Source: Callorhinchus milii (Eukaryota). Taken from it: a stretch of DNA of 64,000 bases. The DNA lies in the NCBI RefSeq assembly GCF_018977255.1, contig NW_024704742.1, positions 57,972,001-58,036,000 of the forward strand. The letters are read 5' to 3'. Below are positions 1 to 64,000 of the stretch, in pieces; position 1 is the stretch's first letter; every line of letters begins with the position of its first letter. A program made the translations under genes and the position numbers. The notes beneath the pieces were generated by a model. That model had not been told where the DNA came from, searched no databases, and worked only from the letters and a program-made list of their open reading frames with translations.

Positions 1-183
1 CAATGGTGGAACAGGAACTTAGCGAGCGAGTGAGAGAGCGAGAGCCCTGCCTAATTGTCTGTTTCTGTATTGTGAAGAAAAAATATTGTTTTGCTAAGCA
101 AAAGAGATCCTTTGTACAACCTTCCATTTTTATGTCTTTAATTCTTTTACTTACTATGTGAAGTCTGTGCACACATGTATATA

Positions 184-648
184 CAGTTGAAGCCGCTTAA
201 ACCGAACACATCATGGCCGACCGTTTTGTCCAGCTTAAACGGCGTCTGAGGTTAGCCGAAATTCTCTTAACTCTTCCCACCCAGCAGAGGAATGACAGTG
301 GAGCCTCCACCTTCCCATTGCCTTTCCTTTTGCATGAGAAGGGGGTCAATTAGCAGCAACTCCAAGATGATTGACAGTCTGAAACTATTTGCGAATGGAT
401 GGGTATTCCATCCATTCACAAGCAGCTCCAGCTGTCCATCAATCACAATTTTAATCCTCCCATCTCAATCCCAGCAGAGCTGTTCATGGTGAGTGAGGAG
501 CTGCAGTGGCGCTAAATCGTGGTATTTTGTCTTAATTAACCAGCATATTTAAAACAGGTGAGAGTACGAATGAATTGGGGCTGGGCATTTTGTCCAATTG
601 TCACGACGTCCGGGTTGAACTGGCATTCAGCTAAAGTGGCTTCCACTG
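184..648. mobile_element. Tigger/pogo-like (Tc1/mariner superfamily) non-autonomous DNA transposon
   Basis: Imperfect TIRs CAGTTGAAGCCGCTTAAACCGAA / TTCAGCTAAAGTGGCTTCCACTG flanked by TA on both sides; subterminal repeats ttttgtcca...cgtc. Confidence 0.7.
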
Positions 649-822
649 TATATATATAACCAAACGCTGAAAAATAATCAAACATATAAGAAAAGATAGC
701 TCGCTTCTGTGCAATGAATTATGGTTGCAAAGGTATGCAGTTAATGTTGTCTTTGGGTACATGGCCATCATGAACAAAGCCAGCGCTTCTAATTAACATA
801 TCAACTTACAAATATTCAGTTA

Positions 823-931
823 CAAATACAGTCACTACACTTTACAGTGTGTTCTGTGAAGCGCTTTGGGACGTCCTCCTGACGTGAAAAGCGCTATATC
901 AAATGCAAGGATTATTATTATTATTATTATT
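823..931 (+). mobile_element. 3' tail fragment of the tRNA-derived SINE
   Basis: ctttacagtgtgttctgtgaagcgctttgggacgtcc...aaatgcaaggattattattatt. Confidence 0.8.
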
Positions 932-2284
932 AAAACCTGTGAAGCACTTTGAGAAATCTTAACAGAAATCATAAAGAAATAGTTCAGTGTGAGTAAATCA
1001 AGATCCACTGATTAGATAGAATATTCTGAATGTGCAGAAGACATAGAATTTGGAGCTGGGAGGGGCAGGCTGTGCCCGAGCTGCGGACAGGAAGATGGTA
1101 ACAATGCCGAGCTGTGTTGCTCACAGTGAAGCTCACAGGGAGTTCCTGGTACCTACCATTCACCTAGTAAGGGGCAAACCCGCGCTTGTCAGATGTCAAA
1201 TGACCACCTAGTGACTATCTTCTTTGGGCGGGAGGTAAACGGGGTCTTGTTGGAGCTGAACTGGTTCCAAGATGACATTCCATTCACAAATATGATGAAC
1301 ACAAGGTTATTCAGAGCTTAATATAATTTTATAAATATCATTTTAATATAATTTTAGAAATGTTATAAAGAGCTTAATATAATTTTATGAATTCTGGAAT
1401 TTCTATATGGAATTCTGAGTTTGGTTTGTATAATGATCAAAAAAAAACAGAATTTGGAGCTCAGTTGTCACAACAAAGCCAAGCAGTTGCACAAAATAAG
1501 GTCTAGGTCACTCCTAGACATTTGTTTAACTTGAATAGTCTCAAAAAACAGGAAGATACAAATGTTTCGCAGAAGGCATGGGTATTTGCACTGAAGCTAA
1601 ACTACAATGATTAAATGGAGCTTTCGCAATTCAACAAAGTGAGTAATCATTCACGTACCAAATTGTAGCAGGGCAAAGTTTCACAATACAAAAGTTCAGA
1701 GAGTTTAGTTAGAAAATGCTAAAAGTCCTATATTCTCAAGGTTCTACATTCCATGTGAGAAGTGAAGATCAGTGAGGGATCACTTTTTGAAAAGTTCATT
1801 TAGTACTGAGTCAGTTGTAGATACTGCATTAAAGCTCCTAAGTCTTGTTATCACTCCCCATACTCTAGAAATTCCAGTCTCACCCAGCATAGTCAAAGTA
1901 TGGGAGAAGATAAGAATGTTTCAAGATACTCTTCTTTAGGTCCTTCCTCAGAAGCCTGATTATGTTAATCTGCAGGGTATAAGGAGGCTATCTCCTCCTG
2001 CTCATACTTAGCATCTAACACTGGGTGTCTGCATTAGGGGTGGAAACTGGTACCTCATTTGGTTTGTACCTTGACATTTCCAGATTGTTACATGGGCATG
2101 AAGCAATTATTTATCTAATACGGAATTTTCTTCCAATTTGACAAATAATAATTTTGGATCTTAAAGAGCCTGCCCCCAAAACATAAAATTTACAATGAGT
2201 GAACTATAACTTTCTAATGCGTTGTTGGGTAGTCTCAAAATGCCACTACAAATAATAAAATAATCCTTGCATTTGGTTATGCAG

Positions 2285-2622
2285 TCTATAGAATATTGGT
2301 TAGAGCACTTGCCTCACAAGTGAAAGAATCCTGGTTTGATTCCTTAGGCAAGTTTCTTTATTCCACACTCCTATTTATTTAGTAGTAAGTAGGAACCCAG
2401 TTGTTCGTTAATTGGGGGATCACTTTCCGGGGGTAATAATCCCTTTTAAAAGAAATTGGTTACTCAATCCATGGCATTTTGTGGGTCACTGCTGTTCATA
2501 ATTAGCTGCCACATTTTGCCCACAAAATATAGTCAAATCACTTTACAGTATAATCTGTGAAGCATTTTGAGACGTATCAATGACATGATAAAGGCTGCAT
2601 CAAATGCGACAATTACTATTAT
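2285..2622 (+). mobile_element. Diverged copy of the tRNA-derived SINE
   Basis: ggttagagcacttgcctcacaagtg...ggtttgattcc head, gtgggtcactgctgt..ttagctgccac core, aaatgcgacaattactatt tail. Confidence 0.65.
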
Positions 2623-2781
2623 TTATATAACGCCCTTCATGTGATGCAGCATCTCACAGCACTTAAAATAACTGCTAAAATAATCCTTGCATTTGATATA
2701 TCACCTTTTATATTGGGAGGATATCTCAAAGCGCTCAATGGGATTTATTCTGTAGTTCTTGTATTTGTGTAGCTGAATGTA

Positions 2782-3260
2782 ACAACAACAATAAATTACA
2801 TTTGTGTAGCGTCTTTCACTTCAGGAGGACGTCCCAAGGTGCTGGACAGTCAGGGATCCACACCCAACCTAGTGGTTGGAAATAGGAGGGGTGGAAAGCA
2901 GGGAGGATAATGGTAGGAGGGTGCCTGAAGGCACGATGGAAGAGGAGGGTCTTGAGGCGGATCATGAAGGAGGGTCGAGGCAGAGGGACTGTGGGATGGA
3001 GTTCCAGAGTGTGGGGGAAGAGAGATTGAAGGCCTGCCCACCATTGGTGGGGCGGGCGAGGTGGGGGAGCAAGCAAGAGGGGCAGTCGGAGCAATCAGAG
3101 AGGAGACCTCGGGTGAGCCAACAGGCAGTGAGCGACGCGGGGCCGAGGGTTTGCTGTCCAGGCGAGGAGGTTCCAGGCGAGGAGACGCCATTTCAAAATT
3201 GCCCGCCTGGAACAATGGCCCAAACCGCCCTCGTGACGTCACTTCTGCGCACTGTTTTAT
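2782..3260 (-). mobile_element. Short L2-derived element: L2 3' end joined to a promoter-like 5' segment
   Basis: 3' part matches the L2 tail (LWNSIP region, gggacgtcctcc..gtgaaag.cgcta, (ttg)n); 5' part carries TGACGTCA and AAATGGCG. Confidence 0.65.
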
Positions 3261-3344
3261 AAACTTTCCAGGCTAAGTGTTCTTCTCTTGCCCCACCATG
3301 CTTACGGGTTGTATCCCCTAGCCCCAAAATACAGTACAATACAA

Positions 3345-3650
3345 CACAAAATTACATATTGTATTACATTTGGATATTGCCTTTCACGTCGGGAGGACGT
3401 CAGGGATTTGGACCCGAGCTTTGGTCAGGATCGGGGTGGGTAGAGGGCAGGAAGGCTCGGTCAAAGAGGAGCAATTTGAGATGCGCCTTGAAGAAGACAA
3501 GGGAGGGAGTGGTGGTGATGTGGCGATAGGAGAGAAGGACTGAGTGGGAGTAATGAAGTGTGGGGTGTAGGAGAGGGGGCATTTTGGGAAGGGGCATTCA
3601 GGTCAGGGACAGCAGCCACCAAGACTGAAAGCAGAGCGATCAACGAAGCA
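3345..3650 (-). mobile_element. Internally deleted L2: 5'-region segment fused to the 3' terminus
   Basis: 3520-3645 resembles 56170-56291; 3375-3510 is L2 3' end. Confidence 0.6.
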
Positions 3651-3820
3651 TTCTTAGCTCACAAGCATGGCGGAGGCTAGAGGAAACAACCCGTAGGCAT
3701 GATAAGGAAACTTGCCTAAGTTACACCATTATCAAATGTATTGTACACGATGTGACTTACTCCCAGCAAAATATGTTTTTATTGGAAGTAGAAAAATATG
3801 CTTTTTTAAAATCAGACGAA

Positions 3821-4887
3821 AACAACAACAACAACAACAACAACAAGATTCCATTTATAGAGCGCCTTTCACATCAGGAGGACGTCCCAAGGCGCTGCAC
3901 AGTTGCGTCATGACCCGAGCAGGGGGGAAATGGTCAGGGTGAGGGGAGGGAAGGGAGGGAAAGAGGAGGGGGGAAATGGTCAGGGTGAGGGGAGGGAAGG
4001 GAGGGAGCGAGGAGGAGGAAGAGAGTCGAGAGGGGAGCTGAAGGCACGGTCAAAGAGAAAGGTTTTGAGACCGGCCTTGAAGGAGGAAAGGGAGGAAGCA
4101 AGGCGAAGGCACTGGGGGATGGAGTTCCAGAGCCTCGGGGCTGAGAGGCTGAAGGCCCGACCACCGATAGTAGGGCGGTTGGGGCGGGGGACGTGGAGCA
4201 GACCGGAGCCAGAGGAACGGAGGGTACGGGCAGGTAGGTAGGGGGATAGTAGGTTGGAGAGGTAGGAGGGAGCAAGGCCGTGAATGGCCTTGTAGGTGAG
4301 GATGAGGATCTTGAAATCAATCCTCTGGGGGATGGGGAGCCAGTGGAGGCGAGCGAGGGTGGGAGTGATGTGGTCCCGAAGCCTGGTGCGGGACAGTACA
4401 CGAGCTGCAGAGTTCTGAATGACCTGCAGCTTGTGGAGGGAGGTGCCGGGAAGGCCGGCGAGGAGAGAGTTCCCATAGTCCAGCCTTGAGGTGACAAAGG
4501 CGTGAACCAGGGTTTCAGCAGCGTGAGGGGTGAGGTAGTGCCGTAATCTGGCGATATTCCGGAGGTGATGGAAGGCGGTGCCAGTTGTGGTGCGGATGTG
4601 AGGGAGAAAGGACAGCTCAGGGTCGAACAAAACGCCGAGGTTCCTGACTGGCTTTGAGAGGTGGAGAGTGCAGCCTTGGATGCTGATGGTGTCAGCGCCT
4701 GAGGTGCGGAGGCGCTGACGTGAGCCAATCAGGAGGGCCTCGGTTTTTCGCACGTTGAGCTGAAGAAAGTTGTCTCTCGTCCAGGACTCGATGTCGGACA
4801 GGCAGGCTGTCAGGACATCGGTGGTCGTGGAGTTGAGAGTAGAGGAGGAAAGGTAGAGTTGGGTGTCATCCGCATACATGTGGAAGT
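3821..4887 (-). mobile_element. L2 LINE, 5'-truncated young copy with an uninterrupted RT C-terminal ORF (3980-4879)
   Basis: [46 protein letters not shown] motifs; (TTG)n tail at 3821-3845. Confidence 0.95.
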
Positions 4888-5952
4888 GGAAAAGTTGGCA
4901 CCTCCATCAATGGAGCACACCCCAGGACTGCATTGGAATGTCAGCCTAGGCTATGTGGTGTCAAACTTGTGATAGGTGTTTTGAACTCACAAGAGGCTGG
5001 AGCCAGGTTGATACTATGACATAGTCACAACTTATTGGAGCAGCTTTTATATCTTTCTCGGAACACCTTGTTGCAATCATTTATTACAGTCCATGTCCAT
5101 CTTGTGTTGCATTTTCACCAGCTGACACCTTATTTAATCTCAAACTAAGCGATCTCACTGACTTTTCTTTCTCCGCTTAGCAGAGACATGGACTGTAATA
5201 CATTTCTATTTCTATATAAAATTAGATTGAGAGAAGGTGTCAGTTTCATTTACTTAGGAATAACTGGTGTTTGTCATACGTGCACACAATGTACAGCTAA
5301 TGCAGCTTTACACAAGCTCTGTAATTGTTTTAGTATTGAATCTTTTCAATCCCACCTTTTGTCTACTTGCTGATAAAAATTGCATTTGATATAGCACCTA
5401 TCAAGTCTTCAAGACGTGTCAAAACACTTTACAGAATATACTGTAAAGTGAATTGAATGTGGCAGCCAATGGTGCACAGCAAAATCAACAATGACTAATG
5501 TTTATTTTAATAAATTCCTTGCATTTGATATAACACATATACATTGAAATATCTCAAAGCACTTCAAAGGTAATTGCTGGCATGTGTTTCAGTGACTACA
5601 TAATTGTATGCAAATGCAGCAAACAATTTGTGCACAACAATATCCCACAATGAGGCATATGATTCATTTATCAGAGGATTGTTGGCCAGGACACAATTCT
5701 TTTTGAATAGTGTCATGGATTGCTAAACCTTATCATAGATTTGTTTATTGTTGTTGTAAACTTCCTCATCCAACCCTCTCTTGTGATCTTGAGAGCTGAG
5801 TCAAAATGTTTTAAAGGACAATGGAGGTCAATGTGATGAGGTTGATAGGTGAAGGGTTTTATTGGAGACGAGCAAAAAAGTTTTTTTTAAAGCACAAAAA
5901 GAACTGGTTAGCTTTGGGGTTAGGTCATTCCAATTTCAGAAACAAAAACGGC

Positions 5953-6720
5953 AACAACAAATTACATTTGTGTAGCGCCTTTCATGTCAGGAGGACTTCC
6001 CAAGAAGCTGGACAATCAGGGATCCACACCTGAGCTGGTAGTTGGGATTAGGATGGTAGGGGTAGGAGGGTGACCAAAGGCACAGTCGAAGAGAAGGATC
6101 TTGAAGGAGGCAAGGAAGGGGGATAGGCAGAGGGACTGTGGCATAAAGTTTCAGAGGGTGAGGGCAGAGAAGCTGGAGGTCCGCCCGCCAATGGTGTGAC
6201 AGGCAAGGCCGGGAGATGTGAAGCAAGTTGGGCCCGCTGAGTGGAGGGAGCGGACAGGTTAGTTGGAGGTTAGGAGTTCAGAGAGGAGCAAGCCCATGGA
6301 GGGCTTTGAAGGTGAAGCCCAGGATCTTGAAATGTATCTTCTGTGTGATAGGCAGCCAGTGGATCCTGCCGAGAATGGGGGAGTCGTAGAGTTGTGGAGC
6401 CTTATACAGGAGAGGACACAGGCGGCTGCAGAATTCTGGATGATCTGCAACCAGTGGAGGGAGGAGTTGGGAGGCCGATGAGCAGGGAGTTTGTATAGTC
6501 AAGCCTAGATGTGATGAATGCGTGGATGAGGGTCTCGGCAGCCAGCGGTGAGAGACAGTGGCGGAGCCAGGCAATGTAGTGGAGGTGGGAAAAGGCAGAG
6601 CGGGTCATGGCACGGATGTGGGGTATGAAGGACTGTTGAGGGTCGAACAGGACGCTGAGTTTCCGTATTGGCTCCATTAGCTGTAGAGTGCATGCATGAA
6701 GGGTGATGCTATCAGAAACA
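5953..6720 (-). mobile_element. L2 LINE 3' fragment (degenerate)
   Basis: SRLDYTNSLL, IHWLPI, QNSAA motifs across frames; L2 tail. Confidence 0.9.
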
Positions 6721-7074
6721 GAGAAAGAGCTGTAATTTGTCTAATTGTGCTGGATATAACTATACAAAGGTTAGATTCTCTTTAAAATGATGAGAACAAT
6801 TTCCATCCCAAAGTCATTAAAGAGATAGACTGATGTTTTACAACAAAAACTTGCATTTATACAGCCACCTTCATGCATGATAGCATCTCAGAGAGCTTAT
6901 AGAATCATGTTTAACCTATGCTGGTATTCCATGTATTCATGCCAAGTCCAGAAATAACAGAAACTAGGGCAGGCTCGACCTACAAAACAACAAGTTGCAC
7001 TTATGTAGTGCCTTTCATGTGGCAAAGCTTAACGTTGAGCCACGGAGAGAGGGGAATTGGCCGTAAGCATTATA

Positions 7075-7436
7075 ATAATAATAATACTTACATTTGATAT
7101 AGTGGATTATCATGTCTTTGATATGTCTCATAGTGCTTCACAGAATATACTAAATTGAATATACATTGTAGGTGAAATGCGGCAGCCAATTGCAAACAGC
7201 ATTGTCCCAAAAACAGTCAAGAATTGAGTAACCACACTTTTTTATTATTAATAATGGATTATTACCACAGTAAAGTGATCCACAAATTGACTAACAGCCA
7301 GGTATCTAATTACTGCTGGATAAACAGAGACATGTGGAGCAAGGAAACTGGCTCAATATTTCTCCCTGCTCGAAAATTGAACCCAGATCCTTTCGCTTGT
7401 GAAGTGAGTGCTCTAACCACTAAGCTCCAGGACTCC
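7075..7436 (-). mobile_element. Older copy of the tRNA-derived SINE
   Basis: gtgagtgctctaaccactaagctccaggactcc head (reverse) and aataataat tail. Confidence 0.75.
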
Positions 7437-8338
7437 TCTTCTGCATACCCGAAGAGGAAGTTCATAATGTGTGATCTGAAGATGGGAAATATGGAGTAAT
7501 TGAGGCAAAGAGTTCCATAGTTTCAGGACAAAGTGGCTGGAAAACGGCCGCTGATGGTGGCGACGAGGCCAAGAATGGCATTTACAAACAACAATCATGC
7601 AGTTTACATGGATTACAAACACTGCTTTGGCTTGTCATTTAAGGTTTTTTTAAGAAGCTTTAATTACAGCTTTGCTTGTTGTAAGGTAGCAATTAATGAT
7701 GATTTCCAGGATAACAGCTTATTAAACCAATCTCCTATAAAATGGCACCTGAAAGGTGGCTCCCACTTCCAAAACTGTGACATCGCTGAACAAGAAATCA
7801 AGGTGGCATCTGGCAACATTTTTGTCCAGGTTTGAGTGCCATCATTGCTCAAAAATCAGGGAAATTCATTTCCCAACACGTTTTACCGTCATCTCATTTA
7901 TTCATTTATTGAAGAAAAAAATGTGTTTACAAATGCAATTGGTTGCAGTTATAAAGGTGCAGGAAAGACCTAAATAGCGGCTGGGTTAAATGATTAGTGG
8001 TGTACAGCACTACTCAAAGAGATTGGTAGTATTTTTGTATAAGACACTGGTTGGCAACAATCTACCTGTTCACAGTACACTTTGCAGTTTTAGCATCTAA
8101 AGCAAAAAAGGATATTATTATTCATGAGACGATACAGAAAAAGCAAGAATATTCTGGATATCTAAAATAAAATTATGAGGCAAGATTAAATTGGATATTT
8201 TGGGGGAGGGGCAGGGGTCAGCCAAGTGTCTGACAGGTGTGGAAACCCATCACTGTGCTTAAGAGTATTCATACCAGACTGAGAGTTCCATGTATGCCAC
8301 CTATGCATTGGGAATTCCCATGTTTGGAATGGAATGTG

Positions 8339-9345
8339 TACTCTCTCCCCAGAGGGATGCACCCTGTGCACCTAATTCTGGAGGATGGAATTATTAGGCA
8401 CGGGATGGAAAGAGCCAAGGTTTGGGGACTCCAGACTCTGTGTTTCGGGACTCCTGGAGGTTAATAGCTAATACCACTCCTTCCCCCCCCCCCCCCCCCC
8501 CGGATAGCTTGAAAGTGTTGTGATCAGAAGTCAATTATTAAAATGCTTATGCTTATCTTAGCTGGGGCTGAGTTGACCTGGGGATTACAATCTTGATTAT
8601 AAATGTTGTTTTGATTCAGGGAACATTGCTTATGCTTGTTATTAGGTGTCAAGATTAGTTTTGTACAATCTTGTTTGTAAAATATTGTTTGAATTAAATT
8701 GAGCTGAGTTGCAGAACTTCGAGCTAAGCTTAACAGATGTTACGGGATACCTGATATAACATTCAATAAAATGGTATGAGAAAACGTCAATGTGCTGTGA
8801 ATTGTAATATGAAGAGTTAAGTTGGCTAAGAATGAAGAGGTGAATTTGTTATTATTATAATGATAATAATAATAATAATCCTTCTATTTGATATAGTGCC
8901 TTAATACATCATTGAGATGTCTCAAAGCGCTTCACAGAATATACTGTAATTGATATTAACAATATAAAAATTGATATTAACAATACAATAATCTATATTA
9001 ACATTTTTATTAATAATGTAACAGTGTATATTAATAATAGATTAATGATATAGTAATTATATTGATAATATATTGCAGCTGTAGTTTGTTGTATCGCAAA
9101 TTAATTGCTACTGTAAAATCCTGTGTTATCAATTAGAGTCAAAATGACCAAGGTAAATGTGATCAAAACAATCATTAGATGGGTGAGGAAATGTTGATAT
9201 GCATCAATCTCCCTGAAATAAAGACCCATGATATAAAGAAGTAAAGCTAAAACTTCAGCTGTTCAAGTTGGCTTGAGAGTGAGGACGTCATTCACTTCTC
9301 CAGGAAGGGAAAACTCACACCCATCCACTCGAGTGTCCAAGATTC
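8339..9345. repeat. Local ~1-kb duplicated segment, copy 1
   Basis: Colinear with 11052-11795 plus 12780-12964 (e.g. gaaagtgttgtgatcagaagtcaattatta, acagatgttacgggatacc, ccatccactcgagtgtccaagat). Confidence 0.85.
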
Positions 9346-9359
9346 AAGCAATATCGGAA

Positions 9360-10305
9360 TAAGAACAAAGACAACAACTTGCACTTATATAGTGCTCTCC
9401 GTTCAATGTAGCTCTCAGAGTGGCTGAAAGCGTGACCTCCAATGGTGGAACAGAGGATGCGAGGAACAAGCAGGAGGCTGGTGACAGTCGAGCGGAGGCG
9501 CCAGTTGGTGGATTGGTGAGTGAGGAGGTCGGAGAGGTAGGGAGGTGCCAGGGAGTGAATGGATTTAAACACAAGTGTGAGGATCTTGAAGTCAATTTGT
9601 TCTGTGATGGGGAGCCAGTGGAGCTTGGCCAGAATTGGTGAGATGTGGGTACAGAGATTGGTCCAACTAAGTTTGCAGGCAGCAGAGTTCTGAATGAGCT
9701 GGATTTTTTGAACAGTGGAGCTGTGGAAATCAGCAAGGAGTGCGTTTGAGTAATCCAAGCGGGAGGTGACAAACTCATGCACAGGGGTTTTGGCTGCATT
9801 TGGGGTAAGTTACAGTCGGAGGTGGGCAATGTGGCAAAAGTGAAAGAAGGTGATCCTGGTCAGAGACCAGATATGGGGAAGAAATTATAGCTGGTGGCTG
9901 AACTGGACACCTGGATTACGCACTGGTTCGGTGAGTGTGAAGGAGAGCCCAGGGAGGTTGAGAAGTTCAGATCCGCAGGAGTAAAGACATTGACGGGAGC
10001 CAAGGAGAATAGCTTCCGTCTTGTCCACATTCAGCTGCAAGTTTTTTGCAATCTCCAGTCCTTGATGTCTGCCAATCAAGCTGATAGAACATCGCCGGAC
10101 CTGGAGTTGGTACTGGAGGAGGCCAAGTAGATTTGTGTCTCTTCCGCATAAACAAGGATATTTACCCCATGTCTGCAGATGACATTGCCCAGAGTGAGCA
10201 TATAGATAAAGAAAAGACGTGGGCCAAGGATGGAGCCCTGGGGTACCCCACAGGTAATCAAGCGGTGGCGGGAGTAGAAACCATTCGCTGGAGGAAGTGG
10301 AGGTT
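9360..10305 (-). mobile_element. L2 LINE RT fragment
   Basis: GVPQGSILGP, YAEETQIY, SRLDYSNALL, LHWLPI motifs. Confidence 0.9.
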
Positions 10306-10309
10306 GGTT

Positions 10310-10620
10310 AATAATAATAATGATCCTTACATTTGATATAGTGCTTTTCACGCCTTCTAGACATCTCAAGGAGCTTCACAGGATATACTGTAAAGTGAAT
10401 TGACTGTATTTTATGGACAAAATGCGGCAACCAAGTGCGCACAGCAATGTCCCACAAACAGTCCTGGATTAAATGACCAAATTATTATTGTTTTTTTTCT
10501 TGAGGGATTATTATCAGGCGTGTGATGTAAGGAAACTTGCCCAAGGTTTTGCCCTGTTGCGAATCAAACCCAGGTCTCTCACTTGCGAGGCGAGTCCTCC
10601 AACTGAGCTACACGACTCCA
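10310..10620 (-). mobile_element. tRNA-derived SINE
   Basis: Reverse-complement of the head (aactgagctacacgactcca) and tail (ataataataatgatccttacatttgatatag). Confidence 0.85.
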
Positions 10621-10774
10621 CAGTTCAGGTGCTGATCCATGCAGAGCAGCAAGATCAATGTTTGGGGGAGTGTCAGCATCTCAGCTGATGTGTCCTTAGC
10701 CTATGTGACAAATGATCAGCTTTGCCTGTTTTGTATTCCCTTGATGATCAAATGCATGTAATGCTAAGTACAAC

Positions 10775-11045
10775 AACTACAACAAGAACAACAAAATTAC
10801 ATTGATAGAGCTCCTTTCACGTCCGGAGGACATCCCATAGGGCTGAAGTAGGATTCAAACCATGAGTTCAGTCCCACCAAGGTGGATGAGGGAGGAAAGG
10901 CAGTGGAGGAGGATGGCGTGGTCAACTGTGTCGAATGTGGAAGAGAGATCCAGGAGCATGAGGAGGCAAAGGGAGCCTTACTCAGAGACAGAGAGGACAT
11001 CATTTGTGACTTTGACAAGTGCTGTCTCTGTGCTGTGGGCAGGGC
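10775..11045 (-). mobile_element. L2 fragment (RT segment fused to tail)
   Basis: Translates to LLDLSSTFDTVDH in one frame; L2 tail at 10775-10840. Confidence 0.75.
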
Positions 11046-11051
11046 GAAAAC

Positions 11052-12964
11052 TACTCTCTCCCCAGAGGGATGCACCCCATGCATCTAATCCTGGAGGATA
11101 TTAGGCACAGGATGGAAAGAGCCAACGCTTGAGGACCCCAGACTATGTGTTTGGGGATTGATGGATTTTAACAGCTAATACCCCTCCTCTCACCCTCCCT
11201 GCCATTGAAAGTGTTGTGATCAGAAGTCAATTATTATTTTAGCTGGGATTGAGCTGACCTGGGGATTATAATCTTGATTATAAATGTTGTTTCGATTAAG
11301 GGAAAATTGCTTACACATGTTGTCAGGTATCAAGATGATTTGTACAATCATGTTCATAAAATATTGGTCTGATTAAATGAGTTACAGAACTTCTATCTAA
11401 GCATAACAGATGTTACGGGATACCTAATATAACATTGAATAAAATGGCATGAGAAAATTTCAATCTGCTGTGTATGCAATATGAAAAGTTAATTTGGCTA
11501 AGAAAGAGGAGGTGAATTTGTAATTATAATAATAATAATGATTTTATTTGATACAGTACCATTATATCATTGAGATGTTTCAAAGCGCTTCACAGCATAT
11601 ACTGTAATTATGTTAACAATATAATAATTTATATTAACGATTTATATTAAGAATATAATAATGTATATTAATAAAAGAATTATATTATTATATTGCAGCT
11701 ATAGGTTGTTGTGTCACAAATTAATTGCGACGGTAAAATCCTGTGTTGTCAATCAGTGTCCAAAGGACCAAGGTCAATGTGATTAAAACAATCATAAGAT
11801 CATAAGAACAGAATAAATGCTAGACGAAAAAAGACCAGGACAATCTAGTTTGCCTTCCACCTTCCTGACGGTCGCTTGCAGATATGTCCCAAACTATCTA
11901 TGTACTATATTCCATAATGTTATTTCCCCAAAGAAAACTAACCTTTGTTTGAAAGAATCAAAACTTCCTGCTTCAACTGTCTCCCTAGGTGCCTGTTCCA
12001 CAGGTTCATTATTCACTCACTAGAATAGTCTTTGGTAGATTTGTTCTGAATTTATCCCCCTTCAATCGCAGGTTGTGTCCTCTGGTTTTACTATGCTGGA
12101 CAAGTTGAAAAGGCCTGTCATGATCTATAATGTCTTGCCCCATTAGAATCTTAAAGACAGCAATCATGTCACCTCTCAATCTTCTCTTTTCCAACATGAA
12201 TATGCCCAATTTACTTAGCTGCTCCTCATAGTCCAGTCCCTCCACTCCCACAATCATTTTGGTTGCCCTCCTCTGTATCTTCTCGATTTCTCCAATATCC
12301 TTTTTGTACTGTGGTGACCAGAACTGTACACAATACTCTAAGTATGGTCTCACCAATGATTTATACAGTGGCAGGATTACCCCACTATTTCGGTTTTCTA
12401 TTGATCTTTTGATACATCCCAACATCTGGTTTGCTTTACTCACTGCCACAGAGCATTGTTAGGAGAGCTTCAATTTATTGTCAATCAGGACCTCCAGGTC
12501 CCTTTTCATTTTCCATACATATTATTTTCCTTCTGTTCAAATAATAGTACCTTCCAGAATTTTTTGTCCTTATGTGAAGTACTTTACATTTCTCCACGTT
12601 GAATTTCATCTGCCACCGATCTGCTCAATTCCCAAGTTTTTTCAAATCTTCCTATAACCTATGTTGTTCAACTTCACAATATACTACCTTAATTAGCTTG
12701 GTGTCATCTATAAACTTAGCCACTGTGCTTGCGACTCCTAGTTCCAGATCATTTATAAAAATATTAAACAAAAGAAGTTAGGTAGGTGAGGAAGTGTTGG
12801 CATCCACTAATCTCCCTGAAGTAATGAACCATGATATAAAGTATAGCTGCGTTACACTTTAGCAGTTAAGAGTTGGCGTGAGAGTGAGCACATTGTACAC
12901 TCTTCAAGGAAGGGAGAACTCACACCTGAGGTTCTGAGATTCCATCCACTCGAGTGTCCAAGAT
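11052..12964. repeat. Local ~1-kb duplicated segment, copy 2, split by a CR1 insertion
   Basis: Same as copy 1; similarity stops near 11795 and resumes near 12780. Confidence 0.85.
11796..12775 (-). mobile_element. CR1 LINE 3' fragment
   Basis: [48 protein letters not shown] motifs. Confidence 0.92.
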
Positions 12965-13089
12965 GAGCTGAGCTTAAAAGCACAATATTGTTGTAACCCT
13001 ACATACTGTAGCCTATTGATTGAATCAATGCAAAGCTATATTGTTGCATTAACAATAAATTATTAAGAATAGAATACAAATAACTTTTG

Positions 13090-13432
13090 TCATTTCGCAA
13101 GGTGAGGGGAATGTGGGATGGAGTTCCATAGGGTGGGGGCATGAAGGTTGAAGTCCCGACCTCTAATGGTGGGGCGGGCTGAGCAGGGTACGTGGAGCAG
13201 GACACAGCCTGGTGAGCGGAGGGAGCGGACAGATTGATATGGGGTCAGCAATTTGCAGAGGTTGGGAGGAGCAAGGCAGTGGAGGGCCTTGAAGGTGAGG
13301 ATGAATATTTTGAAAGGTGCAGGTGATGGGGTCATGGAGGCTGGTGTGGGAGAGGACATGAGCTGTAGAGTTCTGGATGATCTGCAGCTTGTGGAGTGTG
13401 CATCCATGGATGGTGGCGCTGCCAGCGCCTGA
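13090..13432 (-). mobile_element. L2 3' fragment
   Basis: LQIIQNSTA, FKALH, LWNSIP. Confidence 0.8.
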
Positions 13433-13899
13433 GGTACTGCGGAATCTATTAAAGATTTTAAGATGGAGATAGATAAGTATTGAACTAATACAATGGCAGA
13501 GGTAGATTGAGAGGCTAAATGGTCTATTCCTGCTCTTATATTTCTGTAAGTTATCAATTAACTTCACTTTGTGCTCACAAGGTGTTGTGCAGGTTTTTAA
13601 GCACATTGAGACATCCTCCTGACATGAAAAGATATGATGTAAACATAAAAGGTTGCTGTTAGCAAGTGTATTACAATGACAAATTCCAGAAATGCGCAAC
13701 ACTCAATTCAACTGTGAACTCTCTGTGTTTTACATCCTTGAAAATATCTCAAAATTAATGCTCATAGTTTAATATATTACTATGGGGAGTACAAATTAGA
13801 CAATACAATGATACCAAATCTTCTGATATGAATTCAACAGTGCCAGATTAAATCTTGAGGTGTTTTATCTCTTCACTTTCATTTCTCTTTTAAAAACTA

Positions 13900-14011
13900 T
13901 TATTTTATAATTATTCTTAAAGGCTCTGCTTTGAACTGAAACTCTAGTTCCATTTCAGCGTTCTCATCCTTTTTCACTGTTGTAACACAATCCTTCTTCT
14001 TGGTGGCAAAG
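13900..14011 (-). CDS. SLC22A5: OCTN-like gene, terminal coding exon 10 ([36 protein letters not shown])
   Basis: ttgttacag|C acceptor 282 nt downstream of exon 9, in frame to TAA at 13902-13900; the C-terminus is poorly conserved, so less certain. Confidence 0.7.
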
Positions 14012-17000
14012 CTGTAACAAAAGGCAGAACATTAAATAATCAAGTACACACAATAATCTTAACTTCCTCAATTTTGGAAACCTTTGCGCTCTTTGAGGTG
14101 AAAACTGAACATTTTTTCATACTGATGTCTGAATCATGACATCTGTAGCAGGAGTCATAAATAGTGACTTTAATGCTTAGTGTCCCAAAATGCTGGGGAG
14201 AAGGCAACAATGAGTCAGGGAAAGGAAAGTTGGAACGGAGAAAGAAAACATAGATATGAGAAATGGCAATTGAACTTAGATCCCTTTACTTACCATGCTA
14301 ATGGCTGAACCTGCTCAATAATCTCTGGAAGAGAGACCTCACGTGATTCAGGTAGAATTAAACTGAGAACTCCAGCTATCAGTGTCAAGATACCCATAAT
14401 TATAATAGGTAACATCTTGTTAAATGTTCCTGAAAGGTAGAAAAACTTTGGAAGTTACAATAATCCACTTCATTTTTTTATCATGGAAACCAAACCAGAC
14501 GACTTTCTGTGCTATGTGCAGTGAATGCAGAACTAGTGATCATATGACATTATAAGGCTGGGCTATTCTATAAACACACATACACTTTCTCCCTCCCAAA
14601 CTGCCACATTATATCAGAGTTGTGCTGCATCTATGTGGTGGCTCTTTTGTACAGATTACATAAACCTGTGCTGTTAATGGAGAAATGAGCTTCACAAAGA
14701 AAATCACTGAAACTTAGATCTAAGACACAATCTCAATAACTAGCAGTTGAAAGTCTCAATCTGTGAGTGAGGCAGAAGACAAATGTGTGACTGGATGTCA
14801 GTAAAGAGAACAGTGTGAGGAAAGGGGGCAGAGGATTCCACCTTTCCCAATTTCCAAATGTATACTTAAGCAATCTTTTAATTTAGACTATACGTTCTGT
14901 CTGGCAAGCTTTCCATTGTTTGTCTAGCAAGGACCATCGTACCTGAAGGGATCTTGCTTGCAGAATTACAATAGGACACAAGTGGCGAAATTCCTCAGTC
15001 CCATTGGCCACTAATACACCCTGCTGATGGAAAAGGCTAGCTGGCCTGTCATCAGCCTTGGAGTACTTCCTCCTCACAACAAAAGAGTCACGAGCGTGTG
15101 AAGTAATTTGGGTCCACTAAGAGCACTTTAATTACCTCCTCAAATCACGGTAAAATACAAGCTGGGGCCAGAAGGTCTGCATGATTCTAGACTGGTGACA
15201 AACTTTGCAATTTGATATAGTGCTTAGAACGTTGAAACGCAAGTCACAATTTCTGTAAAATGTGCATTTATTATCAAATGTGGGAGCAAATTTGTATACA
15301 GAAATGTCCCACAATCAGCCATGACGTGTGTGTAAGAACGGAGGGCTTTGAAGGTAAAGACCAGGATCTTGAACTGTATCCTCTGAGGGATGGGGAGCCA
15401 GTGGAGCCGGGCGAGAATGGGGGTGAAAGGGTCATGAAGCCTGGTGTGGTGGTGTGGGAGAGGACACGGGCTGCAGAGTTCAGGATGATCTGCAGCCTGT
15501 GGAGGGAATATTTGGGGAGGCTGACAAACTGGGAGTCTGTATAGTCGAGCCTGGAAGTAATGAAGGCAGTGGTGGAGGAGGGCAATTTTGTGGAAGTGGG
15601 GAAAGATGGAGTGGGTTACGGCATGGATGTGGGGGAGACGTCGAGGTTCTGTATTGGCTCCTTGAGATGTAGAGTGCATCTCTACACGATGCTTTCAGTG
15701 CCCGAAGTATGGAGGTGCTGATGGGAACCAAACAGGAGGGCCTTGGTCTTGTTCACATTCAACTGGAGGAAGTTAGCTCTCATCTAGGACTTGATATCTG
15801 ACAGGCAGCCTGTGAGGACAGCATGTGGAGTCCTGAGCTCAGTGGTTAGAGCACTCGCTTTGCAAGCGAGAGACCTGAGTTCAATTCCAGGCAGAGGGCG
15901 AAACCTTGGGCAAGTTTCCTTACTCCACACGCCTAATAATAATCCCTCCAAAACCAAAAACAATAATAAATTGGTCATTTTCAATCTACGACTGTTTGTG
16001 GGACACTGCTGTGCGCAATTGGCTGCTGCGTTCGCCCACAAATATACAGTCAATTCACTTTACAGTGTGTTCTGTGAAGCGCTTTGAGACGTCCTCCCAA
16101 CGTGAAAAGCGCTATATCAAATGCAAGGATTATTATTATTATTATCCTGGAGTCAAGGATGGAGGCGGAGAGGTAGAGTTGTGTGATATCAGCATACATG
16201 TGAAAGTTGACCCCATGTCTATGGATGAGGTCACCATGTAAACATTGAAAAGGAGGGGCACAAGGACAGAGCCCTGAGGGACACCACACATGATGGTGGG
16301 GGGCTGGAGGAGAAGACATTAGTGGAGACATGGTGGAGACTGTGGGAAAGGTAGGATTTGAACCAGGCAAGGGCATGTCCATGAAGGTTGAGCTGAGGGG
16401 AGAGGCTGTGGTGGAGGATAGAATAGTCGACAGTGTCAATGGCAGCAGAAAGGTCAAGGAGGACAAGGAAGGAGAGAGAGATCTGGTCACAGATGGACAG
16501 AATGTAATTAGTGACTTTGACCAGGGCTGTTTCCGTGCTGTTGGCAGCATGGAAACTCGATTGGAGGAGTTCAGAGAGGGAATGGCAAGAGAGGAGCCTA
16601 GAATATGAGCTCAAATTACAAACATGAGGCTTAAACCTACAACCTTCTGACCCACAGAAGAAAGTGCTATTATATGAGCCAGGTCGAAGTAAACATGCAA
16701 AATGCAAATTTGGCAAATTCTTCAATTCAGTCTTAATTTGGAACCCATTTTTTCCCAACTTCACAAATTATGACTGAATTTAAGAAGTTACTACAATTTT
16801 CAAGCTCTGAAATTTAAAAGAAATAGTCTACGTTTTGAACCAGGTGAAATTTCTGGTTTGAATAGCAAACATAACAGTTTGAAAAATAAAAGTTTGATGC
16901 CAGCACTGCTCTTACTCCGGGTAAATTGTCCAATTGTCTACAAGATAACTCTTCCTTATGCTGCACCATGTACACTATGTGTATTCTGTACCCCAATCAA

Positions 17001-20000
17001 TGTAGCCAATGAAAATATGTTGTAACCGATGAGCAATTCCTATAAAAAGTACCACCCTCTCTTCCACAGCTAGCTAATACCACATCAAAGCTTTATAATA
17101 ATTACTGAAAAGTTTTCAAAACTATTAAATAAAGGTTAGGTATTTTACTTACCGAGGTAAACAAAATATGGGGCGAGTATGGCACCAATCCTGGATGTCA
17201 TGCAACATGTCCCAATGCCCATGTTTCTCACAACAGTTGGATATAGCTCAGATGAGTAAACAAAGATTATAGCAAAGGTGGCAGATATACTCAATTTGCC
17301 AATCATTGCCAGCGCAGTGGCAATTATATGTAGATCTTTGAAATTCAAATGAAAATACAGTAGTTAGGCCTAAACTTCACAGCAACAGACAATTCAAAAT
17401 AATTTATATTCATCACCTTTTATATGTTGCTTTCATTTTTAACCATTACAAAATACTATAAAGAAATAGATTCTTTAACAATGGTGTTAGAGTTTGAACA
17501 AAGCTGGTCAATTTGTAATTGTCATTCTGTCACCAACATATTCTGCAAACAAATATCAACATCTGAACTGACAATTGTGAGTTTCTCTTAATAGCACTGA
17601 TAGATACAAAGCCATTTTAGACTCTCGGCTTTTCTGCCCCCACCATCTGGAACTCCATCCTGGATTCCCTCCACCTTGCCCTCCCTTGTCTCCTTCAAGG
17701 CCCATCTCAAGACCCTTCTCGTTGACCATGCCTTTGACGACCCTCCCAACTGCACACTCCCTGTCGACCAACCCTGTTGATTCTAACCCCCATCTCGGGC
17801 GCAAGCCATTGATTGTCCAGTGCCTAAGGACTGTATGAGAGCTAACTTTCTTTAGTTGAACATTAATAAGACCGAGGCTCTCCTGATTAGCTCCCGTCAG
17901 CACCTCCTCACCTCAGTCGCTGACAGCATCACCATCCAAAGTTGCACACTCCGCCCTGCTAAGCCAGTCCGGAACCCTGCGGTCTTGTTTGACTTTCAAC
18001 TATCTTTTCTATCCCACATCTGCTCCATGACCTGCTCTGCCTTCCCCCACCTCCGCAAAGTCGCCCGGCTCGGACACTGTCTCACACTGCAGGCCACCAA
18101 AACCCTCATACATGCCTTCATTACATCGAGGCTCAACTGTGCAAACTCACCTGTTATCGGCCTCCCCAACTCCTCCCTCCACATGCTGCAGATCATCCAG
18201 AACTCTGCAGCCTGTATCTTCTCCCGCACTAGGCTATGCAACCCTAACAGCCTCATCCTTGCCCAACTCCACTGGCTTCTAATCACATGGAGGATGGAGT
18301 TCAAGATCCTGGTCCACACCTTCAAAGCCCTCCACCTTAAAGCCCTCCTTCAAAGCCCTCTTTCTCCCGCCTACCTCTCCTTACCTCCATCTTCGCTCCC
18401 TTCGTTCAGCGGGCTCCGGCCTACTACACGTTCCCCGCCTTGCTCACCCCACTATTGGCAAGCAGGCCTTCCACCACTCTGCACCCACCCTCTGGAACTC
18501 CATCCCCCTGTCCCTCCATCTCGCCCCCTTCCTCGCCATCTCCAAGACCCACTTCAAGAACCTCCTCTTCAGCCATGCTTTCGATCACCCTGCTTCCAAC
18601 CCCGCCCTCCACCATACCCCACCCTTCCCCTAAATGGGTCCATAACTCTGTCTGTCCAGCGACTTTGGGACATCCTACCAATGTGAAAGACGCTATACGA
18701 ATGTAATTTTATTGTTGTTGCTGTTGTTGTAGGGACATCCTTCCAAAAGGTGAAAGCTGCTAAAAGGTGCTGTATAAATGCAATTTGTTGTTGTTCTTAT
18801 GGTTCTTGAATTGGTTGGTGTTGAGGGCAGTTTTAGATTTTGCAGGGAGCACATTTATGTGCTCGACTGACACCGGCCTCCTGCTCGTCCCTCACACCCT
18901 CTGCCATGCCATCGGAAGACGCACTTTCAGCCAGTACGCCTGAAACTCTAGAACGCTCTCCCTCAGTGCCTCCGCCTTGCCCCCTCTCTCCCCTTTTTCA
19001 AGTTCGACCTGAAAACTTTCTTCTTCGACCATGCTTATGGCCACCTCCAAGCACCCCCACCCAACCCCCACCCCCAGCTGGGAGACAGGCTATGCTACTG
19101 TTAAGCGCTCTGAGACGCAAAGAAAATAATTTATGTACCAGATGGAATAAAGTTTCTGACAACAACAACAAAATTACATTTCTAAAGCGCCTTTCATGGT
19201 GGGAGGACATCCCAAGGTGCTGAATAGTCAGGGATCAGGACCGGAGAGTGGGGGTGCAGGGTTGGGATGAGGGAGGGCAGGGAGTTAGGAGGGCGGCTGA
19301 AGGTACGGTCAAAAAGGAGGATTTTGAGTTCTGCCTTGTAGGAGGCAACGGAGGGAGCAAGGCAAAAGGATTGTGGGATGGAGTTACAAAGGGTGGGGCT
19401 AGAGAGGCTGAAAGCCCGGCCGCCAATGGTAGCTTTGGGACGTCCTCCCGATGTGAAAAGCGCTATATCAAATGCAAGGATTATTATTATTATTATTAGG
19501 GTGGGTCGGGCAGGAGACGTGGAGCAGGCTGGAGCCTGCTGAACACAGGGAGCAGACAGGTTGATAGGGGTTTAGCAGGTCAGAGAGATAGGAGGGGCAA
19601 GGCCATGGAGGGCCTTGAAAGTGAGGACGAGGAATTTGAACTTGATCCTCTGAGGGATGGGGAGCCAGTGGAGCCGGACGAGGGTGATGGGGTCACAGAT
19701 CCTGGTGTGGGAGAGGTCACTAAGAGGGATTATGTACAGATTGAAGAGGAGGGAAGCGAAGACAGAGCCCTGAGGAACACCGTACAAGAATGTGCGAAGA
19801 GAAACCGTTGGTGGAGACAAATTGGAGGTGGTGTGAGAGATAAGAGCTGAACCATTCAAGGTCAGAACCTTGAAGGTTAAAGTGAGAGGAGAGGTGGTGG
19901 AGGAGGATGGAATGATCCACAGTATCCAAGGCAGCAGAGAACACAGATTGACTATGTCTTTAATATGCTCTGCGACGCCACCCTGCACTAAGGGCCCTAT

Positions 20001-23000
20001 ATAAATGCAAGTTATTGTTGGTGAAAGGTTTCAACATTTTGAATTTCAGGAACAAATGGATGAAGCACTTACTTGCAGGCACTATTGAAGTCAGCAGCAA
20101 CAGAGCTCCACCAACTAACAACATGGAACTATTCGCAATTCTTCGAGATGCTTTGTGCAGCAGCCACCAGGCTACTAGGTATGCTCCAATTTCAGAAAAA
20201 CCACTGATACAACAATTAATGTAGGGGTCTCCGTACAAGTTGGAAGTGTTCAGAGATAACCCATAGTAACCAATGGTTACAACAAACCTGCAACAAAGCA
20301 TAAAACAAAGCTTGATTTTTCCATTGACTCCTCACCGGTCTCTCCAGCCTTTCTATAAACAAGGTCCAAATAATACAAAACTCTGCCATCTGTATTCTGA
20401 CCCTTACCAGTCTCACCACAGTTCTTGCCAGGTTGCACTGGCTCCCTGTTGCAGATTAATATTATTTTGTAATATTATTTCAAGATCTCACTTTCAAATC
20501 AATTCACATCCTGCCACCTCTGTACCTCTCTGATCTGCTCACATCCCACTCCACTACCCACCGCTTTCACTCAGCTGGTTTGAGTCTTGTAACTCTCTCC
20601 TATTCTCCACATCACCATTGACTAACATGCTTCCAGCCACTGTGCCCGAATCTCTGGAACCCCCTGCCTCAATCCAGCTGTTTTACCCCACCTTTGCCCA
20701 TCTTCAAATCACACCTGAAGGCTTTCCTCTTCAATCGTGCCTTTGGTCAACCATCCCACCCACCACCTCTCTCTTTCCAGCTCAGCGTCAAAACACGCGG
20801 TTGTTACATATTACAAGTTACAACTCTGATCTATAATTTGGAGTTTCTCTCAAGACACCAAGACCATGCACCAGGTATAGACAAAAAGATAAGTTAGTGA
20901 CCTACTTCCATGAATCAATCAAAGCCATTGGCAGTGACAAGAAAGTAAATATGTCGTTCTGTCAGTTTTTCTTTAACATGGTTTATCATGCCTTTGCTCA
21001 ACATCTTCAGTAAGCAACATGTTGACAGCAGAGCATGTCATGGTGGAGTCATGGTGGAGTCCTATAGCTCAGTGGTTAGAGCACTCGCTTTGTAAGTGAG
21101 AGACCTGAGTTCAATTCCAGGCAGAGGGCGAAACCTTGGGCAAGTTTCCTTACTCCACACGCCTAATAATAATCCCTCCAAAAAACAAAAACAATAATAA
21201 AAAATTGGTCATGTTCAATCTACGACTGTTTGTGGGACATTGCTGTGCGCAATTGGCTGCCACATTCGCCCACAAATATACAGTCAATTCACTTTACAGT
21301 ATATTCTGTGAAGCGCTTTGGGATGTCCTCCCGACGTGAAAAGCGCTATATCAAATGCAAGGATTATTATTATTATTTATCAGGAATTCATCATTTTGGG
21401 GAATGAAACCTACTAGGGCACTTTGTGATAAAACTGCAATCAACTGCAAACATGCTCTGATGTTTGCAGTCAATGGCTGAATCTGATTGCTAAGTTCTAT
21501 TCATGCTAGATGGTAAAAAATCCAGAATGATTTGGCATTTTTATTTCATCTATTATGTCAACATATTTCCCACTTTGATTATTTAATAGCTATCTTGATA
21601 TTAAGCAGAGTGCATTTCTATAAACTTAAAACTTTAAAAAATGGATAGTGAGCTAATATTTTCATTAGTGAAAAAATATAGGGGTAGGGTTAGATTATAC
21701 TTTTATGTACAGTAGAATCAATTAATATAGAAGCACTGACCGATGATCACAACTCATTGTAATGCCTGTTGGGATTTTATGGACCCCAGCTTCTGTTCTA
21801 ATGCTCTCTACTATGCTTACAAAAATCTAATCTAACCCTACATTATTGGGTTAAAATTTTCCAGCCTAAGACATAGTTCCTTTTGGGGTCTTCATGTCAC
21901 TAATATCACTTCCTGTGTGGAAATGACATTGATGACCACTCTATCCTCATCCACAGCCTCTCCTCTCACCTCACCCTTCATGGTGCTATCCTTGACTGGT
22001 TCAGATTATACCTCTCACTCAGCCTCCACTTCATCTTCACAAAACACTTTCTCCTCTAAACCCCCACACCACATCGTGCAGCATTCCTCAGGGCTCTGTC
22101 CTTGGCCCCTCCTCTTGAATATCTATATGCTCGCTCTTGGTAACATCATCCGCAGACAAGAGGTCAACTTCCACATGTATCCGGATGACACCCAACTGCA
22201 CCTCTCTGCCTCCACCCTTGAATCCGGGTCCACTGCTGTCCTGACAGAATGTCCATCAGACATCAAGTCCTGGATGAGATCTAACTTTCTTCAGTTGAAT
22301 GTCAACAAGACCGAGGCGCTCCTGATTGGTTTCACACTTCAGGTGCTGACAGCCCGGCTCCGCCTCTGTCTCACACCGATTGCCGCCGAGACCCTCATAC
22401 ATGCCTTCATTACATCGAGGCTTGACTATGCAAACTCCTTGCTTGTTGGCCTCACCAACTCCTCTCTCCATAGGCTGCAGATCATCCAGAACTCTGCAGC
22501 ACATGTCCTCTCCCGCACCAGGCTCCCTGACCCTATCAGCCCCATCCTCGTCCGACTCCACTGGCTTCCCATCACACAGAGAATACACTTCAAGATCATG
22601 GTCCTCACCGTTAAAGCCCTCCATTTTCTTGCACCCCCCTATCTCTGTAACTTCCTAACTCCCTACCATCCTGCTCGCTCCCTCTGCTCAGAGGTTTCCA
22701 GCGTGCTTCATGTCCCCTGCCTCACTCGCCCCACTATTGGTGGGGGGACCTTCTGCCACTTGGCCCCTCTGGAACTCCACCCCACAGTCCCTCCATCTTA
22801 CCCTCTCCCTTGCCTCCTTCAAAACCCATCTCAAGACCCTCATCTTTGACCATGCTTTCGATCTCCCTGTTTCCCCACACCCCCACTGCCCTCCACTCCT
22901 CCCGATCCCGACCCCAAGCTCGGGTCTGAAACTCTGACTGGACAGCACTTTGGGACGTGCTCCAAATGTGAAACATATTGTACAAATGTAATTTTGTTGT

Positions 23001-26000
23001 TGTTGGTCCGATGTCCTGGATGTCAGCCATTTTTTAGCTTTTGAGAAGTCAGATAGCATTTTGAAGTGAGCTGTCTGACTTTCTGCATCCATCTTGGATT
23101 GTTTCGTTAAATAATACAATTAACCACAGCAACAACAATTTGCATTTATATAGCATCCTCCACATGGGGTAGTGTCTCAGAGAGCTGAACAATGGTAAAG
23201 TTTAACACTGGATCCTTGCATTTGTTATAGTGCCTAATCCTTGCATTTGATATTGTGCCTCAATATGTTGATGAGATGCCTCAAAGTGTTCTACAGGATT
23301 TACTTATAGAGGGAGTGCAAAAAAAGTCCAAGTTAGAAGTACAACTCATGGAATCCAGACCTTAAATTTCAGAGTTTCATTCCAAGTACATAAATCAAGT
23401 AGCAATCAATATCAGAATCACTTTAGCCATCTGGTTGCTCATGTATATTCTGAGCCAGCCAACTTTGGGTGTTTGTACTTCTTTTTGATAAAACCTCCAC
23501 TCACCATATGACAAAGGATATGATAGAGATGTTTCTTATATTGGACGTTCGAAACAAATCCAAGAAGTTGTATGCACGTATATTGTTAGTCACATCTTTC
23601 TGCAGCTGGACAAACAGAAAAGATTATTCTCCTAAAGAATGTACAACTTGCAAGTTATCAGAACAATCAAAGTTTTTATAGTTTCAGCTTTCATTCCTTT
23701 GCAGATTTTCAAAAAAAGGCTCATCAACAAGTTATGCAAATATATTTTATGTAGATTTTAAACTAATAAAAAACACAGAGATTACAAACTATAAATATTC
23801 GATTATGTCAGGAGGATGTCTCAAAATGCTGGATGGGCATCTGAGCTGGGAGTGGGAGATGGGGAAGGGGAGAGGAGGGATGGATAGTGAAAAGATGACT
23901 GAAAGCATGGTCAAAAAGGTACATTTTGAGAGGTGCCTTGAAAGATTAATTGGAGGAAGTGAGTCGAAGAGAGTCCAGGATGGAATTCCAGAGAATGAGG
24001 CAGAATGGCTGGAAGCCCACTCATGGATGCAAGGCCGGATAAGACAGGAGCATGGCACAAGTCGATGTTCACTGAGTGAAGGGAGCAGCTGGGTCAGTAG
24101 GGTTGAAGAAAGTCACAGAGGTAGGGTGTAGTGATACAGTGGAGGGATTTAAAAATCAGAATGAGGATCTTGAACTCAATCTGCTGGGAAATGGGGAGCC
24201 AATAGAGTCATACTAAATAAATCATTACTTTAAGCCAAATGTCTTTGGCACAATTTGCTCTGACTATCTAAAAAAAGTTATTCAATTCCGACTTTTGATC
24301 TTGTTGGGTTTAAAGGATTGACAAGGGATTCTGCTTTGGTTTCATCCGGGCTGTGTTTGCATATGAAATCAGAAAGCAGTTGCTCAAAGGAGTGAACCAA
24401 TAGCCAAAAGTATTAGCTGTCAAAGGCCGTGTCCATGAGGTAATCAGACAAGAAGTTGGTCAAAATCTAATTTGCACCAAACAACAAACAAGAGCGTGAA
24501 CAAAGCTCTTCTGCCTCACTCAGATCAATGAAAGGTTTGGAAAGAATTCAGATTTAAATATTAGCCAGTTAATTTGAGGCTTTTGAGAGAAATGCAATTG
24601 GCTCCCAGGGTTTGTGCAATGCGAAGGTTTGGTTAACAATACAAAAGTATGACTGGATGAGTCTTTAATCGATTTTTACGTCAATTCCTTGTTTTTGAAA
24701 CAGCTGAAAATTTCAACTGCAAAGGTAAAGCTTTTTTAAAAGATTTTCTTAGTCTACATATCTTGTACTCCTTGTGCCATCTCTTATCTTTGATTGGAAA
24801 ATAATCTGCATCAGCTCTTAATATATCTGTCTTCCATACAAGACTAGGAGCACAGCAAGTGGTCTACATTAAATCTAGTATCTTGAGGACTTGTTGTGGT
24901 CCTGAGAAGTCAAGTTATTAAACAACAGCCACAGCTTGCATTCCAGGTCATAGGGATCAGGTGTCAGCGTATGTGAAATTTTTACTCAAATAAATATGAG
25001 CAGCTTTGAAAGAATTGTTTGAATTCTAACACCAACTCAAGAATCATTCTGTCCCTTCCAATGTATGTTTACCCTAGTCTGTACCTATTCTGATATCATA
25101 AAATTATTTAATAGGTATGATCAAACGAAGAATACTATTTGATCCATTTGAACTAATGCTTCCTGAATATCCAACTTATCGTTTTCCCATCACACCATCA
25201 AGATTTTTTTTTTTACAAAATGAGTCCAATGTGCTGGCGACAACCCCCATATCTAGCAACCTGTTCCTATTATTAATTACCTTCTGAGTAAAGAAAACCA
25301 AAATGCTCTCCATCTAGAAATTGCCCTTTGCAACTCTAAACATGCATTCTCTTACTCTACTGCCTTAATGCAACCTGAAGCATTGTACTGAACTTGCTTT
25401 TTCAATCCTATTTAAAATGTTCCGTAGCTCTGTAAGGTCCGCTCGGAGATGTCGCCTTTCAGGATTGAAGAGTCATAGCTTGTCTAATCGTTGCTCATAT
25501 CCCATTCCTTTAACACTGGGAATTATCCTTGTGGCTCTTCTCCGTACTGCCTCTGTGACTTGGACAGATAGAATTATACAGCACAGAAGGAGGCCATTCG
25601 GCCCATCGTGTTTGTGCCAGTTCTTTGAAAAGAGCTATCCAAATCAATTCCACTCCCCCATTCTCTTCCATAGCCCTGCAAATTTATAGAGTTAAATGCA
25701 GCCTGACCAGAGTACAATATAACTTGAGTATTATATCTGGGGTTCTGAGCTTAACTAATTCGATATTATAGGGAGGGCTCCTGATTTTCAGTTTTAACCA
25801 AAACCCCCCGATAAACAACCCCAATAATAATCCCTCCAAAAACAAAACAATAATAAATTGGCTATTTTTAATTGGTTAAAACAACACAAAAAGAATAAAA
25901 TCAGTGTTTATCCAAGTAACACCGGAAAAACACCGAAAATATATGACCTGACGTAAGTCGATGAAATATCTGAACTGATGTAAGTTTCTCTCTTGCTAGC

Positions 26001-29000
26001 TTTCAGCGCCTTCGTGGAGTGTCGCTGAAAGCCAGTAAGAGAGAAAACCCCACATGGAGTTTTTCTCCTGCTTGCTTAATAGTAATAATCCTTGCATTCG
26101 ATATAGCGCTTTTCATGTCTTCTAGACTTCCCAAAGCGCTTCACAGAATATACTGTAAAGTGAATTGACTGTATATTTGTGGGTGAACACGGCAGCCAAT
26201 TACACACAGCAATGTCCCACAAACAGTCATGGATTGAAAATAACCAATTTATTATTGTTTTTGGTTTTGGAGGGATTATTATTAGGCGTGTGGAGTAAGG
26301 AAACTTGCCCAAGGTTTCGCCCTGCCTGGAATTGAACTCAGGTCTCTCACTTGCAAAGCGAGTGCTCTAACCACTGAGCTACAGGACTCCATAACATACT
26401 CCTGGTATGAGCACAAGGAGAGAGAAAGGCGCCTTTATTCATGCGCAGTGCCTCTCTCCTCTTCACCAGATGGACCTGTGCAGACCGAGGAAAGGGAGAG
26501 ATGGAGATCAAGCAGAGTTTGTGAGAGGAGGGAAGCATTAGGGAGGCACTGTGCATGCATGAGGGCACCTCTCTCCTCTCTCCCCTCTGTGTGTGCAGGT
26601 TTATCTTCTCTGTACAGTAACGAAAGCCCGAAAATCCCGATTTATAAACACTCTAAAATTGCTAAAATATTCCTGCCAAATCAAGTTAATAAACACGGAA
26701 AAAAAGAAGCCCTAATGATAGCCTAGGATCCTGTTTGCCTTGTTTATTGCTACCTTATACTATTTTGACGTGTTGAGGGATAGGCCAACTGAAAGCTTAC
26801 ATCTGTTTCAGCTTCCCTCTTGGCACATTGCATTCCATCCATGGAGTACATGTGTTTCCTTTTCAGGAGGATGTCCTGAAGCATTTTACAGGATAGACAG
26901 TGACTGTTTTGTGGGCAAGGGAGGTAATTGGGACCGAAACAACAACTTCAAAGTGCTTATCGAGAACAATGATAAAAAAAGGAACTGAATTTAAACGAAA
27001 AGTAACATGTTACCATGTACGGTATAACATCTTTAGCCTCAGATATCATTCCAGGATATCTAATACCATTTTTCTTAGCAGCAGTTTGCAGTATTGCTTC
27101 TGCTTCTTTCACTCGGCCGTGAGAAAACAGCCACCTAGGAGACTCAGGTATAAACCTGAAATGCAAACAGTGTGGATTCAACATTAACCAGAATACAAGA
27201 CATCACAAAAATATTTACAATAATAGGTTTTGCACATTCTTTAGTTGTGTCTGTGAGGAAGTAGTGACATTCCCTCTCATTCTAATGAGAACCTGATGCC
27301 TAAGTTGTGCACGGGTTCAGAGTTTCAAGGACAGATTGGGTAGGTTGGGGACATCTGAACCGCAGGACAGAAGACATCGACAGGAGCCAAGGAGTATGGC
27401 TTCCGTCTTGTTGACATTTAACTGCAAGAAATTTGTGCTCACCCAGGTCTTGATGTCTGTCAGACAAGCTGACAGAACATCAGAGGACTGGAGGTCGCAG
27501 CTGGAGGAGGAGAAGTAGAGTTGAATGTCATCTGCATACGTGTGGAAGTTATGTGTAAAGTACTTCACATGGGGACAAATCCTGGAAGGGACTATTATTT
27601 GAACGGAAGGAAAATAATATGTATGGAAAATGAAAAGGACCCGGGGGTCCTGATTGACAATAAATTGAAGCTCTCCCAACAATGCTCTGTGGCAGTGAGT
27701 AAAGCAAACCAGATGTTGGGATGTATCAAAAGATCAATAGCAGCCGAAATAGAGGGGTAATCCTGCCACTGTATAAATCATTGGTGAGACCATACTTAGA
27801 TTACTGTGTACATTTCTGATCATCGCAGTACAAACAGAGATATCAAGAAGATACAGAGGAGGGCAACCAAAATGATTGTGGGAGTGGAGCGACTGGACTA
27901 TGAGGAACGACTAAGTAAAATGGGAAAAGAGAAAATTGAGAGACAACATGATTGGTATCTTTAAGATTCTAAAAGGGCAAGACAATGTAGAACATGGCAA
28001 GCTGTTTCAACTTGTCCAGAATAGTAAACCCAGGGGACACGGCCTACGATTGAAAGGGGGTAAATTCATAACAAATCTACGCAAACACTATTTCATTGAG
28101 CAATAGTGAATCTGTGGAACAGGCTCCTTAGGGAGACGGTTGAAGTAGGAAGTGTTGATTCTTTCAAACACAGATTAGATTGTTTTCTTTTAGGAAGTAA
28201 CATAAGTAGTTCGGGACATATGTGCTTGCAACCGCCAGGAAGGTGAAAGGCGAACTAGATGGACCTTGGTCTTTTTTCGTGTAGCATTTCTTATGGTCAC
28301 TTCAACCGTACTTTCGATCACCTTCCATCCCCCCCTGCCCTCCACCCTCCGCAATCCTGACACCTAGCTCGGGTTCAAAACACTGACTGGCCAGCACCTT
28401 GGGATGTCCTCCCGATGTGAAAGGCGCAACACAAATGTAATTTTGTTGTTGTTGTTCTCACGTTCTATTTTTCCTCAAGCAAATCATGTCCAGAACTACG
28501 TACAGAATCAATTATATAAAATTGGCATTCGTGATCCAATATGCTCTACCACCCAAAACAATTCTTAAAAGTGGAATCATACATTTGAAGTTTAAGGTCT
28601 ACATGAAATATTATTTCAAAAGATGACCAAATAAACCATTACTCAGATTACAATTATTAACTAATTGAGAAACAGATGGATAATTTTATTTTCTCCAGTG
28701 ATTACGTATTAAGGTGGCTTTCCCATATTTTAGCTTAATTCAGATAATTTAGCTTAATATTAACAAAAACAAAACTCACCACCAAAATGGCACATACAGA
28801 ATTTTTGGAAGAAACAAGGCGAGTGTTAACATGCACCAATCTCTGGCATAATATGCAGCTAGAGACAGCAACATGTAACCAAAGGCAAAGAACATACTGA
28901 TGCCAAGTGTTCCAAAAGCAACCCTCGCAGATTTGCTGAGGATTTCGGATCCTGTTAAAGAACAAATATAAAAATGATACATCATTTATTAAAACCATGT

Positions 29001-32000
29001 ATCCATTAGTACATTCAGTAAAGATGTATGTGTCTTTTTATGCGGAACAAAAATAGACATTCCTTACCATGAAAGCATAAAAGTTTCCACCCCTAGAAAG
29101 TTATCAAAAAATCACTTCCTGGAATGAATGAATGTTGGGCAAGAACAGTATCAAACTGAATGTGGTTGGATACCATGCTGATATTCACAGTTAAGGTTCA
29201 CACACAAATAATGTTACTTGGTGTAAGTAGAATCTATGCGTGTACGATAATTCCCTATTAGAAAGAAACTAATACTATGCAATATGATATTCTTATGGAG
29301 TCCTGTAGCTCAGTGGTTAGAGCACTCTATTTGCAAGCGAGAGACCTGAGTTCAATTCCAGGCAGAGGGCGAAACCTTGGGCAAGTTTCCTTATTCCACA
29401 CGCCTAATAATAATCCCTTCAAAAACCAAAAACAATAATAAATTGGTCATTTTCAATCCATGACTGTTTGTGGGACATTGCTGTGCGCAATTGACTGCCG
29501 CGTTCGCCCACAAATATACAGTCAATTCACTTTACAGTGTGTTCTGTGAAGCGCTTTGGGACGTCCTCCAGACGTGAAAAGCGCTATGTCAAATGCAAGG
29601 ATTATTATTATTATATTCAGAAAATCGGTACCGAGAAACAAATAGAGAGTTTACATTCCATGCCATACAAATGTAAATGTCCTTACATATATCGAACATG
29701 AAATTCAGAAATTTGGAACTGAAGTACAAATGGATGGCACACACTTCAGTGCATGCATATGGAAATTTCCATGCAAACTCTTCATAGTTTGCTTTGGACA
29801 CATTTAAATGTGGTGACAGGTTTCCATGTGTGTTAGGCTGACCAAACAAAAAACAAAACATATTAGACACTCCAAAGATTGTCCATTTCAGGATGAAATG
29901 TGGATCAAATAGCTCAAGGTTTGCTGACAATCTTGGCAGGATGATCTAGTGGGGTGGCAGGGGGGAGATGGGTGGGGGGAGATGGGTGGGGGGAGAGACT
30001 AAGGTTACTTGTAAATTAACAATCCAAACTTTGTCTTAATATTTAAATATTATGGAAAAATGGAAGTAAGTGGGGTATCTTCTGATGTTATAAAGTGTTA
30101 GCTTTAAAGTGTTTAAAAGGGAGAATATCACTTTAGCAGCTTCCATCCACCCTTTGATACTGTTGAAGATTTCATCCTATGATGTGTGGAGAACATTAAA
30201 TCTGAGAAGAATGGGCACTTGGATGAGATTTCAAAGTGAGCCCAGACCAATGGATCTATTCACCAGAATTAATCACTGCTGTCAAAGGATGAGAAAAATT
30301 GGGAAAAAATGTTTTGCAAGTGTTCAAGTAGGTTTCTACACTTGTAAATGCACCAGAGTTTTCAAACAGTTAATATCTTCAGAAGCTTCAAAGTGATAGT
30401 CAGTTGATTCATTGCATAAATTTAATGTGCAAGGACATTTTTTATTTATTAAGTTCATAAAAGACATAATATTCCAGGCAGATGACTAAATAATGTTTGT
30501 ATTGCCAAACCCAAACCATTCGTTTGCAACAGTCACTATCAGTTCCCAATTCTCTCTAAATCTTCTCTACAACTTCATTGCTCTCTTCCTTGCACATCTA
30601 GGCAGCGCTGTTGCACATCTAGGAGATTGGGATGACGCAGCCCACATACATTTCCACAAAACACTTCAACACCAAATGTAATGAAAATACGAGAGAGACA
30701 AAAGTCTTCATGATGGCTCCCAATTGACTGGCATTTTAAACTAGATCATCCTGCCAAGAGATTATTACCAAACAATTTAAGGGCTCAAAACATTTACATG
30801 GAGATTTTCCCTGTTTTCCTGGAGAAATATTGCAATGCCCAGACATTCCCATCCTTCAAAACTGAGGATGTCACAGTGTCAAGCAATCAGTGGACAACAT
30901 TGAAAAAATGACAACCAGATTAAAACAGGTGAAAATAAACGAGAGGGATTTACAATAATCGTAAAACACAATTATTATTGTTACATTATAAAAACTTACC
31001 TAAAACAAAAGTAGATATATAGATGGAAGAAGATCCAAAACCAACAACAAAGTGCAGTACACAGAACATCTCCCAGCTCTGAGAGGCCGTTTCAAGTAGA
31101 CCGAAGACTAGCTGCACTGTAATGCCTATAAACAGAGTAGTTTTTCTCCCATACCTTAAAAAGAAAATGCATAATTATGAATTCACAATGTAGTTTTCAG
31201 ACAACATATGCCCTGGTTCCTGCCTGCCTTATTTCTTGTTCCCCTCCGATGTGAATCATTCACAAGTGAAGCACCTTCTTGTCTCCAACCTTTACAATCT
31301 TCATCCCTTATATTAAAACAACTTTAAAAAGAAAATAAAAGGGTGTGGCTAGCAGCAAAGAAATTAAGTTTAGATATACAGTCGTAAAAACACTTTTACT
31401 GCAGATATTTTTATTGCATAAGAAAGGGGTAATTGTTGGTGCATTTTCAGACTATGGAATTGGATAGACCTCAAAAACCATTTACAGATTAGTCCTTCAG
31501 TGCAAAGTCAAAACACTGATTGAACATAAGTATTAACCAGTTAAACCTCACTGAGCCAGTCTAGAAACTTGGTGTCTTGTTTAACCTTTAAATATCCTTT
31601 CTATCTGACATCTGTGCCATGATCCGTTCTGCCTTCTCCTACATCCACAACATCGGCTAGATCTGCCACTTCCTCTCCAGAGACCTTCCACGCATTTATT
31701 ACATCTAGGTCAACTCCCCACTTGTCGGCCTTCCCAACTCTTCCGTCCACAACCTGCAGATCATCCAGAACTCTGCAGCTCATGGGATCTCCCACACCAG
31801 ACTCCGTGACCCTATCACCCTCACACTTGCCCGGCTCCATTGGCTCCCCATCCCCCAGAGGATACAGTTCAAAATCCTCATCCTCACCTTCAAGGTCCTC
31901 CACGGCCTATCTCCTTCCTACCTCTGTGACCAGTTGACACCGTATCAACCTGTCTGCTCCCTCCGCTCAGCAGGGACTGGCTTGCTACACATCCCCCGCC

Positions 32001-35000
32001 CGGCTCGCCCCACCATCAGTGGTCGGAACTCCAGCTTGTCTCCCCCCATCCTTTGGAACTCCATCCCATAGTCCCTTTGTCTTGCTCCTTCCCTTGCCTC
32101 CTTCAGAAGCACGTCTGAAGACCCTCCTCCTCGACCGTGTGGTCGGCCAACCTCACAACCCTACCCTACCTGCCCACCACACTCCCTGATCCCAACCCCT
32201 GCTCAGGTCCAGATCCCTGACTTTGCAATCCTGGGACATCCTCCCAACGTGAGAGGCACTTTACAAGTGTAATTTGTTGTTGTTGCTAAACAGTAGCTAA
32301 TTAGTTCAAGCCCTGCTCCAGAAAAAATATTGAGCAATTAAATAGTGTTATATTAAGAAACCAAAGCATAGTTGTAATTAATGCGGCATTACTATACTTC
32401 AGACAACATGTCACAAGTTTGATTCTACCCTTGTATTTTCTAAACCAGATGGCATCCAGTTCACATATCCCTCCATAGCAACTGAAAACAATTAGGCAAC
32501 AGGTGTCATTTTTGTTACAATGATTTATCTATTGAAGTGACTGTACCTGTCAGAAAATTGTCCTGAGAATAATGAACCGCACAGACCACCCAAGAAAAAT
32601 ACTGACGTAGTAAATGGTCCTTTCCAGTTATTCTCACAGACAAGATCCCACTGCTCAAAAAGCAAAATAATACATATTAGTGGTGGAGGGGGGGGGCAGG
32701 GTCTAAAATGGAATTTAAGAAGAGTTACTTCAGACAGAGTAGTGTGATTGTGAAACTCACTGTCCGAAGCAGTGGTTGAATCAAATAGTGTAGAGGCATT
32801 TAAGAGGGAGTAGGAGGGAGTAAGGAGTGACAGGAGACTCATTTGGAGGATAACCACAGATGAGTTGGGGCAAATGGCCTGTTTCTTTGCTGTACAATCT
32901 ATGTAAATCTTTGTAAATCTGCGTATCTCCTTTCAAGAATTAAAATCTGTATACTAGAAGTGGGATTATTTGAATTCAATCTGTATATGTCAATCAAAAC
33001 CAGGTTGCATCCAACCAGAACTTGCATTTATGTAGTGCCCTTCACAGAGTGCTTTGACATCTGGCAGTGATTTAATGGAGATGGTGCTAAACGACAAGTT
33101 GGCAAAGTGAGATGACTGTTGATGACTCAATACTAATAGAAAGGGGGCTTGATAATAATAATAATAATCCTTGCATTTGATATAACGCCCTACAACAACA
33201 ACAACTACAAAATTAAATTTTTATAGCGCCTTTCTCATCGGGAGGACGTCCCAAGGCGCTGTCTTATCAGATCTTTGAGACGTCTCAAAATGTTTCAGAG
33301 AATATACTGTAAAGTGAATGGACTGTATATTTTGTGGGGAAAACACAGCAGCCAATTGTACACAGCAGTGTCCCACAACCAGTCTTGGACTGAGTGACAA
33401 ATTGATTTTTTTTAAGGAATTATTACCCCTAGAAAAGCAATCCGCCAATTAACTAACAACTGGATTCTTATTTACTGTTAGGTAAACAGGTAAACAGAGG
33501 CATGTCGAGTAAAGAAACTTGCCCAATATTTCGACCTGTCAGGAATCAAACCCATGTCTCTCACTTGTGAGGCAGATGCTCTAATCACTGAGCTAGAGGA
33601 CTCCAAGTTGGATCTACAATTTAAGTTGAATCAATTCATTTTGGAAGATAGCAACACATCTTTAGAAGATACTGTCATTTGTGAAACTTAGTTTATACTA
33701 ACAGGATCACACTGCAAAAAGCTAAAGTGGATCTCTTCTTGTAACTCTTTAGATCAGGGGTGGACAAAAAAGGGGTGCCATATCCGGCCCGCCAAATGAT
33801 TCTATCTGGCCCGTCATTGTGTCTAGCAATAGAAAAAATTATAGTTCGTTCAATCCCAGAATGTCACACAAATTTTGCATTTGAATCAGAGCGGGAACAT
33901 CAGCCAATCACACTGATATTTTCTCGATTCTCACCCTGGTTCACCAGCCCCTCTGCTTGTCTGCCAAACACACTTGGCTCAAATCCGGCCTAACGGTCCA
34001 CCGCTACATCTGGCTGGATCTCATCAACAATTACCGCTCCGCTCTCGCCTCAGCCAAATCAGCCTTCTATTCCAGGTTAATCCTGAAGGCAAAAGGCAAT
34101 CCCAGGCTCCTGTTCTCCACCATTAACTGGTTCTTCCGCCCTCCCCGACACGCCTCGCAGATACTTTCCACTGACTCTCACTGCGAGAAAATGCTGGACT
34201 TCCTTGAGTCCAAAATCAAGGGAATCCGTTCAGCTGCCACTGCCCTCCCAACTTCCAACCCCTCCCTATCCACACCCCACACAATTACCCATCTGACAAT
34301 TACCCATCACTCCTTCCACACCTTTGAACCTGTCAACCCTTCCTCTGTCTTCAACACGGTAACCTCCATGAAGTCCACCACCTGCTCCCTCAACCCCATC
34401 CCTAACCCTCTCCTTAAATCCCAGCTCCACCTCTTTGCCACACTACTTGCCGACATTATTAACCTCTCCCTGTCATCTGGAACTGTTCCATCCCCCCTCA
34501 AAACAGCCACTATCACCCCCACCTTGAAGAAACCTTCCCTTGACCCATCACAGCTATCCAGCTACCGGTTCATCTCAAATCTCCCCTTTCTATCCGAAGT
34601 CCTTGAGAGAGCCGTTGCCTCCCAGCTTCGCTCTTTCCTCTCCTCCCACTCCCTCCATGAACCCCTCTAATCGGGTTTCCATTCTGCCCACGGCACGGAA
34701 ACTGCTCTAATCAAGCTTACAAACAACATCCTGACTATGTGTGACCAGGGCTCCCTTTGCCTCCTCGTTCTCCTCGACCTCTCCACCGCCTATGACACTG
34801 TGGACCACTCAATCCTCCTCCACCGCCTCTCCTCCCACCTAACCTTCAAGGTTCTGTCCTTGTCACGTTCAGGTCTTACCTTTCACACTGCCTCCACTTC
34901 TTCTCCAGCCCCCACACCGTCTCGTGCAATGTTCTTCAGGGCTCTTTCCTCGGTCTCCTCCTCCTCACTCTCTACATGCTCCCCCTTGGTGACGTCATCC

Positions 35001-38000
35001 GCAGACATGGGGTAAATTTCCATATGTATGTGGATGACACCCAACTCTACCTCTCTGCCTCCACCATGAACTCCAGGATTATTGGCATTCTGACCGATTG
35101 CCTGTCCGACATCAAGTCCAACATCAAATCCAACTGAACATCAGCAAGACTGAGGCTCTCCTGATTGGCTCGCGCTGGCAGCATCAGCCTCCACAGCTGC
35201 ACACTCAACCTCACTAAGCCAGTCAGAAATCTGGGTATCTTGTTTGACCCTGAACTGTCCTTTCTCCCCCACATCCGCGCTATGACCGGTACTGCCTACC
35301 ACCATCTCCGCAATATTGCTAGATTGTGCCACTGCCTCACCCCTCAGGCTGCCGAAACCCTCACCTCACCCATACATTCATCACCTCAAGGCTTGATTAC
35401 GGGAAATCCCTCCTCATCGACCTTCAGTGTTGTGGAAAATGGCAGCACGTATACCTTTGACTTAACCTAAGCAAGAAATGTTCATCTACTGCTCATGAAC
35501 TTATAAACTTTGATATTGCCTTTGATAGTGTCATTACAGTGTGATTGCTATACATGAGCTTAACAACAAATACTGCTTGTGAATATCTCTTGCTTCGGTT
35601 CATTTGGTTCAGCAAGTAGTACAGATATTGTTTGTCATAACCTTGCCTATTGTAATTATGTTATTGAACTAATGCAAATTTTCTACCTTATTAGGTAATG
35701 AGCTTTAAAATGTAAAATACAAGTGACTTTGGTTCCTCTGTTCACGGGTTCCTAATATAAAACCTTGGCTAAACAGAATAAACTCGTCTTTTCTGGTCAC
35801 ATCTAGATGTTCTAGATGACAACGGAAGGGTCAACTTTGACCATACCTTCAAACCTGATATTTTTGGCACAATCAGATGGGATCTGAAATAAGAACCAAA
35901 GTTTACAGATCGGAATAGAATAAGAAACGTCTGGTATCAGAAGGAAGGGGCATTACTTAAAAGTGTTAATATGCCACAGTTATAAAACTTAAATGTGTGA
36001 CTAAGCCAACCAGTAAATAAAAAGAAAAAGTGTTTTACTTAGAAGTGTTAACACACCTATGCTTAAAAGTGTTGATACGTTCGTCATTTTAGAGCTAAAG
36101 AGTCCTGGGCCACGGACTACCCAAGAGATATTATTAGTCCATAAAACTGGAACAGAAGAACACTGTCTTATTCTGTCAATAAGCAGTGGGATTGGAAAGA
36201 TGCACCATGGCTAAAATGGAAAATTGGTTGGATAATTTTGCCACCGAAAATGACATGGATAAGGACAATTAATTAATAATCTTAATGCATGTAACACTCT
36301 GGGACGCTACACTGCATGAGGGTCGCTATATAAATACCAGTGGTTGCTGTTGTTGATGTTATTGAGCTATACATCAACATGACTATGGTTAAACAAGACA
36401 ACTCACAATTGCGAGTGGAGGTGATCAGTGCAAAGCAGATAATCTCATTGCAGGCAGCAGTTGCAGACTGAGATGCTTGGAACAGCGTGTTAGATAAACA
36501 ATTGTAGGATAAGGCTGTAGAACTAACCGGGTCTGAAATAACTAAATCAGGTGTCGCAGCTGCTCTTATGCATGACTTAAACCCAGCAAGAGAGTTCACT
36601 ACTGTAAAATGAATTGGCTGTGAACCGCTTTGAGATGTCTCACCAACATGATGAGGAGCTACATCAAATACAGGGATTATTAATCATATTAAAACATTAT
36701 TAACCTCTAGGGTTAGATTGTTTGATCCTGAAAACACTCACTTTTTAGGCCTTTGAGATGCGTGCAGAGTGCTTGTCAATTCTATGGGATCTCTAATGTG
36801 AAAGACAAACTCACGGTTCTCCAAATTACACTGCCGTTAAACTTCCGGCATCAGTTACCTGTACACTTTGGCTCTGGCAAACAATATTAACAAGAAGATG
36901 TTGCATAATCTCTCCATTCCAGGAACTAACAACATTGTTTTGGTTGTGTCATCTACACAACCTTTGTACAGCGAAAATTAAACATTACCACATAAACAAA
37001 ATTCTACCCAGTCTCAGCACTTCCCATTCAACTTTGTGAGTTGGATCTCTCCAATCAAAAGTTACTCTCTCAACTGGATCTTAAACCTCCACATGAACAG
37101 GCAGACAGAACCACGGTTTAAAGTGTCACCCATAGCACGGCACCTCTCCATACATGCAATATTCCCCAGCGCTGCTTTGAAATCTCAACCTATACTGCAA
37201 ACTAACAATTTTGATGACTACTGACCCAGATTACAACAATAACAGCAAAGATTTTACATTGATATACCACATTTCAAGTCTGGACGGCATCCTAAATTAT
37301 TGCAGAGCTGGGGGGTGAGGGAACTGAGGAAGGTGGGGGTGGAGGTGGAAAAGGTGACCAAAAGTGTGATTAGAAAAGAAAGGTCACAAGGTTCCTCCTT
37401 TATAGAGCCAAGGTCTTGGGGATGCATCAGAGAGGCTTCTCCAACCCATTTGCAATGTCCAGGGTCAAGCAGTGAGGTGGATTTGTAGCAAACATGGGAA
37501 GCGGCTGAAGGGAGGGAGGGCTCCTGCCAACAATGACCTGTCATTAAGCACCCAAGAGGCATAGTCGGCTTCGCAGAATCTATTTGCTAAGGCCCCTCAC
37601 ATGAGGTCTTTATTATCTGTACTCACCCTCTGGAACTCCATCCCGCAGTCCCTCCGTCTCGCCCCCTCTCTCGCCACCTTCAAGACCCACCTCAAGACCC
37701 TCCTCTTCGACCATGCTGTCGATCTCCCTGCTTCCCCTCCTGCTCTCCCCCACCCTGACCCTCAGCTTGGGTCCATAACTCTGTCTATCCAGTGCCTTGG
37801 GACGTCCTCCCAACATGAAAGGCACTATACAAATGTAATTTTGTTGTTGTTGTATTAAGAAACTGGTGCTAAGTAAGCCTGGTATGCAGCCTTGGATTTA
37901 GACTTCCAGAACATCAGGGTGGTTGTTACATCACAAGTTGTCCTGTGAAGGTCCTCCCATCACACTGAAGGTAGATGTCCACCAGATAGCTGATGAAGAA

Positions 38001-41000
38001 ACTCTATGTCTTGTGGCGACAGCTGCTGGAAGGCATTGCATGGAGGCACATGCCGCCGAACACACCTGGACCAAATCAAACCTAACGTCCATCAGCAGAT
38101 CTGGCTAGAACACAGCAAGACTTATCTCTCTGCCCTCGCCTCCGCCAAAGCATCCTTGAAGCCAAGTGCAATCCCAGGCTCCTCTACTGCACCACTAACC
38201 GCCTCCTCCATCCACCTTTATGTGCCTCATACATCCTCTCCTACAATTTTAACTGCGAGGAGATGTTGGACTTCCTCGAATCTAAAACCAAGGGGATTCA
38301 CTCAGCTACCTTTCCCCTGTCTACTACTACCCCACCTCCCCCTCATGCCCCGGCCCCCACCCATCCCTCACTATTACACCTTCAACCCTGTCTCCCCCTC
38401 TTCCCTCATCTCCATCATCTCAAAAATGAAGCCCACCACCTGCTCCCTTGACCCCATCGCCACCCCTCTCCTTACCTCCCAGCTCCACCTCCTGGCCCCT
38501 CTTTTAACCAACATCATTAACCTCTCCTTAGCCACTAGCACTGTTCCCACACCCCTAAAAACAGCTGTCATCCCCCTATTCTCAAAAAAAATCCCTGGAT
38601 TTATCCCTATTCTCCAGCTATCACCCCACCTCCAACCTCACATTCCTCTCCAAGGCCCTGGAATGAGTCATTGCATCCCAGCTTCACTCTTTCCTCTCCT
38701 TCCATTCCCTTTACAAACCCCTCCAATCGTGTCTCTGTGCTGCCCACAGCACGAAAGAACAGCCTTGGTCAAAGTCACTAATGACATTCTGTCCACCTGT
38801 GACCAGGGGTCTCTCTGCCTCCTTTCCACCTTAACCTTTCTGCTGCCTTCGACACTGTCGACCATTCTATCCTCCTCCACCGCCTCTCCTCTCAGCTCAA
38901 CCTTCACGGACCTGCCCTTGCCTGGCTCAAATCCTACCTCTCCCACAGTCTCCACTTTGTCTCCTCTAATGGCTTCTCCTCCAGCCCTGCAACATCATGT
39001 GTGGTGTCCTCGAGGCTCTGTCCTTGGCCCTCTCTTTTTCAACATCTACATGCTCCACCTTGGTGACATCAACCGTAGACATGAGGTCAACTTCCACAGG
39101 TATGCGGTTGACACCCAACTCTACCTCTCTGCCTCCACCCTCAATTCCAGGACCACCAATAATAATGTGGTCACTGAATCCATGTCTGTCTGTCTATGGG
39201 ACACTGCTGTGTCCAATTGGCTGCTGCACTTCGCCCACAAAATATACAGTCAATCCACTTTACCGTGTATTCTGTGAAGCCCTTTGAGATGCCTCAATGA
39301 CATGGAAAGCGCTATGTCAGATGCAATGATTATTATTATTATTATAAGGCATTATGCCAGATGCAAGGATTATTATTATTATTATCATTGGCGGATGGGA
39401 CTCTCTGCCCCCACCCTTTGACTCCATTCTACAATTACTCCGCCTCGTTCCCTCCCATGCCTCCTTCATGGCCTGTCCCAAGACCCTCCTCTTCGACCAT
39501 GCCTTTGGTCATGCTCCTATCCCTACCCTCCACCCCTCCTGATCACAATCACCAGCTCTGGTGCCTGACTTTCCAGCACCTTGGGACATCCTCCTGACAT
39601 GAAACACACTATACAGATGCAATTTGTTGATTTTGTTGTTGTTGTCAACACACATTCATACATCCAGTGCCTGGAATGCACCTTCATTGGCTTGCAGAGA
39701 AGTAAACAGCTGCTGTTGTACCTCTGTACCTCCAACTAGTCAATGGGAAGGATTGTGTGCTCGAGCTGCAGAGAGGAAGATGGTGGCAATACTCTCACGC
39801 ATTTCATATTGAATTTGTGGATAGCAGACATAATGAACTCCTCGTGAGCCTCTTTTGAGCAGCTCAGCATGAAATGCGCAAGAGCATTGCCGCCATCCTC
39901 TTGCTCACAGCTCAGACATTACTCACAGCCCGCAATTACTTGGTTTAGGGTACTGGATTCTGAAGCTCATTGCAGGATCTAGCCGGAATAGACAGAATAG
40001 AAGAATTAATACAGGAGGCCCACAACATTTTGCAGACTGGTAGCACAAAATCAGATGATGTTGATTGGGATGACTTAAATAAAGAAGTTAAGAAGTAACC
40101 ATGGCTAGTTAAAAATGATGTAGGTGGGACGCATGAAAGTCGCAGTTTGGCTTGGATATTCATAAGCATGGTGATGGGTTTCCGCATGAGTCAGATACCC
40201 GGCTGACCAAAAAAAAGGTTGTAATCGAGCCAGCCCTCTGTGGTGGTCTCAGTTACGTTATTCCTGATCCAGGTGGGTCCGTAGTATTCCAGGGCACTGC
40301 TGATGACAGCACAGCCAGGCTGGCTTATCAGCAGGACTTGGAAATGCAGACCAGTCACCGGGGTCAGGGTGTCATCACACTCAGCTTAGCAAAGCCCTAA
40401 CAGGTAGGGTGGTCCTAGCTGGACAAGCAGGGGAAAACTTGCCAGACAGCGATATGAATGGCAAGCTATGCGGTTTTAGCTAGTTAGACTCCAGCAGTGT
40501 TCCAAAGCACACTTGGGGTCCCCAAGCCTTGGCTCTTCCCAACCTGTGCATAATACTTTAATAAATCTCAGTTTGGTTTGGATGCTCTTAAGCATGGTGA
40601 CGGGTTTCCGTATGTGTCAGACACTTGGCTGACCAAAAAGAAAAAAATATTTTCCAGGCAGGAGAGGGGGAATCTATTTTGTCACTTGAACAAAACACAA
40701 AATACTGCAGATGCTGGAAATCTGAAACAAAAACAGAGGTGGCTGGGAACACTCAACAGGTCAGGCAGCATCTATGGAGAAAAGAAAGTGAGTCAACGTT
40801 TGGGGTCCACAATCCTTCGTCAGAACTGGTTTCTATTTTGTTACTTGGCCAAGGGTATCATACCAGATAGTGATGGATGAATAAAATCATTCACAATTCT
40901 TACCTGAGTGACAATAGTAGAGATGTACCTGTCAGTGCTGTACTCCCAGCCATCCACACAGGGCTCAGTCTCAGGTGTTGTGGCATTTAAAGCATCTGTT

Positions 41001-41269
41001 GCAGGAGTTTTGTATCTTCTACATCGACTGTAGATCATCTCACCATCCACCTCCTCTACAGGCAGCAGTGAACTCAGATTAGCTTCTCCAGTGGTTCTGT
41101 TCAGAGAGTCAGGCAGACGGCAGTGGTGCTGAGGGGTGTCTGCCAGAAACACCATAGACAGACCAGTGTAGCCGTTGTGCAAAACGATGAGACTCAACAG
41201 AAACAACACAGTTCTCTGGAAGGTTCCCCAATCTCCCAGGAAAGCGATGGCTTCATCATAGTCTTGCAT
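13900..41269 (-). CDS. SLC22A5: Complete 10-exon SLC22A4/SLC22A5 (OCTN)-like organic cation/zwitterion transporter gene. CDS join (minus): 41269-40904, 32650-32547, 31154-31000, 28951-28780, 27155-27029 (or -27014), 23605-23505, 20287-20073, 17335-17153, 14429-14294, 14011-13900
   Basis: All exons read by hand with GT-AG boundaries and consistent phases; total 1671 (or 1686) nt with no internal stop. Motifs [50 protein letters not shown]. Orthology to SLC22A4 versus SLC22A5 cannot be resolved by eye. Confidence 0.93.
14294..14429 (-). CDS. SLC22A5: OCTN-like gene, exon 9 ([44 protein letters not shown], 136 nt)
   Basis: tttcag|GA acceptor, TG|GTAAGT donor; TM12 plus LPES...LPE. Confidence 0.93.
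15335..16600 (-). mobile_element. L2 RT fragment (intron 8) interrupted by a plus-strand SINE
   Basis: [46 protein letters not shown]. Confidence 0.9.
15827..16144 (+). mobile_element. Full-length tRNA(Ala)-derived SINE with Deu-like core and L2-type tail
   Basis: A box agctcagtggttagagc, anticodon-like TTGCA, B box gagttcaattcc, core tgtgggacactgctgtgcgcaattggctgc, (ATT)n tail. Confidence 0.92.
17153..17335 (-). CDS. SLC22A5: OCTN-like gene, exon 8 ([13 protein letters not shown]...[11 protein letters not shown]...[15 protein letters not shown], 183 nt)
   Basis: aaag|AT acceptor, G|GTAAGT donor; ELYPT motif and the conserved TM11 Arg. Confidence 0.95.
17845..18730 (+). mobile_element. L2 LINE 3' fragment
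   Basis: ORF 17856-18686 with [15 protein letters not shown]; (TTG)n tail. Confidence 0.9.
19160..19940 (-). mobile_element. Rearranged L2 fragments with an embedded SINE tail (19431-19498)
   Basis: [28 protein letters not shown]2 tail at 19160-19230. Confidence 0.8.
20073..20287 (-). CDS. SLC22A5: OCTN-like gene, exon 7 ([25 protein letters not shown]...IVPA, 215 nt)
   Basis: tgcag|G acceptor, A|GTAAGT donor; GYYGLSL and E..AY motifs. Confidence 0.95.
21056..21378 (+). mobile_element. Full-length tRNA-derived SINE
   Basis: Near-identical to the 15827-16144 copy. Confidence 0.92.
21930..23005 (+). mobile_element. L2 LINE RT/3' fragment
   Basis: [33 protein letters not shown]; (TTG)n tail. 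Confidence 0.92.
23505..23605 (-). CDS. SLC22A5: OCTN-like gene, exon 6 ([34 protein letters not shown], 101 nt)
   Basis: tccag|CTG acceptor, TG|GTGAGT donor; 101 nt; LDLFRT..IR motif. Confidence 0.92.
25195..25735 (-). mobile_element. CR1-like fragments, including a nested CR1 3' end (25565-25685)
   Basis: Reverse strand reads as RT C-terminal-like ([24 protein letters not shown]); atagaattatacagcacagaaggaggccattcggcccatc tail. Confidence 0.6.
25768..26713. mobile_element. Possible hAT-like non-autonomous DNA transposon containing a SINE and a hairpin
   Basis: Ends agggctcctgattttcagttttaac and gttaataaacacggaaaaaaagaagcccta form imperfect inverted repeats; TSD not identified. Confidence 0.4.
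26078..26391 (-). mobile_element. Full-length tRNA-derived SINE
   Basis: Reverse complement of the 15827/21056/29297 family. Confidence 0.92.
27014..27155 (-). CDS. SLC22A5: OCTN-like gene, exon 5 ([30 protein letters not shown]...); donor either after 27029 (127 nt) or after 27014 (142 nt)
   Basis: ttcag|G acceptor at 27155; PESPRWL motif; both candidate donors are in frame. Confidence 0.9.
27310..27550 (-). mobile_element. L2 RT fragment
   Basis: [25 protein letters not shown]. Confidence 0.85.
27551..28296 (+). mobile_element. CR1 LINE 3' fragment (same family as 11796-12775)
   Basis: [29 protein letters not shown]; matching 3' end ggtcttttttcgtgtagcatttcttatg. Confidence 0.9.
28780..28951 (-). 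CDS. SLC22A5: OCTN-like gene, exon 4 ([16 protein letters not shown]...YVPFWW, 172 nt)
   Basis: aacag|G acceptor, TG|GTGAGT donor; matches ORF 28776..28985. Confidence 0.95.
29297..29612 (+). mobile_element. Full-length tRNA-derived SINE
   Basis: ggagtcctgtagctcagtggttagagc head through (ATT)n tail. Confidence 0.92.
31000..31154 (-). CDS. SLC22A5: OCTN-like gene, exon 3 ([52 protein letters not shown], 155 nt)
   Basis: tttaag|G acceptor, G|GTAAGT donor; 155 nt as in OCTN genes; not in ORF track, translated by hand. Confidence 0.93.
31545..32285 (+). mobile_element. L2 3' fragment
   Basis: ctccattggctccccatcccccagagg, ctttggaactccatccc, (TTG)n tail. Confidence 0.85.
32547..32650 (-). CDS. 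SLC22A5: OCTN-like gene, exon 2 ([35 protein letters not shown], 104 nt)
   Basis: AG acceptor at 32652-32651, GT donor at 32546; canonical 104-nt SLC22 exon. Confidence 0.95.
33152..33605 (-). mobile_element. Older tRNA-SINE copy with an extra L2-type tail piece
   Basis: ctaatcactgagctagaggactcca head (reverse); aatatactgtaaagtgaat core. Confidence 0.75.
33960..35426 (+). mobile_element. L2 ORF2 middle/RT fragment
   Basis: [52 protein letters not shown]. Confidence 0.92.
37240..37853. mobile_element. Two opposed L2 3'-end fragments (37240-37410 minus, 37620-37853 plus)
   Basis: [24 protein letters not shown] and L2 tails. Confidence 0.7.
38045..39160 (+). mobile_element. L2 ORF2 middle/RT fragment
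   Basis: [41 protein letters not shown]. Confidence 0.9.
39763..39913. repeat. Palindromic (MITE-like) element with ~45-bp imperfect arms
   Basis: gagctgcagagaggaagatggtggcaatactctcacgcatttcat versus atgaaatgcgcaagagcattgccgccatcctcttgctcacagctc; related arm at ~1077-1106. Confidence 0.65.
40690..40828. mobile_element. Short dispersed repeat resembling a Penelope-associated terminal segment seen in shark genomes
   Basis: aaatactgcagatgctggaaatctgaaacaaaaacaga...caggtcaggcagcatct; family assignment from memory only. Confidence 0.4.
40904..41269 (-). CDS. SLC22A5: OCTN-like gene, coding exon 1 (MQDYDE...ISTIVTQ, 366 nt)
   Basis: ATG at 41269; donor CAG|GTAAGA at 40903; SLC22 N-terminus, TM1 and large extracellular loop with conserved Cys residues. 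Confidence 0.95.
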
Positions 41270-41426
41270 TGTCTCAAGTTTCGAAATGCAGGAAAAACTG
41301 CCAAACAGCTGACACCACAAGTCACGCAAATACACTCAGCAGTTGGCTAAAAAGAAACCTCTTGAAATAAAGGTAAAATGAGAGCTGCATTGCAACCAAC
41401 TTCCACTGTGCAGCTCCCTTTGCCGG

Positions 41427-41512
41427 TGCTCAAAGGTCATTCACACTGCGTGATAACACAGGCGATGGACCTGTAAATCTCTCCATTCCTGACATGTCAG
41501 AGCCCCGCCTCC
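41427..41512 (-). promoter_or_regulatory. Candidate proximal promoter elements of the minus-strand OCTN-like gene: DR1-like site TGCTCA-A-AGGTCA (41427-41439) and GC box (41501-41512)
   Basis: Motif matches 160-240 nt upstream of the ATG; TSS unknown. Confidence 0.35.
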
Positions 41513-41562
41513 AACTTAAAGTGTTCGGGTTCAAAACGTCCTGAATTAAATTCAGGGGGAAT

Positions 41563-42740
41563 GTGTGGGACAGTGATGCGCTGTGTTACTGTGTGGGACA
41601 GTGATGGGCTGTGTTACTGTGTGGGACAGTGATGCGCTGTGTTACTGTGTGGGACAGTGATGCGCTGTGTTACTGTGTGGGACAGTGATGCGCTGTGTTA
41701 CTGTGTGGGACAGTGATGCGCTGTGTTACTGTGTGGGACAGTGATGCGCTGTGTTACTGTGTGGCACAGTGATGCGCTGTGTTACTGTGTGGGACAGTGA
41801 TGCGCTGTGTTACTGTGTGGGACAGTGATGGGCTGTGTTGCTGTGTGGGACAGTGATGGGCTGTGTTACTGTGTGGGACAGTGATGGTCTGAGTTGCTGT
41901 GTGGGACAGTGATGCGCTGTGTTACTGTGTGGGACAGTGATGCGCTGTGTTACTGTGTGGGACAGTGATGAGCTGTGTTACTGTGTGGGACAGTGATGGT
42001 CTGAGTTGCTGTGTGGGACAGTGATGGGCTGTGTTACTGTGTGGGACAGTGATGGTCTGAGTTGCTGTGTGGGACAGTGATGGGCTGTGTTGCTGTGTGG
42101 GACGGTGATGGGCTAAGTTGCTGTGTGGGACAGTGATGCGCTGTGTTACTGTGTGGGACAGTGATGGGCTGTGTTACTGTGTGGGACAGTGATGGTCTGA
42201 GTTGCTGTGTGGGACAGTGATGGGCTGTGTTACTGTGAAGTACAGCAATGTGTTCTGTTACTGTGCGGGATCATGATGTGCTGCGTTACTGTGTGGTGTG
42301 CGTTCCATGGGCTCTAATCTTATGCAACAGTCTTTTATGTGGCACCTTGTCGAATGCCTTCCAGAAATCCAAATAAACCACATCTACTGGTTACTGTGTG
42401 GAAAAATTATTTGCTGTGTTACGGTGTGGTACTTAAATGTGCTGTATTAATGTGTGGGATAATGATATAGTGTTACAGTGTGGGATAAAGAAGAGCTGTG
42501 TTACTGTGTGGGACCATGATTTGCTGTATTACTCTGAGAGACAGTGATGTGCCATGTTAATTTGTGCGACAGTGATGTGCTGTGTTACTGTGTGGGACAG
42601 TAATGTGCTGTGTTACTGTGTGGGACAGTAATGTGCTGTGTTGCTGTGTGAGACATTGATGTGCAGTGCTATTATGTGAGTTAGTGATATACTTTAATAC
42701 TGTTTGGCATTTGTTTTTGGGACAGTGATGTGTTGTGTTA
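41563..42740. repeat. 28-bp minisatellite (GTGTGGGACAGTGATGCGCTGTGTTACT)n; ~24 well-conserved units to ~42236, then degenerate units
   Basis: Directly visible tandem array; interrupted by a CR1-like scrap at ~42310-42390. Confidence 0.95.
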
Positions 42741-42744
42741 CTTG

Positions 42745-43152
42745 TACCAGAGAGGATAGACTTCAAGATTCTCACCCTTGTATTCAAATACCTCCACTCC
42801 TCTGCACCCCCCTACCTCTCTGACCTCCTCTCTCCTCACAACATTGCCCATTGCCTTTGTTCCACTGGGTCCGGCCTCCTCCTTGTTCCCAGAGTCCTGC
42901 GATCCACCCTCGGCAGCCGTGCTTTCAGCCACTGTGCCCCGAAGCTCTAGAACTCCCTTCCTCTCTCCCTTCGCCTCTCCCCCTCTCTTCCTATTTTCAG
43001 ATGTCTACTGAAGACCTTTCTCTTCGACCACACCTTTGGTCACCTTCCTCCCCCTCCCCCTGGCTCGGCCCCGGGATCCGTTCCTGTGAAGCGCTCTGAG
43101 ACGCTGTCCGGTGTGGAGGGCGCTATATAAATCCAAGTTATTGTTGTTGTTT
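42745..43152 (+). mobile_element. L2 3' fragment
   Basis: RIDFKILTLVFK..PPYLSDLL; (TTG)n tail. Confidence 0.85.
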
Positions 43153-43159
43153 GTAGTTA

Positions 43160-43556
43160 CTGTGTATTTTGTAGCCAATTGCAGCAGGCAATTTGCATAC
43201 AGCAATGTTTCACAAACAGCCATTATGTGTTTTGTGGGCGAATGCAGCAGCCTATTTGGGCACAACATTGACCCACAAGGACACAAATTAAATAACCGAT
43301 TTTATTTGGTGGTTTGTTGGCCAGAACACGGAAGAAAATCACTTTCTTAGAATAGTACATGGATCTTTAATGTCCACCTCAAGAGACAGAAGCGACCTTG
43401 GTTTAGCATCTCAGCTGTAAGACAGAGCCTCTAACAGTTCAGCACTCTGCCATTACCTCCCTGGGATTCCAGCCTAGACTATAAGCTCAATGTCTTGATG
43501 TGAGACTTGAACCCACAACCTTCTGATCGAGAGGTGAGAGTGTTACCAACTGAGCA
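43160..43556 (-). mobile_element. Ancient DeuSINE-type (SacSINE/AmnSINE-like) element
   Basis: Reverse reads gctcagttggtaacactctcacctctcgatcagaaggttgtgggttcaagtc...gagtgctgaactgttagaggctctgtc, followed by a Deu-like core. Confidence 0.6.
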
Positions 43557-44472
43557 GGTTTTGTAACATCTTGTCACATTAAAATGTCTCAAAGAGGATT
43601 TTTATATAATGAAAATTACTCAGTGATTAATGAACACGTCAATCATATGGATCATCAAGTTCCTACAAATAGTTTTAAAGTGAATGATTAATTAATCTTA
43701 AATATTGTTGGATAGGAAACCTGATACCTTCGCAATAGTAAATTAAATGATTATCATTCAATTATGATTATTTACTCGTAAACTTTGAAGTTTTACTTGC
43801 ATTTTATTATAAACAAAATGGTAACTCTTCAAGAAGAAGAATTTACAATTCCTCAGTATCACAAATAAAAGGAATCAAACAGCTGAACAAGTAGCAGGTT
43901 GTGCCAAAGACCATTTATCCCTTTACTGGAAGGAGCTATCCCATTCTTCTTTTAGCAATTTCACCTTTCAGTCCAACAAGAAAATGCATATGACATATTT
44001 GCAGTTTAAATTGTATTACACTCCCCTGTAGTTAATATATTTCTGCCAGCCAAAAAAATGTGCCAACAACAAAAAACCTGGGAACAATTGTCAAAACACT
44101 TTTCTAATTATTCACTGCATTAAATGCGTTTTCCTTATTTTATAAAGTTCATCACTGAGTACCAAAAAGTCCTTATTAAATTGGAAATCTTCCTGAGATG
44201 AGCATGTGCATTTTTGTGCATGAGCATTGCATTTCGCCCACAAAAGAGACAATCAATTCACTTTACAGTATATTCTGTGAAGCGCTTTGAGACAACACCA
44301 CAAGATGATAAGACGCAACATTATACGCAAGTACTTTTATTATTTGGAAAGGAAAAGTTTTTAAAAACAAATTTCCACAACATTTTTTTTTAACCATTTA
44401 ATAGAAATGGCATCTATTAAATGATAAAGAACATTTCTGTGTTATTCACACATTGTTTCTATTTCCTTGCAG

Positions 44473-44576
44473 TGGGATCTCGTCTGTGAGGATAGCTGGA
44501 AAGGACCATTCACTACTTCAATGTTTTTCGTAGGCGTGTTTTCTGGTTCCTTTGCCTCTGGACATCTTTCTGACAG
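44473..44576 (+). pseudogene. Orphan OCTN-like exon 2 ([35 protein letters not shown]) of a third, fragmentary paralogue
   Basis: ttgcag|TGG acceptor, AG|GTAAAG donor, exactly 104 nt; no plus-strand exon 1 recognised upstream in the window. Confidence 0.85.
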
Positions 44577-45672
44577 GTAAAGCTTACAAATAACTGCAGT
44601 GAAGTGACTTCCAAGCTTGCTTTTCTCTTGACCATGGTTATCAGTATAGTGACTTTAGGAACTTGATTACTTGATAATAATAATAACAAAAATAATAATA
44701 ATCTTTGTATTTGGTGATGGTGGGCTGGTTATACACATGTTGGCATTGAGAAAGATTTTGTGGGAGGGGAGAGGCGAGAAGGTAAGGCCATCTCCACAAT
44801 ATCCACATACATTTTTTTGAAGCAAAACATGACGTATTTCTAAATTTAAATCCAATTTTAAACTACATTTACCGTCTTAGTGATATTAATTGCTATTTGC
44901 ACGGAAAGTTGTCCATGCTGTGAGAAGAAGATTAACAGTGTCTAAGTGTGGCTACAGAAATGGTGAAAAAGGAGATTTTAGATTCTTGTCCCATTGGGAC
45001 CAATTTTGGGAAGCAGAAGGTGTTTAGATATGACAGGGCTTCACCTAAACCAAACCAGTACCAATTTTATCCTGCCGGAGATTTGGATTCCAGAGCATGT
45101 AAATTAAAACAAAGCCAAAAGTTGATGTGTATCAGACTGATCCTGTCTACCTCTTCAGGTGTTTGATAAAGATTCCATGGCGACACAAAATACTATTCAA
45201 AAATAGAAATTTCTGCCTGTGTCCAGGCCAACAATCTCCCAAATAAAATTGGTTATTCATTTCAAAACTATCTGTGGAACATCTGTGCACACATAGGCTA
45301 CCATATTCACCTACAAATACAAGGTACATTCTCCCAATGTGAAAGGCGCTTTACAACTGTAATTGTTGTTGTTGAAGAGTGCTTTACCAAATGCAAATTA
45401 TTAATACTTATAAACTGGGAGCAGCAGGGTATGGGACATTCATAACTTTAATTTGTGTCCAAAGGGGAAGTGAAGGTTTAGCCATTCGAACAGCATTTTT
45501 CTAAGAGCGCTGTTAACCCAGAATAGAGTCTCAGAATGCTGTATAATGGCAGGTTGGACGCCAAACAGGAGAAAAGGTGTGTGTGAGATCAAAGAGGCAG
45601 GTCTTCTGGTGAGATTTCAAGATTGATGAAGTGGAGGACAAGCCAGAGGTATTCAGGCAGGATGATTCAGTG

Positions 45673-46017
45673 AATAATAATAATAATCCTTGCATTTGAT
45701 ATAGCGCCTTATCACATCTTTGAGATGTCACAAAGCACTTCACGGAATATACTGTAAAGTGAATTGACTATATATTTTGTGTGTGAAATGCAGCAGCCAA
45801 TTGCGCGCATCAATGTCCCACAAACAGTCATGGATGAGTGACCTTATTTTTTTAAGGAATTATTACCCTCGGAAAGCGATCCACCAATCGATTGCTACTT
45901 ACTGCTAGGTAAACAGAGTTGTGTGGAAACTTGTCCAACATTTCTCCCTGCCGGGAATCGAACCTAGGTCTTTCATTTGCGAGGCGAGTGCTCTAACCAC
46001 TGATCTACAGGATTCCA
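45673..46017 (-). mobile_element. tRNA-derived SINE (older subfamily)
   Basis: gcgagtgctctaaccactgatctacaggattcca head (reverse); aataataat tail. Confidence 0.85.
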
Positions 46018-47034
46018 TGAAGGAACATCACCAGGAAGGAAATGTGTGACATCTCTTACAAGGCTGTGGCTGACATGGGGTGAGGGGCTGAGGTTCAGTC
46101 AATCCCACTATGTCTCTCTTGTGTGGAAGGTATGATGAGTGAAAGCTTGACCACAGCACAGAGGGGTTGTGGATACACAGCAGCTTGTGTTAGCTAAGTG
46201 AAGGTGGGGTGGGGTGGGGTGGGGTGGGGTGGCAAAGCAGTGGTCTAAGAGCAGGTCAGAGAAGTAGATCATGAAGGAATTTGTTTGTAGAGGTGAGGCT
46301 CTTGAAACCTGTTTGGGTACAGGAAGCATGGAAAGGATTGGCATGATGGTTAGGTGTAGTTTGGTGGTTTGATTACTGAAAGTGTTGTCAAAGAGGTGTG
46401 TTTTGAGCTGGACCTTAAATCGAGGGATGAAGAAAGATACAGGGTCTCAGGAATGGAGTTCCAGCAAGCAAGGGCAGAATGGCTAAAATGATTGGCCTTC
46501 CTTGGAACTTTCTTAAAAAGAAGACTTGATTGTTGTATTCAAAATTATAAAATTATTTATTTAGAAGATTTCAATGCAGATATATTTTCCTGTCATGTAG
46601 AGATATATTCTGTGAAGCACTTTGAGACATCTCAGTGACATGATAAGCCGCTATATCAAATGCAAGGATTATTATTATTATTTTGAGAACAAAGAGTGGC
46701 ATCATAACTTCAAAATAAAAGCAATAAGTATTACAAAATAGTGTAGGAGAATTTATTTTAAAAAAATCTAGCAAACTTTCCAACACTTTTGTCATGACAT
46801 GAAATTCCTGAAGAACTTCCCAAACATGTTCTACAGCTTCCTAAAACGTTAAAAAATGTTCAAAGGAACCAGGATGAGATAACAACAGCAACAATTTGCA
46901 TTTATACAGTGTGTAATTGCATAAGAACTGTACAAAGTACATGCTAGAAGAACCTTCTTTTGTGAATTCAGCACGTTGAACAGTTTTAAAAAGTATAAAA
47001 AAAACACCAATACATATAAAACATACTTTTATTT

Positions 47035-47173
47035 ATTCTGTTTGCCACCATGGCTTTACAGACAGTCTTCAGCCTTGTTCAAGTGTTTTCTGTGAGCTGG
47101 GAGATGTTCTGCACATTGTGCTTTTTCGTTGGTCTTGGACAGATTTCAAATTATGTAGCTGCTTTTATTTTAG
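47035..47173 (+). pseudogene. Orphan OCTN-like exon 3, 5'-truncated ([47 protein letters not shown])
   Basis: Strong OCTN TM3-TM4 similarity, G|GTAAGT donor at 47174; the expected first ~16 nt (FGRK) and the AG acceptor are absent; no exons 4-10 recognised downstream. Confidence 0.85.
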
Positions 47174-47654
47174 GTAAGTTTTGTTTAAAACATTACAAAC
47201 AAAATGATGTATTACGTTTGTGTCAAGTTCTTGTTTTCTACCTTATTTTCACCTGTTTCTCCTCTGGTGTTGTCTTCCCTGATTACGTGTTTATCTGTGC
47301 GCTTGGGCTTACATGGACAGCCTCTTACTTCTGGTTCAGAAGGTGTGAGTGTGGCCTCATAGTTTTAACTTTGAAGCCCATTTTCAATAACAACAACAAA
47401 AACAAATTGCATTTATATAGTGCCTTCGCATTAGGAGGACATTGAAGGATTTGTCCTTGACCTGGACTTTCATTTTGAATTTTTTTTTAAAAGTTTCTTT
47501 AGTCAACTTAAAAAAAGGTTCAAAATAAAAGACTGTTAAGAATTTGTCATAAAATCTGCACGCTTTGAAATGTTACACTAATAGAGTAAGTCTTTACTCA
47601 GGTGAATTTTTGGCCTATACAGGGGTAGATGAATAGAGAGATAATAATATTCAT

Positions 47655-48016
47655 AATGATAATAATCCTTGCATTTGATGCAGTATCCTATCACGTCTTT
47701 GAGACTTCTCAAAGCACTTCACAGAATATACTGTAAAGTGAATTGACTGTATATTTTGTGGGTGAAACATGACAGTCAATTGTGCAGAGCAATGTCCTAC
47801 AGACAATCATGGATTAAGTAACCAAATATATATAATTTTTTGAAGGGATTATTATCCCCGGAAAGGTGATCATCGACTGACAACCGGGTTCCTACTTAAT
47901 GCTAGGTGAACAGAGGCATGTAAGAAAACTTGACTAAGGTTTTGTCCTGCCCAGGAATTTAATCCAGATCCTCTACTTGCAAGGCAACTGCTCTAACTGC
48001 TAAGTTGCAGGATTCC
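47655..48016 (-). mobile_element. tRNA-derived SINE (older subfamily)
   Basis: Same structure as 45673-46017. Confidence 0.75.
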
Positions 48017-48842
48017 TCGATCCCTGACCTACCGGACTCCACTAATTGCATATACATTGGACAAAACATAATTGGTGAAGAGATGGTCTCCACCCATTCC
48101 TCTCTCCACGTTTTCAACTTCGCCTCTCCTGCAGCCCTTTCCTTCCTCACCTTTCACGTGAAACCAATTAAGTGTTCCCTGACCCTTTTCTCACCCCTCC
48201 CAGTTCCACTTTCTTGCCTCCCTGTTAAAAGATATAATAAACTTTCTTTGTCCACTTGCACAATCTCCACCCCTTCAAAACGGCTGTCATCAGACCTCTC
48301 CTCAAAAAACATTCTCCTCACCCATCCTTGTTCCCCAACTCCATCCCATATCCAACTTGCCTATACTTTTGAAGGTACCGGAATGAATCGTTGCATCCTA
48401 GGTTCACTCTTGCCTTTCCCGAAATTCCCTACAGGAACCCTTGCAATTTTGTTTCAGACACCGCCACTGCCAAGCGCTCTGGCACGCTACCCTGTGAGAA
48501 GAACACTATATAAATGCAAGTTGTTGTTTCCAAGCTGCACACGGTGTCACGGCTGCTCTGGTCATCAATAACATTCCACCTGTAAACAGGGTTCTCTATG
48601 TCTCCTCAGTTATCTTGATCCCTCTTCCAAATTTGATACTGTTGATCATGTTATGCTTCACCACCTTCATGGTCCATGTCCTTTCTCACACTATGTTCCA
48701 TAAGCCCCTGTGATATACAATTTCCCTTGTCTCCTTCAAGTTCCATCAACCTTCATGCCCCTTGCCTGCCATCCCTAACTCTTCAGCATTTACCTCCAGC
48801 TCAGGTTATGGCCTCGGGATTGGGTCTATGATTTTCTTCCAA

Positions 48843-49030
48843 TGGCCCAAGTGTGGGCCCAAGAGTGGGCCCAAGAGTGGGCCCAAGAGTGGGCCCAAGA
48901 TGCAACAATGCTGAATAAATTCTTTGTTTCAGTTTTTCCTAAGGAGCACACAGATAACCCAACCAATCTTGAAAGAAAACTCAAGGACGCCCAAGACTGC
49001 ACCCAAGACTGCGCCTAAGATCACGCCCGA
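48843..49030. repeat. Two short 12-bp tandem arrays (GTGGGCCCAAGA x4-5; diverged xxxGCCCAAGA units)
   Basis: Direct reading at 48843-48900 and 48985-49030. Confidence 0.75.
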
Positions 49031-51349
49031 GGAAAAGGTAGATTGTACTCTTATTTTTAGGAAAGGTAACAAAAGTGACCCAGGATACAAGACCAGTACA
49101 TTTGACATCCATTGTGCGTTTCATTATGAAGCTCTTATTAAGGATAAAATGAAAGAGCTTTTTAACATCTCATACAAAGGACAGCACCCACAGCACTACA
49201 CTGAATGTCACACTCCATGGCTTCCGCAGCGCAATATGCAGATTCAACTCACAACCTTAAGACCCAGAGTTGCCAGTCATACCATCTGAGCCAGCCTGAC
49301 ACACAATTTCATTGTAACACATCCATTGTGATATTGCTGTGACAATTTATATCACAGTGAAGAATCAGCAATATCATTCTAGAATATAATCAAGGAGCTC
49401 AAATCATTCTAACTTCTTGTTCCTCATGGCACTTCACAAATACTGTATATGAGTCAAATTTACCTGTGCTATGTTCCTTACCCACACTCTCAACAGAGGC
49501 ACATTCCAAAAAGCGTTCCAACCCTCTCACACCATAGTCCTCGCCAAAGAGCTGTTTAAGACAATAACGGAAAAAAAGCATTGAAGGCCAATGAAGAAAA
49601 ACAGCACAGAGTTACGTCAGATCAGGAATAGGAGGCAGTTCGGGAGGCGATAGGGCAAGGGTGTCAAGTGTGGTGGAGAGGGTGCTGTGGAGGAGAGTAA
49701 ATGCAGAGGATGGGTTGGTGTGGGAGGTGAGCTAGAGGGTGAGGAGTTCAGAGGACTCCAGGGCATCAGAGAGGGATTGTGGGGGTGGTAGGAGATGGTG
49801 GTATGTTTGGAGGCAGTAGGGAGAGGGATATAGGAGTTGAGGGAGATGAAATAGTGGTCTCGGGCCCAATCTCGGGTGAAGAAGGTGACCAAGGACGCAG
49901 TCAAAAAGAAAGGTCCTCTGCTGAGACCTGAAAATGGGAAAAGAGGTGGCGAGAATAATAATAGGAGATGAGAACAATTCATTCCATCAAGTGAACCATG
50001 GCATAAAAATTATGTATCTGACATAACTATTTGATTGTGCCATTGGACAATATTCTTAAAACTTGCTTTAATCATAAATTGGTCATTCACCACCTGGCTC
50101 TTTGTCAGACATGGTTTGTGCACATATTGGCTGCTGAGTTTGCCTACAAATACGCAGTCACTGCACTTAATTACTGTAAAACACTTTTTCTACAATTTGA
50201 CATTATACATGTTAAATCAAACGCAGGGATTATTTTTTATTATTATTGGTGCTCACCATTACATCTGTCAACATTTCGAGACATGCTTTATGTGAAAGGC
50301 ATTATACCTTTCACAGGATGCTATAATGCAATGTGTACTGTCTACTTTTTTCATTGAAAGGTGTGTGCCAGCTGAGGAGGTTTTTAGGTGAGAACAGGCT
50401 TCGATAGTAACGGGATCTGGGCATCATTTTGGGATCTTTTCCATTGCCTCAACATAAGCCTTAACCATTTTATGATAGATGTCTTCCAACGACCAAAAAT
50501 TTGGAGATTCAATTGGGAATAAAGTATGTTAATCCTAACTGACATAGATAATATTAATCCTTACAAATGGTCTAGCAACTTTAATGTCGGGAGGACATCC
50601 CAAAGCGCTTTGCAGAACATACTGTAAAGTCACTGTTTTGTAGGTGACAATTTTACGCAAAGCAATGTCCCAGACAACCACAGAGTCAATAAAGTAGATG
50701 ATGACTTTTAATGAGTGGGGTGTCTTTGTATGAAGAATCAAAGAAAAATAGAAATATGGAGAGAATGTGATTTTCAGTGTCGTAATTAGAAGGGTGATTA
50801 TTATTACATTGGCAGATATTCTGCTCCTGGAAATATCCCAGTGGATTAGCTCATTAGGTAAACTCCCCCTCTTCCCTGCCCTGATTTTGTGAAAATGTTA
50901 GGCCCCAAACCGCTTGCTGTTGTGTTTAACTAGCTATCCCACGTAGATTAACTATTTTTCCTATGCCAGTCTTTGGGATCTTGCTGCTGTAAATGACGGA
51001 CATGTTTGCTTGTGAAAAAAACAGTCACTACGTTTGACAGCAATTACCTGTGAAGTGCTTTCAGATGTTTTATGATTGAATATAATTTACATTTATGTAG
51101 TGTTTTTCACATCTGAAGGATATTTTGATCTGATAAGGCACTCATTTTGGTAACAAAAATTGCAATGCAATTGCAAAATGACTTGGAAATGCATTTGAAT
51201 AGGGACTTGAAGGGTTATTACAAAGTGCCTAACAAAAATAAACCGGAATTTACAATGATATTTTAAGGATGCCAACAGTAAGTAGACTTTTGTTACCAAG
51301 TAATCTCGGGCCCAATCTCAAGTTAATGCTTCATTCCATTTCTTTGCAG

Positions 51350-52308
51350 GTGACACTGGACCAAATTGCAGCTGCAATAGAAATGCCTGCGCTATTTTCT
51401 ACAACAGTTCCCATTATATGTACCCGTTCAACATTGAGTTCCACGTCTTTGCATCTGCCATGTTTTACGTTATGTGAAAAACTTTTGGGCGTTCCCTGGA
51501 AGAGCACAGAGCTCTGAAGGTTACCTTTAGGACCTACAGTCTAATGGCAGGTCCAGTTCTGGGAACTGCAGTGTTGGCAACCACAATAGGGATTCTCATT
51601 GTGTACAGCTCACAGGTGGGACATTCAACAGAGCAACGAGTGTCAGCTGTAGTTATGCTTTATCTATACGGTATCACAGTGCTTTGCTTAATGTCTGCAG
51701 CAGCTGCAGCCAGCCTAGTCATTTATAGAGTTGACAAAAGATCCCTGGATTATTGCAGAAACCCCACCAGGAAGTTGGATGGCAATCTGCTGGTGCACCC
51801 AGCATGTGCATCTTGGTTTATGTCCTGGTGTTCCATCGTGGCTGCTGTTTGTGGGGAAACACAGTCCCCTCACAATAGGCTGAACTTCTTATTCTCTGTC
51901 CTGGTCATCACTGAGAAATACCTACAGAATCTGTTTATAATTGAATCCCTTTATCGGAAACATGGTGAAATGGATGGGGAAGTGGGGATGATTGAAGGGA
52001 TATTCACAGTATCGAGTTCCAATAATCTCCCTCTGAAATGTTCATATTGCGGGATCCTCAACAAAGCCTTTGAGACTTTGGATAACCAGTCGTCATGCTC
52101 AGCTCCTCAGTGCGTTTCTCTGTCCAAACCTTCCCGCGATTGGGTTGAGAACAGCGAGGGATACAATAGTGACCTGAGTTTTTCTCAAGACTCTGCTTCT
52201 TCTCCTCCTCCTCCTCCTCACCCAAGCTTAAGGAAGTTGGAAAAACTGAACAAGAAGAGACAGTTCCCCAAGAATGTTGCTGCCTTTTTATTCCTGTGCA
52301 ATATTTCA
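51350..52308 (+). pseudogene. OTOP1: Otopetrin-1-like proton channel, large penultimate-type exon with premature TGA (51475-51477)
   Basis: ttgcag|G acceptor and CNIS|GTGAGA donor. Translation DTGPNCSCNRNACAIFYNSSHYMYPFNIEFHVFASAMFYVM*KTFGR...NPTRKLD...EKYLQNLFIIESLYR...AFLFLCNIS resembles OTOP1 (YLYPFNIEY..LYVLWKNIGR, KNPARKLD, EKYIQNLFI, FLFLCNIS). Confidence 0.85.
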
Positions 52309-55274
52309 GTGAGAGAAATTTAGCAAAAAATTGCATTTGAAAACAAGTGAGAAATCTCTTTTCAGTTTTCATTCATAAGTACCATCCTTATTGTTCCTTC
52401 CCCGCCAACCTTTCTTTACTCAGTAACTTCTAATTGAATGAATGTTTAAATGTGTCTTCAAAATATGTCACACTCAAAATGGAGATCATAACACGTATGT
52501 ACTCAGGTAAAGTATTTCTGAAAATGCTGGATAGAGACCACTGTATTGTCAGAGGTGCTGTGCTTGGGATGAGCTGTTTGTTAAAGGTCCCGTCTGCCTG
52601 TTCAGGTGGACCTTAAAGATCTATTGACACCACTTGATCAGAGAAGAGAGAACCTGATTTGAATCTCAAATACTTTACCTGCAAATCCTTATGGCAGCAC
52701 AATGTATTTATTATTCTGTGATGTGTGAATCTCATGTCTATCAGCGCCTTGGGATGTTCTCCTGGAATGAAAGACGCTATACAAATGTAATTTTGTATTG
52801 TATTATTATTATTATTTTATTTAATCCGTTTATGTTTTCAAATCAGGAATTTCATGTTGATTTTTCTTAATTTAATGGCAAAGATCCCATGACACTCCTC
52901 AAAAAGAGAAGACGATTTTCCAAGGTTCTCTAGATAAATTGGCCATTCACTTCATGGTGGTTTGTGTGACCTTGTTTGCAAGTTGTCTGCTGGGTTGGCC
53001 TAAAAGTTCACTCACTACATTTGATTGCAAATCACTGCAAGGGACTTTGAGATGTGTCAATATTATTATAAATAGAGTTAATTAAAACAAAGAAAGCAGA
53101 AAAAATCCAGAAAAAATGAAAAATCCCAAATTAGTAACTAAAAAACAAATCATCCAGGAAAAAAAACAATGTTCAAATTTGATGAATAACCGCAAAGAAA
53201 TATTGTGACCAACACAAGAAAAGAAAAAGTTTGTGTAAACCTTAAACTGCGATGAAGCAAGCAACAACAGCAACTTGCATTTATATAGCAGTGGTTGAGT
53301 AGTTGGTCAAATGGCAGAAAGTCCTTTTACCCTCAGTGATACATGGGGAGGAATTGCACAATACTGGCATATTTCTCGAGGCATTGGCAAGTTGGGTAGC
53401 TATCAAAAAATGTAGCTACTGTATATCGCTCAGTGCAGTGTTTGGACATCGCACTAGGGGGCGATTGTGTTCTTTCAAGTTGCCTTGGTTCATTTATTCA
53501 GTGTCTGAGAAAGGAGAAAAAACACCCAGCTCTTCATTTCACTTCACCAGCAAATGTCCACACAATAATCTCCTGTAACCAGACGCATCGTTTTTTTGAC
53601 ACAATCCCTTCAGTTCAAACATGTGGGATAAAGCATTTATAATCATGATTAGAGTATCCTTGGCCAATGGGGTTTAGAGGAATGCAATTGACAGAGAAGT
53701 ACATTTGAGTTGTGCAGTTCAAACAATTTGCAATTTCAAACTGAAAAAACAAACACGAACAAAGACACGACTAGATCGTAACTGTTTTTAAAAACTGGAA
53801 ATGTGCTCTAAGTCCAAGCCACAGCTAGTGCGCTGGAGGGAATATTTCAGACTGAGAGTCTGGGGCAATGTAAATTTATTTGTACAAATCATTTCAACAC
53901 TCACCCCGCCCCCCTTTGCTTTTTTTTTAACAAGGAAAAAAACATGTCTTTGCAAAATTCACCTTGTTTGGGGTTAAGCCAACACCCAGGTAAGTGACAC
54001 TGTGTTTTATTCTCTCTCTGTTGTGTTTGGTTTCCACTCACGATGATCAGCTCCAATGGATGTTTAGAGGGTTTAACTATTTCTATAGTATAAAATCCAG
54101 ACTATTATCAGGTACATCACAGAGCCACATTGAGCGCAGATCAAGATCAAAACTTTGTTATGCTGATCATTTAACAACAAGAGTCCTTTACTCGTTATAA
54201 TAATATTAATAAATAATAATATATTACAGTTTTGGGTTTGAACACTTTACACACTCTAGCTGTCACGTTGACTGCAAATGCTTTTGGACTCTATATAAAA
54301 AAAGTTATCTCAGAACAGTACTTTTTAAATAATTCTGGGTAGACAAATTCATTCTTAATAAATTGTTTCTTATTAAATTGCTTTGAATATCGAGGTGGAG
54401 GAATGTTAATCGATTCTATTTCTAAAGCAAGTGCTTGTGTGGGCTAACAATAATCTCTCCCCCTCCCCACCCCAAGTCTTTCTGCCCCACCCAGAAGAAA
54501 GTGTAACTATTGATCAGACTTATCAGTAAAATGAACACATTACAGGGATCCACATGTATGCTCCTCACAAGGCTTCTATAACAAAACAACTGGAGTGCCT
54601 AATCTCTCACATACAACCAGTAAATTACTTCTTGGCCATTTGTGGGACTCAGCTGTGTGCAAGTTGGCTGCCACCTCATCTACAAATGCATAGTCACTAC
54701 ACTTTAGAGAACTATGTGAAGCAGGTTGCAACGTTTTGATGTGATATGGGAGTATATCAAATGCAAGGGATAGGTTGAGAGAGGAGAGCAGAGAAATCTG
54801 AGGAGGTGGAGCAAGAGGGGGTGAAGTGGAGGTTGAAGTCACCTAAGATGATGAGGTGGTCGGAGCAGAGGCAGAGGGAAGCTAGAAGGGTGGAGATGAC
54901 AGAGATGAAGGTGGGGGAGGATTGGGGGGATGGTAAATTTGGAGGATTTTTAGTGTGAGGTGGGAGGGTTGGCAGAGGGTAAGGTGTTCAAAGAAGGGGA
55001 ATAAGCCAGCGGAGTAGGGGAATAGAGCAAGTGACAGCCTGGAGATGAGGGCCACCCCACCGCCACAATGGTTGGGGTGTGGGGCATGGTGGTAGGTGTG
55101 GCCGGGTGGTGTGGCCTCAGTGAAGAGGAAGGTGTCACCTGGGGTGATCCAGGTCTCCGTGAAGGTCATAATACAAACGTTCTCCTCGAGGATGAGAACA
55201 TTGACAGCCAGGGTATTATTGCAGATGGAGCGGACATTTTGAAGGACAATGCAGAAAGGATAGTTGGCAGAGGG

Positions 55275-55605
55275 ATAATAATATAATATAATAATATTCC
55301 TTGCATTTGATATAGCGCTTTTCACGTCTTCTAGACGTCTCAAAGCGCTTCACAGAATATACTGTAAAGTGAACTGACTGTACATTTGTGGGCGAAACGC
55401 AGCAGCCAATTGCGCACAGCAGTGTCCCACAAACAGTCGTAGATTGAAAATGACCAATTTATAATTGTTTTTGGTTTTGAGGGGTTATTATTAGGCTCTG
55501 TGTGGAGTAAGGAAACTTGCCCAAGGTTTCGCCCTGTGCCTGGAATTGAACTCAGGTCTCTCGCTTGCAAAGCGAGTGCTCTAACCACTGAGCTACAGGA
55601 CTCCA
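55275..55605 (-). mobile_element. Full-length tRNA-derived SINE
   Basis: Near-identical reverse complement of the family consensus. Confidence 0.92.
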
Positions 55606-55829
55606 CCTGTGTGGGATGGGAGGGGGTAGTGGATTGGCTGACAGGGAGGGTGGGGATGCAGATGAGGGAGGAGAGCTTAGCCCCCGGGGTCTGTGTTCTG
55701 GGGTGGCTTGCGGCGGTAGTGGGGAATGGGGCTGTCGGTGTTTCTGCTGCTGGACAGCCAAAGCGAAGTGCCACGATGAGCCCGGCAAGGATTCCCAGGC
55801 TGGAGCAGAGGGAGGCAGTGAGGGTTCAA

Positions 55830-56135
55830 AATAATAATAATAATAATCCTTGCATTGGATATAGCGCTTTTCACGTCGGGAGGACGTCCCAAAGCGCTTC
55901 ACAGAACACACTGTAAAGTGTATATTTGTGGGTGAAACGCAGCAGCCAATTTTGTACAGCAGTGTTCCCCAAACAGTCGTGGATTGAAAATGACCAATTT
56001 ATTGTTGTTTTTGGAGGGATTATTATTAGAACCGTGGAGTAAGGAAACTTGCCCAAGGTTTCACCCTGCTGGGCATTGAACCCAGGTGTCTCGCCTGCAA
56101 GGTGAGTGCTCTAACCACTGAGCTACAGGACTCCA
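55830..56135 (-). mobile_element. Full-length tRNA-derived SINE with a probable imperfect TSD (cagtgagggttcaa / cagtaagaggttcaa)
   Basis: Family match; flanking direct repeat. Confidence 0.9.
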
Positions 56136-56939
56136 CAGTAAGAGGTTCAAGCAGAGATAGGAGGCGGGGAGGGCAGCGAGAGAGCAGGACAGAGTGGGAG
56201 AGATGCAGGGAGGGGGGCATTTTGAGGGAGGGCCAGCTCAGGTTGGGGGCGGCAGCCAAGATGCTCACTCTGGGACGAAAGGCGCTGATCAGTGGGACAT
56301 TGTCAGTCTGCAGGAGGCTGTGGGGGCTCGAGGTGGCACAGAGTGGGGAGGGCACTCAGTGTGGTTAGCAACGAGCAGCCTACAGGGGAAGCACAGGCGA
56401 GGGAGACAGATAGACGATGAGAGGGAGGGAGACACTGGTATAAATTATGCTATACTATACCTGCTACCAGGGTTTCACACCTGGTGGGCAGAAGTGACGT
56501 CAGACAGAATGGCGGGGAAATCTGAAAGTTCAAAATGGCGGCTCCACCTAACCAAGTAACGGCCGCCGCTCGATCCCCATGACCCCGGCCCCGAGACACC
56601 CGCCCCACCTCAGGATCCGCGAGACCCCGGCCCAGTCTACAGCTACCAGGCGGCCCCTGCCTCTGGCTAACGCCGGTCCCGATCCCCAGGACCCCGAACC
56701 TGCCTCGAGCTATTGCCGTCCCCAATCCCCAAGACATCAGGCCTAACGTGAGCTGTTGCCTCCCTATCTCTCCTCCCCCCTCTCTCTCTACCCCTCTCTC
56801 TATTCCCTCCTCTCTCTCCCAATCTCAATCTGGTTCAAGAGAAACATTTTCCAATGTCCACATTGATAAACCTAATGGTCTTCTAAGTGTCAAGGAAATG
56901 TATGTTAAGTAAAATAATGTGATTATGTGTAGATTTACA

Positions 56940-57370
56940 AGAACAACAGCAACTTGCACTTATATAGCGCCCACCATGCAGGAGGGTGTTGTAACAGTGG
57001 CGGAGCCTGACTCCAAGCCGGCGGGGGGATAGGGGGAGGTGGTCGTAAGCATGGTCGAAAAGGAAGGTTTTCAGGTAAACATGAAAAAGGGAGCAAGGTG
57101 GAGGGATTGATGGAGAGCGTTTCAGAGTTTCAGGGCATACTAACTAGAAGCGTGACCTCCGATGGTGGGGCACAGGATGTGAGGGATGAGCAGGTGGGTG
57201 GTGCCAGTTGATTGGAGGTGCCGGGTGGTGGATTAGGGAGTGAGGAGGTTGGAGAGGTAGGGAGGTGCCACACGAGAGTGAGGATCATGAAGTCGATCCA
57301 TACAGTGATGGGGAGCCAGTGGAGCCTTGCCAGAACTGGTGAAATGTGAGTCCGGGTAAGTGTGCGAGTT
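56940..57370 (-). mobile_element. L2 3' fragment
   Basis: gatggggagccagtggagc, ggagaggtagggaggtgcca, L2 tail. Confidence 0.8.
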
Positions 57371-57699
57371 AGAGTGGATTGTTAGAAAATTGTTTTGTAT
57401 ATTGTTGATATTATTTTGAACTATTATATACTCAAATTAATCTTTATTCAAAAGTATCCTTATTACGTTCCTTTGTTAATTTTGCAATTGTGGATTAACC
57501 TTTTGGGTTTTGTTGAGTATTCTCTGTTGGGGCCTCCATGTGCCTAGTTGATATTTTGTGTTTTGTCTTTAATTCATTAAAATTTGTTGCATTTATTTTC
57601 ATTTGAGATGATCATTATTAAGTAATACAGTCACACAATTTAAGACAGGATTTCTATGATTGTTTATATTTCTGAAGGGAAAAACAAAAATATAGCTTA

Positions 57700-58320
57700 T
57701 GAGACCCGCGGACATCACTCACATGTGGCGGGTGCAGCGCAGAAGGTCCCGAGGTGAGTCCACCAGCAGCACAACAGAAGTACTGCAAATCTGTCAGAAA
57801 GGCCTGGAAGAGATATATCAAGTCCTTCCCCGTCGATGCCATCCATGGTTGACGAACAGATCAAATAGGGTGAGTAACAATGGGCAGCCTTGCCTTACCC
57901 CCTTTCTAGAGGGATGGGATCAATTTGTCCACTGTCAACCCTTAAACAGATCTTGGAGCTGGAGTACACATTCCGGATAAAATCTAGGGATTTGGCCATG
58001 TACTCCCAGTTTGATCATGGCATGCCTCTTGACGATATCCACAATCAGATCTCTCACTTTTGACCCAGTTGCAGACATGAGCCCACTCGGGAATAGCCCT
58101 GTATCATCATCCAACCCAGCCTTCTGCAGAGAGCTCACCCCTTCCAGAAAGATCTTTTCATTAGTGCAGCTCTTCTTCCCAATATCCACAGGAGCAGGGA
58201 AGCTGGTCCACATTTCATAAAAAATGTGGAGCAGCTGCCACCGAGCAGTGCACCTCCCTAGATAGGGCTGCTCATTAAGTGCCAAGCCATTTTGTGAGCA
58301 GCAGCTTTACCTGCCTCGAC
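57700..58320 (-). mobile_element. Degenerate non-LTR RT fragment (L1/Tx1- or RTE-like)
   Basis: Reverse strand near 57850-57910 encodes GVRQGCPLLLTLFDLFVN. Confidence 0.5.
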
Positions 58321-58993
58321 GTAACTCCCACCCCCCCCCCCCCCCCATGATGCAGGCAGTGACTCACTACTTACTGAATTTCTGTAGTGGCGGTAGACCA
58401 CAACCTTAACCCATCAAATACAGTTGCAAGTATCCCCTGTAAGAGCTCTGATCCACAGTCATACTCGGTCTGGTACAGTGAGATTGCCGCTATTCCTCTC
58501 CCACCCCACCAAGGTGGGTGGAGGGGTGAGGGGACCATCCGGAGGGTGACATGTTACCGAGAGTGCACCACTGACTTATGGTGAATCAGCAGCACTTCAC
58601 CCCCCCGTTGACCCGAGTTGGGCCTTGCAGTGAGCAGAACAAGCAGCATCGGATGACATGAAAATTCAACCCCATACCCACAGGAGCTGTATCTGTAGCA
58701 TGAACTCCATCCTGCACTGAGGCATAGAGACCTCGCCCCACCTCCTACCCTCATCAGCCTTGCTCCCGCCACCCCTGAGACCTTGCACTCCAAAACCTCA
58801 CCTCCACCGACCTCGCTCCCTGAGACCTACCCACCCCTGGCCTCCCCCAACCCCCACTCCGGCCTCAATTCCCACTGGCCTCGCACCCAAAGACCTCTTC
58901 CCTTCCCTTCCCTCTGGCCTCGCTATCATCTACCTCCGGTCTCGACCTCCGAGACCTTGCTCCCTGAAATCTTTCCCCACTAATTCATACCAA

Positions 58994-59390
58994 GAGTCCT
59001 GTAGCCTGTAGTCCTGTAGCTCAGTGGTTAGAGCACTCGCCTTGCAAGCGAGATACCTGGGTTCAATTCCAGGCAGGGCGAAACCTTGGGGAAGTTTTCT
59101 TACTCCACACACCTAATAATAATCCCTCCAAAACAACAAAAAATAATAAATTGTTCATTTTCAATCCATGACTGTTTGAGGGACACTGCTGTGCACAATT
59201 GGCTGCCGCGTTTCGCCCACAAATATACGGTCAATTCACTTTACAGTCTATTCTGTGAAGCACTTTGAGACGTCAAGAAGATATGAAAAGCGCTATATCA
59301 AATGCAAGGATTATTATATTATAAGTGCTTTGAGACGTCTAGAAGACGTGAAAAGCACTATATCAAATGCAAGGATTATTATTATTATAA
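58994..59390 (+). mobile_element. tRNA-derived SINE with stuttered head and doubled tail
   Basis: gagtcctgtagcctgtagtcctgtagctcag head; second tail copy at 59324-59390. Confidence 0.9.
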
Positions 59391-59770
59391 TAAGAGTAGT
59401 GAGGTTGGGGAACTCACTGCCACAATCTCACTACTCCCTGCCCACTACTAGCCTTGGTGGTTGAATTGAATAGTGTAGATGCATTCAAGAGGAAGTTAGA
59501 CTTTCACATGCAGATGTCCACAAGTGCGTTTCTCCCTCTGAGGCCCCTTGTTTTCATATCTGTGCTCAAGGACATGATCAATTATCTCAGAAGAATACAA
59601 TACAAAATTACATTTGTAAAGTGCCTTTCACGTCAGGCGGACATCCCAAGGCACTGGACAGTCAGGGATTATGACACAATCGGGGGGGTGTTGGGATCAG
59701 GGAAGGTGGAGTGTAGGAAGGTGGCCAAGCCAAAGGCACAGTCAAAGAGGAGCGTCTTGAGCCGTGCCTT

Positions 59771-60798
59771 TGTAAATAGTTGGGATTATGGTATAAGAAT
59801 CATTAGTATTGATCATGCAGTGAATAGATGAATTAAGAAGAATGAATTAAAGAAATAAAAACTGCCATGTGGCATGCATCACACACACACACCCACAGTC
59901 CTAGTAAAGAGACACTGAGCTAGGCAGCAACACACTGGAATGCGACCCAAGGCCAGGGAAGATAAGAATAGCTGGATCATAAGGATGAATGGTAGGCCAG
60001 CTGTGCTTACAGGGGCATGTGACGCAAGGGGAGGAGAGACAGGAACCTGGGATAATTGGACCAGGAGAATGGATGGGAGGCCAACAATGTGGGCAGGTAT
60101 ACAAAATTAGCAAAAGAGCGTGGTTTTAAAACTGACAATTAGAGAAAGAAGTAATGAGAAGAAAGGAGATTGAATACAGATGGTTGGTGATAAAGGGCAT
60201 TAAACAAATGGTAGCCCAAATTTAGAAGTGTTCGAGCCTCTGAGGAGAGGAAGGGGACGAACCTCTCCAGAGAAGAGTGTCTTTGAGGGAAAGAGGACAA
60301 GTCCAGCCATCCCTGGAGTGGACCTCAAAAAGGACAAGTTCACCCCTTGCCGGAGTGGACCACCAAGAGATGTTTGCAGCTAGAAATAAGCCAGAGACGT
60401 TTGGAGCCAAACGCAAGCTGGAGACATTTGCAGCCAGCAGGACACCGGAGACAGTGTTTAATTTTTCTGCTAGCCTTAGAACTTTGTCACAACTTCCTGC
60501 CTGCTTGGTACTATCTCTCCTACTTACTAAAACACGCACCCAACATACATACAAACAGTTAAGGATTATTTAGGCACATTTCATATATCACATAATGTTT
60601 TTTATATATGTTTAGAATTTTAGTATTGAGTGTATCTTGTTAAGATAGTGCTTTAGTAGTCATTTAAGCACAATGAGTAATGATAATGCTTCAGGTGTAA
60701 TGTGATGATTAGGCTTTTGTGGTTTTATAATTGATAATAAAATGTTTTAATAATATCCTTGTTGTGGTTTCTGACAAACGCTTGAACCCAATTTCACA
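59771..60798. mobile_element. Solo LTR (ERV1- or Gypsy-type) inserted in an L2 3' fragment
   Basis: TGTAAAT...ATTTCACA termini, 4-bp TSD CCTT (59767-59770 and 60799-60802), AATAAA near the right end; L2 sequence is continuous across the insertion. Confidence 0.75.
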
Positions 60799-61954
60799 CC
60801 TTGAAGGAGGCAAGGGTCAGGGAACGAGGTGAAGGGAATGTGGGATGGAGTTCCAGAGGGTGGAGGCAGAGAGGCTGAAGATCCGATCACCGAGTGTCTA
60901 CGTTTATTTAGCAAAGCTGTGTGGAGACTCAGAAAGTAACATCTTTCTTCGCTTTTACTTTCTGAGTCTCCTTGTGGTATACAAGATGTCTTTTCAAGTA
61001 GTTCTCCTTCATTTTTCCAAGATCCTGGATATGCAGCACAGGCGTCTCCTTTGGCCCATTTGCAAAGTCCAGGACCAAGCAGTGAAGTTGATTGGTGGTA
61101 AAAAGGGGAAGTGACTGCAGGAAGGAAGGGATCAGATCTACTTTGACCTGTCCCTTATATAAGCAATCCTAGAATTCTGGAATGCTTGAGTTGACCAAGA
61201 GAAAATCACCGTCATAGAGTTGTTTGCGTAAGAAAAGCTGCAACTACAAGAACAGTGGAAACATGTTTACAAACCACAAAGATTCAACATCATCATTGAT
61301 AAGACATTGTTGTTGCTACACAATGGATGTTAACTCTGTGGTAATCAGATTTGTTTAAAACAAACTTGAAATTTTGATGAAGGCGAGGGAATGTTGACAA
61401 CTATGGATAATGGAGACAGGAGCATATTATCTGCCTAAAAAGATGTTTTTTGTGGAGCTGAATGCTAAATGTCTTTACAAGGTCGATGTGTATGATTTTA
61501 CAAGATATAAATGTTAGGATAATTCTCTCAACGAAAAGCAGAAGAGCAGAGATTTGGAAAATGGACAAGTTACCCATAACCGACATCTTAAAAGGATTTA
61601 CAAGAAGAAAAAGAAGAGACAGGCAGTTGGTACTTGGAGTCATAAACCATATTCCAGATTCTAACGAAGAAAGCTCGAAATTAACTTAAGATGACTGTCA
61701 ACAACTTTATCAACGCTCACCAGCTGGTAGCAGTACAGGAGTACCTGGAAACCTTTTTGAACAGCAGCAGAACGGAAGCCGTTTATGGAGAACCAGCATC
61801 AAAGGATCAAAAAGTGATGTTGCAATGAATGCCTGACCACCAAAAGCCAGTTATATTGTGAAATCCTGGTTTCACTATTTCCATATGTTAATGAAACTTA
61901 AGTGATCTTTCATCTATCTGGTTCATAGGATCTTTCTGTGCTCCCTGAGGAACA

Positions 61955-62132
61955 CAGTAACATAGGAACAGGAGTTGGCCATTCAGCCCCTCGACCCTGT
62001 TCCACCATTCTATAAGATCATGGCTGATCTGTACTTCAACTCCAATTACCTGCCCTTGCCTCATATCCCTTGATACCCTTATCTGACTGAAATCTGTCGA
62101 CCTCAGTCTTGAAAATTTGAATGGATGCAGCA
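61955..62132 (-). mobile_element. CR1 3' end fragment
   Basis: cataggaacaggagttggccattcagcccctcga...gatcatggctgatctg. Confidence 0.65.
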
Positions 62133-62748
62133 TTCATTCAAATTAGGATACCTGAGACACCTTAGGACCACCAGAGAAACAGTGTTGACAAGTGTGACAA
62201 GTGATAATGCCTGAAAGAAAAGACACAGTATTTTGCAGAGAACAAATTTTTAATGAATGTATTGGTGAGATTTATACAGTATTTATTTTAATATCACACC
62301 ATTCTTGCTTGGGATTTCTGATATTATCATGCAAAATCTTGCAAGAGTAAAGATTTTATCATGATCAACCGAGTTGCCAGGGATGTAATCTTTCACTCAG
62401 AGTGTTTGAATCCTATCTTCTCCTTGCAAAAATTCCAGCTTGTTGGCCTGGATCTCACCCCAATCCTCCTCCGCTGCTCCCCCCCCCAACCCATTAGTCC
62501 AGCTAGGCGGGATTTAAGTGTACTTTCTGTACGCCACCACCCATGAAAATTTCACTGCATCTGCAGTGAAAGCACGCTCTCCCTGGAGGGTGCACCCTGC
62601 CTACCTTATTCGGGAAACTCTAAAGGCACACTTTGAGGAGAGCTGGAGCTTGATGTATTGGAGTAAATTTGGAGAATAACTAAAACCACCTGTCATTGAG
62701 AGCAAGCTTTCCGCTGCTTGTCCACTCTACCCATTAATGCTTGTCTTG

Positions 62749-62829
62749 CAGGGTTAACAGGCATTGAGTGGGAAGAATACATCTTCCCAGGGTTAACAGG
62801 CATTGAGTGGGAAGAATACATCTTCCCAG
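62749..62829. repeat. Perfect 39-bp tandem duplication
   Basis: CAGGGTTAACAGGCATTGAGTGGGAAGAATACATCTTCC x2. Confidence 0.9.
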
Positions 62830-63790
62830 TGACCGATCTGCTTTTCCAAATCCTGTCCCAGAGTGCTTGAGAGTGGCGGAGCACGACTATGAGCCGGTGA
62901 GGGGGGGGGGAGCGGGGTGATCGTAGGCACAACAACTTGTACTTATATAGCAGCCTCCATGCAGGGTAGCAGCTCAGAGCACTTAACAATGATGAAGCTT
63001 GACTCCCCACCGAGTCACGGAAGGAAATGGAAGGTCTTCAGACGCAACTTAAAGATGGGGAAGGAAGGGACAAGGTGGAGAGATAGAGTGTTCAAGAACA
63101 TGAACGAGTATCATAATGTCCAGCTGTCCTTAAAATTAAAATTAACTGATTTGTTTTGACAAAACAGACACTTGCCCATGATTCACAATGGGATTGTAAT
63201 ATTTGCAATAATATTTGTCATTTGCCATTTGACCAGACTTGCTTAACTACTCACTAACCCAGCAACCAGTGCAATGCAGCACCCGGGCTGTCCCCACAGA
63301 GTCACATTGTAGTCAATCCAAGGATTTTTTGCAAAGAATATCTTCTGATCCCCTGGATTATGCCCAGAGGAGCGGAGTTCCTGAAAGTGCGTCGCCAACA
63401 GACCCATTGCAGCTCAAAGTTTCATGTTGGAGTGTTGCTGAAGAATATGCCTGGGTATTCGATCGCCTGGGGATATTATCCCAACACACTCACAACCTGG
63501 ACTCTAACAGAATCAATGGACTTGAGAGGGAGGGATTCACATGTGACTTTGGACTGGTTTAGGAGGGGAGGAGCTGTCCCTTGAAGTGCAACTGCTCATG
63601 ATTACTGAGAGCAGTGCTTGCCAGTCAAACCTGCACGGCTGTGTGAATGTTTCAGTTTATTTGAATTGTTGGAAGAGAATTTTGTTTGAAAGAACTTTAA
63701 ATATCATGTCCATGAGATCATAGAAAAAATTATTACTTGTCGACATTATCTGTGTCAACTGGAAGAACATTGTATTCAGAAAAGGAGACA

Positions 63791-64000
63791 ATGCAAGACT
63801 ATGATGAAGCCATCGCTTTCCTGGGAGATTGGGGAGCCTTCCAGAGAACTGTGTTCTTTTTGTTGAGTGTTTCAGTTATCCCTAATGGCTATGTGGGTCT
63901 GTCTATGGTGTTTCTGGCAGACACCCCTCAGCACCACTGCCGTCTGCCTGACTCTCTGAACGGAACCACTGGAGAAGCTAATCTGAGTTCACTGCTGCCT
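63791..64000 (+). CDS. SLC22A5: Second OCTN-like paralogue, exon 1 (partial, runs off window): [70 protein letters not shown]
   Basis: ATG at 63791, open for 70 codons to the window end; 192/210 nt identical to minus-strand exon 1. Confidence 0.9.

Follow-up and report, generated by a model that had tools for sequence, protein, structure and literature searches.

The question raised by this locus is how two neighbouring transporter genes, here called A and B, came to have a first exon that is 99% identical outside a 40-base patch in TM1, and why that patch stayed different. The window, i.e., the whole stretch of 64,000 nucleotides analysed, corresponds to the OCTN (SLC22A4/5) cluster of the chimaera Callorhinchus milii. 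The best database matches of its genes are OCTNs, far above OCT/OAT (640 bits for OCTN2 and 255 for OCT2 in the PDB), which places them in the OCTN (SLC22A4/A5) subfamily, and the carboxylate-binding residue equivalent to R471 is an arginine in all six chimaera paralogues. Exon 1 of the window is 79-84% identical to Callorhinchus milii SLC22A4/5-like proteins and 92-98% to other near-identical proteins. Six Callorhinchus paralogues, A to F, were present in the protein collection, and the data suggest that they lie in one cluster; these genes fall, with relatives from bichir, gar and sturgeon, in a short-loop lineage, and neither OCTN1 nor OCTN2 is their one-to-one orthologue.

Gene A is complete, with 10 exons on the minus strand from 41269 to about 13903. 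Its exon 1 (40904..41269, minus strand) has 366 coding nt, ends at a GT donor and is the longest of coding exons 1-9 (366, 104, 155, 172, 142, 101, 215, 183, and 136 nt); its translation agrees with residues 1-122 of P0113/P0114, which bear the name Callorhinchus milii SLC22A4-like and whose remaining exons also map to the window. Exons 2-10 (13903..32650, minus strand) are open, with AG/GT borders, and lie at 32650-32547, 31154-31000, 28951-28780, 27155-27014, 23605-23505, 20287-20073, 17335-17153, 14429-14294, and about 14010-13903. Gene B starts at 63791 on the plus strand, head-to-head with gene A and with 22.5 kb between them; the window carries the first 70 codons of its exon 1 and 6 shared nt of 5'UTR (63785..64000, plus strand), and the gene runs beyond it. 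The 70 residues agree with P0118/P0002/P0003 at 69 positions, and all that is said below of gene B beyond codon 70 refers to the database proteins P0118/P0003. Between the two genes lie pieces of a relic OCTN gene, 3.2 kb from the start of gene A: an open exon 2 with intact AG/GT borders (44473-44576, plus strand), which differs from exon 2 of gene A at 23 of 104 nt, and a 5'-truncated, stop-free exon 3 (47035-47175, plus strand), which keeps Q207/N210 and is 81-83% identical to bichir/sturgeon proteins against 50-74% to the chimaera paralogues. Neither an exon 1 nor any exon from 4 onwards of this relic was found between A and B. A 281-codon open frame located between the two start codons (51478-52323, plus strand) has an Otopetrin Pfam match (E 2.9e-8), while the other four of the five single-exon peptides searched in Pfam matched no family, and a tandem repeat array with a unit of about 28 nt (41562-42700) begins about 300 nt upstream of the gene A ATG.

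A preliminary description of this DNA had counted 18 differences in 210 nt between 63791-64000 (plus strand) and 41269-41060 (minus strand). We obtained the same count, and likewise the placing of 16 of the 18 in codons 22-35 (at nt 66-105), the beginning of the A/B identity 6 nt before the ATG and the 11-residue TM1 peptides that had been given for the two copies. The two remaining differences, also as described, are codon 16 GCC/ACC and codon 58 GGA/AGA, both of them non-synonymous. Such clustering is beyond chance, as none of 200,000 shuffles placed 16 of the 18 differences within 42 nt and the shuffle maximum was 13. According to Nei-Gojobori estimates, made on the 70 codons of the single pair A/B, pS is 0.65 (6.7 of 10.3 sites) and pN 0.29 in the island, against a pS of 0 (0 of 42.6 sites) and a pN of 0.016 in the 56 codons of the flanks, the difference in synonymous divergence being significant (Fisher p 2e-6). 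The island of gene A (codons 22-35; 41165..41206, minus strand) has I28, H31, N32, and T35 where human OCTN2 has S28, P31, N32, and T35, while that of gene B (63854..63895, plus strand) is of the canonical type, with S28, P31, N32, G33, and G36. On its 5' side gene A has the tract shared with B (6 nt of 5'UTR and codons 1-21; 41207..41275, minus strand), in which 1 of 69 nt differs, and on its 3' side the homogenised end of TM1 and the extracellular loop (codons 37-122; 40904..41161, minus strand), common to the six paralogues at 90-98% aa identity. The A/B comparison thus has the form of a divergence peak, with converted sequence to either side of a short divergent segment; the mammalian patch at residues 35-45, described below, has this form too.

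The sharing of exon 1 contrasts with the rest of the genes. In all 15 chimaera pairs residues 37-122 are 90-98% identical against 52-72% for exons 2-9, and between A and B the values are 98% for the loop and 59% for exons 2-9, with individual exons from 2 to 9 ranging from 51 to 71% aa. Uniformly low divergence over the other exons, which had been named beforehand as the sign of a simple recent duplication, was therefore sought and not found, and the A/B pair is not a recent duplication because its exons 2-9 are only 59% identical. A tree of exons 2-9 from 26 sequences places F with shark and ray paralogue 3 (98/95) and D and E with paralogue 2 (94/86), and it rejects a chimaera-only clade (p-AU 1.3e-5); the loop tree rejects the grouping of F with paralogue 3 (p-AU 0.002) and sets the six chimaera genes a few hundredths of change per site apart, with weak support for their clade (79/71). 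Two chimaera lineages thus join orthologues from sharks and rays when exons 2-9 are used, which makes some of the duplications older than the loop identity. In the tree of those exons a clade of chimaera genes alone unites A, B, and C (97/93), with C as the sister of A (93/88), and the path between A and B measures about 0.8 changes per site, compared with about 0.02 in the loop. Nor is the loop a slowly evolving region in itself: within two orthologue groups of 12 sequences it is only 79 and 68% identical, where most TM exons reach 74-88%. Paralogues are closer than orthologues inside the tract and the reverse holds outside it, with synonymous sites of the A/B flanks identical too, so that gene conversion between paralogues, as proposed in the preliminary description, is supported, and we consider it very likely that exon 1 is shared by conversion. 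Among the other exons only exon 5 of D and E (P0126 and P0007) is as similar as the loop, at 95% against 41-81% in the other exons 2-9 of this pair, and may be a second small conversion tract.

The extent of the tract differs in part from what had been proposed, namely that both the N-terminus and the loop are homogenised. The loop part (codons 37-122) holds for all six paralogues, but only A/B and E/F come close to identity over the first 21 codons (19 of 21 in each), the other 13 of the 15 pairs sharing 15-17 of 21. For most pairs, then, TM1 is the 5' edge of the tract and not an island. This edge lies at codon 36/37, just behind the PNGYxG motif, in 6 of 6 paralogues, and the 3' edge reaches the last two codons; across the six, residues 22-36 are variable at 13 of 15 positions and residues 37-122 at 14 of 86. 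The TM1 of E and that of F each share 13 of 15 residues with their own shark orthologue, against 10 of 15 between E and F.

The possibility of an assembly collapse or polishing artefact, also raised beforehand, was tested with short-read contigs from 4 of 24 runs aligned to 40450-41550, whose depth does not equal true copy number. The A island was present, between shared flanks, in three DNA-type runs and in one probable RNA run (X5). In X2 and X3 its contigs had 0 differences and a depth (13.7 and 12) close to that of the 5' flank (11.2 and 12.9), and an equal contig occurred in X5. Over the loop, contigs of 146-181 nt with one difference reached a depth of 45-55 against 7.7-12.9 on the 5' flank, the collapsed high-depth contig covering 40935-41080, and just inside intron 1 the depth was 3.6-5.2; the loop depth is therefore as expected of several collapsed copies. 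In X5 both arms were recovered over 41126-41254, the A-type contig with 0 differences and the B-type with 16 differences and 2 gaps, and this B-type contig differs from B of the window at two synonymous sites (41197 and 41156). Both island types thus stand beside a collapsed loop, and the mosaic is not a polishing artefact because independent contigs carry A and B-type islands between shared flanks. Among the DNA contigs listed there are B-like types with and without the 41197 change, which may represent more than one B-like exon 1 or an allele; P0119 (UniRef, 114 aa) is a further B-like, exon-1-only model with PNS for PNG and I71. As for the claim that conversion is ongoing, it rests on differences between records: those of gene A vary at residues 58, 93, and 113 and those of gene B at 19, each state being found in another paralogue, and the D93 change of one X5 contig lies 18 nt from the A-specific P99. 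These differences would fit continuing exchange and are suggestive, recurrent mutation and mis-assembly being possible sources as well.

Human OCTN2 (SLC22A5, PDB 9PDQ) is the best solved relative (E 4e-191), and gene B aligns with it without gaps and colinearly over residues 1-53. In the OCTN2 cryo-EM structure, the S28 backbone binds Na+ together with N32 and N210, the motif PNGFxG occupies 31-36, Q180 and Q207 couple the ion to carnitine, and L37 and V40 form the outer gate (PMC12780140). In OCTN1, N32A, Q180A, and N210A lower uptake to about 25% and S28A to about 75% (PMC13669368). Codons 22-35 cover the TM1 half of the Na+ site because B aligns gaplessly with the site residues of human OCTN2, and the divergent patch holds, as judged by alignment to the human OCTN2/OCTN1 structures and mutants, functionally important sites. 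Gene B has the residues of the Na+-coupled type (S28, PNGF/YxG, Q180, Q207, and N210, exon 3 being that of P0118) and so keeps the whole Na+ site. Gene A, in contrast, has I28 and H31 in TM1 and, in its exon 3 (TM3-TM4; 31000..31154, minus strand), S207 and I210, so that relative to human OCTN2 it lacks S28, P31, Q207, and N210 while N32 and Q180 are kept; equivalents of R471, Q180, and Y211 are kept in both genes. Paralogue C has L31, S32, C36, L207, and I210. The serine of P0122 (paralogue C) stands at the position of human N32, and N32S is a carnitine-deficiency allele in people (PMC12780140). These residues lead to the prediction that B couples transport to Na+, and that A, like its sister C, does so weakly or works independently of Na+.

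Therefore, we hypothesize that conversion tracts overwrite exon 1 while selection removes those that cross the TM1 patch, an explanation to which, as a whole, we assign a probability of roughly 0.66. Short non-crossover tracts would convert exon 1, which at 366 nt is the only long homology block (exons 2-9 have 101-215 nt), and conversion of the loop would be tolerated if the loop is interchangeable. TM1, in turn, would have to fit the TM4 encoded in the same gene, beyond the reach of exon-1 conversion, with A and C uncoupled from Na+ or weakly coupled to it and B coupled; a swapped TM1 would be purged because its partner residues lie in unconverted exons. The 69-nt N-terminal tract is the weakest step of this mechanism because conversion requires a few hundred similar bases (PMC3924837), and against the long exon as the driver stands the fact that shark and ray orthologues have the same long exon and show no homogenisation now.

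As to the statement that selection keeps TM1 distinct, selection on the island is likely, given conversion, in view of the Na+ site, the position of the tract edge and a toy model; it is inferred, and covariation gave no significant result. I or L at 28 occurs in 10 of 90 sequences, all of them without N210 and representing 4 changes on the tree, and N210 is missing from 19 sequences, 9 of which are without a bulky residue at 28. On independent pairs, with traits chosen after inspection of the table and Hfra_1 and Hfra_3 dropped for gaps, TM1-TM4 covariation was not significant (sign test, median p 0.125-0.5, 4-6 pairs, none opposite), and an association of PN-motif loss with N210 loss (Fisher p 0.028) was set aside as it ignores relatedness. 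Also against the Na+-site reading, S28 binds by its backbone and S28A keeps about 75% activity. In the toy model, a clean interior island arose in 1 of 5,760 neutral runs (48 settings) and, with three protected sites, in 285 of 3,600; under a looser threshold the counts were 551 with protection and 11 under neutrality, each of 3,600. When a 30-nt seed was required, 1 island arose in 1,800 selected runs; here the N-terminus was lost too and the loop was at best partly homogenised, which resembles the other pairs. The simulation shows plausibility only, because the protected sites were placed by hand and one-off historical tracts lie outside the model.

The same kind of pattern recurs in other vertebrates. 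In the ray Narcine bancroftii, six long-loop paralogues have a loop identity of 97-100% against 62-82% for the rest, and exons 2-9 of one of them (P0067) are 88% identical to a Heptranchias protein. For mammalian OCTN1/OCTN2, 12 of 14 pairs were counted, 3 of which pair two related species; the pairs of Rhinolophus sinicus and Prionailurus were dropped, as exon 1 is identical in both models, which are possibly chimeric. In the 12 pairs, identity within the pair is 98.0% for the loop against 90.6% between orthologues, and 70.4% for the rest against 89.0%. The patch spared in mammals comprises residues 35-45, not 22-35, with 76.5% within the pair against 85.0% between orthologues and 31 of the 59 exon-1 differences, and in Hipposideros it is wholly overwritten (12 of 12). 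A count by eye over residues 1-131 gave 10 differences between gibbon OCTN1 and human OCTN2, 5 of which fall in 35-44, and a gecko pair shows 90% against 72-75%. Homogenisation was not seen in the coelacanth pair (loop 68%, rest 69%), in the reedfish, tarpon, and sturgeon pairs, nor, at present, in the shark and ray orthologues of the window cluster (loop 58-81%). All 17 short-loop loops of sharks and rays group against the chimaera loops (98/96), which suggests that exon 1 was once converted in the elasmobranch stem as well and that this phase later came to an end. Most teleost pairs were set aside as isoforms or young duplicates, and turtle pairs, with exons 2-9 96-100% identical, were not counted as they look like chimeric models. 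The models P0183/P0199, P0212/P0218, and P0206/P0207 of turtles and P0261 of a cat join exon 1 of one gene to the body of the other, and these may be either annotation chimeras or real read-through transcripts.

Other explanations were weighed against this evidence. Without exchange, the pattern would have to come from a recent duplication of the whole gene or from strong purifying selection on the loop. The chimaera-only clade of A, B, and C in exons 2-9 would agree with this explanation, but it is refuted by the much shorter A-B path in the loop, by the zero synonymous differences in the flanks and by the fast evolution of the loop among orthologues. That reads of one copy overwrote the other during assembly or polishing is largely refuted: the states of the A records at 58, 93, and 113 do match other paralogues, as mis-assigned reads could give, but in other runs the contigs merge over the loop and separate at the island, the mosaic is present in two record sets for gene A, and Narcine and mammals have the same pattern. 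The inverted, head-to-head arrangement of A and B would also allow reciprocal crossovers between the exon-1 copies, a flip-flop of the 22.5-kb spacer with conversion at its junctions that would homogenise the exon and could swap promoters and TM1. We regard this as highly improbable, since every one of 7 A records, like the window itself, links the A island to the A body, all 6 full-length B records link the B island to the B body, and the sharing of the loop by four further paralogues would be left unexplained. Quite improbable, too, is a recent donation of the gene A island by a third, diverged or lost paralogue after homogenisation of the whole exon; many synonymous differences in a sharp block would then be expected as well, and the relic gene without exon 1 is close to the start of A, but the window holds no second copy of the island, the other five paralogues do not have it, its contigs are at single-copy depth, and the exon 3 of A itself carries matching losses.

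The more serious alternative accepts conversion and takes the island as neutral, a gap that remained where a single N-terminal conversion in A/B and the long-lasting conversion of the loop failed to meet, and kept by its own mismatches. The near-identity of the N-terminus in only 2 of 15 pairs is what such a gap would produce, the excess of pS (0.65) over pN (0.29) marks the island as an old relic and not as accelerated change, and the non-significant covariation and the overwriting of the mammalian patch point the same way. Against it, the neutral toy model, which lacks one-off historical tracts, almost never gave a clean interior island, the loop tract stops behind PNGYxG in all six paralogues and yet reaches the last two 3' codons, and a spared TM1 stretch recurs in Narcine and mammals. 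On balance this neutral origin seems unlikely to us, and conversion with selection against tracts crossing TM1 is preferred.

If selection does protect the patch, the unconverted residues would be an evolutionary pointer to those that distinguish each transporter, in a site whose structure was solved only in 2025-26 and for which the authors of the OCTN2 structure state that the role of TM1 in coupling and gating needs further work (PMC12780140). Chimaera A, B, and C would offer ready natural variants for Na+ coupling. Exon-1 sharing between mammalian OCTN1 and OCTN2 makes exon 1 misleading in phylogeny and annotation, and chimeric-looking gene models were indeed seen. More broadly, and as a tentative proposal that we think somewhat less probable than its negation, OCTN exon 1 may be a recurrent conversion cassette across jawed vertebrates, human SLC22A4/SLC22A5 included, with the loop shared within species and selection fencing off TM1 residues for Na+ coupling (chimaera) or the outer gate (mammals) that match partners in other exons; A and C would be natural Na+-uncoupled OCTNs, and SLC22A4-to-SLC22A5 tracts across 35-45 an unrecognised source of human alleles. 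The exon-1 sharing could also affect short-read variant calling in SLC22A5, the gene of primary carnitine deficiency. The case is more useful than most, as the residues spared fall in a functional site of solved structure and a human disease gene pair shows the pattern too.

The process itself is known, a divergence peak of the opsin type being textbook material, and for this OCTN case no earlier paper was found. A search of the open-access literature gave none on OCTN gene conversion, a listing in some genome-wide screen being possible, and a paper on SLC22 evolution has no match for 'conversion' or 'concerted' (PMC4633038). Among mosaic mammalian pairs, BMP8A/B, DDX19A/B, and TUBG1/2 resemble the chimaera genes in that some exons group by species and others by gene (Carson and Scherer, PMC2720389), with boundaries conserved for more than 100 million years; that screen required two exons and an intron at >97% identity, which a single-exon tract would escape, and its main text mentions neither SLC22 nor OCTN. 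Copepod GOT1p1/p2 also has divergent islands in converted paralogues, and differs in being a population-level enzyme study whose abstract reports no structural mapping (PMC3728101). The review of Fawcett and Innan, which cites papers on RHCE/RHD and protocadherins, describes the nearest counterpart, the exon-5 peak of the human red/green opsins (PMC3924837). There introns convert and an exon is spared, whereas in the chimaera OCTNs one exon converts and a patch is spared inside it, introns and exons 2-9 are fully diverged, some duplications predate the chimaera-shark split, and the functional role of the patch is deduced from the human structures. In both systems, neighbours about 22-24 kb apart are homogenised around a narrow divergent stretch at functional residues, and this stretch is closer to its orthologues than to its paralogues.
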